A stretch of 64,000 nucleotides of DNA from Verrucomicrobiota bacterium JB025 (GTDB taxonomy: Bacteria; Verrucomicrobiota; Verrucomicrobiia; Verrucomicrobiales; Akkermansiaceae). Position 1 is the stretch's first letter, and each line of letters opens with the position of its first letter. Position numbers and translations under genes: made by a program. Positions 1-64,000 of the stretch are shown one piece after another. Below the pieces are notes generated by a model, which saw only the letters and a program-made list of their open reading frames with translations, was not told the origin of the DNA and did no database searches. The stretch is from assembly GCA_030673875.2 (NCBI GenBank), contig JAUTCT020000132.1, positions 29,080 through 93,079 of the forward strand. Reading direction: 5' to 3'.

Positions 1-215
1 CCGCCTGTCGCTTCGCGATTCATCGATCGTTCCGAGGGAATCACGCTGCGCCAGCCGCCGGAATCCCCACCCGCAACCGGGTTTCCGCCCCGCACATTCC
101 GCCAGATGCTGCGCGCATCATCCGCGCATTGCCGCCCCATGTTGACAGCTCCGCGCCCGGCTGACTAAGCGACGGCAACCACCCTCCAAGGGTGGCAAAC
201 AACGACACCACCACC

Positions 216-836
216 ATGAACTCCACCAAACTCGGAAACCCCGCCGTCGTCGGACTCGGCGGATTCGGCCTCACCACCCTGCTCCTCCAGATCCACAACC
301 TCGGGCTCTGCGGCATCGGCCCCGTGCTCGCCATGGGCCTCGTCTTCGGCGGTGGCGCGCAACTCGCCGCCGGCCTGATGGAACAGAAAATGGGCAACAA
401 CTTCGGCTTCGCCGCCTTCACCGCCTACGGCGCGTTCTGGCTCGGCCTCGGGGTGATCTGGATCTGCAACCACTTCGGAATCTACGCCTCCAGCGGCACC
501 GACGTCGGTTGGTTCCTCGTCGTCTGGACGCTCTTCACCCTCATGCTGTGGGTGGCATCGTGGTTCATCCACTCCGCGATGGCAATCACCTTCACCACCC
601 TCGTCGCCGGATTCGTCCTGCTCGACCTCGGCCATTTCGGGTTCCCCGTGCTCAACACCGTCGCCGCATACGTGCTCATCGTCTGCGCGCTCTGCGCATG
701 GTACATGCTCGCCGCCATCGTCATCAACGACGTCGCCGGCCGCGCGCTGCTGCCGGTCGGAAAAGCATGGATCTCCGCGAAATCCGCCACACCCGCGGTT
801 TCCACCACTCCCACCATGCAGGCAGACGCCGCCTGA
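216..836 (+). CDS. satP: Acetate/succinate uptake transporter, GPR1/FUN34/YaaH (SatP) family
   Basis: N-terminal signature LGNPAVVGLGGFGLTTLLLQIHN, about six hydrophobic helices, YGAFW motif. ATG at 216 chosen over the in-frame GTG at 192. Confidence 0.9.
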   Translation: MNSTKLGNPAVVGLGGFGLTTLLLQIHNLGLCGIGPVLAMGLVFGGGAQLAAGLMEQKMGNNFGFAAFTAYGAFWLGLGVIWICNHFGIYASSGTDVGWFLVVWTLFTLMLWVASWFIHSAMAITFTTLVAGFVLLDLGHFGFPVLNTVAAYVLIVCALCAWYMLAAIVINDVAGRALLPVGKAWISAKSATPAVSTTPTMQADAA

Positions 837-858
837 TCGGCCGGACCAGCCCCTAACA

Positions 859-902
859 AAAATCCCGCCCGGGCACCCATTGCCCCGGCGGGATTTTCTT
901 TT
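859..902. terminator. Bidirectional rho-independent terminator
   Basis: AAAATCCCGCCCGGGCA-cccat-TGCCCCGGCGGGATTTT hairpin (one mismatch) with A- and T-tracts, between convergent satP and GH2. Confidence 0.85.
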
Positions 903-963
903 GATCCACTCACGGCCGGATCCCCCCTTCCCTCAGGTGGACCCGCCGGTTCTCAAGCCCGAA

Positions 964-6016
<5,053 letters not shown>

Positions 6017-6028
6017 GCTGATAATCGG

Positions 6029-9000
6029 TTAGTTAACGGAGATCTCGTCGATGTACATCCCGCCGCTTTCCACGGTGGTGAGGCGGATCGTATTCGCACC
6101 GCGCTTGATCCGGATCGGCACGGTGACGGTTTTCCAATCGGACCCCCAGGTCTTGGTGCCCGGCATCATCAGCGCCTCCTCCACCACCTGGCCGTTCACC
6201 GTCACCTGGATCGTGCGGCCCGGACGATTGGCGACCTTCCCGCTGTAGCGGATCACCAGCTCCGCCGGTCCGGCGTCGCCGTCGTTTTCCTGATACCACT
6301 CGACGTAAGCACCCTTGGCGTGGCCGAAATCCACGTATCCCTTGCCATGGAACCCCTTGCCGTCCTTCTTCACCTTGGCGCGGCTGATCGTCGCATCCTC
6401 GGCTTGGTCGCCCCCCGGGTGGGTGGCGGCCCGAGGTGCGTTCCAGACGAAACCGACGTCATTGGCAAAACGTTCCTTGAGTCGTTGCAGCGGCTTGCCG
6501 CCGACGGTGACCAGGGCCTTCACCGTGGTCCCGAGAGGGACGGAAAATGGCGCGCTGTAGCGTGTCGATGCCGCCGTCGGCTCGCTGCCGTCGGTCGTGT
6601 AGTAGGTGGCGACGTCCAGCTCCGGAGCCTCGCCGCGCAGCGCCAGCACTTTCGTGTCGATGCTCACCATGTCCGAACTCACCTGCTTCTTCTCGCCGAG
6701 AATCGCGCTGGCGATCAGGGCGATGTCGCCGTCGTCACCGGTCGACTCCACATAGGCGCGGGTCAATCCGTAGAATGCGATGCGGTCGCTGGTGCCGTAG
6801 TGTTTCTCGACGTCCACCGGGCTGCCGTTGTCGAGCGCCTTGAGCCGCGCCGGGCCGGTCACGCTGAAGAACGTCCGGTTCTCGCCATACGGATAGAACT
6901 CGCCCTTGGCGTCCTGCGCGGCCACGCGGACCTGGACGATGTCCTTGCCGGAAGCGGCCAGCGGTTCGCCATCGATCGAGAGTGCGATCCGCGAGGGCGC
7001 GTCCGCGGTGCGGATGGTTTTGGTGACAATCGCCTTACCGCCCTTGCTGCCGACGGCTTTGAGCGTGCCCGGCCGCCAACCGACCATCCACTGGCACTGC
7101 ATTTCATTGGCCGCGGTGCCGGGTTTCTGTTTGCCCAGCGACTTGCCGTTGAAGAACAACTCGACCTCGTCGCAGTTCGAATAGACCCAGACCGGAACCC
7201 CGGTGCCGGGCTTCAGCTTCGGATGCGTCCAGTGCGGCAGGATGTGGACCATCGGCTTGTCGGTCCACTGGCTCTGATAGAGGTAGTAGAGGTCCTTCTC
7301 GAAGTTCGCGAGGTCGATCGCCCCGCCCATGAACGCGCGGAACGGCCAGCCGCCGTGCACGTAGGATGCCTCGCCAATGTAGTCGTAGCCGGTCCAGCGG
7401 AACGATCCGGCGTAGTTCGGGATGTCGCGCAACTGCTCGATGTTCTGGCGGGAGTTGAGCCGCACCGTCGCGTTGTCATAGCTGGAGTTGAACACCTGCT
7501 TGCGGTTGCCGCGCTTGTCCTCCTCGATCCAGTCGTGGGTGAAGACCTCGCTTGCGGTGAGGTCCGGAGTCTCATGCACGCCCTTCTTGAAGCCGTCCCG
7601 GTACCACGTCCGAGTCCGGTAGTATCCGCGCACCTGCCAGGTGTGGGTGTTTTCCGTGCCGATGAACACGCGGTCCTTCTTCAGTTTGTCGAACCAGCCG
7701 ACCCGCTCGCTGCCGCCGTTCACGCCGAAGACATCCATGTGCTCGGACCCCGAATGGCCGGATGTCACCGGGCGCGTGGGGTCCAGCTCGTGGCACAACG
7801 CCACCAGGTCCTTCGCCACCTTGCCGTGGGTTTCGTTGCCCACGCTGTAAATCACCACCGACGGGTGATTCCGGTCCCGCTTGATCCAATCCGTGAGATC
7901 ACGCCGCCACCATTGTTTGAAGTGATAGCGACCGTAGTCGTGCTGCGCCTTCTTTCCCCAGCCGTCGAAAATCTCGTCCATCACCAGCATGCCCACCTCG
8001 TCGCAGATGTCGTAGAACACCGGCGTCTGCGGGTTGTGCGACGTGCGGATGGCGTTGCAGCCCATCGCCTTGAGCTGCTCGACACGGAACCGCAGGATCT
8101 TGTCCGGCACCGCGGCACCCAGTGCTCCGGCGTCCTGGTGGTTGCACACCCCGCGCAACTTGACGTTCACGCCGTTGAGCCACATGCCGGTTTCCGGTTT
8201 CCACTCGATGTCGCGGAAACCAAAGCGCGTCTCCTTGCGGTCCACCATGCTCCCCTTTGCCCAGACCTCGCTCACCGCGGTGTAGAGTACCGGACTCTCC
8301 GGTGACCACAGCTTCGGCCGGGAAACCGACACCGATTGCGACACCGACTCCACTCCATCCGCCGTCACCTGGCGGGAACTCTTGACCCGGCCGACCACGT
8401 TCCCCGAGCCATCGACGATCGACGTCTTCACGTCAACGCTCTCGGCCCCGGAGGTCCGGTTGCGCACGTCCACATCCAGCTCCACCCGGGAACCACTCGT
8501 CCGGACAAACACGCCATCAACCGGAATGTGGACCCGGCTTTTCACGTCCAGCCAGACATGCGCGTAGATGCCGCTGCCGGCATACCAACGGGCGGCCGGT
8601 TGTTTTTCATTGTCCACCCGGACCGCGATCGAAATCGAGTCCGACGAGTCAGTCAGATCGCTGATGTCGTAGGCGAAGGAACTCCATCCATACGGGCGCG
8701 TTCCGAGCTCCCGGCCGTTCACCCACACGGTGCTGTTCATGCAAACCCCGTCGAACGCGATCTCCACGTGCTTGCCTTTCCAATCCGCGGAAACCGGAAC
8801 CGTCTTGCGATACCAGCCGATGCCCGCCGGCAAATACCCGCACGCGCCACCCATCGGATTGTTTTTGTCGTACTCGCCCTCGATGCTCCAGTCGTGCGGC
8901 ACATCGAGTGCGCGCCAACCCGCATCGTCATATCCCGCGTTCTCCGCGCCCTGCGGATCACCCAGGGAGAATTTCCAGCCGGTATCAAACCCGATACGCT

Positions 9001-9064
9001 CCGCCCGACAGACGAGCACGGCCAAAAAACAGACGATAAACAATCGATTCAACATACAAACCAT
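6029..9064 (-). CDS. GH2 glycoside hydrolase with DUF4982-like, FN3/chitobiase-like and CBM6/35-like C-terminal modules
   Basis: VPHDWSIE, GIGWYRK, FDGVCMNSTVWVNG, GVCNHQD, GCNAIRTSHNP, YSVGNET, YYTTDGSEPT and C-terminal GFHGKGYVDF...IDEI. Signal peptide present; alternative start at 9055. Confidence 0.88.
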   Translation of the reverse strand: MVCMLNRLFIVCFLAVLVCRAERIGFDTGWKFSLGDPQGAENAGYDDAGWRALDVPHDWSIEGEYDKNNPMGGACGYLPAGIGWYRKTVPVSADWKGKHVEIAFDGVCMNSTVWVNGRELGTRPYGWSSFAYDISDLTDSSDSISIAVRVDNEKQPAARWYAGSGIYAHVWLDVKSRVHIPVDGVFVRTSGSRVELDVDVRNRTSGAESVDVKTSIVDGSGNVVGRVKSSRQVTADGVESVSQSVSVSRPKLWSPESPVLYTAVSEVWAKGSMVDRKETRFGFRDIEWKPETGMWLNGVNVKLRGVCNHQDAGALGAAVPDKILRFRVEQLKAMGCNAIRTSHNPQTPVFYDICDEVGMLVMDEIFDGWGKKAQHDYGRYHFKQWWRRDLTDWIKRDRNHPSVVIYSVGNETHGKVAKDLVALCHELDPTRPVTSGHSGSEHMDVFGVNGGSERVGWFDKLKKDRVFIGTENTHTWQVRGYYRTRTWYRDGFKKGVHETPDLTASEVFTHDWIEEDKRGNRKQVFNSSYDNATVRLNSRQNIEQLRDIPNYAGSFRWTGYDYIGEASYVHGGWPFRAFMGGAIDLANFEKDLYYLYQSQWTDKPMVHILPHWTHPKLKPGTGVPVWVYSNCDEVELFFNGKSLGKQKPGTAANEMQCQWMVGWRPGTLKAVGSKGGKAIVTKTIRTADAPSRIALSIDGEPLAASGKDIVQVRVAAQDAKGEFYPYGENRTFFSVTGPARLKALDNGSPVDVEKHYGTSDRIAFYGLTRAYVESTGDDGDIALIASAILGEKKQVSSDMVSIDTKVLALRGEAPELDVATYYTTDGSEPTAASTRYSAPFSVPLGTTVKALVTVGGKPLQRLKERFANDVGFVWNAPRAATHPGGDQAEDATISRAKVKKDGKGFHGKGYVDFGHAKGAYVEWYQENDGDAGPAELVIRYSGKVANRPGRTIQVTVNGQVVEEALMMPGTKTWGSDWKTVTVPIRIKRGANTIRLTTVESGGMYIDEISVN

Positions 9065-9095
9065 TTCTTTTAGTTAATAGATAATTTCAGCGGTG

Positions 9096-11516
9096 TCACT
9101 GGTCGGACAGCAATCCATCAAAACGATTCTCCGACGCGTAGATCTGATAGCCCTTGATTTTCCCCGGATTCGGGCCGTTGCGCGGCAGATAGCGCAGTGA
9201 CCGGAACTCCTTCACCTTGCCGAGATCGAGCACCACCTGGTGCGGATGCCCCGTCGATTTCCGGGCGCCCTTGTATTGGGTGTGCCAGAAGGTCACCGGC
9301 TGGTTGTCGATGATGTTGCTCGCCGATGATGGCTCGGCGACAATCTCCTCGCTGTCGGCGTAGATCACCTGCCAGGAATCGCGGTCGAGCCAACTGTCCG
9401 CAGCATCCACCAAATGGATTTCGGCAATCGTGGCATGCGGGTCCCCTCCGTATGAATCGATGGACTGCAGGCAAAGGTAGCGCGCCTTGATGGTTTTTCC
9501 GAAGTCCACGAACTGGGCGTCATCGCCGTCCTTGAAGGTTCCCTCGGCGATGAGTTGATCGCCGTTCAAGCGAACCTCTTCGCCCGGCTTGCGGTTGTAG
9601 CTCAGGTTTTCATCCACCTTGAGGCCGTAGATGAACTCGGTGACGCCCCGCATGGAATGGTGCCCGGTCGGCTCGATGTCCATCACCACCACCTCATTGA
9701 GCCCCTGCTTCATCCAGCACCCCGGAAGATACAGCGTGTATTGCGGGCCGATGTCCCAGAACCGCCCGAGGTTGATGCCGTTCACCCAGACCATCCCCTT
9801 GCCCCAGCCGGTCATGTCCAGCAGCGTGTCGCCCACTTCGTCGACCGAAAAACCGCCGCGGAAAAACACCGGCAGGGACGATGGTTTCGCCGGTGTGCCG
9901 GAAAACTCGAGCGATGCGATATCCCCGGATTCCAGCGGAAAGGTGCGGATCTCCCAGCCCGTCACCGGTTTCCCGGCGAAGCTCACCTCGCCCAGTCCCT
10001 TGCGGTCCTTCATCAACTCGCGCGCGTAGTTCAGGTGCCCCATGTTCTCCACTAACACCTCAAGCTTCACCTTCCCGGCGGGAACCTGCAGCTTCACGGC
10101 ACTCTGCTTCAAGCGCCGGTCGAGCGTCGCCACCCGCTGGTCGTTCACGATGACGATCGCGCGGTCCTTCAGCGCACTGAATGCCAGCGGAAACTCCCCC
10201 GCCGCGGGGACATCGAGCGTCGTCGCGTAAAGCGCCAGCCCCTGGTTCAGGTCGAGCGCCTCCATGTGCGGCGCGTCTTCGGACACGAACGGCTTGCCGA
10301 ACAACTGCTCGAAAGACGCGGTCTGGTCCAACTCGAACTCCGCCACCTCCACGCGCTTGATCTGCGCCGGCGGCTCGGGCAGTGCGGTGTCTTCCGGCAG
10401 GAACTTCCGGATCGTATCCCGGAACGTGAAGAACTTCTCGGTGATGCGCCCGGTTTCATCCATCGGCGAGTCGTAGTCGTAGCTCGTCGTGTCCGCGCTG
10501 TATTGCCCGGACGACCAGTTGGCGCCCGAGTTGAAGCCAAAATTGGTCCCGCCATGCAGCATGTAGACGTTGAACGACACCTCGTTTTCCAGCATCCACT
10601 CGATCTGCTCGATGAATGGCGCCAACGCCTTGGTGTGGTGTTTCGCCCCCCAGTGGTCGAACCAGCCGACCCAGTATTCGCCGCACATTCTGGGCATGCC
10701 CGGATATTCCTCGTCGAAGAACGCGAAGGCGCTGTCCGCCCCGCCGCCGAAGTTCATCGTCGTGAACACGCCGTCGATCTGCGCGGTGCCGATGGTCTTC
10801 TTCTTCGGCCAGTCACAGCGGATGAACATGGTCTCGAACCCGGCAGCCACCAACTGGTCGTAGATCGCCCTGTTATAGGCCATGTCGTCCTCGTTTCCGG
10901 GACGGCCGAACTGCCCGTATTCATTCTCCACCTGCACCTGGATGATCGGGCCACCCCGGGAAACCTGCAGCTCCTTGAGTTGTTCGCCGACCGCCATCAT
11001 GTAGCGGGCGGTCGCCTCGAGAAACTTCGGATCATTCGTCCGCACCTGCATCTCCGGGTCCTTCAACAACCAGGCCGGCATGCCGCCGAAATCCCACTCG
11101 GAACAGACATACGGGCCGGGCCGCACGATCAGCCACATCCCCTCTTCCTGGCAGGTCCGGGCGAATGCCGCGATGTCGAGGTTGCCGGAAAAGTCGAACT
11201 CTCCCGGCTTCTTCTCGTGGGCGTTCCAGAACACATAGGTGCCGATGCAGTTGAACCCCATCGCCTTCGCCTTGCGGATCCGGTCACGCCAGTAGGCACG
11301 CGGCACACGCGGATAGTGAATGGACCCCGAGATGATCACCGCCGGTTTCCCGTCGAAGGTGAAACTCCCGTCCGACGCCCCGAAAACCGGTTGCTCCTCA
11401 CCCGGAGGATTCGGTTTGGGCGGCATCGGCAGCGTTTTACTCCATGCCATGCCAGTCAGCACGGCGGCGGCGAGAACCCCGAAACAACGGGCTCCGGCGT
11501 ATGGGTTGTTTCTCAT
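9096..11516 (-). CDS. GH35 beta-galactosidase with C-terminal F5/8-type (CBM32-like) domains
   Basis: SGSIHYPR, YVFWNAHE, RPGPYVCSEW, QVENEYG (acid/base), CGEYWVGWFDHWG (nucleophile), YMLHGGTNFG, TSYDYDSP and WGKGMVWVNG. Signal peptide present. Confidence 0.93.
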   Translation of the reverse strand: MRNNPYAGARCFGVLAAAVLTGMAWSKTLPMPPKPNPPGEEQPVFGASDGSFTFDGKPAVIISGSIHYPRVPRAYWRDRIRKAKAMGFNCIGTYVFWNAHEKKPGEFDFSGNLDIAAFARTCQEEGMWLIVRPGPYVCSEWDFGGMPAWLLKDPEMQVRTNDPKFLEATARYMMAVGEQLKELQVSRGGPIIQVQVENEYGQFGRPGNEDDMAYNRAIYDQLVAAGFETMFIRCDWPKKKTIGTAQIDGVFTTMNFGGGADSAFAFFDEEYPGMPRMCGEYWVGWFDHWGAKHHTKALAPFIEQIEWMLENEVSFNVYMLHGGTNFGFNSGANWSSGQYSADTTSYDYDSPMDETGRITEKFFTFRDTIRKFLPEDTALPEPPAQIKRVEVAEFELDQTASFEQLFGKPFVSEDAPHMEALDLNQGLALYATTLDVPAAGEFPLAFSALKDRAIVIVNDQRVATLDRRLKQSAVKLQVPAGKVKLEVLVENMGHLNYARELMKDRKGLGEVSFAGKPVTGWEIRTFPLESGDIASLEFSGTPAKPSSLPVFFRGGFSVDEVGDTLLDMTGWGKGMVWVNGINLGRFWDIGPQYTLYLPGCWMKQGLNEVVVMDIEPTGHHSMRGVTEFIYGLKVDENLSYNRKPGEEVRLNGDQLIAEGTFKDGDDAQFVDFGKTIKARYLCLQSIDSYGGDPHATIAEIHLVDAADSWLDRDSWQVIYADSEEIVAEPSSASNIIDNQPVTFWHTQYKGARKSTGHPHQVVLDLGKVKEFRSLRYLPRNGPNPGKIKGYQIYASENRFDGLLSDQ

Positions 11517-11553
11517 GGCGTCTGTCTGTCAGGAAGTACCCCGGGACCGACGA

Positions 11554-12981
11554 TCACTCGCCTTGGAACTGCTCTTGTCCGAAGGTGAAGATCTCCGACG
11601 GAGTCCGGGCTCCATCCATCATCGCACACAGGCGGTCGACGGTTTCCGGATGTTGGCCGGCGACGTCGTTCCGCTCACCCGGGTCCACCGAAAGATCAAA
11701 CAACATGACCGGCGCATTCGGCTTCTTGAGCACGTTGTAGCGCACCGCCTTCCACTTGCCGGAGCGCACGGCGATGCGTCCGCCACGTTCGTGAAACTCC
11801 CAGTAGAGATACTTGTGCTTCGGTTGCTCGCCCTTGCCCAGTAGCTCGGGCACGATCGAATGACCGTCGGTATCCGCGGGGGCCTTCACGCCCGCCAGCT
11901 CGGCGAAGGTCGGCACCATGTCCCAGAATGCAGAGATCAGGTGTGACTCGGAACCCGCCGCAATCCTGCCGGGCCAGTAGGCGACCATCGGCACGTGCAC
12001 GCCCCCTTCATACAGGTCCCTCTTGTGCCCGCGGAACGGGCCGTTGCTGTCGAAAAACTCCGGATCGGCGCCACCTTCCTGGTGGGCTCCGTTGTCCGAG
12101 GTGAAAATAATCAGCGTGTTGTCGGCGATGCCCAACTCCTCCACCTTGGCGACGATTTCACCCACCTGGTCGTCAAGCAGCGTGATCATCGCGGCGAATG
12201 CCGTCCGCGGTTCCTTCTGCGACTGATAGCGGCCCTGGCGCAGCTCCTTGCCTTTGTCCAGGCCCTTGAACGGTTTCGGTTCGTCGAACTTGCCGCGGAA
12301 TTTCTCCATGTATTCCTTCGGCGCGGCCAACTCGGCATGGGGAATGATCGAGGCGACGTATGCGAAGAACGGCCTGTCCTTGTTGTCCTCGAGGAACTTC
12401 AGCGTCCGCTCGTGAATCAGCGCGGGACCGTAGTCCCCCTTGGCCGTCCCCTTGTTGCCCTCGAGGATCACCTTCTTCTCATTGTCCCACAGGTGGAACG
12501 GATAGTAATGGTGCCCGAGACGCTGGCAGTTGTAGCCGTAAAACACGTCGAACCCCTGCTTCACCGGATCTCCTTCCGAGCCGGGATAGCCGAGCCCCCA
12601 TTTGCCGAACGCCCCGCTCACGTAGCCGGCCGGCTTGAGGATTTCCGGCAGCAACACCTCTTCCGCGGGAATCGGCTGCTGGCCTTCAGGAAGGATCTCC
12701 TTGTTGCCGCGGATGAACGTGTGCCCGGTGTGCTTGCCAGTCAGAAGCGCAGACCGCGAGGGCGCGCAAACCGTGCTGCCGGAGTAGTGCTGGGTGAAAA
12801 ACATCCCCTTGTCCTTCAGCGCGTCGATGTGCGGCGTCTGGAACTTCTCCTGACCGAGGAAGCTCAGGTCGCCATAGCCCAGATCATCTGCTAGAATATA
12901 GATGATGTTGGGCGGTCGTTTTTCCTCTGCGGTCAGGGTCGCCAGCAGGCTGAGGCAAATTGCGAGTGTTAGTCGGATCAT
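11554..12981 (-). CDS. Cys-type S1 arylsulfatase
   Basis: PNIIYILADDLGYGD, CAPSRSALLTGKH, TSDNG, YEGG and LYWEF. Signal peptide present. Confidence 0.94.
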   Translation of the reverse strand: MIRLTLAICLSLLATLTAEEKRPPNIIYILADDLGYGDLSFLGQEKFQTPHIDALKDKGMFFTQHYSGSTVCAPSRSALLTGKHTGHTFIRGNKEILPEGQQPIPAEEVLLPEILKPAGYVSGAFGKWGLGYPGSEGDPVKQGFDVFYGYNCQRLGHHYYPFHLWDNEKKVILEGNKGTAKGDYGPALIHERTLKFLEDNKDRPFFAYVASIIPHAELAAPKEYMEKFRGKFDEPKPFKGLDKGKELRQGRYQSQKEPRTAFAAMITLLDDQVGEIVAKVEELGIADNTLIIFTSDNGAHQEGGADPEFFDSNGPFRGHKRDLYEGGVHVPMVAYWPGRIAAGSESHLISAFWDMVPTFAELAGVKAPADTDGHSIVPELLGKGEQPKHKYLYWEFHERGGRIAVRSGKWKAVRYNVLKKPNAPVMLFDLSVDPGERNDVAGQHPETVDRLCAMMDGARTPSEIFTFGQEQFQGE

Positions 12982-12993
12982 GATATCGTAGGG

Positions 12994-14259
12994 TTATGGG
13001 CGAAATTTAAAGGAGAACACACTGATGGTTCCCGGTTCCAGGGTTGCATTGAAACTCTTCCGGCTGTCCGCGGCGAAGCTGGCCGACACACCTTCCGGCG
13101 GGTGCACTTCCGACCACTGGGTGCCGGTCACCGGGCCAATGATCATGCCGCTTTCTAGGCGGAAGTTCAGGTCTTTCCAAGTTTTGTCAGGATCAAAATT
13201 GAGCGCGTAAACCGTCATGCGGTCGCCCTGGAGAAAGGTCCGGGTGTGGAGTTCCTCGATGTCCAGGGTTTTCGGGCCATCCGGATCCACCGTCCTGACG
13301 GGCCGGGCATTGACCAGCGGCACCGTGGCGGCGTGCATCAGGTGGTCGCGGCGGCGTTTCTTCGGGTTGAGGTCCCACCACATCAATCCGTTCATGCCGT
13401 TGTCGGTGCAGTCCCACAGCGCGATGAACGAGCAGATCGCGCTTTTCATGGAATGGGTGCCGGAGCCCTTTTCCCCATGCTCGTCCCAGTGGAGCTCCGA
13501 ATGCCATTTCTCGCGATCACCGGCGTAGGCGAGGTCCGACTTCAGCTTATCCAGCGGACGGTGCCGGGTGTAGTAGTGGCCGCCGAAGACATCCATGGTG
13601 TCGCTCTTCAACGCGACGAACTTCTTCATCCACTGGTCGCGTCCCATCGCATAGTCCTCATGGCCGATGATCTTCGGCATTTTCAGCCCCCGCGCAGCCG
13701 TCAGCTTCCGCAGTTCGAGCACGATGTCGCGGTGCTTGCGCGGCATGATGTTGCCCTCGTTGAAGCGCCGCTCGTTATCAACCCCCAGCACATCCACCTG
13801 CAAGCCGTTGCGCTTCATGTATTCCAGATAGTCGATGAGCAGGATCGCATACTGCTTCGGAATCACGCCGCCGCCGTCCTTCGTCCACTCCGGAAACGAG
13901 TCCTTGTTGTCGAGCTTCTTGCTCGCGAAGATCAGCGTGTCCGGGCGGATTTTCTTCGCCAGCTTCATCGCCTTGGTTTCCGCGTCGTAGAACTTCTCGA
14001 CCACCACGCCCGGCGCCGGATGCGCCGGCTTCTCGCCGGTTCCGTAGATCGATGTCCGCAGGCCGTTGAAATCGTAATCCACCAGCAGGGTCTTCGCCCA
14101 ATCACCCCTGACGAACTTCCGCGGGGCTCCCGGGGATTTCAGGTCGTAGAACATCCGGTTGATCTGCGTCCCCAGGTCCCGGGGGAAAATCACCACCTCG
14201 TCCGCCGCATCCGCGAATGCGCATGACGCCAACAGAACAACCAGACATTTCATTTTCAT
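12994..14259 (-). CDS. Secreted putative clan GH-A glycoside hydrolase, GH30-like architecture
   Basis: Signal peptide, candidate acid/base GVDNE, GGHYY, candidate nucleophile WHSELHW and a beta-sandwich-like C-terminus (VYALN...LEPGTISVFSF). Start uncertain (14253-14271). Confidence 0.6.
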   Translation of the reverse strand: MKMKCLVVLLASCAFADAADEVVIFPRDLGTQINRMFYDLKSPGAPRKFVRGDWAKTLLVDYDFNGLRTSIYGTGEKPAHPAPGVVVEKFYDAETKAMKLAKKIRPDTLIFASKKLDNKDSFPEWTKDGGGVIPKQYAILLIDYLEYMKRNGLQVDVLGVDNERRFNEGNIMPRKHRDIVLELRKLTAARGLKMPKIIGHEDYAMGRDQWMKKFVALKSDTMDVFGGHYYTRHRPLDKLKSDLAYAGDREKWHSELHWDEHGEKGSGTHSMKSAICSFIALWDCTDNGMNGLMWWDLNPKKRRRDHLMHAATVPLVNARPVRTVDPDGPKTLDIEELHTRTFLQGDRMTVYALNFDPDKTWKDLNFRLESGMIIGPVTGTQWSEVHPPEGVSASFAADSRKSFNATLEPGTISVFSFKFRP

Positions 14260-14267
14260 ACAGTGCA

Positions 14268-16946
14268 TCAATTGGTTCCCGGTTCTAATTCATCATTCGA
14301 CCCCGCCAATGGTCCCCCATGGGCTCGGGTTTCTGCCGCTCTACTACCCGGGTTTCCCTGCGCATCTGTCGGGATTTCCGCGGAATTCCGATCATCAGCC
14401 CGCGATTCCCGGTCCACCACCCGGTAGCGTCCGAAAAACACCCCGCCGGGTTTCCCGATCACCAGCGGAAGCGCGGCGTTCGAGTCCAGCGACACCCGGC
14501 CGGACGTCCCGCCCAGCAGGTCATCCAGCGCCAAGCGGGTGCCCGCCTTGAGGAATCGCAGCGGCATCGATGCCTCCGCCTCCTCATTGAGCCGCTCCCG
14601 GAACACCAGCAGATACCCGCTGCCCGAATCGGGATCCACCCATTGGAAACCAGCCCACGAGGCATTGTCCGGTTCACTGCCGACCGGAAAGACATAACTG
14701 CCGAACAAATCGTCGCGCACCGCACGGTATGACTTGAGCACCTCCTTGACCTCCGCCCTCTGCCCGGGCTCAAGCAGGCGGGTCGTCTGGAAAAACACCG
14801 GCAGACCGGGAAGCCCCAGCGCCACCGCATAGGTGTCCGAATACAGATGGGCGTCCGAAACCTTTTGATTCACCATGCGGAAATTCGACACCGGCAGCTC
14901 GAACTTCTGCGGGTTCAGGTAGCGCGCCAGCTCCCACACCTCGCGCAGCATCAGCCACGGCCGGGGCACCACACTCTCCGGCTTCATCGGCTTGCGGTTG
15001 GCCAACCATACGGACCCGCACTCGCGCGCCCAGAAATAACCGAACCGCGCCGCGTTTTCCGTCACGTCCCAGTTCACCCTCGCCTTGTGGCCGGAATGGG
15101 CCACCAGCGACCTGCCCTTGGCGAGATACTGCTCGACGCTGGAAAAATCCCGCAGACTCGCAAAGTCGAGCTTGAAGGTGGTGAACCCCGCACCATCGTA
15201 CGCCGACACCAGATCCTCCAGCGGCGCGCGCGCCGCAAACCACACGCCCAGATCAAGGTCGAGCTTGTCCGCCCGCTCGACCACTCGGCTCCACCCCTGT
15301 GGATACCAATCCGCGCGCGGCTGCCACTCGCGCTCCTCACGGCTCCGGTCCTTCTTCCGGCCATTCTGCCAGCCGTCATCGATCTGAATCGCATCCAGCC
15401 CGAGATCCGCGACGGAATCCATCTCGGCAAGCACCTCATCCTCGCTCGCCCGCGCCATCGATTCCGGCTGGTTGATTCCACTGCCCCAGGTGTTCGCCTT
15501 CAGGTAGGCGTCCCGCCCCGGCACCATCGGATAGCGCGTCCGGTCGAATCGCTTCAACGCGAGCTCGCGCAGGTCATCGGACGCCTCCGGATAGAGCACC
15601 ATCCAGGTCGCCCAGCACCATCGCCAGTCGGCGGCCAGCTGGCTTTCCGGCAGCCCCCGTCCGGTCACCGCCACGCCGCCCGCACCGGCCTCGAACCCGC
15701 CGGTATCCACACCCGCCTGGTTCACGCACTTGTGCGACTCCTTCACCAGCGCGACCCCGCCCCGCCCGTTCTCCAGGCAGAGGATGTTCGCCCAATCGAC
15801 CGATCCGGGCCCGACCACCTCATCCCGCACGAGGTGGGTGTCCGGCCGATGACGGTTCTGGGTATCGTTGAAGTAACCGATCGCCCGCAGTTCCGGCGCG
15901 CGCACCGGCAGGAAATCCGTTCGTTTTCCGCTCTTTCTGCCCGCCGGTTTCTGTTCGCTGCCACCGTCCAGATAGGCCAGCAACGAGCACCCCTCCGGCG
16001 CCATCCCTTCCAGTTCCCGCTTCCTCCCGGCATCGATCTCCAGCCGCCCGGCCCGCCCGGATCCATAGAGCCACGCTTCGCACAAAACCGCCGACGGCCC
16101 CATGAGGCGATCTACGATAATCGTCGTACTCCCGTCCAGATTGACCTGCCGCGGGATCTCGACCACCAGCGACTCCGCGCGGCGATGGTCCTCTTTCCAC
16201 CCCGGAAGCACCTGCGGCTTCACCAGCAGCGATCGCGCCTCACCATCGATGCTCGTCGCGACCACCCGCTGGCGCCGTCCACCGTTGCCGTAGTCCCACC
16301 ATGAAAACCCCAAATGATAGGTCCGCGATGGATCGAGCCCCTCGAACCGCAGCGTGATTCCCTTCTGCCCCTGGAGCGACCGCGCATGCCACACCGGAGC
16401 CACATCAAGCGCCGCACGCACCATGACCGGCCTCCCGGAAACCACGGAAATCCCCGGCCCGCCAACCTCACCGCCGGCCGTCCCACCGGCGGCGTCCTCC
16501 TGTTTCATCCAGAGCTGGGTCCGCATCCCCTCACTCCCGGGGTAGACCCACGTCTCATGCCGGACAACCCTGCCGCTGGCCGGATATCGAACGTCCGCCC
16601 GCACCCGCAGGTGCTCGCTGGTGAAGCCGTCGTCGTCGGATCGCTCCGCGGTCAACGAGACCAACTCCGCCGCCGGAAGCTCACTGCCCTCACCTTCCTC
16701 CCAATCGCACCCCGCGGGATCGCCATTCACCCATTCCCGTCCCGTCCTCTGGTCGACCACCGAAACCGTCGCCAGCCCGTGACCGGTCCAAAGCCAGCTG
16801 CGTTCCACGGTCCCGGTGCTCGCGGTGATCCGGTTTCCGGAGGAATGCACACGCGCCGGACCCAGCGACCCTGATATTTCGGGGACCGCGCCAAAACCGG
16901 CGCCCACCGAAACAACAATCATCAGTGCAATGGCTTGGATATTCAT
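14268..16946 (-). CDS. Secreted putative clan GH-D (GH36/GH27-like) glycoside hydrolase
   Basis: Signal peptide, KANTWGS, IQIDDGWQ, LGVWF, FKLDF (candidate nucleophile Asp) and a GH36-like C-terminal WAGFQ...GYLLVFRE. Alternative start at 16967. Confidence 0.62.
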   Translation of the reverse strand: MNIQAIALMIVVSVGAGFGAVPEISGSLGPARVHSSGNRITASTGTVERSWLWTGHGLATVSVVDQRTGREWVNGDPAGCDWEEGEGSELPAAELVSLTAERSDDDGFTSEHLRVRADVRYPASGRVVRHETWVYPGSEGMRTQLWMKQEDAAGGTAGGEVGGPGISVVSGRPVMVRAALDVAPVWHARSLQGQKGITLRFEGLDPSRTYHLGFSWWDYGNGGRRQRVVATSIDGEARSLLVKPQVLPGWKEDHRRAESLVVEIPRQVNLDGSTTIIVDRLMGPSAVLCEAWLYGSGRAGRLEIDAGRKRELEGMAPEGCSLLAYLDGGSEQKPAGRKSGKRTDFLPVRAPELRAIGYFNDTQNRHRPDTHLVRDEVVGPGSVDWANILCLENGRGGVALVKESHKCVNQAGVDTGGFEAGAGGVAVTGRGLPESQLAADWRWCWATWMVLYPEASDDLRELALKRFDRTRYPMVPGRDAYLKANTWGSGINQPESMARASEDEVLAEMDSVADLGLDAIQIDDGWQNGRKKDRSREEREWQPRADWYPQGWSRVVERADKLDLDLGVWFAARAPLEDLVSAYDGAGFTTFKLDFASLRDFSSVEQYLAKGRSLVAHSGHKARVNWDVTENAARFGYFWARECGSVWLANRKPMKPESVVPRPWLMLREVWELARYLNPQKFELPVSNFRMVNQKVSDAHLYSDTYAVALGLPGLPVFFQTTRLLEPGQRAEVKEVLKSYRAVRDDLFGSYVFPVGSEPDNASWAGFQWVDPDSGSGYLLVFRERLNEEAEASMPLRFLKAGTRLALDDLLGGTSGRVSLDSNAALPLVIGKPGGVFFGRYRVVDRESRADDRNSAEIPTDAQGNPGSRAAETRAHGGPLAGSNDELEPGTN

Positions 16947-17180
16947 CGATTCAAGTAGCACCCCCATTCACCCGTCCCCCCGACAATGAAGGAGGACTGC
17001 GTGGCCAGCTGCATTCAATACCCACTAGAACACCTGCTCCGGCCGAATCTTTACAGATCCGGAGACCTCCCCGGCCGGCGCAGCATTCCCCAGACCCGAA
17101 TCAGCCGCGGATTGAACCAAATGACGAGGGGCCGCCCCATCACGAGGCGACCCCAAAACTCGGGCCAATCCAACGAGCCC

Positions 17181-19460
17181 TCAGGGCCGCGTCACATTCA
17201 GGCGCACGAAGAGCTTGCCATCGACCGCATTGCTCAGCGGCACGGTGACATCCACCGCATCCGGATCACTCGAATCCACCGCGATGTCCGTCCAGCTCGC
17301 CAGATCCGTCGACCACTGCACGGTCTGCGTCGTGGTGGTTTTGGAATCCGCCGTGCGGGTGTAGGAGAACGTCAGGTTCGTCTCATCCATCGCAAGCGTC
17401 GGCAGAATCGCCGGGTCCGAAACCAGCGGATCGCCGCCGAGCACGAACTCAAGACCGTTGGCGATCCCGTCGCCATCCGCGTCCTCATCAAAGCCGGCGG
17501 CCGCGCCGGGATCAATGCTGGTGATGTTGGTGGCGGCCCAGGAAACATACGCATCCCCGGTCGAGGTGTAGTCCAGCAGCAGGTCCAGACCGTCCACCCG
17601 CACGCTCCAGGTGCCGGTGCCGGCGGTGAAGCCGGACGCGTCCACCGTGAAGTCGGCGTCGGTGGCGGACATCGTGCCATCCACGGTGCCGATGATGAAA
17701 CTGTTGCTCGCTTCCGAAAAGTTGGTGATCGCCGAATCATCAATCACCACCGTGACCGACGGCTGCGCGGCGGAAACGGTGAAGTCACCGGTCACATACA
17801 ACTGCGACCAGTCGATACCCTCGGCACCCGTCCAATCCCCGAATGACACCGTGTATTCGGTCGTGCTGCCGACTTCGGCCGTGAACGAATCGACCATCAT
17901 TAACTGGGACATCCCGAGCTTCAGCGTGGCACCGTCCGCGACGGTGACAGCACCGCAAGTTTCATTTGCGACGAGCAACAGCGTGCCGGCCTCGACCGTG
18001 ATGTCTCCCAATGCGTCGGTGGTGTAGCCGGTCAGCGCCCGATCCAGTTCCTGGGTGCCCTCCCCTTGTTTGACGATGGAGAGAGGCTGATCACCGACGA
18101 CGTTTCCGTAGTAGCTGTAGGTTTCTCCTGCAGCAACATTGATGGTCAAGGTCGATGGCCCCTCGCGGCTGTCGATCTGGCGGGTGTTGTTGGAGCTGGT
18201 ATAGAGCCCCGCAATCGTCTGATCGAATCCCATCGGCTCGAATTCGGCAGTCCCCTTGCCGCCGATGTTCAATACCGTCGTGGCCGGAAGCGCATTGTCG
18301 ATCCCGATCTGGAGCCTCCCCTGATAGATGTTGGTTTCTCCGGAGTAGTCCGAGGTATCACCTGTCAGAATCAGGGTATTTCCATCCGCCCCCGATTCGC
18401 GCCCGATCTGCAAGACCCCGGTGCCAGTGATGGTGCCGCCATAGGTATTGGGAGCACCGGTGCTGACGATGATACCGCCATTGTCGAGCGTGATACCGCG
18501 GTTGGGATGGATCGTCACGTCCTGCATCTTCAGTTCACCGCTATTGCGCAACGTAATGTAATCCGACACGAACGTTGCTGGAACCGCGCCAAATGCGCCG
18601 TCACCGATCCCGTTCGGAACCTGAACCTCCGTACGGTTGTTCTCCGCGTCCACCACAATGCCGCCGGAGAACGTATTGCCGGAGTTCTTGAGCTGCACGA
18701 ATTTGCCACCCAAGTTGGTGGCCCGTAACGTTCCTTCTCCGCTGATGACCCCGGTCAGGTACATACTTCTGTTCCAGCGGTTGGCGAAGGAAACCGTCCC
18801 GGAACCCAGTTCCCAGTTGTTGGCGTATGCCATGTCAGCATTCCGCTCGTGAACGTAGGTGCAGTCGCCCGACAGCTTGACGGTGTCAAACGTGCCAATC
18901 GAGCCGGGATTGCCGCGCACGACGGTCGGATCAAGCACATCAAGAGTCGCACCGGTCGCCGTCCAGTTGGCCCCACCGGGTTTCTCCCCCGTATCAAATA
19001 CACCGCCGCCGAAAATCGTCAGCGTGTCGCCCGGGGAAATCGACAGCGGGGTGTCATTGTTCAGGTCGTTGACAAACTCGATCTCGCGCTCACCCGTGTC
19101 CCACTCGGCGCCACCAGCGGCGATGGTGATCAGCCCCAGGTTGTCGGTCGCGGACTTGAAGGTCACTTTATCCGTCCCCAGATCAAGCCACAAGTCGCCG
19201 ACGGTGACACCGCCATCAGCGATCGTCACCGTGTAGTTTGCGCCGAAATCAGGGAAAAACGCCTCTTGGGATCCCGTGTTGTCCCAAACGACATTGCTGC
19301 CACTGTCGTCCCAGTTTGCCGTGGTAAGATCCCAGTCTCCGTTGCCGGCTGTGTCGGCCGGATTCCAGGTGAGTTGGCCGTAAGAAGCCGATGAAAGGGC
19401 CAGGAGCAACGGTGCCACTCGACCCATTTGTCCGAAAATTCGGGTACAATGGTTTTTCAT
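17181..19460 (-). CDS. Autotransporter-associated beta-strand repeat (PATR) surface protein without a beta-barrel
   Basis: Signal peptide, Gly/Thr/Asn-rich repeats (NTFSGGIVV, DYSGETNIYQGRLQIG, VKQGEGTQEL) and C-terminal DADGDGIANGLEFVLGGDP...DGKLFVRLNVTRP. Confidence 0.85.
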   Translation of the reverse strand: MKNHCTRIFGQMGRVAPLLLALSSASYGQLTWNPADTAGNGDWDLTTANWDDSGSNVVWDNTGSQEAFFPDFGANYTVTIADGGVTVGDLWLDLGTDKVTFKSATDNLGLITIAAGGAEWDTGEREIEFVNDLNNDTPLSISPGDTLTIFGGGVFDTGEKPGGANWTATGATLDVLDPTVVRGNPGSIGTFDTVKLSGDCTYVHERNADMAYANNWELGSGTVSFANRWNRSMYLTGVISGEGTLRATNLGGKFVQLKNSGNTFSGGIVVDAENNRTEVQVPNGIGDGAFGAVPATFVSDYITLRNSGELKMQDVTIHPNRGITLDNGGIIVSTGAPNTYGGTITGTGVLQIGRESGADGNTLILTGDTSDYSGETNIYQGRLQIGIDNALPATTVLNIGGKGTAEFEPMGFDQTIAGLYTSSNNTRQIDSREGPSTLTINVAAGETYSYYGNVVGDQPLSIVKQGEGTQELDRALTGYTTDALGDITVEAGTLLLVANETCGAVTVADGATLKLGMSQLMMVDSFTAEVGSTTEYTVSFGDWTGAEGIDWSQLYVTGDFTVSAAQPSVTVVIDDSAITNFSEASNSFIIGTVDGTMSATDADFTVDASGFTAGTGTWSVRVDGLDLLLDYTSTGDAYVSWAATNITSIDPGAAAGFDEDADGDGIANGLEFVLGGDPLVSDPAILPTLAMDETNLTFSYTRTADSKTTTTQTVQWSTDLASWTDIAVDSSDPDAVDVTVPLSNAVDGKLFVRLNVTRP

Positions 19461-19479
19461 AAGGTTTTTCAGGTTTTGC

Positions 19480-19495
19480 AGGTTTTGGTGGGTTT
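19480..19495. repeat. Left arm of a perfect 16-bp inverted repeat (AGGTTTTGGTGGGTTT)
   Basis: Exact reverse complement of 19846-19861. Confidence 0.9.
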
Positions 19496-19626
19496 ATTGG
19501 GTTTCCAACGGTGGGAGCCATCGGAAAAACCAGCGAAGTCCTTCGAGAGAAGGCCTTGGGGTTTGCAACCCAAACATCATTCGGACGTCCAGTGGAGCCA
19601 AAATCCCCGAATCCGCCAATTTTTTC

Positions 19627-19655
19627 ACCATACTCCAAAATTTGCCTGTTGCCAA
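19627..19655 (-). promoter_or_regulatory. Candidate sigma70 promoter facing the left PATR gene
   Basis: Minus strand reads TTGGCA-N17-TATGGT. Sequence match only. Confidence 0.4.
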
Positions 19656-19845
19656 ACCACGCGGTTCGCCCCGCTGAATGCGCCAGCCACGGGCACCGCA
19701 ATGCCCCCGCCCCCCCCGCTCCCGGCGAAACGAAAAAAAAATCGCATTTCCGAGTATAGATCCGCTCTGCCCGGGTGTTCTCTATCATGAAGGGGAATGA
19801 ATGACCGGTGCCTTTGGCCCTCGTCGCTTCGATTGTTTCATTCCC

Positions 19846-19861
19846 AAACCCACCAAAACCT
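19846..19861. repeat. Right arm of the 16-bp inverted repeat (AAACCCACCAAAACCT)
   Basis: Exact reverse complement of 19480-19495. Confidence 0.9.
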
Positions 19862-19992
19862 TACCAACCCAAACAAACCCACTGACGCTCCGGCACATTC
19901 GCCGGTGCCCGCGGCTCCGAGTACCCAACTCACCCGCCACCAACCCATCCAAAATCCATCATCATTCCAAAATCCTACATAAATCCAACATC

Positions 19993-22716
19993 ATGAAAAA
20001 CCGCCGACACTCGTTCCCGCCCTCCCTGCGCACCCTTTCCTCACTCGCCATTCTGGCACTCACCGGAGCAGGCGCTCAAGCCGCCGACCTCACCTGGATC
20101 GGCCCCGCCGACCCCGACACCGGAGTCTGGGACGTCGGCACCACGGCAAACTGGAACGACGGAGCCTCCGACACCACATGGACCGACGGTGACAATGCAA
20201 TCTTCACCGCCGGAAGCTACAACATCGACATCGCCGACGGCGGCGTCTTCATCAAGGACCTCACTTTCGGCGGAGGCGGCGAATTGCTTCTCAAATCCGT
20301 CACCGACAACGAAGGCATCATCGTCGTCGATTCCGGCGGTGGCACTTGGGACACCGGTGGTGGAACCATCTCGCTCTATAACCTCAACGACACGTTCGAC
20401 ACTCCGCTCGAAGTCGAAAGCGGTGACACCCTCACCATCGTCGGCGGCGGATCCTTCGACACCGGAGAAAACCCCACGGATGCCAACTGGATGGTCGAAG
20501 GGGCCATCCTCGACATCGCATCCGCAACAACAGTGCGGGGAAATTCCGGCAGCGTCGGACAGTTCGCCACCGTCAAAATGGCCGATGGCAGCACCTACCT
20601 GCACCGTCGCAACATGGATCAGACCTACGCGAACGATTGGGAATTGGGCGCGGGCACCATCACATTCGACAATTCCTACGCGAGGAGTATCACGCTGAGC
20701 GGTGTCATTTCCGGACCCGGAACCCTCAAGGCCGAGTCCATGGCCAATAAAATCCTCACTCTGTCAAACACCGGCAACACCTTCTCCGGCGGACTGACCG
20801 TCGGCGCCAACACAACGGTCCTGATCACCGACGTCGCCCAAATGGGCGATGCGGCCGGGGACCTCACCCTCAGCGATGGAGGCATCGTCAAATTGCAGGG
20901 AGGCATTGACTTGGGAAGCACCCGCGAAATCGTCCTGACCGGCACCGGCGGCGCCATCGTCAACGCCGGCGTCAACTTCTTCTCGGGAAACATCACCGGT
21001 TCCGGCGATTTCCAAGTCGGTGATGACATCCACTATGGCAATACCAACGTCATCACGCTGTCCGGCACGGCTGATTACACCGGCGCCACCAATATTCGCG
21101 TGGGAAGCGTGAAACTCGGTGCGGATGAAGCGCTCAATAGCGGGGTCATGACCATCGGCGGGGCGAACACCGCCCGTCTCGTCCTCGATGGACATACCCA
21201 GACCATTGGCGGCCTGCTCAACGTCGGGAGCAAGACCAAGCAAATCGTCAACCTCAATGCCACCACCACAGACAGCACTCCCGGCACACTCATTTTCGAT
21301 GTCGCGGAGGGTGCTGATTATTCCGCCGGATCGGCTACCGGAGTCGTCGCTACGGACGACCGCGGCAACTTCAGCATCATCAAAAACGGACTGGGCAGCC
21401 AGACCCTCGGCAACGTGACCATCAGCGGCGACGCCACCGTCAACGAAGGAACCCTCACGATCGGTAATTCCAACGGAACCTGTACCGTCCTCGGCCAGGC
21501 CACCGTGACCGGCGGAACCCTCGCCATCGCAGAGGAAATGATCGGCCTCACCTCGATCGATGTCACCGGTGGTGGCACCTTGCGGATCAGCGCCGACAAC
21601 TACCTCGGCGACCTCGCCGCTCCGATCACCCTCGACGGCGGCACACTGAATGTCCAAATGGAAAACAGCACCGGCGGCAGCTTCGAGATCGACTCCAGCC
21701 GCCCGATCATCCTCGGTGCCGACGGAGGAACCATTCAGACCACCACCCCGAGCGGTGCCTGGTACGTCGCCTACAACGGCGAGATCTCCGGAACCGGCTC
21801 ACTCGTGAAGTCCGCGGGCCAAACCCTCGAACTCGGTGGCGAAAACACCTACACCGGCGCGACCACCATCAGCGGAGGAACCCTCCGCCTGACCGGCAGC
21901 CTCGCATCCGATGTCACCGTGCAGGGTGGCAGCACCTTCCTCGCCGGTGACTCCGCAACCGGAACCGGAACAGGAACCCTGCCCTCGCTCACGCTGGAAG
22001 CCGGTGCCAGAATGGTCAGCGTCCTCGACACCGATTTGGAAGACGCCGGCATGGCGATCGTTTCCGGCGCGGTGACGATCGACCCGACCGCGACTCTCGC
22101 AGTGGCTGACCGCGGCACCGGCGAGATCATCGCCATCGGCACCAAGTTCACCCTCATCGACTACGCCGGCGGCTCCCTCACCGGCACCTTCGACGGACTG
22201 GCCGACGGCTCCACCATCACCGTCGGATCCAACCTGTTCGTCATCGACTACAACGACGACGAAACCCCGGACACCGTCACCCTCACCTCCGCCGGCAGTG
22301 CGAATCCCTACACCCTCTGGGTGGATGAATTCACCAACCTGACCGACTCGAGCTTCCCGCTCGACTTCGACAACGGCGGACTCTCCACCGGAGTTGAATA
22401 CGTCGTCGGCGGGGATCCGACCCTCGGATCGGACGACGCCAAACTGGCGCCCTCCGCCGTGAACACCGGAACCACGCTCGAGTTCACCTTCCGCCGCACC
22501 GACCTCGCAAACGAAGATGCCAACACCACGATCACCGTGGAATACGGCTCCGACCTGCTGGGCTGGACCACCGCGGCCGATGGAGTCGACGGCATCGTCA
22601 TCACCGAAACCGACAACTTCTACGAAGAAGGCGTCGACCAGGTCATCGTCAGCCTGCCTGCCGCACTTGCGACCGACGGCAAAATCTTCGCACGCCTGAA
22701 CGTCGAACAACCCTAA
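19993..22716 (+). CDS. PATR beta-strand repeat surface protein, paralog of 17181-19460
   Basis: Signal peptide MKNRRHSF...GAQA, repeats NTFSGGLTV, DYTGATNIRVGSVKLG and LVKSAGQTLELGGENTYTGATTISGGTLRL, and C-terminal GVEYVVGGDP...DGKIFARLNVEQP. Confidence 0.88.
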   Translation: MKNRRHSFPPSLRTLSSLAILALTGAGAQAADLTWIGPADPDTGVWDVGTTANWNDGASDTTWTDGDNAIFTAGSYNIDIADGGVFIKDLTFGGGGELLLKSVTDNEGIIVVDSGGGTWDTGGGTISLYNLNDTFDTPLEVESGDTLTIVGGGSFDTGENPTDANWMVEGAILDIASATTVRGNSGSVGQFATVKMADGSTYLHRRNMDQTYANDWELGAGTITFDNSYARSITLSGVISGPGTLKAESMANKILTLSNTGNTFSGGLTVGANTTVLITDVAQMGDAAGDLTLSDGGIVKLQGGIDLGSTREIVLTGTGGAIVNAGVNFFSGNITGSGDFQVGDDIHYGNTNVITLSGTADYTGATNIRVGSVKLGADEALNSGVMTIGGANTARLVLDGHTQTIGGLLNVGSKTKQIVNLNATTTDSTPGTLIFDVAEGADYSAGSATGVVATDDRGNFSIIKNGLGSQTLGNVTISGDATVNEGTLTIGNSNGTCTVLGQATVTGGTLAIAEEMIGLTSIDVTGGGTLRISADNYLGDLAAPITLDGGTLNVQMENSTGGSFEIDSSRPIILGADGGTIQTTTPSGAWYVAYNGEISGTGSLVKSAGQTLELGGENTYTGATTISGGTLRLTGSLASDVTVQGGSTFLAGDSATGTGTGTLPSLTLEAGARMVSVLDTDLEDAGMAIVSGAVTIDPTATLAVADRGTGEIIAIGTKFTLIDYAGGSLTGTFDGLADGSTITVGSNLFVIDYNDDETPDTVTLTSAGSANPYTLWVDEFTNLTDSSFPLDFDNGGLSTGVEYVVGGDPTLGSDDAKLAPSAVNTGTTLEFTFRRTDLANEDANTTITVEYGSDLLGWTTAADGVDGIVITETDNFYEEGVDQVIVSLPAALATDGKIFARLNVEQP

Positions 22717-22773
22717 CACGAACACCCGCCGGTTCCGCCCGCAACCACGTGGCGCGGATCCGGTGAGTCCGGC

Positions 22774-22821
22774 AAACACCCGTCCCCTGGATGTCATTTC
22801 CAGCGGGCGGGTGTTTTGTTT
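22774..22821. terminator. Bidirectional rho-independent terminator
   Basis: AAACACCCGTCCC-CTGGA...TCCAG-C-GGGCGGGTGTTT followed by TGTTT, between convergent genes. Confidence 0.8.
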
Positions 22822-22849
22822 CCACCCCCGGACGATTCACGCCGCAGCG

Positions 22850-24886
22850 TCAGCGGCCGTCGTCGGTGGTTTCCACCACCTCCACCAAGCCGCGCAGCAC
22901 CGCCAGCTGCCCGCGATCAAACTGCCCCGGTTCGATCACCAACCGCCTCAGGCCGACCATTCCGTTAAGCGGTTCGAGATCCACCACCGGAGTGCCGCGG
23001 ATGTCCAGATTCTCCAGGTCGAGGCCGTCCAGGTTCCAGAGGTCATCGATGTCCGATCCGCTGATGTCGAGCGACCGCAGCGGCAGCAGGCGCAGCAGGC
23101 TGCGCACGGGAACCAGCTTCTCGGTCCGCCGCGCGCCTTTCCGATAGAGCGATCGGAGCCCCTTTCCCGAAACCCGCAGGTGGCCGTTCTTGCGATCATA
23201 GGCAAACTCGCGCGACCGCCACCCCCGATTGCTCAGCTCCAACATCACCCGCAGAATCCTCGCGGTATCCCGCAGCGACTTGCGCTTCAGACTGTCATAG
23301 ATGATCATTTTCTCCATCAGCGGATAGCGGCTCTTGCTGTCCAGCGAGAGGGTTTTCAGCAGACGAATGAACTCGTCCACCGGCAGCAATCCGTCCTCGG
23401 CAACCAACGGCGCAAACTCGGGAATCAAATCCCGGATCGACTTCTGACTCCCCTGCCGGATCGCGTAATACCGCTCCGACTCCTCAAACCGCTGGGTCAT
23501 GAACAACACGTGGGCCATGATCGTCCAGCGCCGGTCCGTCGGCGGCGGATTCGACTCAAAGCCCCGCTGCAGCGCCGCCATCGCATTGTCGATGACCGGC
23601 AGACTGATGCTTTCCTTCACCATCAGGAAATCAATGAGAAACAACACGTTCGCCTCCGGAATGTCCTCGCGACTCTCAAACACGGCCATCGCAAACTCCC
23701 GCTCCTGCCGCTGCCGCTCGAGCGCCTCCTCCGCCCGGGCTCGCGCGGCATCCGCACCCACCAGCGCCTCTTCCGTCCGCGCCAGCGCCTCGGTCGTCCT
23801 GTGGTGGCTCGCACTCAATTTCTGCGTGAACCAAACCGCGGCCGTCAGCGCGAACGCGATGAATACCAGCGAAATCACGCAGAGCTGGCGGTTCCGCCGG
23901 AAAAACAACCGAACCTCGCGCACCACCCCGGCGTTCTCCACCTCCACGCTGTAGCCCATCAGGTGCCGCTTCACATCCTCACGCAGCGCCTGGACATTCG
24001 GATACCGGTCGGCCGGATCCTCGGCACAGGCTTTTTCCACAATCGCCGCAACAGCCGGTGAGGCATCACTCAACTTGTGCCGCCGGCTCGGACGGTGCAG
24101 CGTGGAGAGTTCAAATAACAAACAACCCAGCGAATAAATGTCGGTCGCCGGAGTTTTCGTCGCCCGCGGTGTCGATAGCTCCGGCGCCATGTAGCCGGGC
24201 GTCCCCTTGATCGACGCCTCCAGCTGGTCGCCATACAAATCCGGATCCAGCAAGGCCACGGAATCCTGTTCCTCGTCCCCGTCCCGCTCCACCTCGCCCA
24301 TCCCCCAGTCGCATACCTGCACTTCCCCGAAGGTCCCGACCTGGATGTTATCCGGCTTGAGATCGAGGTGCAGCACCCGCCGCGAATGCGCGTAGGACAT
24401 CGCATCACACACCCGCAGCAGGATCGACAGCCGCGCCTCGTAGGGAAAGCGCTCCTCCGCCTCGCCCTTCCGCAGGGCTGAGAGGATCTTGCGCAGCGAC
24501 TGCCCGCGCTTGAACTCCATGGTGAAAAACGGCCGCATCCGCTCGTCGATGCCCATGTCAAACAGGTTGATGATGTTCGGATGCTCGAGACGCGCGGTGA
24601 TGTGGGCCTCGCGCAGGAACGAATCGTAACGCTCGATCGGCACCCCCTCCCTCGGCCTGGCCAGTGCGACAAATCGCTCGGTGTGCTCATCATACACCTT
24701 GAACACCTCCTTCATCCCGCCCCTGCCGATCAGCGTCTCCTCGCCGTAGCGTTTCTCGACGCGGCGCAACGCATGATAGAGCGGGCACAACGCCTGCTCC
24801 TCGTCCAGAGACAGGTCCGCCAGCTGCCGCTCGGCCTCCTCATAGAGCGCCCGGTACGAGGTGAAAACCGCATCGTCATCCTTCAT
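22850..24886 (-). CDS. Membrane Hanks-type Ser/Thr kinase with atypical (WNK-like) Lys placement and C-terminal leucine-rich repeats
   Basis: GRGGMK, VALAR, EAHITARLEHPNII, HLDLKPDNI, DWG, GTPGYMAPE and DIYSLG. One TM helix (LCVISLVFIAFALTAAVWF), a coiled coil, then LRR (LRSLDISGSDIDDL...LENLDIRGTPVVDL). Confidence 0.9.
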   Translation of the reverse strand: MKDDDAVFTSYRALYEEAERQLADLSLDEEQALCPLYHALRRVEKRYGEETLIGRGGMKEVFKVYDEHTERFVALARPREGVPIERYDSFLREAHITARLEHPNIINLFDMGIDERMRPFFTMEFKRGQSLRKILSALRKGEAEERFPYEARLSILLRVCDAMSYAHSRRVLHLDLKPDNIQVGTFGEVQVCDWGMGEVERDGDEEQDSVALLDPDLYGDQLEASIKGTPGYMAPELSTPRATKTPATDIYSLGCLLFELSTLHRPSRRHKLSDASPAVAAIVEKACAEDPADRYPNVQALREDVKRHLMGYSVEVENAGVVREVRLFFRRNRQLCVISLVFIAFALTAAVWFTQKLSASHHRTTEALARTEEALVGADAARARAEEALERQRQEREFAMAVFESREDIPEANVLFLIDFLMVKESISLPVIDNAMAALQRGFESNPPPTDRRWTIMAHVLFMTQRFEESERYYAIRQGSQKSIRDLIPEFAPLVAEDGLLPVDEFIRLLKTLSLDSKSRYPLMEKMIIYDSLKRKSLRDTARILRVMLELSNRGWRSREFAYDRKNGHLRVSGKGLRSLYRKGARRTEKLVPVRSLLRLLPLRSLDISGSDIDDLWNLDGLDLENLDIRGTPVVDLEPLNGMVGLRRLVIEPGQFDRGQLAVLRGLVEVVETTDDGR

Positions 24887-25524
24887 TTACCCGCCTCTCC
24901 GCCCTCCAGGTCGTGTTTCAACAGCTGGATCTCCCGCAGCAGCATCGTCTTCACCCGGTGCTTCAAGATATACACCGTGTTGACCTTGATCCCCAGCTCC
25001 CCGGCGATCCCCTCCACGCTCTCGCCCGCCAGCGATCGGGAAAACACCTCCATCGCATTGCCGGAAAACTTCACCCGCACCCGGTCCATCGCCAGCCGCA
25101 CCACATACTGCTGCCACTCCTCCTCCACCCGCGCCTCGATCTCCGGACTGTCCGTGAGCTCTAGCACCCCGCCCGTCCGCTCGTCATCCAGACTCGGGCC
25201 GGACGGCTGGCGCTTCCTCGCCCTCACGATGTTGAGCGCCACATTGCGGATCAACTTGGCAAACCAGGTGCGGAATTTCGCCCGCGCCGGGTCGCGCTCA
25301 TAGCGGCTCAGCCCATTCCACAGCTTCACCGCCACCTGCTGGCGCGCATCGTCCAGATCCGCCCCGGAAAACCCCATCGCGCCGAGCACCTTGGAAACAA
25401 ACGGATCGTAATACCCCAGCAATTCCTCCCACGCCGGGTGGCTGTTGCCGCCACGCGCCCTCTCCAACAAGCTCACCCTCGTCCTGAGGGCATCGATGCT
25501 GGAAAGTTGGGACGGGTCATCCAT
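24883..25524 (-). CDS. ECF sigma-70 factor (PVC kinase-associated type)
   Basis: Region 2 (WEELLGYY...DLDDARQQV...FRTWFAKLIRN) and region 4 HTH (IAGELGIKVNTVYILKHRV). Stop overlaps the kinase start (ATGA). Confidence 0.9.
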   Translation of the reverse strand: MDDPSQLSSIDALRTRVSLLERARGGNSHPAWEELLGYYDPFVSKVLGAMGFSGADLDDARQQVAVKLWNGLSRYERDPARAKFRTWFAKLIRNVALNIVRARKRQPSGPSLDDERTGGVLELTDSPEIEARVEEEWQQYVVRLAMDRVRVKFSGNAMEVFSRSLAGESVEGIAGELGIKVNTVYILKHRVKTMLLREIQLLKHDLEGGEAGK

Positions 25525-25557
25525 GGCGAGAGACTATTGCCGGCCGCGTCGCCATGC

Positions 25558-25613
25558 CAATTCTCAATTCCCAATTCCCAATTCCCAATTCCCGATTCCC
25601 GATTCCCAACTCC
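25558..25613 (+). repeat. Heptamer tandem repeat, 8 units, consensus CAATTCC
   Basis: CAATTCT, 4x CAATTCC, 2x CGATTCC, CAACTCC read directly from the sequence. Confidence 0.95.
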
Positions 25614-25648
25614 CGCCGCCACCCCGCACCGGACGCGGGAACCCGCAA

Positions 25649-26530
25649 TCAACTGCGGAAATCCCGCGGCCGCGCACCCGTGTGCTTGAGAAATGCCCGG
25701 TGAAAACTCGCCGACGACCGATAGCCGCACCGGTCCGCGATCTCCACCAGCGAAAGATCGCTCGATGCCAGCAGGCCGATCGCCCGGCGGATCCGGTAGT
25801 TTCTCAGATACGCCCCTATCGCCACTCCGAACTGCTCCTGGAATTTGCTCCGCAGATGGCGTTCGGATATCGACAGCTTCACCGCCAGCGGCCCCACCCG
25901 CAGATCATCGGGCGGCAGGCGTTCGAGCTGCACCTGCATCCGCTGCCACAGCCCCGCATACTTGCGCGCCGGTGATACCGGCGGACCATCCTCACGCCCC
26001 CGCACCCGGTGGCACCACCGCCCCAGCATCCGCGCCACCCCGGCACACAAGTCATCCGACCTGCCGGGGGACAGCCCCTCGTTGAACAATCCCGCCATCG
26101 ACTCAATCGCCGCCAGATCCTGCTCGTCCAGATCCAGACTCGTCTGCCTCAACGGCGCCAATCGCTCCGGTTCCGCACTCTCAAAGGTGATCAACAACCA
26201 GAGAATGTCGGATGACTCCAAATTCAAAAACTGGTGGTAGGACTGCGGGAAAACCAAATGGGCCTTCCCGGGTTTCAGATCAAAAGGCACTCCGTCCACC
26301 GCCAGCGTCCCCGCGCTCTCCAGACAGACCACCACCACGAACCGCTTGTGCAAATGCGACTCCACGCTCCTCCGCCGCAGATCACGCGCCTCACGCCGCG
26401 AGAACAACAGCACATCATCCACCGGCGCCAGATACACCCGGTGCCAGCCCTCGAAATACGCCGCCGGGGATGCCGGCGCCGACAAGGAACCCACCTTCTC
26501 TTTGAGCGATTGCGCAATCTTCATCTCCAT
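25649..26530 (-). CDS. AraC family transcriptional regulator
   Basis: N-terminal cupin-like domain and C-terminal double HTH (LAVKLSISERHLRSKF...IADRCGYRSSASFHRAFLKHTGARPRDFR). Confidence 0.92.
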   Translation of the reverse strand: MEMKIAQSLKEKVGSLSAPASPAAYFEGWHRVYLAPVDDVLLFSRREARDLRRRSVESHLHKRFVVVVCLESAGTLAVDGVPFDLKPGKAHLVFPQSYHQFLNLESSDILWLLITFESAEPERLAPLRQTSLDLDEQDLAAIESMAGLFNEGLSPGRSDDLCAGVARMLGRWCHRVRGREDGPPVSPARKYAGLWQRMQVQLERLPPDDLRVGPLAVKLSISERHLRSKFQEQFGVAIGAYLRNYRIRRAIGLLASSDLSLVEIADRCGYRSSASFHRAFLKHTGARPRDFRS

Positions 26531-26722
26531 TCACGAAACAACCAAATCAGCACCGCCAACCATCACATTCTGCCGGAAAAATCAACTTCTCTTCCGTTTT
26601 CGTCAATCATCCCCGTTTCGGTCCGGCCTACCGTTCGCATCAGAGTCCACCCTGCGGATTTCCGCCACCGCAGCACCCGCCGCCTCACCAACTCGTCCGT
26701 TTCAACTCCTCCTCTCCCAGCC

Positions 26723-28141
26723 ATGTCAGCCGTTCTCAACATCCCGCCCCATCCCACCCCCGAACTCGACCCCGAATTCCTTCCCGCCTCACTCTGGACC
26801 CGCTCGTTCGAAGCCCTCTGCCGCGAACACGGCGCACGCCCGGTCAAAATCGCCGTGCTCCGCCCCAAGGGCACCGGAACCATCCACGAGGAATCCCTCC
26901 TCCCCGCCGGTGACCCATGGGACGCCCTGAACTTCCGCCACCTCGAACGCATCCTCAAGGCGCTCATCTGGCTCTACGGCGGCCATCGCTTCCTCATCGC
27001 CGGCGCACCCGAACTCTGCCCGAAACTCCAGCAACTCTACTCCGATTCCGGTGCCCGCGCATTCGACGCCGACTTCTGCCGCCGCTTCTTCGGCGAGTCC
27101 CCGACCATCGAGGCCGCCACCGATGACGAACTCCGCGGATTCGACCACCCCGCAACGGACATCGACACCACCGCACCCGCCTCCGGATGCCGCATCGGCT
27201 TCGACCTCGGCGGCTCCGACCGCAAGTGCGCCGCCGTCATCGATGGCGAAGTCGTCTTCTCCGAAGAAGTCGTCTGGGACCCCTACTTCCAGAAAGACCC
27301 CGACTACCACCTCAATGGCATCCGCGACTCCCTCAAACTCGCCGCCGCCCACCTGCCCCGCGTCGACGCCATCGGCGGGTCCGCCGCCGGAGTCTATGTC
27401 GACAACAAGGTCCGCGCCGCCTCGCTCTTCCGCGGCGTCCCCGACGATCTCTTCAAGGACCGCGTGGAAAACATGTTCCTCGACATCGCCCGCGAGTGGG
27501 GCGACATCCCATTCCGAATCGCCAACGACGGCGACGTCACCGCCCTCGCCGGCGCCATGTCCCTCGACGACGGATCGGTCCTCGGCCTCGCCATGGGAAC
27601 CAGCACCGCCGCCGGATATGTCGACGAATCACGCAACCTCACCGACCGCATCAGCGAGCTCGCCTTCCTCCCCATCGACTACCGCGAACACGCCCCCGTC
27701 GACGAATGGTCTGGCGACGCCGGTTGCAACGTCCAGTATTTCAGCCAACAGGCAGTCGCCCGGCTGATCCCCGCATCCGGACTCCCCATCGACTCCAACC
27801 TCGGCTTCCCCGAACAACTCGAAGCCGTCCAGGAATTCATGAAATCCGGCGACGATCGCGCCGCCGCCATCTACCGCACCATCGGCACCTACCTCGGCTA
27901 CGCCATCCCCCATTTCTCCCGCTTCTATCAAATCCGCCACCTGCTGCTGCTCGGCCGCGTCATGTCCGGCACCGGCGGAGACATCATCATCGAAGAAGCC
28001 CGAAAACTCCTGCGCGCCGAATTCCCCGAACTCGCCGCCTCGGTCCGGATCAGCACTCCCGACGAAAAACTCAAACGCCACGGCCAGGCGATCGCCGCCG
28101 CCAGCCTCCCGAAAATCCCGCAAGCCCCGGCCATTCCATAA
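26723..28141 (+). CDS. ROK family protein (sugar kinase-like) with N-terminal extension
   Basis: IGFDLGGSDRK, NDGDVTALAG, GLAMGTSTAAGYVD and LLLGRV. No N-terminal HTH is evident. Confidence 0.8.
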   Translation: MSAVLNIPPHPTPELDPEFLPASLWTRSFEALCREHGARPVKIAVLRPKGTGTIHEESLLPAGDPWDALNFRHLERILKALIWLYGGHRFLIAGAPELCPKLQQLYSDSGARAFDADFCRRFFGESPTIEAATDDELRGFDHPATDIDTTAPASGCRIGFDLGGSDRKCAAVIDGEVVFSEEVVWDPYFQKDPDYHLNGIRDSLKLAAAHLPRVDAIGGSAAGVYVDNKVRAASLFRGVPDDLFKDRVENMFLDIAREWGDIPFRIANDGDVTALAGAMSLDDGSVLGLAMGTSTAAGYVDESRNLTDRISELAFLPIDYREHAPVDEWSGDAGCNVQYFSQQAVARLIPASGLPIDSNLGFPEQLEAVQEFMKSGDDRAAAIYRTIGTYLGYAIPHFSRFYQIRHLLLLGRVMSGTGGDIIIEEARKLLRAEFPELAASVRISTPDEKLKRHGQAIAAASLPKIPQAPAIP

Positions 28142-28293
28142 CACCCCGGCAGACGACCCCGGCCATCCGCCACACCGCCCCCAAGCGTCCATCCCCACAT
28201 TCCCGCGGATCAACCGCCCCGCCACCTCCCCGCCAGCCAAAGCTGCCGCGGAATCCGCTGGACCGTCAGAGGCATTTTTTCCTAATCAACACC

Positions 28294-29469
28294 ATGAAGC
28301 ACACACTGTTTGAAAAACGCACTGGAGACATCCTCCAGGGACTCCGCGACACCGGAACTCTCAAGCAACTCCGCTACCTCACCGGCCCGATGGGCCCCGT
28401 CGTCAATCTCGAGGATTCCGGCGAAGTCATCGTCCTCTGCGCCAACAACTACCTCGGCCTCGCCAACCACCCGGAGGTCGTCGCCGCATCACGCAACGCC
28501 CTCGACAAATACGGCGCCGGAACCGCCTCGGTCCGCTTCATCTGCGGAACCTTCGACGCCCACCGCGAACTCGAACAAAAACTCGCCCGCTTCTCCGGAA
28601 CCGAAGCCGCCCTCAGCTACGTCAGCTGCTGGAACGCCAACGAAGCCGCCATCTCAACCGCCGTCGGACCCAACGACGTCCTGCTCTCAGACGAACTCAA
28701 CCACGCCTCGATCATCGACGCCTGCCGCCTCGCCCGCCCGCTCCGCCGCGGCGTCTACAAACACCGCGACCTCGCCGACCTCCGCGCCAAACTCGAAGCC
28801 GCCACCGATGAAGCGGAAATCACCTGGGTCGTCACCGACGGCGTGTTCAGCATGGAAGGCTCCGTCGCCGACCTCGCCGCCACCCTCAAACTCTGCCGCG
28901 AGTTCAACGCCATGCTCATCGTCGACGACTCCCACGGCGTCGGCGCTCTCGGCGCCACCGGCAAGGGAACCGCCGAACACTGCGGCGTCTGGGGCGAAAT
29001 CGACGTCATCACCGGCACCCTCGGCAAGGCCCTCGGCGGTGCCGCCGGCGGATACGTCGCCGCCAGCCAGAACTTCATCGACCTCCTCGTCCAGCGCAGC
29101 CGCACCAGCCTGTTCTCCAACGCACTGCCCGTCCCCGTCGCCGCCGGCGCCGCCGCCGCCATCGACCTCATCGAACGCGACACCACCCTCATCGACCGCC
29201 TCCGCGCCAACACCCGGCGCATCCGCTCCGGCCTCCTCGAACTCGGCTTCGAAGTCCAGGACTCCCCCAGCGCCATTCTCCCGATCATGATCGGTGACGA
29301 AGCCGAGGCCATCCGCAAAAGCGAACGCCTCCTCGAACTCGGCGTCTGGGCCGTCGCCTTCGGCTTCCCCGTCGTCCCGAAAGGCGAAGCCAGACTCCGC
29401 CTCCAGGTATCCGCCGCACTCGGCGACGACCACATCGAACGCATCCTCGCCGCGTTCAAACAACTCTAA
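28294..29469 (+). CDS. kbl: 2-amino-3-ketobutyrate CoA ligase (glycine C-acetyltransferase)
   Basis: LCANNYLGLANHP, GTASVRFICGT, SDELNHASIIDA, TDGVFSMEG, DDSHG and GTLGKALGG (PLP Lys). Adjacent to tdh. Confidence 0.92.
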   Translation: MKHTLFEKRTGDILQGLRDTGTLKQLRYLTGPMGPVVNLEDSGEVIVLCANNYLGLANHPEVVAASRNALDKYGAGTASVRFICGTFDAHRELEQKLARFSGTEAALSYVSCWNANEAAISTAVGPNDVLLSDELNHASIIDACRLARPLRRGVYKHRDLADLRAKLEAATDEAEITWVVTDGVFSMEGSVADLAATLKLCREFNAMLIVDDSHGVGALGATGKGTAEHCGVWGEIDVITGTLGKALGGAAGGYVAASQNFIDLLVQRSRTSLFSNALPVPVAAGAAAAIDLIERDTTLIDRLRANTRRIRSGLLELGFEVQDSPSAILPIMIGDEAEAIRKSERLLELGVWAVAFGFPVVPKGEARLRLQVSAALGDDHIERILAAFKQL

Positions 29470-29477
29470 CATAAATC

Positions 29478-30509
<1,032 letters not shown>

Positions 30510-30531
30510 CCCCACCCCAAAACCCCGCCAG

Positions 30532-30710
30532 CAACGACCCCCGAGGGAGCAAAACCAACAACCGGGGGCCGAGCAAAACGACACCCCAGACCCCAACTCC
30601 CTCCCACCCCCAACGATCCCGGAGGGATCACAGCCTGTAGCCGGGGGTCGAGCGCAGCGACACCCCCGGACCCTGCGCCCCCGAAATGCACCGCATCCCG
30701 GCAGGGATGC
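30532..30710. repeat. REP-like palindromic element: degenerate copy (30532-30589), intact copy (30611-30669) and terminal hairpin (30693-30710)
   Basis: Hairpins GATCCC-GGA-GGGATC, CCGGGGGTCG...CGACACCCCCGG and GCATCCC-GGCA-GGGATGC. A further copy lies at 39031-39085. Confidence 0.7.
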
Positions 30711-30944
30711 CAGAAGCGCCCGCTCGCCCAATCACCCCGGAGCCTCACGTCGACCGAGAGCCCGGCTTGCCCATCAATCCACCGACGGACTAAAACCCGG
30801 CAGGCAAGACAGCTTCCACTCCACCTGGAAACTCCCCACCCATCGGCGGCTCCACATCGGAATCCCGAACCAACGCACCCCAGCCACCTGTGACTCGGCA
30901 CCTCCACCGGCCCCATCCACTGATCCCCCTCGTTCCAGCTCCCC

Positions 30945-31901
30945 ATGTCAGACCAGATTCATTTGCGCCCCTTCCGTCCTGACGATGCCCTCCCGCTCGC
31001 ACGCATCTACCAGAACGCCGTCCTCACCGCCGGCCCCGCACACTACACCCCGCAACAAGTCGAAACCTGGGCAAGCTACCCGCAAGACCCGGGTGAATTT
31101 CAACACCGCCTGATGCATGGCACCACGCTCATCGCCGAGCACGATTCCCAACCCGTCGCCTTCGGCCAATTGGACCCGGCCGACCACATCGCCTTCCTCT
31201 ACTGCCGCGGCAGCCACATGCGCCGCGGAATCGCCACCAGCATCCATCAGGCACTCGAAGCACACGCCCGGCAGTCCCACCAGGTCTGCCTCGACACCAC
31301 CGCCAGCCGGATCTCCCGGCCCGTCTTCCAATCCCTTGGCATGCAGGTCGTGGAACGCGAGCACCCGATCCGCAACGGCATCCCGTTCGAGCGCTTTCGC
31401 ATGGCAAAACTCCTCTTCGAACCCGCAGCCACCCGCTGGGCCATCCTCGGCAACTCCGCGTCCGGAAAATCCACCCTCGCCCGGAAAATCGCCGAACTCA
31501 CCGGCGCCGCCATCCTCGATCTGGACACCATCGCCTGGGACCCGGCCGCCCCCCAACCGACCCGCCGGGAAACCGCCGCATGCCTCGCCGACATCGAACG
31601 CTTCGTCGCGCAGCACCCCGCTTGGATCATCGAGGGCTGCTACGAAGACCTCATCGCACAGACGCTGCAATGGGAGCCAGCCATGGTCTTCCTCGACCCG
31701 GACGCCGAAACCTGCCTCACCAGAGCCCGACAACGGGAATTCGAACCCCACAAGTTCGCCACTCCGGAAAAACAAAACGAGGCCCTCCCGTTCCTCCTGC
31801 AGTGGATCGAACAATACCCCACGCGCCCCGGCCCCATGTCCCGCTCAGCCCACCTCCACACCTTCCATTCCTACCCCGGAAAAAAGATCCGGGCCCGCTG
31901 A
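30945..31901 (+). CDS. Fusion of a GNAT N-acetyltransferase and a P-loop (adenylate/shikimate kinase-like, FlaR-like) domain
   Basis: The N-terminal half has IAFLYCRGSHMRRGIATSI (acetyl-CoA motif) and LDTTASRISRPVFQSLG. The C-terminal half has ILGNSASGKSTLARKI, LDLDTIAW and WIIEGCY. Confidence 0.8.
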   Translation: MSDQIHLRPFRPDDALPLARIYQNAVLTAGPAHYTPQQVETWASYPQDPGEFQHRLMHGTTLIAEHDSQPVAFGQLDPADHIAFLYCRGSHMRRGIATSIHQALEAHARQSHQVCLDTTASRISRPVFQSLGMQVVEREHPIRNGIPFERFRMAKLLFEPAATRWAILGNSASGKSTLARKIAELTGAAILDLDTIAWDPAAPQPTRRETAACLADIERFVAQHPAWIIEGCYEDLIAQTLQWEPAMVFLDPDAETCLTRARQREFEPHKFATPEKQNEALPFLLQWIEQYPTRPGPMSRSAHLHTFHSYPGKKIRAR

Positions 31902-31942
31902 AACCACCCGTCCTGTCCCCCGCCTTTCTCCACTCGCCCCGG

Positions 31943-32554
31943 TCAAAGCACGCCCTTGATCAAGCCCAGCAATTCCTCCAGCGACTCCGCCGCCTCAAAC
32001 TGCGGGAAATCCGCCTTCACCTTGTCCGGCGCATGGATCAGGAACCCGTCGTCCGCCTCGATCAGCATCGACGTGTCGTTATACGAATCCCCCGCCGCTA
32101 TCACCTGATAGTTCAGGCTCCGGAACGCGGCCACCGCCTTGCGTTTCGGGTCCGGAACCCGGATTTCGTAATCGACCACCATGTCGTCCTCCACCGCAAA
32201 CCGGTGACACAACAACATCGGGTATTTCAACTGCCGCATGAACGGCGCCGCAAACTGCTCGAACGTGTCCGACAGGATCGCCACCTGCGTCAACTCACGC
32301 AACTCATCGAGAAACTCCAGCGCCCCATCCTTCACCCCGAGCGCACCCACCACCTCCTGCATTTTCGACAACGTGACCCCGTTTTCCTTCAACAGATCCA
32401 GACGATACCGCATCAGCACGTCGTAGTCCGGTTCATCACGCGTCGTCCGCCGCAGCGCCTCAATCCCGGTCGCCTCCGCAACCGCGATCCACGCTTCCGG
32501 CGTCAATACGCCTTCCATGTCCAACGTCACCAAGGTCTGCTTCTTGCTCGTCAT
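31943..32554 (-). CDS. thrH: Phosphoserine phosphatase/homoserine phosphotransferase (HAD)
   Basis: LDMEGVLTPE, RTTRDEPDYDVLM, ILSDTFEQF and AAGDSYNDTSML. Confidence 0.92.
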   Translation of the reverse strand: MTSKKQTLVTLDMEGVLTPEAWIAVAEATGIEALRRTTRDEPDYDVLMRYRLDLLKENGVTLSKMQEVVGALGVKDGALEFLDELRELTQVAILSDTFEQFAAPFMRQLKYPMLLCHRFAVEDDMVVDYEIRVPDPKRKAVAAFRSLNYQVIAAGDSYNDTSMLIEADDGFLIHAPDKVKADFPQFEAAESLEELLGLIKGVL

Positions 32555-32755
32555 GCTGCGGCAGAAAATCAAGGAAAACGCCCGCTGTCGAGCCCCGCAA
32601 TCCGCCATCAGCCAGCCGCTCGCCACCACCCGCACGCACGCCGGATTTCAAAACCGCACCGCGAAAGCCCCCTCAATCAACCGGATTTACCCGTCATTTT
32701 CGTTTGCGTTCCTCATCTCTCACGGGAACCTAGGCGCTCCACCCGCAGTCTATCC

Positions 32756-34012
32756 ATGATGAAACGAACCACCCTGCTCACAGCAATCCTATCGGCACTC
32801 GCCCTTGCCTCCCCCCTCGCCGCAGAGGAAGCACCGGCCCCCATCACCACCAGCAACCCGGACATCACCACCGGAAACCTCGAACTCCTGCTCACCCCGC
32901 TCACCAAACAGGAACTCGCGGTCGAAAGCGAAGCATGGCGCGACCTCGTCAAGGCACAGGCCGAAAAAATGGCTCAACTCTCGATCGCCGGCGCAAACGA
33001 ACAAGACCCGGACCAGAAATCCAAAACCAACGAAACACTCATCGAGCTCCAGGCCGCCAAAAGCAAACTCCTCACCAGTTTCGAAACCGTGCTCGCCGCC
33101 TACGAGGAAAAAGGCGGTGACCCCACCGAACTCAGAACCTACGCCAAGGCCGTCGCCGGATTCAAAACCAACGGCACCGACCCCAGCGCAAACATCTCGT
33201 TCTTCCGCAGCTGGATCACCTCATCCGACGGCGGACTGAAATGGCTCTTCGGCGCGCTCAAGTTCCTCGCCATCATTGCCATCTTCTGGATCGTCGCCGC
33301 CATCGCCGCCCGCATCACCCGCAACCTCACCGAACGACACCTCGAGTGGTCGGGCCTGCTCGAACGCTTCATCAACAAACTCGTCAAACGCGCCATCCTC
33401 ATCGTCGGCCTGCTCGTCGCACTCTCATCCATCGGCATCAACGTCGGCGCCCTGCTCGCCTTGATCGGCGGCGGTGCCTTCATCATCGGTTTCGCCCTCC
33501 AGGACACCCTCGGAAACTTCGCCGCAGGTGTCATGCTCCTCATCTACCGGCCCTTCGATGTCGGCGACTTCGTCGAAACCGCCGGCGTCATGGGCAGTGT
33601 CGACAACGTCTCACTCGTCAGCACCACCATCCGCACCCCGGACAACAAGGTCATCCTCGTCCCGAACAAACAGGTCTGGGGACAGGTCATCACCAACGCC
33701 ACCGCCAGCAAGGAACGCCGCGTCGACCTCACCTTCGGCATCGGCTACGGCGACGACATCGCCAAAGCCCAAACCATCCTCGAAGACATCATCACCAAAC
33801 ACGAAAAAGTCCTCACAACCCCCGCCCCGGTCATCAAGGTCAACGAACTCGCCGACTCCTCCGTCAACTTCGTCTGCCGCCCGTGGAGCAAAACCAGCGA
33901 CTACTGGGACGTCTACTGGGACATCACCCGCAAGGTGAAGGAAGAGTTCGATGCCAACAACATCTCCATCCCCTTCCCCCAACGGGACATCCATATCCAC
34001 CAGGCGTCCTGA
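32756..34012 (+). CDS. mscS: Small-conductance mechanosensitive channel with N-terminal periplasmic domain
   Basis: Signal peptide, GFALQDTLGNFAAGV, RPFDVGDFVE, STTIRTPDNKVILVPN and ISIPFPQRDIHI. Confidence 0.9.
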   Translation: MMKRTTLLTAILSALALASPLAAEEAPAPITTSNPDITTGNLELLLTPLTKQELAVESEAWRDLVKAQAEKMAQLSIAGANEQDPDQKSKTNETLIELQAAKSKLLTSFETVLAAYEEKGGDPTELRTYAKAVAGFKTNGTDPSANISFFRSWITSSDGGLKWLFGALKFLAIIAIFWIVAAIAARITRNLTERHLEWSGLLERFINKLVKRAILIVGLLVALSSIGINVGALLALIGGGAFIIGFALQDTLGNFAAGVMLLIYRPFDVGDFVETAGVMGSVDNVSLVSTTIRTPDNKVILVPNKQVWGQVITNATASKERRVDLTFGIGYGDDIAKAQTILEDIITKHEKVLTTPAPVIKVNELADSSVNFVCRPWSKTSDYWDVYWDITRKVKEEFDANNISIPFPQRDIHIHQAS

Positions 34013-34030
34013 CCATTCCCTGCACCGGGT

Positions 34031-34050
34031 GAGGGGGGAAACACCCCCTC
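34031..34050. terminator. Possible terminator hairpin between mscS and the Prx-like gene
   Basis: GAGGGGG-gaaaca-CCCCCTC stem; no clear U-tract. Confidence 0.35.
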
Positions 34051-34075
34051 CGGGCAAGGCCCCCCCCCTTTCCTC

Positions 34076-34726
34076 TCACCCCAGCTCGCGCAGCGCGGCA
34101 ACCACATCGTCCGGTTCCGCCCGCTTGCGGTAGTCCACATCGACAAACCGCCACCTCACGACTCCGTCCCGGTCGAGCACGAACGTCGCCGGAATAGGCA
34201 ACACGCTGCCATTGCCATTATTGATTTTCGCCAGGTCGAGCTTCCGGTCGTTTCGCATGTGGTCCAGCAGCAAGTCCGGCACCTTCCACGCCACCCCGAA
34301 CTGCGCCGCAACGAGCGCATCCTGGTCCGACAGCACCGGAAACTCCAGACCCTGCCGCTCGCTCTGGCTCAACGACTCGTCCGGCACCTGCGGGCTGATC
34401 CCGACCAGGCTCGCACCCAGCGCCTTAATCTCCGGCAAGCGCGCTTGCAGCGCCCTGAACTGCAGGTCGCAATACGGACACCAGCCGCCACGATAAAAGC
34501 TCACCACCACCGGCCCGTCGGCCAGTAACCCGGCCAGGGAAACCCGGCCGCCCCGCGCGTCTGGCAGCTCAAAATCGGCAGCCTTCCCGCCGACCGCCAG
34601 CGCATCCGCCCCCTGTTCGAAGCTACGGGCCTCCGCGATCAGCTCCTCCATCGCCTGCGCGAACTCCGGTTTCCCCGCACGGGTCTTCGCCATCTGGTTC
34701 TCAAGTTGTTGTTTCAGTTCATTCAT
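34076..34726 (-). CDS. Peroxiredoxin-like AhpC/TSA family protein
   Basis: FYRGGWCPYC, PVLSD and LPIPATFVLDRDGVVRW. Confidence 0.88.
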   Translation of the reverse strand: MNELKQQLENQMAKTRAGKPEFAQAMEELIAEARSFEQGADALAVGGKAADFELPDARGGRVSLAGLLADGPVVVSFYRGGWCPYCDLQFRALQARLPEIKALGASLVGISPQVPDESLSQSERQGLEFPVLSDQDALVAAQFGVAWKVPDLLLDHMRNDRKLDLAKINNGNGSVLPIPATFVLDRDGVVRWRFVDVDYRKRAEPDDVVAALRELG

Positions 34727-34735
34727 CGATTGCTT

Positions 34736-36004
34736 TCATGGTTGTTGAGTGTCGAAAAGAGAGGCATCGGCGGCACGTTCCCCATCCATCAGGGGCGGCT
34801 CCGGCTCCGGCCGAGGCGCGTCGGCAGAAACCCGCACCTGCCACCACAAATGGACCGCAAGCCCGACCGCCGTCAGGCCAAGACCAAACATCACAAGCCC
34901 GTGCCAACCGGCAACTCCCATGACCTTCACCCCGGCCGCCGAACCGACCGCCGCAGCAATGAAATAACACAGCATGTAAACCGCATTCATCCGGCTGTGC
35001 GCCGTCGCGTCGATCGAAAACACCCGCACCTGATTCGGAATCTGCGCGCCAAACACCCCCAAATCCAGCAGCACGATTCCAACAATCAACCCCGCTAGAC
35101 GGTCGCCAAACACCGCCAACACAATAAATGCCGTCACCACCACCAGCAGCGCCCCGGTGATCAGACGCCCCGGACCACACACCGCCACCATCCGTCCGGA
35201 CACCTTGGCACCCGCAATCCCGGACAACCCCACCAAGCCGAAAAGCCCCGCCTGCTGGACCGAATACGAAAATGGCTCGGCCGTCACGTGGATCGCCAGC
35301 GTCGCCCACAGCGCGTTGAACGCCGCGAACCACAGCGCCCCCGTCAGGGCGGACACCCGCAACAACCGGTGTTTCCTCACCAGCGTGAACATCGAGCCAA
35401 TCAACCGTGGGTAACCCAACGTCACCCCCGGCCTGTTCACCGGCAAAACCACCCGCATCAGAATCCCGAACATCACCGCCACAACCGCCGCCGCCAAAAA
35501 CACACTGCGCCAGCCGAAATACTCCGCCACACACCCGCTCAAGGTCCGGGAAAGCAGGATCCCGGCCGTGAGTCCGGTCATCATCGTCCCCATCACCTTG
35601 CCCCGCGTTTCCGGCGTCGAAAGCGACGCGCCGAATGGAATCAACTGCTGGGTGATGTTGGTTCCCAGCCCAATCCCGAAACAGGCAGCCAGCAGGATTT
35701 CAAAGGTCGGCGCCACAAACGCCGTCACCAGCGCCACCACCAGCAACACCGACAAATAACTGATCAAGCGCCGCCGCGGCATCGTGTCACCCAATGGCGA
35801 AATCAACAGAATCGCAGCCGCATAGCCCAGTTGCGATGCCGAGGGAATCAACCCCAGCCACCCCGCCTCCAACCGGAAACTCGCACCGATCGATGGCAGC
35901 AACGGCTGGTTGTAAAACAGATTCGCGATCGTGCCGGAAATCGCCACCGTCATCAGCAACAACATCCCGCCGCCAAGCGCCGGTCTTTCGCTCGCGCCAC
36001 TCAC
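34736..36004 (-). CDS. MFS transporter
   Basis: NLFYNQPLL, PLGDTMPRRRL, GLLLS-like GILLSRTLSG and about 12 TM segments. GTG start at 36004 with GGAGGGAGG upstream. Confidence 0.88.
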   Translation of the reverse strand: MSGASERPALGGGMLLLMTVAISGTIANLFYNQPLLPSIGASFRLEAGWLGLIPSASQLGYAAAILLISPLGDTMPRRRLISYLSVLLVVALVTAFVAPTFEILLAACFGIGLGTNITQQLIPFGASLSTPETRGKVMGTMMTGLTAGILLSRTLSGCVAEYFGWRSVFLAAAVVAVMFGILMRVVLPVNRPGVTLGYPRLIGSMFTLVRKHRLLRVSALTGALWFAAFNALWATLAIHVTAEPFSYSVQQAGLFGLVGLSGIAGAKVSGRMVAVCGPGRLITGALLVVVTAFIVLAVFGDRLAGLIVGIVLLDLGVFGAQIPNQVRVFSIDATAHSRMNAVYMLCYFIAAAVGSAAGVKVMGVAGWHGLVMFGLGLTAVGLAVHLWWQVRVSADAPRPEPEPPLMDGERAADASLFDTQQP

Positions 36005-36233
36005 ATCGCCCTCCCTCCCGCCAATCCCGGACACCCCACGACCACACCAGACACCGCAACTCTCCCGCCAGCCGCTGCTGCCGGTCCAAACCCGTCGTGC
36101 GTGAGGTGATCTGCCATCATTCCAAAAGCTTTTCCAGCGCATGATGGCCGCCAAATCCATTCGCTCGCGACCGTCATCCACCCACCGCATAAGGGAAAAC
36201 CCTCTATAAAGGAAATATCCTCTATTGATCGCA

Positions 36234-36254
36234 CCTATACCGATCCACTATAGG
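36234..36254. promoter_or_regulatory. Candidate LysR recognition site (T-N11-A within a CCTATA/TATAGG inverted repeat)
   Basis: CCTATA-ccgatccac-TATAGG, 8 nt upstream of the LysR ATG in the divergent MFS/LysR intergenic region. Confidence 0.6.
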
Positions 36255-36262
36255 TCCACCCC

Positions 36263-37180
36263 ATGGAAATCCGCCTGCTCAAGACCTTCGTCGCCGTCGC
36301 ACGCACCAAAGGCTTCTCCGCTGCCGCACGCGAACTCAACACCGTGCAACCCGCCGTCAGCAGGCAAATCTCCGACCTCGAAGCCGAACTCGGAGTCAGC
36401 CTCTTCTGGCGCAACTCCCGCGAGGTCAAAATAACCGTCGCCGGAGAAACCCTCTTGCGCGAGGCCGTCGCCATTCTCGCCCACGAGGAACGCGCCCGCG
36501 ACCTCGTGCAACGCGCTGCATCCGGCCAAACCGGACACCTCAGAATCGGCTACATCAGCGCCGCAAGCATGCCATTCCTCCCCGCCATCATCCGCCACTA
36601 CCGCACACGCTTCCCGGACGTCCGCATCTCCATGACCGAAATGAACGCCCAACAACAACTCGATGCCTTCGACAACGACCGCATCGACATCGGCATCTCC
36701 CGCCACCTCCCCACCCCGCGCCACGCCGACCTCCGCTACGAACCACTCTACTCGGACCACCTCGCGGCATTCGTCCCCGCCGACCACCCACTGGCCGGCC
36801 AGCCCCACGTCAACCTGACCCAGCTCGAACCCCACCCACACATCCTCTTCGAACGCTCCGGCGCAGTCGAACTCTTCGACCAAATCATCTCCGCCTGCCG
36901 CAACGCCGGATTCTCACCACGCATCACCCGCCAACCCGAAAACATGCAGTCCGTGCTCACCGAAGTCGCCTCCGGCCTCGGCGTTTCCATCGCCCCGGGC
37001 TGCATCCGCCACCTCAACATGACCGGCTGCCGGTCCATCCCCATCCAGCCCCCACTCGCCCCGATCCCCTGCGAAATCCACTACCGCAACGAACCCCGCG
37101 AACCCATGGTCTCCGCCTTCGCCAACCTCGCCAAAAACAGCACCAGCGACATCCAGCACCGCATGAACCACCTCCCCTGA
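36263..37180 (+). CDS. LysR family transcriptional regulator
   Basis: MEIRLLKTFVAVA..GFSAAARELNTVQPAVSRQISDLEAELGVSLF HTH, LRIGY and a substrate-binding domain. Confidence 0.95.
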   Translation: MEIRLLKTFVAVARTKGFSAAARELNTVQPAVSRQISDLEAELGVSLFWRNSREVKITVAGETLLREAVAILAHEERARDLVQRAASGQTGHLRIGYISAASMPFLPAIIRHYRTRFPDVRISMTEMNAQQQLDAFDNDRIDIGISRHLPTPRHADLRYEPLYSDHLAAFVPADHPLAGQPHVNLTQLEPHPHILFERSGAVELFDQIISACRNAGFSPRITRQPENMQSVLTEVASGLGVSIAPGCIRHLNMTGCRSIPIQPPLAPIPCEIHYRNEPREPMVSAFANLAKNSTSDIQHRMNHLP

Positions 37181-37315
37181 ACCCACCCTCGCACCCAGCC
37201 CCGCACAATCCGCTAAGAATCAATGCCCTCCGCGCAATCAGCAGTTCTTCCACCGAACTGATCAAGCGTCTCACCCTGGCTTCATCGCCCTGCGTCAACT
37301 CCCCACTCGCCGCGA

Positions 37316-37343
37316 TTGATTCCCGCCGTTTCCACTGCATAAT
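37316..37343 (+). promoter_or_regulatory. Candidate recN promoter
   Basis: TTGATT-N16-CATAAT ending 9 nt before the ATG. Confidence 0.4.
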
Positions 37344-37352
37344 CCCGCCCGA

Positions 37353-39011
37353 ATGCTCACCCTCCTCAAAATCCGCAACCTCGCCCTCGTCGACGAACTC
37401 ACCTGGGAACTCGGACCCGGCCTCGTCGGCGTCACCGGCGAAACAGGTGCCGGAAAATCCGTCATCGTCGGCGCACTCAAACTCGTGCTCGGCGAACGCG
37501 CCGACAAATCACTCATCCGCACCGGCGAGGAAACCTGCTCGGTCGAAGCCATCTTCGAAATCGACTCCCCCACCGAAACCAACTCCATCCTCGAAGACGG
37601 CGGCATCCCGCCCTGCGACGACTCACAGCTCATCATCCGCCGCGTCATCACCCCCAAATCCAGCCGCCAGTTCGTCAACGACTCACCCGTCACCCTCACC
37701 CTGCTCAAACGCATCGGCGAACGCCTCGTCGACCTCCACGGCCCCCACGACCACCAGTCGCTCCTCTCCACCGAGCGCCAACTCGCCATGCTCGACGCCT
37801 ACGCCGACGCCGACAAACCCCTCGCCGCCTACCGCACCGCCCACCGCCACTGGCGAGACATCTCCACCGAACTCGACACCCTCCGCCACGCCGAATCCGC
37901 CACCGACCAGGAAATCGAACTCCTCCGCCACCAACTGGCCGAAATCGACGAAGCCAACCTCAACCCCGAAGACGAACAAGACCTCGAAGACCGCTGGCGC
38001 CGCGCCGTCAACTCCAGCCGCCTCCTCGAAACCGCCGCCAACGCCACCAACGCACTCAACGGCGACAACGGCCTGCTCTCACAACTCGCCGACGTCCAGC
38101 GCCTCGTCCGCGACCTCGAAAAACTCGACCCCTCCATCACCACCCAAACCGCCGGCCTCGAAACCGCCGTGATCGAACTCCAGGACCTCGAATCCAACCT
38201 CGCCGACTACGCCGACTCACTCGATACCGACCCCGAGGAAGCCGCCAACCTCGAAGAACGCGTCAACCTCATCGAATCCCTCAAACGAAAATACGGCCCC
38301 TCCATCGCCGATGTCCTGGCACGCCGCGAAACCGCCGCCAACCGCCTCGACACCATCGAAAACCGCGGGGAAAAACTCGAAACCCTCGAACGCGAAGTCG
38401 CCGCCGCACGCGCAACCCTCGACGCCGCCGGCAAAAAACTCACCACCGCACGCCGCAAAGCCGCCCCGAAACTCGCCAAGGAAATCTCCTCCCAACTCAA
38501 GGACCTCGGCTTCAAACAATCCTCCTTCGAAGCCCGCCTCACCCCCCTCGAAACCCCCTCGCCCCAGGGCCTCGAAGCCATCGAATTCCAGTTCGGCCCC
38601 AACCCCGGCGAACCACTCATGCCCCTCCGCCAGGTCGCATCCTCCGGAGAAATCAGCCGCGTCATGCTCGCCGTGAAATCCGCCCTCGCCGACCAGGACG
38701 ACACCCCGCTCATGGTCTTCGACGAAATCGACGCCAACGTCGGCGGCGAAGTCGCCCGCGCCGTCGGCCGCAAAATGGCCGTCCTCGGCAGCCGCCACCA
38801 AGTCGTCGCCATCACCCACTTCCCACAGGTCGCCGCCACCGCCGCACGCCACTTCGTCGTCGAAAAAACCGTCACCTCCGGCCGCACCCGCTCCCGCCTC
38901 TTCCAGGTCAACGGCGAATCCCGCATCGCCGAACTCGTCCGCATGCTCGGCGGCGGCGGCGAACAAGCCCGCGCCATGGCCGCCTCCCTCCTCACCGAAG
39001 CCACCCAATAA
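37353..39011 (+). CDS. recN: DNA repair protein RecN
   Basis: MLTLLKIRNLALVD, TGETGAGKS (Walker A), LHGPHDHQSLL, long coiled coil, ASSGEISRVMLA, FDEIDANVGG and ITHFPQVAA. Confidence 0.96.
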   Translation: MLTLLKIRNLALVDELTWELGPGLVGVTGETGAGKSVIVGALKLVLGERADKSLIRTGEETCSVEAIFEIDSPTETNSILEDGGIPPCDDSQLIIRRVITPKSSRQFVNDSPVTLTLLKRIGERLVDLHGPHDHQSLLSTERQLAMLDAYADADKPLAAYRTAHRHWRDISTELDTLRHAESATDQEIELLRHQLAEIDEANLNPEDEQDLEDRWRRAVNSSRLLETAANATNALNGDNGLLSQLADVQRLVRDLEKLDPSITTQTAGLETAVIELQDLESNLADYADSLDTDPEEAANLEERVNLIESLKRKYGPSIADVLARRETAANRLDTIENRGEKLETLEREVAAARATLDAAGKKLTTARRKAAPKLAKEISSQLKDLGFKQSSFEARLTPLETPSPQGLEAIEFQFGPNPGEPLMPLRQVASSGEISRVMLAVKSALADQDDTPLMVFDEIDANVGGEVARAVGRKMAVLGSRHQVVAITHFPQVAATAARHFVVEKTVTSGRTRSRLFQVNGESRIAELVRMLGGGGEQARAMAASLLTEATQ

Positions 39012-39030
39012 CCCCGAATCCCACGCCCCC

Positions 39031-39085
39031 CAACGATCCCGGAGAAATCAATGCCGGTCGCCGGGCGTCGAGCGCAGCGCCCCCC
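39031..39085. repeat. Dispersed degenerate copy of the REP-like element at 30611
   Basis: CAACGATCCCGGAG...CCGGGCGTCGAGCGCAGCG aligns with 30611-30660. Confidence 0.7.
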
Positions 39086-39103
39086 GCCCCCCCACGCCCA
39101 AAA

Positions 39104-39140
39104 AATCAGTGCATTCAGTCCAATCAGTCTGAATCTGTGG
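39104..39140 (+). repeat. Short degenerate ~9-bp tandem repeat
   Basis: AATCAGTGC ATTCAGTCC AATCAGTCTG AATCTGTGG. Confidence 0.55.
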
Positions 39141-39293
39141 TTCCTGTTGGCGCTTCTTGAGTGAGTGGTTCCCTGGATTGCTCGCCCTGCCGCCACCCCA
39201 CCCTCCAGCCCCCCGCAGCGGGATGCCAATCACTCCCGCAAACTTTCCAGACAAATCCCCTCCGGCAAACCGCTCTTGGGTTACAATCGTCTC

Positions 39294-39875
39294 ATGGCAG
39301 CCTCACTCTCCGTCGTCCCAGATGCCAAACCCACCCCGTCCGACTGGCGCGGGTGGCTGCAGGAATATGGCCCGAGACTCCTCCTCTTCGCGCGCCAGCA
39401 AACCCGCTCGCACGAGGACGCCGAAGACGTCCTTCAGGACGCCATCGTCAAACTCATCGGAAAAATCAACAACAACGAATTCGTCGGCGGCACCGACGCC
39501 TGGATGCCCTACCTCTACACCACCATCCGCCGCCTCTCCATCGACCTCTCACGCCGCGACGACCGCCGCAAACGCCGCGAAGACACCGTCGGAACCGACA
39601 TCGAAGACGACCAATCCGCCACCTTCCACCCCTGGTTCGACAGCCATTCATCCGACGACGAAACCCGCGCCCAACTCGAAGAAAAACTCAAGGAACTCCC
39701 GGAAAAATTCGCCGAAGTCATCGTCATGAAAATCTGGGGCGAACGCACCTTCGCCGAAATCGGCGACATTCTCGGAATTTCCCAAAACACAGCGGCCTCC
39801 CGGTATCGCTATGGTCTTGAAGCCCTCAAGAAATCCCTCGGCGGAGCACGCCGCCGCGGCGACCTCTCAATCTGA
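39294..39875 (+). CDS. ECF sigma-70 factor
   Basis: YGPRLLLFARQ...EDAEDVLQDA (canonical DAED) and region 4 TFAEIGDILGISQNTAASRYRYGL. Confidence 0.92.
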   Translation: MAASLSVVPDAKPTPSDWRGWLQEYGPRLLLFARQQTRSHEDAEDVLQDAIVKLIGKINNNEFVGGTDAWMPYLYTTIRRLSIDLSRRDDRRKRREDTVGTDIEDDQSATFHPWFDSHSSDDETRAQLEEKLKELPEKFAEVIVMKIWGERTFAEIGDILGISQNTAASRYRYGLEALKKSLGGARRRGDLSI

Positions 39876-39907
39876 AACTCCACGGCAAAACCCCTCCCCA
39901 CCCCATC

Positions 39908-40534
39908 ATGCATTCAGACCAGTCATCCTTCGAAAAAGAACTCGAAAAACTCCGGCCAACAGCCCTCGACGAGGCGCTGCTCGACCGCCTGGAGTCATGT
40001 TCCGAAGACACCTGGATAGACCTCGGCACGGACGAAACCGCATTCGAAACCCACCTGTCCGAATCCAATCCCGCCCCGCTTCCCGCCGATCTGCTCACCT
40101 CCCTCGAGGCCATCGTCGCCCACACCCCGTTCCCCGGTCAGCAAAAAGTCGTCCGCTTCCCCGACAAGACCGAAAAACGCAAATCCAGTGACTCCTTCTG
40201 GTGGAGCCGCGTCGCGGGCGTCGCCCTGCTCGGCGCCGCCGCCGCCCTCTACCTCCCGTCGCTCAACGACAAGCAACAAACCACCGCCAACACCCCCGCC
40301 GCTCCCCGCACCGTCAATACCCGCGTCGATGCCTCAAACCTCGTCCCCGCCGGATTCCGCCGCGGACTCCAGGAAGCCACCGACGGCGGCATCGTCATGA
40401 ACAGGCAAAAACCCCACCGCGTCCTCAAACTCGTCTACCTCGACGAAGTCACCCTCAAATCCCCGGACGGCAAAACCTACACCGCCAGACAACCGCGGGT
40501 GGAATACATCCTCGTCCCGGCCGAAACCGAATAA
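39908..40534 (+). CDS. Putative single-pass anti-sigma factor-like protein
   Basis: Directly downstream of the ECF gene, with an acidic cytoplasmic N-terminus and one TM segment (RVAGVALLGAAAALYLP). Function is inferred from context. Confidence 0.55.
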   Translation: MHSDQSSFEKELEKLRPTALDEALLDRLESCSEDTWIDLGTDETAFETHLSESNPAPLPADLLTSLEAIVAHTPFPGQQKVVRFPDKTEKRKSSDSFWWSRVAGVALLGAAAALYLPSLNDKQQTTANTPAAPRTVNTRVDASNLVPAGFRRGLQEATDGGIVMNRQKPHRVLKLVYLDEVTLKSPDGKTYTARQPRVEYILVPAETE

Positions 40535-40592
40535 CTTCAATCCAATCTCCAAGACAAAACGGCAATTCTACTACGCTCCTAGTATAAAAGTC

Positions 40593-41528
40593 ATGAAAAC
40601 ACCGGCATTCATCACCATCGGAGCACTGCTTCTCTCGCCCGCATTCGCGATCGAGGCACCGGAGGACAACACCCCTCCACCCGCGGCTGTCAACGCGGCC
40701 GAACCACCCGCCGCCCCGGCGGACCACCGCGAAGCCGCTCAATCCGCCTTCCTCGGCGTGATCACCACCAACGTCCCGGAAATGTTCGCCGGCCACCTCG
40801 GCCTGCAACCCGGCAAAGGCGTCATCGTCCGCTCGCTCGTCCCGGACAGCCCGGCCGCAAACGGCGGAATCACCGAAAACGACATCATCACCCACTTCAA
40901 CAACACCGAAATCAACTCCGCGGAAGACCTCTTCCGTGAAGTCTCCGCCCTCAAACCCGGAGACACAGCCACCATCGGCATCATCCACAACGGCAAACCC
41001 GGCAACGCCGACGTCGTCCTCGCCAAGCGCCCCGCCGACCTCACCCGGAACGCCCACGCCGCCCCCCTCAACGAGGAAATGCTCGAGGGCATCCCCAAGG
41101 AATTCGCCGACCGCATCCTCGGCATGATCGAAGGCAACCTCGGCGACTTCGACATGGACCCGCAGGCACTCAAACTCCACGGATTCAACCAGGCGATCCC
41201 CGACATGGAAGACGCCCTCCGCGAAATGCAGGACCGCATGCGCAAGGCCATGGGTGACGCCGACGCCCTGCAAATCCCGCCCGCCGGCGTCCAACTCCGG
41301 CAAAACGCCACCACCATCCGCCTGATGGACAACGAAGGCAGCATCGAAGTGAAATCCATCGACGGCGCCAAGGAAGTCACCATCCGCGACAAGGACAACA
41401 ACGTCACCTGGGAAGGCCCCTGGGACACCGAACAGGACAAGGCCGCCGCTCCCGCCAAGGTCCGCGAACGACTCAACAACCTCGACCTCGACACCAAGCA
41501 AATGCAACTCCGCTTCGGCGACGAATAA
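40593..41528 (+). CDS. Secreted PDZ-domain protein without a recognisable protease domain
   Basis: Signal peptide and an HtrA-type PDZ (AFLGV...GVIVRSLVPDSPAANGGITENDIITHFNN). No trypsin GDSGG motif. Confidence 0.8.
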   Translation: MKTPAFITIGALLLSPAFAIEAPEDNTPPPAAVNAAEPPAAPADHREAAQSAFLGVITTNVPEMFAGHLGLQPGKGVIVRSLVPDSPAANGGITENDIITHFNNTEINSAEDLFREVSALKPGDTATIGIIHNGKPGNADVVLAKRPADLTRNAHAAPLNEEMLEGIPKEFADRILGMIEGNLGDFDMDPQALKLHGFNQAIPDMEDALREMQDRMRKAMGDADALQIPPAGVQLRQNATTIRLMDNEGSIEVKSIDGAKEVTIRDKDNNVTWEGPWDTEQDKAAAPAKVRERLNNLDLDTKQMQLRFGDE

Positions 41529-41575
41529 ACGAATTTTTCATGGGTAGCGAACGTGTTGGTTAGCGTTCCTGGAGA

Positions 41576-41615
41576 TCGCCCGTGTCGGAGAAATCCGGCA
41601 CGGGCGAATTCGTTT
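41576..41615 (+). terminator. Strong hairpin / probable terminator after the PDZ gene
   Basis: TCGCCCGTGTCGGA-GAAA-TCCGGCACGGGCGA (14-bp stem with one G-U pair, GNRA loop) followed by ATTCGTTT. Confidence 0.65.
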
Positions 41616-41660
41616 CCCGGGTCTGAAAAATCGTTCCGGCAGGTTGCGTTTCCTTCTTCC

Positions 41661-42965
41661 ATGACCGCCCGCATCCGGCTCGCCACCGTCTACCTTGCCA
41701 GTCTCGCCAGCGCCTTTGCCGCGCCGAAGCCCGCCATGCGTGACTTCATGGGCCTGAACGGCCACACCGTTCAGTTCAAACCGGAGCTTTACACGCCAGT
41801 CGCCGGCCACGTCAGGGACTACCACCCGGTCTCATGGGACCTCGGCAATGACACCGCAATCCTCCCCCCGTTTCCCTCCGCCAAAAACAAGGTGAATTGG
41901 AGAAGCGTATACGGCTCGTGGAAAAACGCCGGGTGGTCCACCAACGCATGCCTCACGCTCAATCGGCTCTCCGCGGCCGACTGGAAGAACATCGAGTCCG
42001 ATTCACGTTCCTACGCCACCGCCTTCGCCCGCCAGTTCGGCCCGTCTTCCTCCAATCCGCTCGTCAGTTCCGTCGAGATCGGCAACGAACCCGGCACATG
42101 GTCCGATGAGGACTACTCCCGGATCTTCCGCTCCATGGCCACCGGAATCCGCGAGGCCGACCCCAAACTCAAAATCGCCACCTGCAATATCAACGCCCGC
42201 AAAAGCGGCAAATACCACAAAACCGTCGATTGCGTCGCATTCATGCCGGACCTCGTCGACGTCCTCACCATCCACAGCTACCCGCAACTCGAAGGCTGGC
42301 CGACATGGAAACGCAGCTTTCCCGAGGACCCCAAACTCACGAAGTTCCTCCCGGACATTACCGACCTCTGCTCATGGCGGGACAAACACATGCCCGGCAA
42401 ACCCGTCTGGATCACCGAGTTCGGATACGACAGCACCACCAAACCCAACAACAAATCCGGCACCTTCGCCAAATGGCAAGGCGTTTCCGACAAACAGCAA
42501 GCCCAATGGCTCGTCCGATCCTTCCTCATCTTCTCCTCCCTCCCCGTCGACCGCGCCTACCTCTATTTCTTCAACGACTCCGACAAACCAAGCGTCCATG
42601 CCAGCTCAGGCCTCACCCGGGATTTCAAACCAAAGCCCTCGTTTCACGCCGTCTCACATCTTTACAACACCCTCGGTGACTACCGCTTCGAACGCATCGT
42701 CAAAACCGACTCCGCGCAACTCCGCGCGCACGACTACCGCCACTCCAGAAATCCGAAACTCAGAATCCGCGTCTGCTGGACCGCCACCGGAAACGACACA
42801 CCACTGACGACCGAATTCAACGGAGTTTCCGGAAAACTCGTCTCGTCATCCCGCATGCCCCTCGATGAAAAACCCGTCCCCGGAGGCGCCACACAACCCC
42901 ATCCGGGAACAATCCACCTCACCGCCACCGGCAGCCCCCTCTACCTCATGCTGGAAGCGGAATGA
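41661..42965 (+). CDS. Secreted putative clan GH-A glycoside hydrolase, family unassigned
   Basis: Signal peptide, VEIGNEPG (acid/base), TIHSY and VWITEFGYD (nucleophile). Confidence 0.75.
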   Translation: MTARIRLATVYLASLASAFAAPKPAMRDFMGLNGHTVQFKPELYTPVAGHVRDYHPVSWDLGNDTAILPPFPSAKNKVNWRSVYGSWKNAGWSTNACLTLNRLSAADWKNIESDSRSYATAFARQFGPSSSNPLVSSVEIGNEPGTWSDEDYSRIFRSMATGIREADPKLKIATCNINARKSGKYHKTVDCVAFMPDLVDVLTIHSYPQLEGWPTWKRSFPEDPKLTKFLPDITDLCSWRDKHMPGKPVWITEFGYDSTTKPNNKSGTFAKWQGVSDKQQAQWLVRSFLIFSSLPVDRAYLYFFNDSDKPSVHASSGLTRDFKPKPSFHAVSHLYNTLGDYRFERIVKTDSAQLRAHDYRHSRNPKLRIRVCWTATGNDTPLTTEFNGVSGKLVSSSRMPLDEKPVPGGATQPHPGTIHLTATGSPLYLMLEAE

Positions 42966-42981
42966 ACCCGGGACACCGCCC

Positions 42982-44595
42982 CTAGAACCTCCTGAGCACG
43001 GTATCCGTGCGATAACGGTCCAGCGTCTCCGGATAGTCCGCCGTGTAATGCAGCCCGCGCGACTCCTTGCGCCGCAGCGCGCACTCGACGATCAGGCTCG
43101 CCGTCGCCACCAGATTCCGCAGCTCCAGGATGTTCGCATTCACCCGGTGCCCCCAGTAAAACTCACGCACCTCCTTTTTCAGGTTCTTCAATCGCGCCGC
43201 CGCACGCCGCAGCCGGTTGTCCGTCCGCACGATCGATACGTAGTCCCACATCAGGCGCCGGATCTCGTCCCAGTTGTGATAGATCACCACCAACTCATCC
43301 GGCGGCGCGGTATCGCCGTGCTCCCAATCCGGAATGTCGAGCGGCTTCGCCACCGACTTGCTTGGAGAATAGAGCCGCATCATTTCATCCACCGCACGCC
43401 GCGCCACCACCGCGGCCTCCAGCAACGAGTTTGACGCCAGCCGGTTCGCCCCGTGCAGCCCCGTGCAGGCCGCCTCACCCACCACATACAGCCCCCGGAT
43501 CGTCGACTTGCCGTTCACATCGGTGACCACCCCGCCGCACTGATAGTGCGCGGCCGGGACCACCGGAATCGGCTCCTTCTCACAATCCAGCCCGAACTTC
43601 ATCAAGGTCTCGTAAATATAGGGAAACCGCTCCGACATGAACCCCTTCGGCTTGTGCGTCACGTCCAGATACACGCAGGACGCACCGGTCCGCTTCAACT
43701 CGCGGTCGATCGCCCTCGCCACAATGTCGCGCGGCGCCAGCGACCCCCGCTCGTCACTCTGCTTCGTGAAATCCTCGCCCTTCGCGTTGACCAGCACCCC
43801 GCCCTCTCCGCGCACCGCCTCACTCACCAGAAACGACCTCGCCTCCGGCCCCGTCGCACCCGGGTTGTAAAAACACGTCGGGTGAAACTGCACGAACTCC
43901 AGATTCGCGATCGACGCCCCCGCACGCCATCCCAGCGCCACCCCGTCACCCGTCGCCGAATCCGGATTGGTCGTGTAAAGATAGACCTTCCCGCATCCAC
44001 CGGCCGCCAGCACCACCCGGTCCGACCGGAACACCCTCACCTCACCGGTCTTTGTCTCCAGCACATACGCCCCAAGCACCCGGTCCTCCGCCACCGCCCC
44101 CAGCTTGCTGCTGGTGATCAGATCGATCACAAAATGATTCTCCAGCACCGTCAGATTCGGCGTGCGCTTCGCCTTCTCATACAAGGTCCGGATCACTTCT
44201 TTCCCCGTCGTATCCCGCGCGTGCAGGATCCGCCGGTGCGAATGCCCGCCCTCTTTCCCCAGCTGATACCGCTCCCCGTTCCGGTCGAAGGAAACCCCGT
44301 AATCAATCAGTTCGCCGATCGTTTCCTCACCCTCACTGACGATCGTCCGCACCACATCCTCCCGGCAAAGCCCGGCGCCGGCACCCAGCGTGTCCGCCAC
44401 ATGGCTCTCCTCGCTGTCCCCCTCGTCGCGCATGTCCTCGCCCAATACCGAGGCGATCCCGCCCTGCGCCCACGCCGTGTTCGACTCATACGGATCCCCC
44501 TTCGTCACCACGATCACCGAGCCGTGCTTCGCCGCCCGCAAGGCAAAGGAAAGCCCTGCGAGTCCGGCCCCTATTACCAGAAAATCCGCTGTCAT
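42982..44595 (-). CDS. nadB: L-aspartate oxidase
   Basis: VIGAGLAGL, NTAWAQGGIA, EGGHSHRRILH, QFHPT, LAPRDIVARA, AAHYQCGG, TGLHGANRLASNSLLE and ESRGLH. Confidence 0.95.
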   Translation of the reverse strand: MTADFLVIGAGLAGLSFALRAAKHGSVIVVTKGDPYESNTAWAQGGIASVLGEDMRDEGDSEESHVADTLGAGAGLCREDVVRTIVSEGEETIGELIDYGVSFDRNGERYQLGKEGGHSHRRILHARDTTGKEVIRTLYEKAKRTPNLTVLENHFVIDLITSSKLGAVAEDRVLGAYVLETKTGEVRVFRSDRVVLAAGGCGKVYLYTTNPDSATGDGVALGWRAGASIANLEFVQFHPTCFYNPGATGPEARSFLVSEAVRGEGGVLVNAKGEDFTKQSDERGSLAPRDIVARAIDRELKRTGASCVYLDVTHKPKGFMSERFPYIYETLMKFGLDCEKEPIPVVPAAHYQCGGVVTDVNGKSTIRGLYVVGEAACTGLHGANRLASNSLLEAAVVARRAVDEMMRLYSPSKSVAKPLDIPDWEHGDTAPPDELVVIYHNWDEIRRLMWDYVSIVRTDNRLRRAAARLKNLKKEVREFYWGHRVNANILELRNLVATASLIVECALRRKESRGLHYTADYPETLDRYRTDTVLRRF

Positions 44596-44689
44596 CTGCA
44601 CCGACACTGGACCCTGCCCCACCACGGAGAAAGCAAATTTCTTCCGCCCGCGTCTTGACCAGCGGCCCGCCACCCTTCACCTCTCCCGC

Positions 44690-45343
44690 ATGAGCCTCTT
44701 CATTACCGGAACCGACACCGGATCGGGGAAAACCCACGTCACCAGCCTGCTCGTCGAATCCCTCAGAACGCTTGGCATCGACGCCGTCGGCTACAAACCC
44801 GTCTCCTGCGGCGACCGCGACGACGGCGAACTGCTCGCCTCCATTTCCGGAAACCTGTCCATCGATGAGGTCAACCCGGTCTTCTTCCGCACCCCCGTCG
44901 CCCCCTACGTCGCCAGCCTGCTCGAAAGCAAACCCATCGACCCCGCCATCCTCATCGAAGGATACCGCAAACTCGCCGCAAACCACGACTTCGTCTGCGT
45001 CGAAGGCGTCGGCGGCTGGGAAGTCCCGCTCACCGCCAACTACCGCATCTCCGACCTCGCCCGCGACCTCGACCTCCCCGTCCTGCTCGTCGCCGCCAAC
45101 AAACTCGGCGCGCTCAGCCACACCCTGATCACCACCGACGCCATCCGCGCCAAGGGCCTCCACTGCGAGGGCATCATCCTCAACCAGCTCGTCGACGAAC
45201 TCGACACCGCCATGATCACCAACAAAGGCGTCCTCGAAGACCTCACCGGACTCCCCATCCTCGACCACATCATCCACGGCCAGGACTTCTTCGATCCCGA
45301 AATCGCACTCAGCCTCGCCAAACAACCCGCCGCCAACTCCTGA
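44690..45343 (+). CDS. bioD: Dethiobiotin synthase
   Basis: FITGTDTGSGKT, YKPVSCG, VEGVGGWEVP and NKLGALSHTL. Confidence 0.94.
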   Translation: MSLFITGTDTGSGKTHVTSLLVESLRTLGIDAVGYKPVSCGDRDDGELLASISGNLSIDEVNPVFFRTPVAPYVASLLESKPIDPAILIEGYRKLAANHDFVCVEGVGGWEVPLTANYRISDLARDLDLPVLLVAANKLGALSHTLITTDAIRAKGLHCEGIILNQLVDELDTAMITNKGVLEDLTGLPILDHIIHGQDFFDPEIALSLAKQPAANS

Positions 45344-45352
45344 CCCAACGGC

Positions 45353-45405
45353 AAACCGCCGGCTGGCTTCGGAGGGGGAGACGCCCAAAGCCCACTCGGC
45401 GGTTT
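45353..45405. terminator. Possible terminator / stem-loop after bioD
   Basis: Outer stem AAACCGCCG/CGGCGGTTT enclosing a 35-nt partly paired interior. Confidence 0.45.
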
Positions 45406-45467
45406 CGTGCTGTCAGTCGGGTGAACAGCGTCATATGGATACCTCCTTCCGCCGCTCCCAACCATAA

Positions 45468-45499
45468 CGTGATCACGGCCAACCCAACACGTGATCACG
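45468..45499. promoter_or_regulatory. Two copies of the perfect palindrome CGTGATCACG, 22 bp apart; candidate tandem operator
   Basis: Copies at 45468-45477 and 45490-45499, within a 13-bp direct repeat ACGTGATCACGGC, 24 nt upstream of rsmB. Confidence 0.5.
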
Positions 45500-45523
45500 G
45501 CAACCACCGGCTCAAACCACCCC

Positions 45524-46765
45524 ATGCCTGCTAAAAATTTCCACGTCCGCCAAGCCGCCGTCTCTGCCCTCAGGGCATGGGCCAAAGGCCACGACTACGC
45601 CGAAACCCTCGTCGAACGCCATGCCCAGCGCCGCATGCTCTCGTCCGCTGACCGCCACCTCCTCCAGGCCATCCTCTTCGGCGTGCTCCGCAACCGCAGG
45701 TTGCTCGACCACTGGATCGGCCGCCTCCGCAAGGGAAAACTCGACGCGGAAACCCGCGACGTCCTCCGCGTCGGCCTCTGCCAGACCCTCCTCCTCGGCA
45801 TCCCCGACCACGCCGCCGTCAACGAAACCGTCGAGGCCGGAAAAGCCAGCGTCCGCGGCCTGATCAACGCCGTCCTCCGCAAATCCATCACCACCCGGTC
45901 GCGCCTGCTCGAGGAAGTCGCCGATCTCGCCCCGACCATCGCCGAATCCCACCCGGACTGGCTGTTCAACCGCTGGAAGGCCGCCTTTGGCAAGGCCAAC
46001 GCCAAGCGCCTCATGCAGTGGAACAACCAACCCGCCGAAACCTTCTTCCGCATCAACCCGCTTGCCCCGGAAACTCCCGCCGAACTCCCGGGAAGCCCCG
46101 TCGAAAACGCCCCCGGCTTCCACCGCCTCGAAGGCCCGCTGCCCACCAGCCTCCTCGCATCCGGAGCCATCTACATCCAGGACCCCGCCACCCGCCACGC
46201 CGTCGAACTGCTCGACCCGAAACCCGGCGAACACGTGCTCGATGCCTGTGCCGCACCCGGCGGCAAAGCATTCCTCATCGCCGCCGCTCTCGGCTCCGCG
46301 GAACACCTCGTCTGCACCGACTCAAACGAAAAACGCCTGCCCCGCCTCCAGCAAAACCTCGAACGCCTCCACGCCGGAACCGCAACCGTGCATGCTCACG
46401 ACTGGACCAAACCCGCACCCGATGAGTGGCACCACTCGTTCGATGCCATCCTGCTCGACGTCCCCTGCTCAAACACCGGCGTCATGCGGCGGCGCGTCGA
46501 CCTCCGCTGGCGCCTCCAGGCACCAGACATCACCAGCATCACCGCCACCCAGCGCAAGATCCTCGAAAACGCCGTCCCCTGCCTCAAACCCGGCGGCCGC
46601 ATCGTCTATTCCACATGCTCCATCGAACCGGAGGAAAACATCGAACTGATCGAATCCTTCCTCACCGATCACCCGGATTTCCGCCTCCATTCCACCCGCC
46701 AGGCATTCCCCCACGCCGACCACACCGACGGCGCATTCGCCGCCCGCATCGAAGCCATCAGCTAA
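45524..46765 (+). CDS. rsmB: 16S rRNA m5C967 methyltransferase RsmB/Sun
   Basis: NusB-like N-terminus (AAVNETVE...INAVLR), YIQDPA, LDACAAPGGKA, LLDVPCSNTG and YSTCSIEPEEN. Confidence 0.9.
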   Translation: MPAKNFHVRQAAVSALRAWAKGHDYAETLVERHAQRRMLSSADRHLLQAILFGVLRNRRLLDHWIGRLRKGKLDAETRDVLRVGLCQTLLLGIPDHAAVNETVEAGKASVRGLINAVLRKSITTRSRLLEEVADLAPTIAESHPDWLFNRWKAAFGKANAKRLMQWNNQPAETFFRINPLAPETPAELPGSPVENAPGFHRLEGPLPTSLLASGAIYIQDPATRHAVELLDPKPGEHVLDACAAPGGKAFLIAAALGSAEHLVCTDSNEKRLPRLQQNLERLHAGTATVHAHDWTKPAPDEWHHSFDAILLDVPCSNTGVMRRRVDLRWRLQAPDITSITATQRKILENAVPCLKPGGRIVYSTCSIEPEENIELIESFLTDHPDFRLHSTRQAFPHADHTDGAFAARIEAIS

Positions 46766-46821
46766 CTATCCGCTAGCGATCAGCTAACCGGCCGACGCCA
46801 AACCGCCGAAATGCGCGCACG

Positions 46822-46854
46822 AAAAAACCGGCGCAGCCATCGTGACCGCGCCGG
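46822..46854 (-). terminator. Rho-independent terminator of the IolE-like gene
   Basis: Minus strand reads CCGGCGC-N13-GCGCCGG-TTTTTT. Confidence 0.75.
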
Positions 46855-46907
46855 CTTGAAGCCATCACCGGACGCCACTCACGCGCGCGCCCGGCACCAT
46901 CCCGGGT

Positions 46908-47951
46908 TTACTGGTTTTCCTTGTCGAAGGCCGCGTCAAACGCCACCTGGCTGGTCGGGAAATCCAGGCTGCGGACAAACGCGCACGCTTCCGTCGCCCC
47001 GTGCACCCGGTCCATCCGGATGTCCTCCCATTCGACCGACAGCGGCCCGGCGTATGCGATATCGTTGAGCGCCACGATGATGTCCTCAAACTCGACATCA
47101 CCACGACCCGGAGAACGGAAATCCCAGAAACGCGCGGCATCACCAAAGTCCGTGTGACCGCCAAACACACCCACCGAGCCATCACCGTGACCCCACCACG
47201 CGTCCTTCACGTGCACGTGGAAAATCCGGTCGCCAAACTCGCGGATGAATTTCACGTAATCCACCCCCTGATAGCCAAGGTGCGACGGATCGTAGTTGAA
47301 CCCGAATCGCTTGTGGTTCCCCACCGCGGCAAGCGCGCGCTTCGCGGAAGCAATATCAAACGCAATCTCGGTCGGGTGCACCTCCAGACCGAAGTTCACA
47401 TCCACCTTGTCAAACGCATCCAGAATCGGAATCCAGCGCTTCGCGAAATCCTTGAACCCGAGCTCGTAATACTCCTGCGTGGTCGGCGGAAACGCATAAA
47501 TCGAATGCCAGATCGACGATCCGGTGAAGCCGTTCACCGCCACCGGAAACTCATCCTTCTTGTCACGCCCGGGCTTCGCATCCATCAGCTTGCGCGCCGC
47601 TTTCGCCGTCGCAATCATCTCCTTCGCCGCACGCTTGCGAACCCCTTCGGGATCCCCGTCGCCCCAGACATCCGGGGAAAGAATCGCCTTGTGGCGCTCG
47701 TCGATGCGGTCACACACAGCCTGACCGACGAGATGATTGGAAATCGAGTAGCACGTGAGTCCGTGGTCGCACAAAAGCTCCCACTTCTCCTTCACGTAGT
47801 TCTTGCTCTTGTTGGCGGCGCTAACGTCGAAGTGATCCCCCCAGCAAGCGAGCTCAAGGCCATCATAGCCCATTTCGCTAGCCATCGGCGCGAGTTCTTC
47901 TAGCGGAAGGTCGGCCCACTGGCCGGTGAAAAGTGTAACAGGTCGTGACAT
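46908..47951 (-). CDS. Sugar phosphate isomerase/epimerase family (xylose-isomerase-like TIM barrel, IolE-like)
   Basis: [24 protein letters not shown], metal ligands LEVHPTE, YDPSH and HVHVKD, and LSVEWED. Confidence 0.85.
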
Positions 47952-48043
47952 GGTTGGTTCGGATTTTTTTAGGATTTAAAGTAAATGAAACTGCGGAATA
48001 TCGCCGCCCGCATCAATGCAAAAACGAGCAATCTGCCGCCGCT

Positions 48044-48877
48044 CTATCGCCTGATCTCCCGTTCCCACGCCTCCCTCAGCCGCCCGGTCAACTCGCCCGC
48101 GGCATAATCGCGGCCGTCCACCCCGCCCACCGCCACCGGCCCCCGCGTCGCCGACGTCAGAAACACCTCGTCCGCGGCCTCCAGATCACCCGCACCCAGC
48201 TCACCCTCCCGCCACGGAATCCCCAGCCTCGCCGCACACTCCAGGACCACCCCCCGCGTCACCCCCGGCAGACACCCGCAGGACAAATCCGGAGTCAGCA
48301 GCACCCCGTCCCTCACCAAAAACACATTCGCCGTCGCCGCCTCGCACAGCTGTCCCGCGCTGTTGAAAAACAATGCCTCGTCGAACCCCGCCTTCCGCGC
48401 GGCATCCAGCGCCACGACATTCTCCGCATACGAGGCACACTTCAAGCCCGCCACTGCCGACCTCTCATTGCGCGTCCACCGCGACACCGTCACCCGCAGC
48501 CGTGCCTCACCCGCCGCTCCCACGGCCCCCGCGCACATCCACACCAAGGCACCCTTCCCCCTTGCCAAATCCCCCGGCCCACCATCGCCGCCGCTCACCG
48601 CCAGCCGGATCCGGCACCTCCCCTCGGCCATCCCGTTCCTCACCAGCAACTCACCCATCGCCGCCCCGGCGGCAGCCAAATCCAACCCCGCATCACCCAG
48701 CCATCCCAAGCTCCCGCATGCCGCCCTCAACCGCTCCAAATGCCGCTCCACCAGCACCGCACGCCCGTCCACCGCCAGCAGGGTCTCAAACAACCCCAGC
48801 CCGTGCAAATGCCCGCGGTCCGTCACCGCCAGCGGAAATTCCTCCTCCTCCAACCACTCGCCGTCGCACCAAATCAC
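48044..48877 (-). CDS. Class IV PLP aminotransferase (PabC/IlvE/D-alanine transaminase family)
   Basis: HGLGLFETL, HLERL, GLKCASY (PLP Lys), EAATANVF, LPGVTR, EVFLTSA. GTG start at 48877. Confidence 0.88.
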   Translation of the reverse strand: MIWCDGEWLEEEEFPLAVTDRGHLHGLGLFETLLAVDGRAVLVERHLERLRAACGSLGWLGDAGLDLAAAGAAMGELLVRNGMAEGRCRIRLAVSGGDGGPGDLARGKGALVWMCAGAVGAAGEARLRVTVSRWTRNERSAVAGLKCASYAENVVALDAARKAGFDEALFFNSAGQLCEAATANVFLVRDGVLLTPDLSCGCLPGVTRGVVLECAARLGIPWREGELGAGDLEAADEVFLTSATRGPVAVGGVDGRDYAAGELTGRLREAWEREIRR

Positions 48878-48961
48878 CCCGCAAACCTGCCGATCCACAC
48901 CCGCCAAGTAAAGCACACAACCGGCCTTGCGCTCCTCCGTCCGCTCTCCCACCCTCCCGCC

Positions 48962-49345
48962 ATGCGCCCCGCCATCTTCCTCAGCGGCATCCTCGTCATC
49001 GGACTCGGCATCTCCGCCCTGCAAATGCTCGAAAAACAACCCGCCTTCGGCTTCTTTCAGGGAGCCATCACCCTCGGCGGCGGCTTCCTCATCTGCGGAC
49101 TCTTTTCCCTCAAAATGCACTGGCACGGAATCATCGGCGCCGGCGTGCTCGGACTCCTCGGCACCGCCCGCGGACTCGGCAATATCCCCGACCTCTTCAA
49201 ACTCGCCGCCGGCGACCACTCGCGCGGCCCCGCCCCCCTGCTCGAACTCGGCGTCACCCTGATCTCGTGCGTCATCCTCCTGCGGGTCCTGCAGGCGCTG
49301 CAACGGGAGCGGACCCGCCGGATGCTGGAGAATCAGGCGGATTGA
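48962..49345 (+). CDS. Hypothetical membrane protein (about 4 TM)
   Basis: 127-aa ORF with C-ending codon usage matching neighbouring plus-strand genes and several hydrophobic segments. Confidence 0.7.
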
Positions 49346-50795
49346 CCTCTCCCTCTCCTCCCGTCCCACCCGCATCCTCTCCCGCCGGCTCCTCATCCAC
49401 CGGCTCCGGCTCCGGCACGGCCAGCTGATCCTCCCATTCGTGCAGGGAATACCCGTCTCCCAGCCCGCCGATCTCCTGCAGCAACTCGTGGCACCGCTGC
49501 CTCCACTTCACATAGTCAGGCGGTCCCTTCTTGTCCTCCCGGCTGCGCGGAAAAACCACATAAGTCACATCCAGATCCGAGACCGGCCGGCTATACGGCG
49601 ACGCCCTCTCGTTCAACTCCTTCGCCATCCGCAACGACGCCTCACCCACCTTGAACGTCGGCCCCCCGTCACCCACAATCGCCGGATACACCTTCTTCCC
49701 GTAAACCACCACCGCATAGTCCCCCACCTTCGGCGCAAACGCGTCCCCGGAGGTCAGCAGATTGACCGGAATCACAATGAACGGATCATACTCGGCGATC
49801 AGGAAACTCCGCCACTTCATGTCCGCCACACCACGTTTCAAATACGCGATCCGGTCCCGCAGCCACTGCTTGCGCGCCGCGCTCGTCTTCGGATCATTCA
49901 ACTCCTTCGTCCCCACCTTGATCCGTTCCTCCCACCCCTTCACCATCGGGTTCGGTGTCTTCGTCCGCTTCGCCCAGCCATAGCTCGTGAACGGTTGATA
50001 GTGCGTCGACTTCACAATCTCCTCCGGCATCTCCGGCAAGCGGTCGCCGTCAGATCCATCGGACACCACATCCATCTCCGCCTGCATCAGGAACACCTTC
50101 CGCCCGTTCGGCGCCACACAGTGCAGGATCGTCTCGCAGTCATACACGTTGTGCTTCGTCAGCAACTCGTTGAGCGTGTTCGCATTCCTCCGCACCCGAT
50201 CCATCTTGTTCTGATAGAGCGCGTGGAAAAACGGCGAAACCACCGCATCCTCCAGCAACACCCCGAGTCCCGGCAGAATCTTCCCGAGATCCGGATTGCT
50301 CGCCTCCAGCCCCTCCAACCCCTCCACCGCCTTCGGCACCCGGAGACGCAACTGATAACTCGCCACATAACTCTCGTCATCCACCCGCTCCTCAGACGCC
50401 ACCCCGCCCAACTCCGTCTTCACCTCCGTCTTGAACGCAATCCCCGAGCGCAGCTTCCGCACGTCCGTCACCGTGCCGACCCGCACCGTCTCGGGCAACT
50501 CCGGCTTCCCCGCCACCTGCTTCGCCGCCTTATCCGCCGCCTCCTTCATCGCCGCCAGTTCCCGCTCGAGCTCATCCTCCATCTCCGCCCGCAACCTCGC
50601 CTCCAACTGCCTCCGCAAATCGGTCTCGTCCGCCCGCACCACCACCGGCTCAGGCGCAAACACCTCCTTCAAACCCCGCTTCAGCTTCCCCGCCAGAGGC
50701 GTGAAACCAATCACCAACGCCACAACCGCCAGAATCCCGCACCCGGCGAGAAACTTCCAACACAATCCAAGCCCGCGCTTCCCTGTATCACTCAT
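49272..50795 (-). CDS. Membrane-anchored GH75 (chitosanase-like) protein
   Basis: N-terminal TM anchor and coiled coil, then [26 protein letters not shown]...AIVGDGGP and VGEASLRMA, then a Pro/Glu/Gly-rich tail. Confidence 0.75.
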
Positions 50796-50996
50796 CGTCG
50801 CCACTCTAGCCGGTTCCCCTCCCAAATCAACATTGGACAGCAAGTATCCCGCATCCCGGCCACCCCAGCGGCCACCCCCGACTTCCGCGCCCCGCGCCTG
50901 AGCCCCGGCACCATCGCCACCCGCCATCCGCCAATCCACAAATCCCCGCCCCCTTCCCTCTCGACACCCGCCCCGCCCCTCCCCACAATCCCCCGC

Positions 50997-52592
50997 GTGA
51001 GCTATCAGGTCTTCGCCAGAAAATACCGACCCAAATCCTTCGACGACGTCCTCGGACAGGACCACGTCGTCCGCACCCTGCGCAACGCCATCGCCCAAAA
51101 CCGCCTCGCACACGCCTACCTCTTCGTCGGCCCGCGCGGAACCGGCAAAACCTCCACCGCGCGCATCCTCGCCAAGGCCCTCAACTGCTCCGGCGGCCCG
51201 AAAATCGACTTCGACCCCGATGAGGACATCTGCGTCGAAATCGCCGAAGGCCGCTCGCTCGACGTGCTCGAAATCGACGGTGCCTCAAACAACGGCGTCG
51301 AACAAGTCCGCGACCTCCGCGAATCCGTCCGCTTCGCCCCGGCTCGCGGCCAGTTCAAAATCTACTACATCGACGAGGTCCACATGCTCTCAAACGCGGC
51401 ATTCAACGCCCTGCTCAAAACCCTCGAAGAACCCCCGGAACACGTCAAATTCATCTTCGCCACCACCGAGCCAAACAAAATCCTCCCCACCATCATCTCC
51501 CGCTGCCAGCGCTTCGACCTCCGGCCGATCTCCACCCCCACCATCGCCGGACACCTCCAGCACATCGCCGGCAACGAACACATCACCCTCGACCCCGCCG
51601 CCGCCTGGGCCATCGCCAAAGGCGCCGACGGCGGCATGCGCGACGCCCAGTCCATGCTCGACCAACTCGTCGCATTCTGCGGCGAACACATCACCGAGGA
51701 AAACGTGCTCGACGTCTTCGGCTTCACCTCCAGGGAAAAAGTCGCCGGCCTCACCTCCGCCCTCCTCCGCCGCGAAACCCCGGCCGCCCTCGCCATCATC
51801 CAGCAGGAAGCCGCCAGCGGACGCGAACTCACCCAACTGCTCGGCGAACTCATCGGCTGCCTCCGCGCACTGCTCGTCGCCAAACTCGACCCCTCCGCCG
51901 ACGGCGAAGGCATCCCCGAAGACCTCTGGAACAAGCTCGTCGAAGAAGCCGAAGGCCTGCCATCCGACCGCATCCTCGCCGCCGTCGACGTCTTCGCGGA
52001 AACCGAAAACCGCATGAAATGGGCAACCAACAAACGCCTCCATTTCGAACTCGGCATCATCAAATCCATCCAAACCCTCGGCGAAGTCCGCATCACCGAC
52101 GTCATCAAGGTGCTCACCCGGGGAGCCGACGCACTGGACCTCCCCGCCCCCGCAGCGGCACCCAAACCCCAACCGGCAACGGCAGCAACTGCCACTCCCG
52201 CAACCGCAACCGCTCCACAACCCGAGCCCGCAGCAGTCGCAGCCCCTCCCGCCCCGGAACCCGCGGCGGAACCCGCCCCCGCCAAAGTCGCGGAAACTCC
52301 CGCTCCACCACAGCCAGCGCCTGCCCCAGAGCCAGCACCCGCACCCGAGCCCGCACCACGGCAATCCAGCCAAACATCCGTCATCGCCTCCATCGACGAC
52401 CTGATCAAGGCCGCCCCGGAAAAAAGCGAACCCATCCCACCCCCGGCAGCCGCAAAACCCGAGCCCGAGTCCGCCTCGAAACCCGAACCCGAACCGGAAC
52501 CGGAAACACCCGCCGAAAACCCCCTCGACACCCCGGACCCCCTCATCGCCGCCGCCTTGGAGAAATTCAAAGGCAAGATCGTTTCCTCGTGA
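50997..52592 (+). CDS. dnaX: DNA polymerase III subunit gamma/tau
   Basis: [51 protein letters not shown] and GGMRDA, followed by a Pro/Ala-rich linker. GTG start. Confidence 0.96.
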
Positions 52593-52629
52593 CGCTCACC
52601 CATTTACAACCCCTTCAGACACCCACACT

Positions 52630-52935
52630 ATGAACATCGCCAAACTCATGAAACAAGCCCAGCAAATGCAGGCCGGGCTCGCCGCCAAACAGGAAGAACT
52701 CGCCGCCCAAACCTTCGAAGCCTCCGTCGGCGGCGGCAAAGTCAACGTCACCGCCAATGGCGCCGGCGACGTCCTGTCCATCAAGATCGACAAATCCATC
52801 GTCGACCCTGAAGACGTCGAATTCCTCGAAGACCTAGTCCTCAAGGGCGTCCAGCAGGCAATCTCCACCGGCAAGGAAAAAGCCGCCGCCGAAATGAAAT
52901 CCATGACCGGCGGACTCGGCATCCCCGGCATGTGA
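52630..52935 (+). CDS. ybaB: Nucleoid-associated protein YbaB/EbfC
   Basis: MNIAKLMKQAQQMQ, GGGKVNVTANG and DVEFLEDLV. Located after dnaX. Confidence 0.95.
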   Translation: MNIAKLMKQAQQMQAGLAAKQEELAAQTFEASVGGGKVNVTANGAGDVLSIKIDKSIVDPEDVEFLEDLVLKGVQQAISTGKEKAAAEMKSMTGGLGIPGM

Positions 52936-52979
52936 TCCCGCGCCCGCCGCGCGCCACCAAACACCTCTCGCAACCGGAC

Positions 52980-53978
52980 ATGTCCAATCTCAGACGCAGC
53001 TTGGGATGGACCCTGGTGGTGCTCTCGCTCGCACTCCACCTCTTCACCGTCTACTGCTTCGCCCGGCAGCCGGACCGCCTCGCCGCATTCACCGTCCTGC
53101 CCATCTGGTTCTGGGGCGGCATCGGCCTGTTCTTCACCTGCGCCGCCTTCTACTTCCTCCGCGCACCGCTCTCGCTGGTCATGACCGCCGTCTGGGCCGT
53201 CACCCTGCTCGTCGGCGCCGACGAGGCCCGCATCCTCGCCAATTTCGGCAAGGAAGCGCCGGAACCCGGAGCCGCCAGAGCCCACAACGGCCGCAAGGTC
53301 ATCCGCGTCATCACCATGAACTGCGCGTTGTTCCACTACGGCGACCCCTCGACGGACATCGCCAAATGGCAACCCGACATCGTCCTGCTGCAGGAATGCC
53401 ACCCCCACCAGACACGCCGCATCGCCGACGCCCTCTACGGCGGCAACGGCGACTACCGCCCCCACCAGACCAACGGCATCGTCTCCCGCTGGCGCATCAG
53501 CCGGGAAGTCCGCAACCCACTCCAGCGCGACCAACAAGTCACCATCGCCATGCCCCCCCGCGGCATCGCGCTTGAAGTCGTCAACGTCCACCTCCCCACC
53601 GCCGCCACCAACCTCCGCTTCTGGAAACGCTCCGCATGGCGCGAACACCGCCACAACCGCGCCACCCGCCACCAGGAACTCTGGACCACCCGCCAAATCC
53701 TCCAGAAAACCGGCAATTTCCCCAACGTCCCCACCATCTTCGGCGGCGACTTCAACGCACCCGCCACCGACATCGTCCACCGCCAGCTCGACCCCGATTT
53801 CCTCGACGTCTTCGCCACCGCCGGCACCGGATGGGGAAACACCTACCAACGCCGCGCACCCATCCTCCGCATCGATCACCTCTACGTCACCCCGCACCTC
53901 ATCCCCGTCCGCTGCCGCGTCGTCAAAAGCCGCCACTCGGACCACCGCATGGTCGTCGCCGACCTCGTCCTCAAATAA
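52980..53978 (+). CDS. Membrane-anchored endonuclease/exonuclease/phosphatase (EEP) family protein
   Basis: Three N-terminal TM segments, VITMN, DIVLLQE, VNVHL, GGDFNAP, RIDHLY and SDHRMVVAD. Confidence 0.88.
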   Translation: MSNLRRSLGWTLVVLSLALHLFTVYCFARQPDRLAAFTVLPIWFWGGIGLFFTCAAFYFLRAPLSLVMTAVWAVTLLVGADEARILANFGKEAPEPGAARAHNGRKVIRVITMNCALFHYGDPSTDIAKWQPDIVLLQECHPHQTRRIADALYGGNGDYRPHQTNGIVSRWRISREVRNPLQRDQQVTIAMPPRGIALEVVNVHLPTAATNLRFWKRSAWREHRHNRATRHQELWTTRQILQKTGNFPNVPTIFGGDFNAPATDIVHRQLDPDFLDVFATAGTGWGNTYQRRAPILRIDHLYVTPHLIPVRCRVVKSRHSDHRMVVADLVLK

Positions 53979-54014
53979 GGCCCGCCTCCACCCACAAGGC
54001 CCGCCTCCACCCAC
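53977..54014 (+). repeat. Perfect 19-bp tandem duplication
   Basis: AAGGCCCGCCTCCACCCAC at 53977-53995 and 53996-54014. Confidence 0.95.
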
Positions 54015-54021
54015 GTTCCCA

Positions 54022-54588
54022 GTGCCCCGCTTCATCATCCTGCTGTCCCTCATCCCCATCGCCATCGCGCTCGTCACCCGCTGGTGGTTCGGCCTCAAGG
54101 TGCTCGCCGCCGAGGGCAAGAGAACCTGCCGGTGCGACCTCGAAACCTGGCAACCGGACCCGACCGACACCGCATCCGTGCAACGCTCGGACGCCAGCGC
54201 CTCAAACTTCGGCTGCCAACTCCGCAACAAGGCGCTCGCCACCTGGAAATCCGAGGACCCGAAAGCCGCCGCCGCACGCGAAGGCGCCCACCGCTTCGGC
54301 CTCGCCGTGCCACCGCTCTCCGGCATCGTCGCCATCTTCGCCCTCATCATCGGCAAAGTCCCGTTCTCCGGCGCCATCGCCATCTTCATCCTCGCCACCG
54401 CCATCGCCGCCATCTTCAACCTGCTCTCCCTGCCCCACGAACTCCGCGCCATCGCCCGCGCCGCCGCGAAAACCAAAGGCAACAAGTGCTTTCATAACTC
54501 CTACGACGAAGAAGCCGTCATCCGCTGCGCCGTCGCCCACGCATGGGAACTCGCCGTGCCACCCGTCCTCCGCCTGCTGCAAAAATGA
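54022..54588 (+). CDS. Hypothetical membrane protein, weak resemblance to YugP-like neutral zinc peptidases
   Basis: GTG start and TM segments. FNLLSLPHELRAIARA resembles the YugP-family TLPVEFNASxRA segment. No intact HExxH. Confidence 0.55.
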   Translation: MPRFIILLSLIPIAIALVTRWWFGLKVLAAEGKRTCRCDLETWQPDPTDTASVQRSDASASNFGCQLRNKALATWKSEDPKAAAAREGAHRFGLAVPPLSGIVAIFALIIGKVPFSGAIAIFILATAIAAIFNLLSLPHELRAIARAAAKTKGNKCFHNSYDEEAVIRCAVAHAWELAVPPVLRLLQK

Positions 54589-54950
54589 CCACGCCGGAAA
54601 AAACATGCCCCGAATGCGGGAATTCCTTCCTCTGCGGCAGCAACTCCGCCGGTCCTGCCTGCTGGTGCGGCAGCATGCCACGCATCATGCCGGTCGAACC
54701 GACCACCTCATGCCGCTGCCCGAACTGCCTCGCCAAAGCCATCGCCACGGCCATCGAGCGCAAACTCAACCGGCTCAGCCATTCCGAAGCACTCCGCCTC
54801 GCCGCACGCGAAGCCACAAACGCCCCGCCCGTCGAACACATCGACTACGTCATGGAGGGCCCCGCCATGGTCTTCACCCGCTGGTTCCTCCTCAAACGCG
54901 GATTCTGCTGTGGAAGCAACTGCCGCAACTGCCCGTTCCCTTCCGCGTAA
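54585..54950 (+). CDS. Cysteine-rich CWC-family domain fused to a DUF5522-like domain
   Basis: CPECGNSFLC...CWC...CRCPNC followed by DY...MVFTRWFLLKRGFCCGSNCRNCPF. ATGA overlap with the upstream gene. Confidence 0.8.
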   Translation: MTTPEKTCPECGNSFLCGSNSAGPACWCGSMPRIMPVEPTTSCRCPNCLAKAIATAIERKLNRLSHSEALRLAAREATNAPPVEHIDYVMEGPAMVFTRWFLLKRGFCCGSNCRNCPFPSA

Positions 54951-55011
54951 CTGTCATTTCCGCCACACTTCCACCCTTTTCCCCAACGGCATTTCCCATT
55001 AGTCAAAACCC

Positions 55012-56442
55012 ATGAATCATTCCGCCGCTGCCACTGAAATCAACCGCCGCTCGTGGCTCAAGGCCGCCGGCCTGCTCGGCTCCGCCTCACTCGTCGGGTC
55101 ATCCGCCGCCTTCGCCGGCACCACCCCGGACAATCCCCGCAACAAACGCGTCCGCGGCATCGTCTTCATGGTCTCGGATGGAATGAGCCCCGGCGTCCTC
55201 ACCCTCGCCAACCACTGGTCGCTCCTCCAACGCAAACGCGAAACCCGCTGGTGGCAGCTCCTCAACGACAAAAACGCCGCGCGCGGCCTCATGGACACCG
55301 CCTCGGCAAACTCGATCGTCACCGACTCCGCCGCCGCATCCTCGTCCTGGGGCGGCGGACAACGCATCAACAACAGCGCAATCAACTTCTCCCCCGACGG
55401 CAAGGAAATCACCCCGATCGCCGCCATCCTCAAAAATCAATCCAAGGCCAAAGTCGGACTCGTCACCACCGCAACCGTCACCCACGCCACCCCCGCCGGC
55501 TTCGCATCCGCCGTCCCCGTCCGCAGCGCACAAGCCGACATCGCCCCCCAATACCTCGACCGCGTCGACGTCATCCTCGGCGGCGGCACCCCCTTCTTCA
55601 GCGCCCACGGCCGCCCGGACAAACGCAACCTCAACGCCGACTTCGCCAAAGCCGGCTACCGCGTCGTCCACCACCGCAACGACATGCTCGCCGCCCGCGA
55701 CGAAAAACTCCTCGGCACCTTCAGCAAGGGACACCTGCCGTTTTCCATCGACCGCCTCGCCAGCCCCAAACTCACCGCACGCATCCCCACCCTCTCGGAA
55801 ATGGCCTCCGCCGCGCTCGACCGCTTCCTGCCCGGCGACACACCGTTCCTCCTCCAGGTCGAGGGCGCGCGCATCGACCACGCGGCCCACCTCAACGACA
55901 TCGGCGGCCTGCTCGGCGACCAACTCGATTTCGACGACGCCCTCGCCACCGTGCTCGACCGCATCGCCGGGCGCGACGACATCCTCGTCGTCGTCACCTC
56001 GGACCACGGCAACGCCAACCCCGGCCTCCGCGGCATGGGCGCAACATACGCCGACACCAACCAACACTTCGCCACAATCGCCAACTCAAACGCCTCCTAC
56101 GAACGCACCCTCGCGGAATGGCGGAACCTCCCGCAACGCAATCCGTCGTCGCTCACCCAATTGATCGCGGACCGCCTCGGCATCCAGCTCACCTCCGTCG
56201 AATCCGAAGCTCTCTTCGATGTCCTCGGCGGCCACGAAATCCTCGAGTGGAACCACCAACACCAGAACCCCGAAGGCCTCATCAGCCAAATCATCGGCAA
56301 CCACAACGGCATCGGCTGGACCGGAATCTCTCACACCTCGGACCCCACCATCGTCTCCGCCATCGGACCGGAATCCCAACGCTTCTCCGGCATGGTCATC
56401 AACACCGACGTCTTCAAACACCTCACCGAACTGCTCGCCTAG
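55012..56442 (+). CDS. PhoA-family alkaline phosphatase with twin-arginine signal
   Basis: NRRSWLKAAG Tat motif, VFMVSDGM, TDSAAA (catalytic Ser), THATPAGF, QVEGARIDHAAH, TSDHG and SHT. Confidence 0.9.
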   Translation: MNHSAAATEINRRSWLKAAGLLGSASLVGSSAAFAGTTPDNPRNKRVRGIVFMVSDGMSPGVLTLANHWSLLQRKRETRWWQLLNDKNAARGLMDTASANSIVTDSAAASSSWGGGQRINNSAINFSPDGKEITPIAAILKNQSKAKVGLVTTATVTHATPAGFASAVPVRSAQADIAPQYLDRVDVILGGGTPFFSAHGRPDKRNLNADFAKAGYRVVHHRNDMLAARDEKLLGTFSKGHLPFSIDRLASPKLTARIPTLSEMASAALDRFLPGDTPFLLQVEGARIDHAAHLNDIGGLLGDQLDFDDALATVLDRIAGRDDILVVVTSDHGNANPGLRGMGATYADTNQHFATIANSNASYERTLAEWRNLPQRNPSSLTQLIADRLGIQLTSVESEALFDVLGGHEILEWNHQHQNPEGLISQIIGNHNGIGWTGISHTSDPTIVSAIGPESQRFSGMVINTDVFKHLTELLA

Positions 56443-56545
56443 CCCGAACCCCGACCATCGTCGCCTGGCCCGGCGATGCACCCCTGCCCCGGCCGGGCCG
56501 CCTGGTCCGCCGGTGGTGAGAACATCGGCGGTGAAAACCGGCGCT

Positions 56546-58120
56546 CTAACCGCCGACCTTCGCGTTCTCCGCGGCGATCGCCCGGATCACCTCGCCGGAC
56601 TCCTTCTCCACCAGCGGACGCTCCAGCATCTTCTCGTAGATTCCAATGTAGCGGCGCGCCACCTCCTTGTGGCTGAACTCCTTCGCGCTCTCAGTCATCA
56701 CTCTCCGGATCTCCCGCTCGCGGACCTCACGCGGCAACCGGTGAAACTCCATCGCCTGATCCATCGCCCAACGCAGACCGTCCGAACTGTAGTGCTCGAA
56801 GCGGAAACCGTTGCCAACCGACTGCTCCACATTGAGGGGATGGACCGTGTCATACAACCCACCCGTCGAATGAACCACCGGCAGGGACCCATACAGCGGC
56901 GCAGTCATCTGCGGCAGCCCGCACGGCTCGAACAACGACGGCATCAGCATGAAGTCGGAGGCCGCATACGCCAACCGCGAAAGACTCTCGTCAAAATCCA
57001 CCACCGCCACCCGCTCACCCAGATCAAACGCGGCGACAATGTGCTGCATCCACTGCTGGTGCGGCCCGTTCGCCACCACCACGATCTGCAGGCCTTCATC
57101 CCAGTAATCGGAAACCACCTTGTGCAGGATCTCCGTCAGCAACTGCGGCCCCTTCTGCACCGGATCCAGCCGTGACGGCCAGAAAAACAGCGGAGCATTC
57201 GCGTCCTGTTTCAGGTCAAGCCGAGCCTGAAGCTCCAACTTGTTCGCCGCCTTGCCGTCCATCACGTCCGCCTCCGTGAACTTCCACACCAGGGAATCAT
57301 CCGTCGCCGGATTATACGACACGTCCGGCGCATTCAGGATCCCCGCGGAACAATCCGCGAAATACTTGTTCCTCAACTCGGCCCGCACCGTATCCGGCAC
57401 CACATCGTGCCAGCCGTCGACAATCTCCCACAAGAACCGCGGACTCACCGTATTGATGTAGTGCGCCGCAAATATCCCCGAAGTCAGCAAATCCACCGGC
57501 ACGTGATTCCTAGCGTGATAGTAGTCGGACGGCGCACCACAGAAATACAGGTTCATCCAGAACTCCGCCGCATCGATCCCCGCATCCTCGACTTGCGCCA
57601 GCGAGACCTTCTGCGTGTGAATGTTGTGCACCGTAAACAGACTCTTGATCCCGCGCCGCCGCGCCATCGCCGGAATCAGCGAAGTCATCCAGTCATTGCA
57701 GTGAATCAAATCCGGCCGCACATGCGGAATGATGTTGTTGATCACCTCCCGCTGGAACACCAGCGCGATCCGCATCGCCTCGTCCGAGTGGCTGCTGTAA
57801 ACCTGCTCGCGGTAATAGAAAATCCGGTCCTCCGCCAGATGAATGTGCGTGTCCGGCAGCACCTCGTGATACTTGCGCAGCTCCTTGTCATGCAGGTTGA
57901 AGACGTCCCCCTTGAACATCCGCCGGTAATTCGGCAGCGCCACATGCACGTCCGCACCCAGCTCGAACAGCGCGGAAACCAATGAGGCCGACACATCGGC
58001 AAGCCCACCCGCCTTTGCCGACATCCGCTGCGTCATGTTCCCCATACCACTTGGTAAATACGTAATTTCCGGGGTGACGATCAGGATCCGTGGCTTGGAG
58101 GGTTGCTTTTCAGATGGCAT
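56546..58120 (-). CDS. glgA: Glycogen synthase (GT5)
   Basis: ILIVTPE, KAGGLADV, IHCNDW, FTVHNI, NTVSP, SRLDPVQKG, MPSLFEPCGLPQM and GGLYDTV. Confidence 0.88.
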   Translation of the reverse strand: MPSEKQPSKPRILIVTPEITYLPSGMGNMTQRMSAKAGGLADVSASLVSALFELGADVHVALPNYRRMFKGDVFNLHDKELRKYHEVLPDTHIHLAEDRIFYYREQVYSSHSDEAMRIALVFQREVINNIIPHVRPDLIHCNDWMTSLIPAMARRRGIKSLFTVHNIHTQKVSLAQVEDAGIDAAEFWMNLYFCGAPSDYYHARNHVPVDLLTSGIFAAHYINTVSPRFLWEIVDGWHDVVPDTVRAELRNKYFADCSAGILNAPDVSYNPATDDSLVWKFTEADVMDGKAANKLELQARLDLKQDANAPLFFWPSRLDPVQKGPQLLTEILHKVVSDYWDEGLQIVVVANGPHQQWMQHIVAAFDLGERVAVVDFDESLSRLAYAASDFMLMPSLFEPCGLPQMTAPLYGSLPVVHSTGGLYDTVHPLNVEQSVGNGFRFEHYSSDGLRWAMDQAMEFHRLPREVREREIRRVMTESAKEFSHKEVARRYIGIYEKMLERPLVEKESGEVIRAIAAENAKVGG

Positions 58121-58315
58121 CGGAAATTTGGGAGGTTTTAACTTGGTCGGAGAGTATCAAAAACCCAATGCCTTCTGCCAGCGGAATATCAAAATCCGCC
58201 GAACTCTCCACAACCACCCATCCGCGCGGTTTCTACCGTGGACAGGAAACAAACCCCGGCTACCCTGCCCAATTCCAACGCGAAACGCCTCGTTTCCCTC
58301 ACCCCGCCTCTCGCC

Positions 58316-60496
<2,181 letters not shown>

Positions 60497-60633
60497 CGCC
60501 AGCCGGCGGGTGCCGGCGCACGACCACCACGGCTCCGCAGCGCCACCGCGCGGACGCATTCACCTCCCGCCAGCCATCGGCAACCCGGTTCCGCCGCGGA
60601 TAGCCAATCAGCGCCCGCGTTGCAGATCAGCAC

Positions 60634-62610
60634 TCAATTCGTCCGCTTCTTCCCGGCCGTCTGCAGCACCATCATCACGGAGCCGAACAACAACACGCCT
60701 CCCATCGTCGCGTAAAACGCCCAAATCGTCGACTTCCCGGCGGTGAACCCGTAGTTGTGCAGACCCACTCCGAGAAAGTTCACGTGCCACCACGAAAAGG
60801 TCACCACGATCGCCGTGAACACGGACGCCAGATGAATCCCCCACTCGCGCAGATAGCCGCCCAACCGCGCGTGAAGCACCGCCAGCGTCCACAGCACGAT
60901 CAACAACGCGCCGTTCTCCTTCGGGTCCCAACCCCAAAACCTCCCCCACGAATAGTTCGCCCAGATCCCGCCCAGCACCGTTCCGACCAGCGACAGGAAA
61001 AGCGTGAAACACAACATCCCGTAAACCGCCCGCGTCAGCGAGCGCCGCAGATCCAGATTGCCCTCGTCCAGCCCCAGCCCGCGCCACAGCACGTAACCGG
61101 CGGATAAAAACGCCGCGAGCAAACCCGCCGAATACCCGAGCGTGATCGTGATCACGTGCGTCGTCAGCCAGAAGTTGGAATCCAGCACCGCCACCAGCGG
61201 ATCCATGTGGTCCTTCGCGTCGCCCAGCTCAAACCTCCGCGCCAGCAGAATCAACGCCGTCCCCAGAATCGGTGCAATCCCGAGCGCGAAACGCCGCTTC
61301 GTCATCCACTCGACCACCAGCGAAATCAGCGTCACCGAAGTCGCGATGAACACAATCGTATCGTAAAGGTTCCCCACCGGCGGCCTCTCCATGATCAGGC
61401 AGCGCATCGTAATCGCGGCCACACAGCAAGCCGCGCCCATCAGCGTCGTCGCCAGCACCACCCATGCCGCCGTCGTCCCGGCCACGCCCTTCCCGAAGGT
61501 CCACATCGTCAGCGCCGCCAGCGTGCCCGTCAGGAAAAACACCAGCGCGTAAACAAACAGATTCATCCGGTAATACGATGCCTCTAGTTTCACCGGATCA
61601 TACTCGCCCCGCGCCTCGGCCCTCGCCTTCGTCCGGTCGCGGAACTCCTCGAGATGCCGCCGGAACTCTTTCTCCCCCCCGTCGAGCGACCGCGCCGTCT
61701 TCTCCAGCGCGCGGATGTCCTCAAAGGCCATCTCCGGATTCTCCGCCGACCCGCCCATCGCCGCCATGATCTCCATCCCGGCGCTCTTCCAGCCCGGCTC
61801 ATCGCCAACCGCCGGCGGCAGAATGAACAACCCGGACCTCGCATAACCCGCACCATCCAGAATCTGCTGCAACAAGCGGCTCATCCGCCCGCCGTCACCA
61901 TGCGCCTGCGCCCGTCTCATCTGCTCGCGGATCTGCGGAGCCGTCGCCATCAGCGCGCTGAAATCCGCCCGCTTGTCCGCCTCACCCTCGCCACCGGATC
62001 CCGGCAGAATCGCCCCGCTCCTCGCAAACCCCAGATACCCCAGCAAACTCTCATAAACCTGCAGGTTCGATGCCAGCGTCATGATCTGGTTCTGCACCGG
62101 ATCCCGCTCGTCCGCCGCCAGCATCCCATACGTCTGCGCCAACTCACCGAGCCGGTCCCGCCCCTTCTCCAGATCCGCGTAACTGTAGCGGTCCCGCTTG
62201 CCGCGCGCCTCCAGCCCGATCGCCTCCAGCACCGCCGAGTTGTCCACCCGGAACGTCGGCTGGTGAATCGCCAGATGCGGACGGAACAGCGCGTCCATCA
62301 TCCACTCCGTCGGCTTGATCTTGTACACCTTCCCGAACTCGCCGGAGATCTTCATCGACCGCGCGCCATGCAGACGCAGCATCGTGAACCCCGCCTGCGA
62401 CGAAAGCGGCTTCACCCGCCCGCCGTCCTGCACCGGAATCGTCTCCGCCACCGCCAGCGTCTCCGCCTGCCACGGCCGGTAGCCCTCCACCTCGCGCACC
62501 TCGCCCTTCGGCATGTTGTCCGCCACCACCTGATAGAACACCATCAGCAAGCCCGCCAGCACCAGCAGCGCCGCGATCCATCGTCCCATTGGAAATCCCT
62601 TTTCAGTCAT
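60634..62610 (-). CDS. ccsA: Cytochrome c biogenesis protein CcsA/ResC (system II) with large N-terminal periplasmic domain
   Basis: RPPVGNLY, PLVAVLDSNFWLTTHV, WWD motif GGIWANYSWGRFWGWDPKE, and GLHNY. Confidence 0.9.
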   Translation of the reverse strand: MTEKGFPMGRWIAALLVLAGLLMVFYQVVADNMPKGEVREVEGYRPWQAETLAVAETIPVQDGGRVKPLSSQAGFTMLRLHGARSMKISGEFGKVYKIKPTEWMMDALFRPHLAIHQPTFRVDNSAVLEAIGLEARGKRDRYSYADLEKGRDRLGELAQTYGMLAADERDPVQNQIMTLASNLQVYESLLGYLGFARSGAILPGSGGEGEADKRADFSALMATAPQIREQMRRAQAHGDGGRMSRLLQQILDGAGYARSGLFILPPAVGDEPGWKSAGMEIMAAMGGSAENPEMAFEDIRALEKTARSLDGGEKEFRRHLEEFRDRTKARAEARGEYDPVKLEASYYRMNLFVYALVFFLTGTLAALTMWTFGKGVAGTTAAWVVLATTLMGAACCVAAITMRCLIMERPPVGNLYDTIVFIATSVTLISLVVEWMTKRRFALGIAPILGTALILLARRFELGDAKDHMDPLVAVLDSNFWLTTHVITITLGYSAGLLAAFLSAGYVLWRGLGLDEGNLDLRRSLTRAVYGMLCFTLFLSLVGTVLGGIWANYSWGRFWGWDPKENGALLIVLWTLAVLHARLGGYLREWGIHLASVFTAIVVTFSWWHVNFLGVGLHNYGFTAGKSTIWAFYATMGGVLLFGSVMMVLQTAGKKRTN

Positions 62611-63836
62611 CGCTCAGTCGTCGTTTTGTTACGGGATCCTCCCGCCAGATAAATCCCCAGCTTGGTCAGAAACGTCACCAGCATGCCGAACGTCACCACA
62701 TACAGGCTGTATTCCGGCCACTTGTCCGCCGGGTTCTTCACCACCTCGAAAACCGAATACATGCGCTGTCCCGGCCCCGCCCCGGGTGGTCCGTAGCTCG
62801 CCTGGAAAAACGTCAGCCCCGCGTGCCGCATCGGCTCGTTCATCTGGATGGTCACATCCACCTCGCCACCGTCTTCGATCCGCGCCACCTCGCTCACGAA
62901 CTTCGCCGGCTTCATCGTTCCGGGGTGGAATTTCGCATGAAACTTGTCCAGCCGCAGCTTGAACGGCATCGACCACAGCCTCTTCCGCATGTCCACCGTG
63001 AACACCCGGTCGCCGGACTTCACGGAAAACGGATGGAAGCTCGCACCCGCCAGAATGAACGGCTCGCCCTTGTTGCCGTCCGCATCCACCAGCCGGACAT
63101 AACAGCCCGCCGTGTTCGCCTCGGCATTCTTCTCGCCCGGCCTCTCCATCAGGTAATAACCATCCGTAACCAGTTCCCCGGTCGCCGGCGCGCGCTCGGT
63201 GATCCCCACCGGCACCGCATTCGTCAGATACCCGCCGATCTCCAGATCGAACGGCAGCGACTCGAAACGGAAAATCCGCGTCCGCCCATCGACCAAATCG
63301 GTCAACTCGTCCCCCCGGATCACCTGGAAATCCCTCTGCTCGCCATCGACCACTTCCGCCACCTCCACCACGTATTCAAAGTAATCCTCCGCCGCATCGC
63401 AGGTCTCACCCTCGCCCACCGCCATGTTCCCGCGCTCCGAAAAATGATGCGCCACCCCGCCCGCCACCAGCATGAAGATGATCCCGAGATGCGAAATCAG
63501 ATTCCCCACGTGCTTCCACCCTTTGCGGATCCGGATCACGCCGCCGAGCGTCATGTTCACCAGCAGCAGCGCCCCCGTCCAATACCCGCCCGGAATCGGC
63601 ACCGGAACCATCCGCCCGTTGATCTCCGGAAGCAGGAAAACCGACTTCCAGTGGAAATACTTCCGCAGCGTCGGATACAGCCCGGCATCAATCTGCTCCA
63701 GCGTCGCCAGCCACGTCAGCAGACCCAGCAACAACAACAACACCGTCGCCAGACCATAACCGGACAGGAAATCAAACACCCTCCCCGCCATCGACCGGGC
63801 GGACATCACTTGCTTTTCAGTTTCAGACGCGTCCAT
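62607..63836 (-). CDS. resB: Cytochrome c biogenesis protein ResB/CcsB family
   Basis: N-terminal TMs (LATLEQ; SHLGIIFMLVAG with conserved His), IQMNEPMRHAGLTFFQASY and VKNPADKWPEY. ATGA overlap with ccsA. Confidence 0.8.
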   Translation of the reverse strand: MDASETEKQVMSARSMAGRVFDFLSGYGLATVLLLLLGLLTWLATLEQIDAGLYPTLRKYFHWKSVFLLPEINGRMVPVPIPGGYWTGALLLVNMTLGGVIRIRKGWKHVGNLISHLGIIFMLVAGGVAHHFSERGNMAVGEGETCDAAEDYFEYVVEVAEVVDGEQRDFQVIRGDELTDLVDGRTRIFRFESLPFDLEIGGYLTNAVPVGITERAPATGELVTDGYYLMERPGEKNAEANTAGCYVRLVDADGNKGEPFILAGASFHPFSVKSGDRVFTVDMRKRLWSMPFKLRLDKFHAKFHPGTMKPAKFVSEVARIEDGGEVDVTIQMNEPMRHAGLTFFQASYGPPGAGPGQRMYSVFEVVKNPADKWPEYSLYVVTFGMLVTFLTKLGIYLAGGSRNKTTTER

Positions 63837-63863
63837 CAATATTCTCCCTCTAGATACCCGGAA

Positions 63864-63998
63864 TCACTCGGCAAGTTTCAACCCGGCGGCAAATTTTCTC
63901 AGCGCCTCCCGCTCACCCTCCACCTCGGCCTGCGGCCCCACCATCTTCACCGTCACGATCCGTCCACCGACCTCGGCGATCACCCCCGCCAGACCATA
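63864..63998 (-). CDS. 3' end of a hypothetical protein truncated by the window edge, upstream of resB
   Basis: Open frame YGLAGVIAEVGGRIVTVKMVGPQAEVEGEREALRKFAAGLKLAE* ending 27 nt before resB. Confidence 0.6.
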   Translation of the reverse strand, partial: YGLAGVIAEVGGRIVTVKMVGPQAEVEGEREALRKFAAGLKLAE

Positions 63999-64000
63999 CC

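Follow-up and report, generated by a model that had tools for sequence, protein, structure and literature searches.

A WNK-like lysine swap in a clade of bacterial Hanks-type kinases often associated with ECF sigma factors

Can a protein kinase that has lost the lysine of strand beta3 still be an enzyme if a lysine has appeared in its glycine-rich loop? This question is raised by a gene of Verrucomicrobiota bacterium JB025, which we analyzed within a window of 64,000 nucleotides (contig JAUTCT020000132.1; all coordinates are those of the window). Textbooks present the beta3 lysine as the invariant residue of protein kinases, and its absence is routinely read as the signature of a pseudokinase. 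Among eukaryotic-type protein kinases, the WNK kinases have so far counted as the single functional exception (PMC1821047).

The gene encodes a predicted transmembrane Ser/Thr kinase (P0001) that scores 121.8 bits against the Pfam profile Pkinase (PF00069; curated cut-off 31.7) and for which AlphaFold2 returned a model with a mean pLDDT of 86 and a confident kinase fold. An N-terminal extension (residues 1-46) precedes the kinase domain (approximately 47-320); after it come the transmembrane helix and a coiled coil, and then a periplasmic part that the model divides into a helical domain (410-552) and an LRR-like beta/alpha repeat (about 556-672) (Table 1). In a Pfam scan, no family matched the C-terminal 336 residues, while Pfam LRR_4 is present in one homologue (P0078). 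The best structural matches of the model in a Foldseek search of the PDB were NEK7, PknA, PknB, and the sigma-linked PknS; no WNK entry was among the top 50, and the search confirms the kinase fold and nothing more specific.

Table 1 Features of the kinase/sigma factor module and of the P0001 active site
Feature	Position in window	Strand	Basis or remark
Transmembrane Ser/Thr kinase gene, 678 aa (P0001)	22850..24886	minus	ORF list, translation, Pfam Pkinase 4.5e-35
Extracytoplasmic region 405-678, presumed sensor	22853..23674	minus	model secondary structure, pLDDT above 90
Single transmembrane helix LCVISLVFIAFALTAAVWF (335-353)	23828..23884	minus	hydrophobic sequence; inside the model's long helix 333-404
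A234-P-E236 (APE), end of activation segment	24179..24187	minus	E236 invariant
Metal-binding motif D193-W-G195	24302..24310	minus	D193 and W194 invariant; DWG replaces DFG
Catalytic loop H173-L-D175-L-K177-P-D-N180	24347..24370	minus	H, D, K, P, N invariant
Thr97, one helical turn past Glu93	24596..24598	minus	clade-typical residue
alphaC Glu93 (FLREA)	24608..24610	minus	invariant in relatives
Strand beta3 V73-A-L-A76-R77-P78	24653..24670	minus	reading of minus strand, alignments
Glycine-rich loop G54-R-G-G-M-K59-E-V61	24704..24727	minus	reading of minus strand, alignments, model
ECF sigma factor gene, 213 aa (P0002)	24883..25524	minus	Pfam Sigma70_r2, r4_2; TIGR02937
Weak sigma-70-like promoter match just upstream of P0002, candidate only	25533..25560	minus	9/12 positions, as in shuffled sequence

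The initial annotation of this gene had read a glycine-rich loop GRGGMK and a beta3 strand VALAR, and had described the pair as a WNK-like double change in otherwise intact machinery. Reading and translating the minus strand bears out both motifs to the base: Lys59 (AAG, 24710-24712), directly preceded by the ATG of Met58, replaces the third Gly of GxGxxG, and Ala76 (GCC, 24659-24661) occupies the lysine site of VAxK. The codons of Val73-Ala74-Leu75-Ala76-Arg77-Pro78 read GTC GCA CTG GCC AGG CCG, with Arg77 (24656-24658) following immediately upon Ala76, and the interval 24659-24727 extends from Gly54 of the glycine-rich loop through Ala76. In the AlphaFold2 model, beta2 covers residues 59-66, beta3 residues 71-78 and alphaC residues 84-98, with Lys59 as the first residue of beta2 and Ala76 within beta3. 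A phmmer alignment to PDB sequences places Lys59 opposite the Ser of GFGGMSEV and Ala76 opposite the Lys of VAVK in PknB, ungapped, and the family profile gives the same placement. The WNK-like character of the change likewise stands: in a BLASTP alignment with the WNK1 kinase domain (a sequence identical to PDB 5w7t_A), the two residues fall, again ungapped, opposite the glycine-loop Lys and the Cys of VAWC, which are K233 and C250 of WNK1 in published numbering (PMC1821047). The two sites are separated by 17 residues in P0001, PKA, and WNK1.

As annotated, the rest of the machinery is intact, comprising HLDLKPDN, DWG, and APE, to which Glu93 of alphaC can be added. In kinases, the lysine that anchors ATP usually forms its salt bridge with the alphaC glutamate. 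P0001 is a non-RD kinase in which HLD replaces HRD, and its DWG also occurs in the nearest canonical bacterial relatives. Thr97, which we take to be the regulatory-spine position RS3 by textbook PKA numbering, is typical of the clade, with Thr at this position in 96% of clade rows vs 18% of canonical rows.

The swap is a clade character and not a one-off. Lys59 is found in all 239 homologues recovered by two database searches and in 125 of 125 additional sequences, each representing a 50%-identity cluster. The glycine-loop lysine is thus kept by every one of the 364 database relatives with coverage of the site, at identities as low as about 30%, and a beta3 Lys or Arg occurs in none of them. 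Within the set of 239, position 76 is Ala in 234 sequences and Thr in five, and E93, D175, K177, N180, D193, and E236 are invariant among the clade relatives. With hundreds of relatives in which the pattern is fixed, coincidence can be set aside. Among kinases at genomic loci, both changes are present in 69, that is, at every one of the family loci, and the glycine-loop lysine is present in none of the 55 other kinases examined, 51 of which keep the beta3 lysine. Mixed states (both lysines together, or a beta3 Ala without the glycine-loop lysine) were not found among the kinases examined, and no columns other than 59 and 76 divide swapped from canonical rows perfectly. The combination of Lys and Ala marks 37 of 37 PVC family loci vs none of 43 outgroup loci, and it recurs in 15 of 16 further Verrucomicrobiota matches; the remaining one, L091, has the canonical residue at either site. 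In Lentisphaera marina, 14 of the 20 sampled matches carry the swap and the other six are without the glycine-loop lysine (five keep the beta3 lysine), while the JB025 genome has three swapped and five canonical kinases. Both lysines are missing from L039, L054, L058, and L113, which are isolated in the sample. Conservation of the loop lysine and its perfect covariation with loss of the beta3 lysine, both proposed as tests by the initial annotation, thus hold throughout and favor its reading. This covariation represents essentially one evolutionary event followed by long retention, possibly with one reversal, and not many independent replicates.

When columns 59 and 76 were left out of the trees, a single origin of all swapped rows was compatible with the data (AU p = 0.78), and the swapped kinases form essentially a single clade within the bacterial Hanks-type kinases. 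With WNK1 as the only eukaryotic row, an AU test (p = 0.56) did not discriminate; with CDK2 and PKA added (sequences checked against the PDB) and a mixture model, WNK1 joins these two at 100/97 support, outside the swapped bacterial clade, and this grouping argues against common descent with WNK1-4. As judged from these trees, the clade is one that arose within bacterial kinases and is convergent with the eukaryotic WNKs, in agreement with the independent origin proposed at the outset and with bacterial Hanks kinases as the nearest solved relatives. The clade ranges over Verrucomicrobiota (including Kiritimatiellia and Lentisphaeria) and Planctomycetota and was found in about a quarter of the sampled Verrucomicrobiota genomes. 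Approximately 12,000 cluster representatives match P0001 at E<=1e-30, a number that is an upper bound on clade size; the L. marina genome has about 60 related kinase genes.

The kinase gene lies directly downstream of, and co-oriented with, the gene for the ECF sigma factor P0002, whose stop codon overlaps the kinase start codon (ATGA). The module consists of the sigma factor followed by a kinase with a transmembrane helix and a periplasmic helical/LRR-like sensor, and it has a PATR protein and a regulator of the AraC type as neighbors. Inspection of ORFs and Pfam matches in the 64-kb window identified no anti-sigma gene in the module, and a promoter and terminator scan of the module gave nothing above the level of shuffled sequence. 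Elsewhere, a homologous sigma factor adjoins the kinase at 31 of 37 family loci. In JB025, each of the three swapped kinases follows one, making three copies of the module in that genome, and most sampled PVC members of the clade pair with an ECF sigma factor. Clade members without a sigma factor exist in short (~380-445 aa) and long (~900-1200 aa) forms, and sigma phosphorylation therefore cannot be the function of the whole clade. In the PknT-EcfP and PknS-EcfK pairs, the adjacent Hanks kinase phosphorylates the sigma factor directly (PMC8999054, PMC13147305), and the groups ECF59-62 and ECF217 of Planctomycetes are predicted to be kinase-linked as well (PMC7826278, PMC8999054). Region 2.2 of P0002 reads DLDDARQQ (family consensus D.dD..Qq) and keeps the acidic motif; therefore, the mechanism of ECF43, in which a phosphorylated Thr supplies a missing negative charge, does not apply. 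Conserved Ser/Thr residues of P0002, at positions 15, 18, 86, and 183, are candidate phosphosites only.

From these sequence comparisons, we infer that P0001 is probably a receptor-type Hanks Ser/Thr kinase that is active, uses Lys59, and phosphorylates its sigma factor. In our model, P0001 would act in signaling together with the ECF sigma factor whose gene directly precedes its own: the periplasmic helical/LRR-like domain would sense an extracytoplasmic cue, and the activated kinase would phosphorylate the cognate sigma factor, by which nearby genes would be switched on. The cue would probably be glycan-related, given the gene neighborhoods and the expansion of the family in polysaccharide-degrading lineages. 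By analogy to WNK1, Lys59 may reach the active site from beta2, contact the ATP phosphates and pair with Glu93 of alphaC, and it would thereby stand in for the missing beta3 lysine, the part played by K233 in WNK1. The invariance of the catalytic residues across the clade is, on the evidence of the alignments, the pattern of an enzyme under selection and not of a decaying pseudokinase.

This last point bears on the alternative that P0001 is a pseudokinase, which would transfer no phosphate and would serve as a nucleotide-binding or structural scaffold holding the sigma factor at the membrane, in an anti-sigma-like manner, until signal binding releases it. Loss of the beta3 lysine is one of three sequence criteria for pseudokinases (PMC12599244, PMC4718504), and P0001 has the classical anti-sigma topology (the N-terminal domain in the cytoplasm, a single transmembrane helix, and the C-terminal domain in the periplasm) in a module without a separate anti-sigma gene. 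Moreover, a sigma factor with an acidic region 2.2 has no obvious need of phosphorylation for binding to RNA polymerase. We nevertheless consider a scaffold unlikely. Pseudokinases normally lose several catalytic residues, whereas the Asp, Lys, and Asn of the catalytic loop, the Asp of DWG, the Glu of alphaC, and the Glu of APE are invariant here in more than 360 sequences at 30-67% identity, and the dead-kinase candidates in our sample, the four isolated kinases with both lysines gone, look different. The new invariant lysine, furthermore, sits at the only position from which a substitute for the beta3 lysine is known to work, as in WNK1 (PMC1821047). Alternatively, P0001 could be active with the charge supplied by Arg77, which is Lys in many relatives, or by the invariant Arg71, leaving Lys59 to another role. 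Of 239 close relatives, 205 have a basic residue (Lys or Arg) at position 77, and kinases with a beta3 Lys-to-Arg change that still bind ATP are known (PMC12599244); however, among 126 cluster representatives, only 50 are basic at position 77, 21 have Glu or Asp and the rest Thr, Gln, Val, or others, while the subfamilies without a sigma factor have Thr, Ile, Leu, Val, or Tyr. In addition, residue 77 of the beta-strand faces the side opposite from residues 74 and 76. Canonical relatives with the beta3 lysine likewise carry Arg71 and a basic residue 77, for example REVALKRP in L044, and these two are therefore ancestral features and not compensations; swapped and canonical kinases are discriminated by positions 59 and 76 only. 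We thus rejected Arg77 as a lysine shifted by one residue, and regard a charge from either arginine as extremely improbable.

The space vacated by the beta3 lysine could also serve a different chemistry or ligand, such as another nucleotide, a non-protein substrate, or a gating anion or small molecule. WNK, the only other protein-kinase family so arranged, binds chloride in the catalytic site, and the clade has its own Thr97 at the presumed RS3 position next to the vacated pocket. Against this, the residues that engage the protein hydroxyl and those of the P+1 loop (HxDLKPxN, GTxxYxAPE) are as in ordinary protein kinases, the DLG motif of the WNK chloride pocket is DWG here and HRD is HLD, and nothing in the data supports ion sensing; we find hardly any room for this explanation. 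A related conjecture, slightly less improbable but still very unlikely, is that the kinase is gated, as WNK1 is by chloride, by a cytoplasmic anion or small metabolite bound in the vacated pocket that Ala76 and Thr97 line. The clade would then be a second, independent "with-no-lysine" lineage in which the move of the lysine achieved more than keeping the enzyme active and a periplasmic signal is integrated with the intracellular ionic or metabolic state.

The preferred reading, an active kinase using Lys59, has consequences beyond this locus. If the clade is active, evolution can arrive at the WNK solution repeatedly, labeling members of the swapped clade in PVC bacteria as pseudokinases on the basis of sequence is a systematic error, and the swapped enzymes, their canonical sisters, and the one apparent revertant form a natural comparison set for lysine repositioning. 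The clade also marks an uncharacterized, much-expanded sigma-factor signaling system of marine polysaccharide-degrading bacteria. The initial annotation knew of no account of such a swap in bacteria, and we likewise found no description of it in bacterial or prokaryotic kinases in the literature covered, which included a review of pseudokinases in bacteria from 2025 and the papers on ECF sigma factors; subscription journals lay outside this coverage, and absence is not proven. Nor did we find an unusual lysine arrangement in the kinase mentioned in the papers on ECF-linked kinases (PMC8999054, PMC13147305, PMC7826278).

By sequence and by fold, the closest solved relatives of P0001 are the bacterial Hanks kinases PknB, PknA, StkP, and Stk1 (E 4e-41 with the family profile). 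They are likewise built as receptors, with the kinase in the cytoplasm, a single transmembrane helix, and a sensor beyond the membrane, and P0001 has the Hanks hallmarks of the D-x-K-x-x-N loop, the DFG-type Asp, the APE Glu, and the alphaC Glu. In contrast to P0001, these kinases keep the beta3 lysine (VAVK in PknB vs Ala76) and carry Gly or Ser, not Lys, as the third glycine-loop residue, and their sensor domains, PASTA and others, differ from that of P0001. In gene arrangement, the P0002-P0001 pair resembles PknT-EcfP of Vibrio parahaemolyticus and PknS-EcfK of Xanthomonas citri, both of group ECF43, and the predicted kinase-linked groups ECF59-62 and ECF217, in which the sigma factor adjoins a transmembrane Hanks kinase and there is no anti-sigma gene; PknS (9eed) is also among the best sequence and fold matches. 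The Xanthomonas and Lysobacter-type loci in our sample (L045, L055, and L060) are canonical. ECF43 sigma factors are without the acidic DAED motif and have a phosphorylatable Thr there, whereas P0002 has DLDDARQQ, and the pair in this respect resembles the non-ECF43 kinase-linked groups, in which the acidic motif of region 2.2 is kept (PMC8999054).

WNK1 (PDB 5w7t and 6cn9) is similar to P0001 in the Lys at the third-Gly position (IGRGSFK in WNK1, IGRGGMK in P0001), in a small non-basic residue in beta3 (VAWC and VALA), in the spacing of the two sites, and in retention of the alphaC Glu and all catalytic-loop residues. The two differ in descent, with no WNK among the 34 PDB entries that the family profile matches at E<=1e-20, and in catalytic motifs, with HLD and DWG in P0001 vs HRD and DLG in WNK1. 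The DLG motif of WNK forms the chloride pocket, and WNK, which binds chloride in its catalytic site, is chloride-inhibited; nothing supports such chloride or osmotic regulation for the P0001 clade. P0001 is also without the WNK accessory regions (autoinhibitory and CCT-like domains, SPAK/OSR1-binding motifs) and instead has the transmembrane helix, the coiled coil, and the periplasmic domain. Finally, a parallel to WNK has been cited in CAK-chloro, a group of ePK-like small-molecule kinases (Kannan et al. 2007) in which, by PKA numbering, the positive charge of residue 72 has apparently shifted to residue 55 (Met72, Arg55) (PMC1821047). CAK-chloro differs from P0001 in that it is choline/aminoglycoside-kinase-like and not of the Hanks type, has acquired an Arg and not a Lys, and has lost the alphaC Glu that the P0001 clade keeps.

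The two substitutions that set P0001 apart lie where the initial annotation had put them: read from the DNA, its coordinates for a glycine-loop lysine and an alanine at the site of the beta3 lysine match exactly (Lys59 and Ala76). Pfam finds a single protein kinase domain in P0001 (121.8 bits, cut-off 31.7). The motifs HLDLKPDN, DWG and APE are intact, as had been claimed, and so is Glu93 in alphaC. In a phmmer comparison with PDB, LIGRGGMKEV of P0001 stands opposite ILGFGGMSEV of PknB, and RFVALARPR opposite RDVAVKVLR, both gap-free; the family profile places positions 59 and 76 identically, again without gaps, and BLASTP against the kinase domain of WNK1, using a sequence first confirmed to be identical to PDB 5w7t_A, aligns IGRGGMKEVFKVYDEHTERFVALA gap-free with a 24-letter WNK1 stretch. 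In these alignments Lys59 occupies the site of the WNK1 glycine-loop lysine and Ala76 that of the Cys in WNK1 VAWC and of the PknB beta3 lysine; in the published numbering of WNK1 (PMC1821047) the two sites are K233 and C250. The AlphaFold2 model (mean pLDDT 86) has beta1 at residues 51-55, beta2 at 59-66, beta3 at 71-78 and alphaC at 84-98, so that Lys59 is the first residue of beta2 and Ala76 lies within beta3. After the kinase domain come a transmembrane helix (335-353) inside a long helix, a helical domain and an LRR-like repeat. The activation segment has an acidic insert, in a region of low model confidence, with the motif LLDPDLYG; this motif is near-invariant in the sigma-linked subfamily and may serve in docking or regulation.

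Coordinates of the sigma-kinase module, its neighbours and related loci (positions in the window unless a contig is named)
Feature	Position	Strand	Description
PATR repeat protein gene	19801-22716	+	neighbour
P0001 kinase gene	22850-24886	-	ORF, 678-aa product
LLDPDLYG motif	24230-24253		P0001 residues 212-219
Thr97 codon	24596-24598		P0001
Ala76 codon	24661-24659	-	GCC, within GTC GCA CTG GCC AGG CCG (V73-A74-L75-A76-R77-P78)
Lys59 codon	24712-24710	-	AAG, within ATG AAG (M58-K59)
P0002 ECF sigma factor gene	24883-25524	-	213 aa; stop overlaps P0001 start codon
AraC-type regulator gene	25649-26530	-	neighbour
Paralogous sigma-kinase pair	C154:20054-25257		own genome, outside window
Second sort of sigma-kinase pair	C30:26345-29570		own genome, outside window
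L091 kinase ORF	G247:C8, 457-3795	-	1113-aa Verrucomicrobiota kinase

Homologues keep the glycine-loop lysine. Two word-index searches, with P0001 and a same-genome paralogue as queries, gave 239 distinct relatives (32-67% identity) from Verrucomicrobiota, Rhodopirellula-type Planctomycetota, Kiritimatiellota and Lentisphaerota. In an alignment to a profile of the kinase domain, all 239 have Lys at the loop site; at the beta3 site 234 have Ala and 5 have Thr, and none has Lys or Arg. The catalytic motifs are kept throughout. When 1.84 billion cluster representatives were searched exhaustively with phmmer, 12,082 of them matched at E<=1e-30, a number that sets a ceiling on the size of the clade. 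Among the best 150 of these matches, whose residues were examined, 128 were new; the combination of loop Lys and beta3 Ala (Lys/Ala) occurs in all 125 new sequences that include the N-lobe, and E93, D175, K177, N180 and D193 are kept in 126/126.

The loop lysine moreover covaries with loss of the beta3 lysine: no sampled sequence is in a mixed state, with either both lysines or Ala at beta3 and no loop Lys. In 80 loci taken from species-representative genomes, the 37 from PVC lineages (L001-L037) are all Lys/Ala, and the other 43 (L038-L080), mostly from Myxococcota but also from Xanthomonadales, Acidobacteriota and others, carry Gly, Ser or Ala at the loop site, with the beta3 Lys in 40 and neither lysine in three. 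Of 301 Verrucomicrobiota genomes searched, 81 gave matches at E<=1e-70, and these fall in 32 of 149 genera; 15 of 16 sampled matches were Lys/Ala, including sigma-less short (~380-445 aa) and long (~900-1200 aa) forms, and the sixteenth, L091, was canonical at both sites. Certain genomes hold a strongly expanded set of these kinases. The 5.3-Mb genome of Lentisphaera marina (G302, source of L026) holds ~60 full-length matches to the kinase family, compared with ~25 in Pontiella sulfatireligans (G303, source of L024) and ~4 in Rhodopirellula sallentina; of 20 sampled in L. marina, the 14 high-scoring ones are Lys/Ala and the 6 lower-scoring ones are canonical (beta3 Lys, no loop Lys) or lack both lysines. 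JB025 itself has eight kinase-like ORFs, three Lys/Ala and five canonical. One small-genome genus of its family (2-3 Mb; family f1, genus g2) lacks the kinase family at E<=1e-70 in all listed genomes, the module having been either lost or never present there. Isolated relatives with neither lysine (loop/beta3: L039, Ser/Met; L054, Gly/Val; L058 and L113, Gly/Ile) are better candidates for true pseudokinases. When 55 clade rows were compared column by column with 44 canonical rows, positions 59 and 76 were the only perfect discriminators; the next best, Thr97 (Thr in 96% of clade versus 18% of canonical rows), is four residues, or one helical turn, past the alphaC Glu, at the regulatory-spine RS3 position by PKA numbering, and aligns with a Leu of WNK1 in BLASTP.

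In trees built with columns 59 and 76 removed, the Lys/Ala rows fit one clade, a tree constrained to it being slightly better than the quick one built freely (AU p = 0.78). The covariation is, phylogenetically, essentially one event followed by retention, and its evidential weight is retention through deep divergence and massive paralogy, not repeated independent co-occurrence. The only canonical row inside the clade, L091 (GGMGAI, VAMKMM), is nested there in both trees and may represent a natural double reversion or poor tree resolution. The HLDLKPxN and DWG signatures of the clade occur in its closest canonical relatives as well, and because some of these read VALKRP at beta3, the Arg/Lys after this site is ancestral. 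In a careful tree under a mixture model, WNK1, CDK2 and PKA, the latter two verified against PDB, joined one another at 100/97 support apart from the Lys/Ala clade; the best PDB matches of the family profile were PknB (4e-41), PknS, StkP, Stk1 and PknA, and none of its 34 matches at E<=1e-20 was a WNK. The likeness to WNK is therefore convergent, in agreement with the independent origin initially proposed. Kannan et al. (2007, PMC1821047) describe WNK as the only functional ePK family without a beta3 lysine, the sole parallel they draw being the small-molecule kinase family CAK-chloro, and in the literature open to search we found no bacterial Hanks kinase described as having a glycine-loop lysine.

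The Lys/Ala pattern is strongly supported; for catalysis by P0001 the evidence is indirect. The most economical reading makes P0001 an active receptor kinase, with Lys59 in place of the beta3 lysine: from its position on beta2 it would assume the roles of anchoring ATP and pairing with Glu93, and the activated kinase would signal to the adjoining sigma factor. The main rival, a pseudokinase acting as an anti-sigma scaffold, has to contend with the invariance of all catalytic residues. Arg77 as a stand-in for the missing lysine is excluded by the variability of position 77. WNK-like chloride control is unsupported, since the motifs of P0001 differ from those of WNK.

As for the proposed sigma partner, the other two Lys/Ala kinases of JB025 each directly follow a homologous sigma, and elsewhere one adjoins 31 of 37 loci of the family. 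As a rule this sigma gene lies upstream of the kinase gene and shares its strand; in most Kiritimatiellales cases it lies downstream, on the other strand. Nine loci, mostly from Kiritimatiellales/Pontiella (L015, L017-L022, L025, L037), combine this downstream arrangement with a GGEK(K/R/T)I glycine loop. P0234, a 600-aa JGI metagenome protein, carries a family sigma fused to a Lys/Ala kinase domain in one ORF; its C-terminus looks frameshifted, and instead of a true fusion it may reflect an error of assembly or gene calling where stop and start overlap. The kinase of the C30 pair is canonical (GGGSYGEV, RAVKVV), and the ECF sigma before it is more distant, its region 2.2 (DEAFDCVQE) being of the standard kind; sigma linkage therefore occurs without the lysine swap too. 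No anti-sigma gene was found among the genes inspected around the module in the window. The paralogous pair on C154 adjoins a sulfatase-like gene; together with the PATR and AraC-type neighbours of the pair in the window, this is a hint that genes for surface or glycan-related functions are controlled. P0002 has conserved Ser/Thr at 15, 18, 86 and 183 and, because its region 2.2 stays acidic (DLDDARQQ), is not of the ECF43 type. For ECF43 sigmas, phosphorylation by PknT and PknS has been documented (PMC8999054, PMC13147305); P0002 looks more like ECF59-62 and ECF217, groups predicted from Planctomycetes to be linked to kinases (PMC7826278).

Follow-up and report, generated by a model that had tools for sequence, protein, structure and literature searches.

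A predicted ECF62-type sigma factor coupled to a receptor kinase with a relocated lysine, and its candidate promoters, in a marine Verrucomicrobium

In Verrucomicrobiota bacterium JB025, the gene of an ECF sigma factor that we place with ECF62 overlaps the gene of a single-pass receptor kinase, and a bipartite promoter-like motif, cTGTAwAGAt-N13-GKGTT, recurs behind the kinase gene in orthologous loci. The explanation that we favour, and consider probable as a whole, is that the sigma factor is co-translated with its cognate receptor kinase, is activated by it and drives promoters of this form. The pair is a known kind of PVC signalling module; the motif and its placement are the new contribution of the present analysis. 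The stretch analysed, hereafter the window, comprises 64,000 nt (positions 29,080-93,079 of contig JAUTCT020000132.1, assembly GCA_030673875.2), and its features are collected in Table 1. The host is described as a marine Verrucomicrobium and has a genome of 4.65 Mb.

Table 1. Features of the sigma-kinase locus and of its predicted targets, in window coordinates
Feature	Position	Strand	Basis or remark
Seven co-directional genes, predicted regulon driven from 17025-17057	964..16967	-	
Predicted ECF62-type promoter TCTGTAAAGAT-N13-GTGTTC, 86 nt upstream of the GH36-like gene	17025..17057	-	
PATR(-), paralogue of PATR(+), linked by synteny	17181..19460	-	
Weaker motif copy GAGTATAGAT-N13-GTGTTC upstream of PATR(+)	19751..19783	+	
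PATR(+), convergent with the kinase gene, predicted target	19801..22716	+	Likely true start ATG at 19994
Single-pass Hanks-type Ser/Thr receptor kinase, 678 aa	22850..24886	-	Pfam, AlphaFold2
Internalin-type LRR, residues 560-672, period 21-22 residues	22871..23209	-	AlphaFold2, Foldseek
Coiled-coil stalk (354-405) and all-helical domain (410-552), extracytoplasmic	23231..23827	-	AlphaFold2, Foldseek
Transmembrane segment, residues 335-353, after the basic stretch RLFFRRNRQ	23828..23884	-	Topology from sequence
Cytoplasmic kinase domain, residues ~45-315	23942..24754	-	AlphaFold2, Pfam, alignment
ECF sigma factor, 213 aa, ECF62-type	24883..25524	-	Pfam/NCBIfam, BLASTP, family alignment
Sigma-70-like promoter match TTGGCA-N16-AATAGT before the sigma gene	25533..25560	-	Pattern match only
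8.3-heptamer array (GGGAATT, coding strand) abutting the -35 of the predicted sigma-70-like promoter	25557..25614	.	

Results

The sigma-kinase gene pair

Both open reading frames lie at the coordinates given in the initial annotation, and the TGA stop codon of the sigma gene and the ATG of the kinase gene overlap in an ATGA at 24883-24886, as described there. An AraC/cupin gene lies upstream of the pair and a convergent PATR gene downstream. Pfam and NCBIfam searches of the kinase N-terminus and the neighbouring open reading frames detected no anti-sigma domain of the RskA/zf-HC2 type, and the earlier observation that the locus has no anti-sigma gene holds.

Across PVC bacteria, a sigma factor like that of the window (P0001-like) adjoins the family kinase in 60 of 66 loci, a pairing far beyond chance, and the linkage spans Verrucomicrobiota, Kiritimatiellota, Lentisphaerota and Planctomycetota. 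The arrangement is upstream co-directional in 39 of the 60 linked loci, convergent in 17, downstream co-directional in 3 and divergent in 1. Orthologous pairs keep ATGA or near-abutting junctions, and paralogous pairs on C28 and C154 adjoin giant secreted proteins.

Before the sigma gene, the window shows only a sigma-70-like promoter match, and no conserved motif was found at this position in 7-11 orthologous loci. An autoregulatory ECF promoter was considered and rejected, as an ECF-type motif precedes the sigma gene neither in the window nor in the orthologous loci. Given an apparent sigma-70-type promoter and no ECF-type motif, the sigma factor is most likely controlled post-translationally rather than by autoregulation. 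The heptamer array that abuts this promoter match is the sole such array in the genome. When transcripts were sought, the sequence of the locus was matched in DNA metagenome contigs only.

Family and acidic patch of the sigma factor

The sigma factor matches Sigma70_r2 (E 1.2e-9, 38.2 bits against a cutoff of 24) and TIGR02937 (54.8 bits against 42.9); Sigma70_r4_2 scores 18, below its cutoff of 25.7, and a helix-turn-helix is recognised at residues 163-194. With 213 residues, and sigma2 and sigma4 only, it has the make-up of the ECF (group 4) sigmas of ~200 aa. BLASTP aligns it over its full length with WP_008685225.1 (43% identity, 195 residues, E 2e-58), the ECF62 model in a review listing (PMC8999054), and with only 27% identity to another kinase-linked ECF of R. 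sallentina. On this BLASTP match to the group model, we provisionally place the sigma factor with ECF62 and not with ECF43. The ATGA-coupled kinase gene and the lack of an anti-sigma factor agree with the ECF62 trait of an adjacent Ser/Thr kinase gene without an anti-sigma factor. The initial proposal that a kinase-linked ECF sigma forms a module with a receptor kinase is supported. No experiments on ECF62, a kinase-linked group of PVC bacteria, are known to us. We take it to trace back to the ECFSTK groups of Jogler et al. 2012.

ECF43 sigmas have lost the DAED acidic motif, which is STTA in EcfP, and acquire the charge through phosphorylation (PMC8999054). The sigma factor of JB025 lacks this hallmark of a Ser/Thr phospho-acceptor in place of DAED. 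Its sigma2.2 patch is D56-L-D58-D59, within GADLDD; across 57 family sigmas, the residue is acidic in 86% at D56, 88% at D58 and 96% at D59. The family sigmas show no conserved Ser/Thr at the DAED-type segment; the initial annotation was right that GADLDD carries no Ser/Thr at the EcfP-type position, and the same is true of the whole family. Because the acidic DLDD patch is kept family-wide, the EcfP/EcfK charge switch cannot apply as such, and the DAED position, staying acidic, cannot be the phospho-site. Conserved hydroxyl residues elsewhere in the family sigmas are T15, S/T18, S/T86, S154, S164 and S/T183, of which T15 is invariant and position 18 is Ser or Thr within an N-terminal TRx[ST]LL, and no single phospho-acceptor stands out among them. 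T15 presumably coincides with the helix N-cap Thr position of E. coli RpoE.

A kinase domain with a relocated lysine

The cytoplasmic domain matches Pkinase (E 4.5e-35), and its best sequence and fold matches are PknB, PknA, Nek7 and PknS. It carries the Hanks elements HxDxKxxN, the DFG-type Asp, the alphaC Glu and APE, and it lacks the VAIK beta3 lysine: strand beta3 reads VALA, with A76 replacing the Lys, while the G-loop, GRGGMK, holds K59 (codon 24710-24712). Aligned to PknB, K59 falls in the G-loop and A76 at PknB K40. The catalytic loop is HLD (non-RD) and the DFG-type motif DWG, and the activation segment has an LLDPDLYG insert. All 66 family kinases have K59 and an Ala at position 76, with a common signature of GxGGxK, VALA, HLD and DWG, and H173-L-D175-L-K177-x-x-N180, D193-W-G, E93 and P235-E236 are likewise invariant (66/66). 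Other Hanks kinases in the same genomes are canonical.

In WNK kinases, the catalytic lysine stands in for the third glycine of GxGxxG, and strand beta3 has a small residue where other kinases have the lysine (PMC1821047). By inference, K59 in the glycine loop functionally replaces the beta3 lysine, and from these residues the cytoplasmic domain is predicted to be a catalytically complete Hanks kinase with a relocated ATP-binding lysine. Lysine placement is the only feature that it has in common with the eukaryotic WNK kinases, and the 60 best PDB sequence matches and 50 best fold matches listed include no WNK. As judged from these comparisons, the WNK-like layout is a parallel solution and not WNK membership. 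In the papers searched, nothing relevant on bacterial WNK-like kinases was found.

Loss of the canonical beta3 lysine is commonly a mark of pseudokinases, and the protein might accordingly be one, or might act on unrelated substrates with its adjacency to the sigma gene incidental. We regard this as highly improbable: the lysine is relocated rather than lost, with K59 in 66/66 as in WNK kinases (PMC1821047), the remaining catalytic residues are all invariant, and the linkage survives four gene orders across four phyla.

Membrane topology and sensor

The order kinase, transmembrane segment, coiled coil, helical domain and LRR, read initially from the sequence, was confirmed by AlphaFold2, Foldseek and the sequence-inferred topology. 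From the basic stretch before the transmembrane segment, the kinase is predicted to be cytoplasmic and the C-terminal half extracytoplasmic. In the AlphaFold2 model, one long helix (333-405) holds the hydrophobic segment, and the LRR repeats, which start at about residues 605, 626, 648 and 669, have a pLDDT above 90. They form a solenoid of tandem beta/alpha repeats within the 20-24-residue range of internalin-type LRRs. A fold search with the full-length protein gave kinases only, and the sensor was therefore modelled alone. Foldseek matched its LRR part to InlB, InlA, InlF and a Roco LRR (probability 1.0, E 6e-3, ~80-100 columns) and gave no counterpart of the helical domain among solved structures. 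Pfam LRR_4 reaches E 0.05 here, below threshold, and is detected in 6 of 27 family members. Generic multi-repeat LRR proteins dominated a profile search with the sensor domain; of the 150 best matches listed, just the single-stretch, full-length ones are informative, and they all lie C-terminally in proteins of ~650-720 aa or in fragments.

With this topology, the stalk, the helical domain and the internalin-like LRR would face the periplasm, the most likely partner of the LRR being a protein or glycan-associated ligand. On signal, the kinase would activate the sigma factor, most likely via phosphorylation, by analogy with EcfP/PknT and EcfK/PknS.

An alternative is that the kinase domain serves mainly as a membrane-bound, anti-sigma-like tether, and that phosphorylation of the sigma factor is not the switch. 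The sigma factor, its DLDD intact, could then bind RNA polymerase by itself; the kinase domain or the conserved 45-residue N-terminal segment would hold it at the membrane, and ligand-induced autophosphorylation or a conformational change would free it. The family-wide conservation of the sigma2.2 acidic patch is in line with such a tether, and groups other than ECF43 may operate differently, since the DAED motif is retained in them (PMC8999054). The topology, with a cytoplasmic N-terminal domain, one transmembrane segment, a periplasmic sensor and co-translation, resembles that of classical anti-sigma factors, and P35 and L36, invariant in the segment before the kinase domain, suggest a docking element. 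Against it, Pfam and NCBIfam detected no anti-sigma domain, and catalytic residues invariant in 66/66 argue that phosphotransfer is selected, although autophosphorylation alone is also compatible with them. On balance, we consider the tether unlikely and retain activation by the kinase as the preferred reading.

A promoter-like motif behind the kinase gene

Of 10 orthologous loci, 8 have the motif cTGTAwAGAt-N13-GKGTT immediately after the kinase gene. The strict bipartite pattern has 13 occurrences across 2.94 Mb of loci; in eight of them, it follows a kinase stop by no more than 200 nt, on the strand of the kinase gene. The -35 half alone was found behind the kinase in 18 loci out of 65, where 4.4 would be expected. 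A scoring matrix was trained on six sites from other genomes only and then run on the 4.65-Mb genome of JB025; it ranks the window site at 17025-17057 and C23:11791 first genome-wide, at 25.5 bits, whereas three shuffled genomes gave maxima of 20.8-21.2 bits. The first site heads the glycoside hydrolase/sulfatase cluster, and the second belongs to the He_PIG module on another contig. With the same matrix, the site before PATR(+) scores 15.2 bits, which is not significant genome-wide, and no motif was found before PATR(-). In the window sites, the motif halves read TGTAAAGA and GTGTT. The motif does not occur upstream of the sigma genes, in which it differs from most ECF promoters. It is assigned to the sigma factor by association, as its predicted cognate promoter.

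The predicted regulon

The seven genes behind the first site encode a GH36-like and a GH30/59-like protein, a sulfatase, a GH35, a GH2, a sulfatase with an F5/8 domain and a further GH2. At least seven other genomes have homologues of the window's PATR pair behind their orthologous sigma-kinase pair; for the PATRs so placed in L080, L081, L082, L083, L005, L006 and L015, the best match in the JB025 genome is the PATR pair of the window. In the window, the gene behind the kinase is inverted and the ancestral layout is broken. The He_PIG/TSP3 module comprises three genes; its 387-aa gene is present in 3/3 order-sample genomes with a sigma of at least 60% identity, but in no more than 5 of the full 201.

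An invertible promoter, for which perfect 16-bp arms are present at 19480-19495 and 19846-19861, was considered and rejected: the contigs of X1 and X3 are oriented as in the window, and none showed the inversion. Those of X5, with very low depth, are interrupted at each arm and say nothing on orientation.

Of the 66 loci, 19 have a sulfatase gene no farther than 10 kb away, and in ~5-7 it is next to the kinase. Sulfatase adjacency was dropped as evidence, as it gave no clear excess over the sulfatase densities assumed for these genomes.

The pair may also be real with the PATR and glycan genes outside its regulon, the motif then serving another sigma factor or regulator and the neighbourhood reflecting the density of secreted genes. 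Sulfatases near 19 of 66 loci, no more than sulfatase-rich genomes would give by the assumed densities, sigma genes without the upstream motif and a He_PIG module on a different contig are all compatible with this. It is harder to reconcile with the placement of eight of the 13 strict matches, at most 200 nt after a kinase stop and on its strand, or with a matrix trained on outside genomes whose top two sites are the window's cluster head and the He_PIG module, and no other regulator is conserved in the sigma-kinase neighbourhoods. We judge it quite improbable. In the preferred reading, the activated sigma factor would direct RNA polymerase to cTGTAwAGAt-N13-GKGTT promoters, with the glycoside hydrolase/sulfatase cluster, one PATR gene (the weaker site) and the He_PIG/TSP3 module as its targets. 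The proposal that the pair controls the PATR and glycan genes is in this form supported in silico: it stands on the motif at the cluster head, the weaker copy before PATR(+) and PATR synteny, and it falls short at PATR(-), which has no site.

Discussion

The closest known system is the ECF62 model from Rhodopirellula sallentina in the classification of Casas-Pastor et al. 2021. The model sigma, too, has as its neighbour a kinase of this family, whose signature is likewise GGMK / VAxA / HLD / DWG; both pairs are from PVC bacteria and have no anti-sigma gene, the model coming from Planctomycetota and the JB025 pair from Verrucomicrobiota. In the papers searched on ECF62, we found no description of the kinase active site, sensor domain or target promoter.

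EcfP/PknT of Vibrio parahaemolyticus and EcfK/PknS of Xanthomonas citri, both ECF43, likewise have no anti-sigma factor. In them as in JB025, the sigma factor is encoded beside a Hanks receptor kinase that crosses the membrane once and has a periplasmic domain built of repeats (TPR in PknS), and PknS (9eed) ranks among the best structural matches to the JB025 kinase domain. The differences lie in the sigma factor, which is without the DAED acidic motif in ECF43 and keeps DLDD in JB025; in the kinase, PknS being described as a canonical Hanks kinase whereas the JB025 family has a relocated lysine, a non-RD loop and DWG; and in the sensor, which is TPR in PknS but helical with an LRR in JB025. 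The HTCS and ECF/anti-sigma (SusC-coupled) regulators of Bacteroidota PULs also place a membrane sensor beside a glycan-degrading cluster as its predicted switch. Their proteins and mechanism are unrelated, and the JB025 pair has no SusC/D or TonB link, so the likeness is one of role only.

A wider reading, which we put forward tentatively and as one joint claim, is that ECF62-linked receptor kinases with a WNK-like lysine and a non-RD loop control their sigma factors PVC-wide by a means other than the DAED charge switch, either by phosphorylation at another site or by phospho-regulated tethering. As part of the same claim, such pairs with cTGTAwAGAt-N13-GKGTT promoters may be a main transcriptional switch for secreted adhesin, sulfatase and glycoside hydrolase regulons in Verrucomicrobiota, Planctomycetota, Lentisphaerota and Kiritimatiellota. 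If true, they would be a functional counterpart of the PUL regulators in bacteria without SusC/D.

To our knowledge, gene order has led to predictions of kinase-linked ECF sigmas outside ECF43 for over 10 years and none has been tested, and the regulation of large sulfatase and glycoside hydrolase sets in marine Verrucomicrobiota and other PVC bacteria is poorly known. The present locus and its relatives offer a concrete circuit, with a sensor domain, a kinase of rare layout, a sigma factor, a predicted promoter and a small predicted regulon, and cultured strains carry orthologues of the pair, with Roseibacillus persicicus KCTC 12988 (L005), Oceaniferula spumae NT6N (L003) and Haloferula isolates as the relatives concerned. 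If the prediction is true, it would open a way into the glycan-responsive control of genes in PVC bacteria associated with algae, and would add a second mechanism by which Hanks kinases control sigma factors.

Gene organization of the sigma-kinase locus

Both open reading frames lie where the initial annotation had placed them, and they overlap as it had claimed, the sigma stop codon and the kinase start codon sharing ATGA (coding-strand junction GGT AAA TGA AGG). The sigma factor matches Sigma70_r2 (1.2e-9) and also exceeds the cutoff of the ECF superfamily model TIGR02937, the kinase matches Pkinase (4.5e-35), and no anti-sigma domain was detected among the nearby genes, in agreement with the claimed absence of an anti-sigma gene. 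The AraC/cupin gene lies 124 nt upstream of the sigma gene; since it adjoins the pair in no orthologous locus, this regulator probably falls outside the module.

Features of the sigma-kinase locus and related sites in the JB025 genome (C, its contigs) and in fetched homologous loci (L)
Feature	Coordinates	Strand	Remark
ECF sigma gene	24883-25524	-	ORF, 213 aa
Receptor kinase gene	22850-24886	-	ORF, 678 aa
AraC/cupin gene	25649-26530	-	Neighbour, upstream of sigma on same strand
PATR(+)	19801-22716	+	Neighbour, convergent with kinase gene
PATR(-)	17181-19460	-	Neighbour, divergent paralogue of PATR(+)
GH/sulfatase cluster		-	Seven co-directional genes: GH36-like, GH30/59-like, sulfatase, GH35, GH2, sulfatase with F5/8 domain, GH2
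Motif site, 25.5 bits	17025-17057	-	86 nt upstream of first GH/sulfatase cluster gene
Motif site, 25.5 bits	C23:11791		Upstream of He_PIG module; outside window
Weaker motif copy, 15.2 bits	19751-19783	+	Upstream of PATR(+)
Sigma-70-like match, TTGGCA-N16-AATAGT			Upstream of sigma gene, where motif is missing
Three-gene He_PIG module	C23:6525-11791; L080:12231-17454; L082:12148-17410		First outside window
CCGT copies	C14:51063; C107:17784; C166:4121		Outside window
Related site	C118:20030		Precedes gene with prepilin-type N-terminus
Paralogous pairs	C28:11709-14365; C154:20051-22707		Outside window
Heptamer array	25557-25614		8.3 units, GGGAATT/GGGAATC (coding strand)
Perfect 16-bp inverted repeat	19480-19495; 19846-19861		Brackets 350 bp between PATR genes

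A conserved pair, probably of the ECF62 type

The kinase family is conserved at full length in Verrucomicrobiota (Haloferula, 67%; also Luteolibacter, Roseibacillus, Oceaniferula and Lentimonas), in Planctomycetota (about 41% in Rhodopirellula and its relatives), in Lentisphaerota and in Kiritimatiellota. We fetched 79 genomic loci, 66 of them from PVC bacteria, and a homologue of the sigma adjoins the kinase in 60 of these 66. The sigma gene lies upstream and co-directional in 39 loci, downstream and convergent in 17, downstream and co-directional in 3, and upstream and divergent in 1; it is >4.5 kb away in 1 locus and was not detected near the kinase in 5. That the linkage survives such rearrangements of gene order argues for direct functional coupling of the two proteins. 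None of the 15 same-genus genomes sampled carries the orthologous pair, and only 7 of 201 genomes of the order do, although other genera of the same family have it at 60-77% identity; this patchiness suggests an accessory, possibly transferred, module.

The R. sallentina genome carries four sigma-kinase pairs of this family, and one of their sigma factors is exactly WP_008685225.1, the protein given as the model of ECF62, a kinase-linked PVC group (PMC8999054). Classification into ECF groups, proposed earlier as a check, placed the window's sigma at 43% identity to this protein over 195 residues (E 2e-58) and at only 27% to another kinase-linked ECF of R. sallentina. It is therefore filed as ECF62-type, an assignment that rests on identity to the group model.

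The sigma2.2 acidic patch is retained

In ECF43, the EcfP/EcfK-type kinase-activated group, sigma2.2 is without the acidic DAED motif (STTA in EcfP) and the charge comes from phospho-threonine (PMC8999054, PMC13147305); in non-ECF43 groups, which retain a DAED-like motif, the mechanism may be a different one (PMC8999054). The equivalent here is D56-L-D58-D59, positions that are acidic in 86, 88 and 96% of 57 family sigmas, and none of the DAED-equivalent positions carries a conserved Ser/Thr in this set. The lack of an EcfP-type Ser/Thr, already pointed out for this sigma, is therefore a family-wide trait. The retained patch agrees with the description of non-ECF43 groups in PMC8999054 and, together with the missing Ser/Thr, rules out an EcfP-type charge switch.

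Elsewhere, hydroxyl residues are conserved at S/T86, S154, S164 and S/T183, and T15 is found in 55 of 55 aligned family sigmas, with S/T18 near it in an N-terminal TRx[ST]LL. Because T15 presumably corresponds to a helix N-cap threonine in E. coli RpoE, it is not a compelling phospho-site candidate. We infer kinase-to-sigma phosphotransfer and the nature of the sensor's ligand; the phosphorylation step and the analogy with PUL regulators are put forward as hypotheses.

Kinase active site and sensor architecture

In an alignment with PknB, K59 falls in the glycine loop (GRGGMK versus GFGGMS in PknB) and A76 takes the position of PknB K40. Both residues are common to 66 of 66 PVC kinases, as are E93, H-L-D175 (non-RD), K177, N180, D-W-G195 and P-E236, and because of this shared set the family is predicted to be catalytically complete, with its lysine relocated as in WNK kinases. 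Canonical GGMG, VAxK, HRD and DFG are found in Myxococcota relatives without an adjacent sigma, in the other Hanks kinases of the JB025 genome and in another ECF-linked R. sallentina kinase (locus L090). WNKs were termed the only functional ePK family without the beta3 lysine (Kannan et al., PMC1821047), and the relocated lysine is a likeness to them; however, the closest matches in sequence and in fold are PknB, PknA, Nek7 and PknS, which rules out WNK membership and points to a parallel solution. Two more paralogous sigma-kinase pairs in the JB025 genome, on C28 and C154, have the same kinase signature and giant secreted proteins beside each. The C28 pair adjoins a PATR homologue in the convergent layout of the window, and a search of the genome reported one TGA within the C154 sigma frame.

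The proposed order of kinase, transmembrane segment, coiled coil, helical domain and LRR was confirmed by models, fold matches and a sensor profile search. An AlphaFold2 model that draws on 27 full-length relatives (mean pLDDT 79) contains the kinase fold, a single very long helix (residues 333-405) that includes a hydrophobic stretch (335-353) with RLFFRRNRQ before it, an all-helical domain (410-552), and short strand/helix repeats with a period of 21-22 residues (560-672). Modelled by itself, the sensor half reached a pLDDT of 87.9 and a pTM of 0.87; its repeat part superposes on the LRRs of the internalins InlB, InlA and InlF and on a Roco LRR, and no solved structure matches its helical part. 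Pfam LRR_4 reaches significance in 6 of the 27 relatives; in the window's kinase it scores below threshold. Against 1.8 billion representative proteins, the 150 best matches listed for the sensor profile hold the complete domain only C-terminally in proteins of ~650-720 aa, or in fragments.

Promoter-like motif and predicted regulon

The intergenic regions of the orthologous loci have in common a bipartite element, cTGTAwAGAt-N13-GKGTT. The 2.94 Mb of fetched loci hold 13 occurrences of its strict pattern; eight of them lie within 200 nt behind the stop codon of a kinase gene, on the strand of that gene (seven orthologues and one Opitutales locus), and a further locus (L001) has a copy with one mismatch at this position. 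When a weight matrix of six sites, all from other genomes, was run along both strands of the 4.65-Mb JB025 genome, the two top-ranked sites preceded the GH/sulfatase cluster and the He_PIG module; the maximum in three shuffled genomes was 20.8-21.2 bits. Of 65 family loci across phyla, 18 have the -35-like half by itself behind the kinase gene (4.4 expected), in keeping with the near-invariance of the family's sigma4 helix. No copy was found upstream of any sigma gene, and association is the basis on which the motif is assigned to the sigma. Three near-identical CCGTAAAAATCCGT...TCCGTGGTTCA copies elsewhere in the genome are motif-like with CCGT replacing CTGT, and could be either a repeated element or promoters used by a paralogous sigma. 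The prepilin-type N-terminus behind another related site was judged from the sequence GFTLTELLVV.

In the closest relatives, the kinase is followed on the same strand by a ~960-aa He_PIG/TSP3 protein, two ~390-aa proteins without Pfam match and a PATR protein, and in Roseibacillus and a Pontiella the PATR protein follows directly. These PATR proteins find their best match in the JB025 genome in the window's PATR pair; the synteny between ECF-kinase pairs and PATR genes that had been suggested as a check does exist in relatives. In the window, the gene behind the kinase has the opposite orientation to that in the ancestral layout. The He_PIG/TSP3_bac gene and its two paralogous ~390-aa companions form a conserved module with the motif upstream, directly behind the pair in Haloferula and related MAGs and unlinked, on C23, in JB025. 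In the 201-genome sample of the order, an orthologous sigma occurs in only 7 genomes and the 387-aa module gene in 5, including all 3 with a sigma at least 60% identical. Genes behind the motif in other genomes also encode large secreted carbohydrate-active or surface proteins (GHL15; SASA esterase with PMP repeats). The window's sequence itself turned up in DNA metagenomes only, of algal and marine origin.

Taken together, synteny, motif and co-occurrence make the GH/sulfatase cluster, the He_PIG module and PATR(+) likely candidate targets of the sigma. The control of PATR and glycan genes proposed initially gains support from the motif at the cluster head, the weaker copy at PATR(+) and synteny; no site was found for PATR(-). 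In a Kiritimatiellales/Pontiella subclade (loci L027, L029, L032-L034, L036, L037, L039 and L041), the kinase sits in a fixed, different neighbourhood with the sigma convergent downstream. Judged from ORF translations only, a HAD-type phosphatase lies immediately upstream, and the other neighbours are a multihaem cytochrome/TPR protein, PtsI and dephospho-CoA kinase; as these are not secreted glycan enzymes, the targets of the family appear not to be uniform.

Two repeats lie near these genes. The heptamer array, the sole array of at least 3 such units in the genome, abuts the -35 of the sigma gene's sigma-70-like promoter. Of the metagenome contigs carrying the window's sequence, one (X4) is 23 nt shorter there and those of X1-X3 break within it. 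Expression of the sigma may be subject to slipped-strand variation. The predicted ECF-type promoter of PATR(+) sits within the arms of the 16-bp inverted repeat, so inversion between them, if it occurs, would pass this promoter to the other PATR paralogue. The contigs of X1 and X3 carry the window's orientation only, and the arms may be mere remnants of an inverted gene duplication.

Judged from sequence, the pair is a confirmed, well-conserved sigma/receptor-kinase module, probably of the ECF62 type; it adds a member to a kind already known, though experimentally untouched, and the regulon idea now has specific, testable support.
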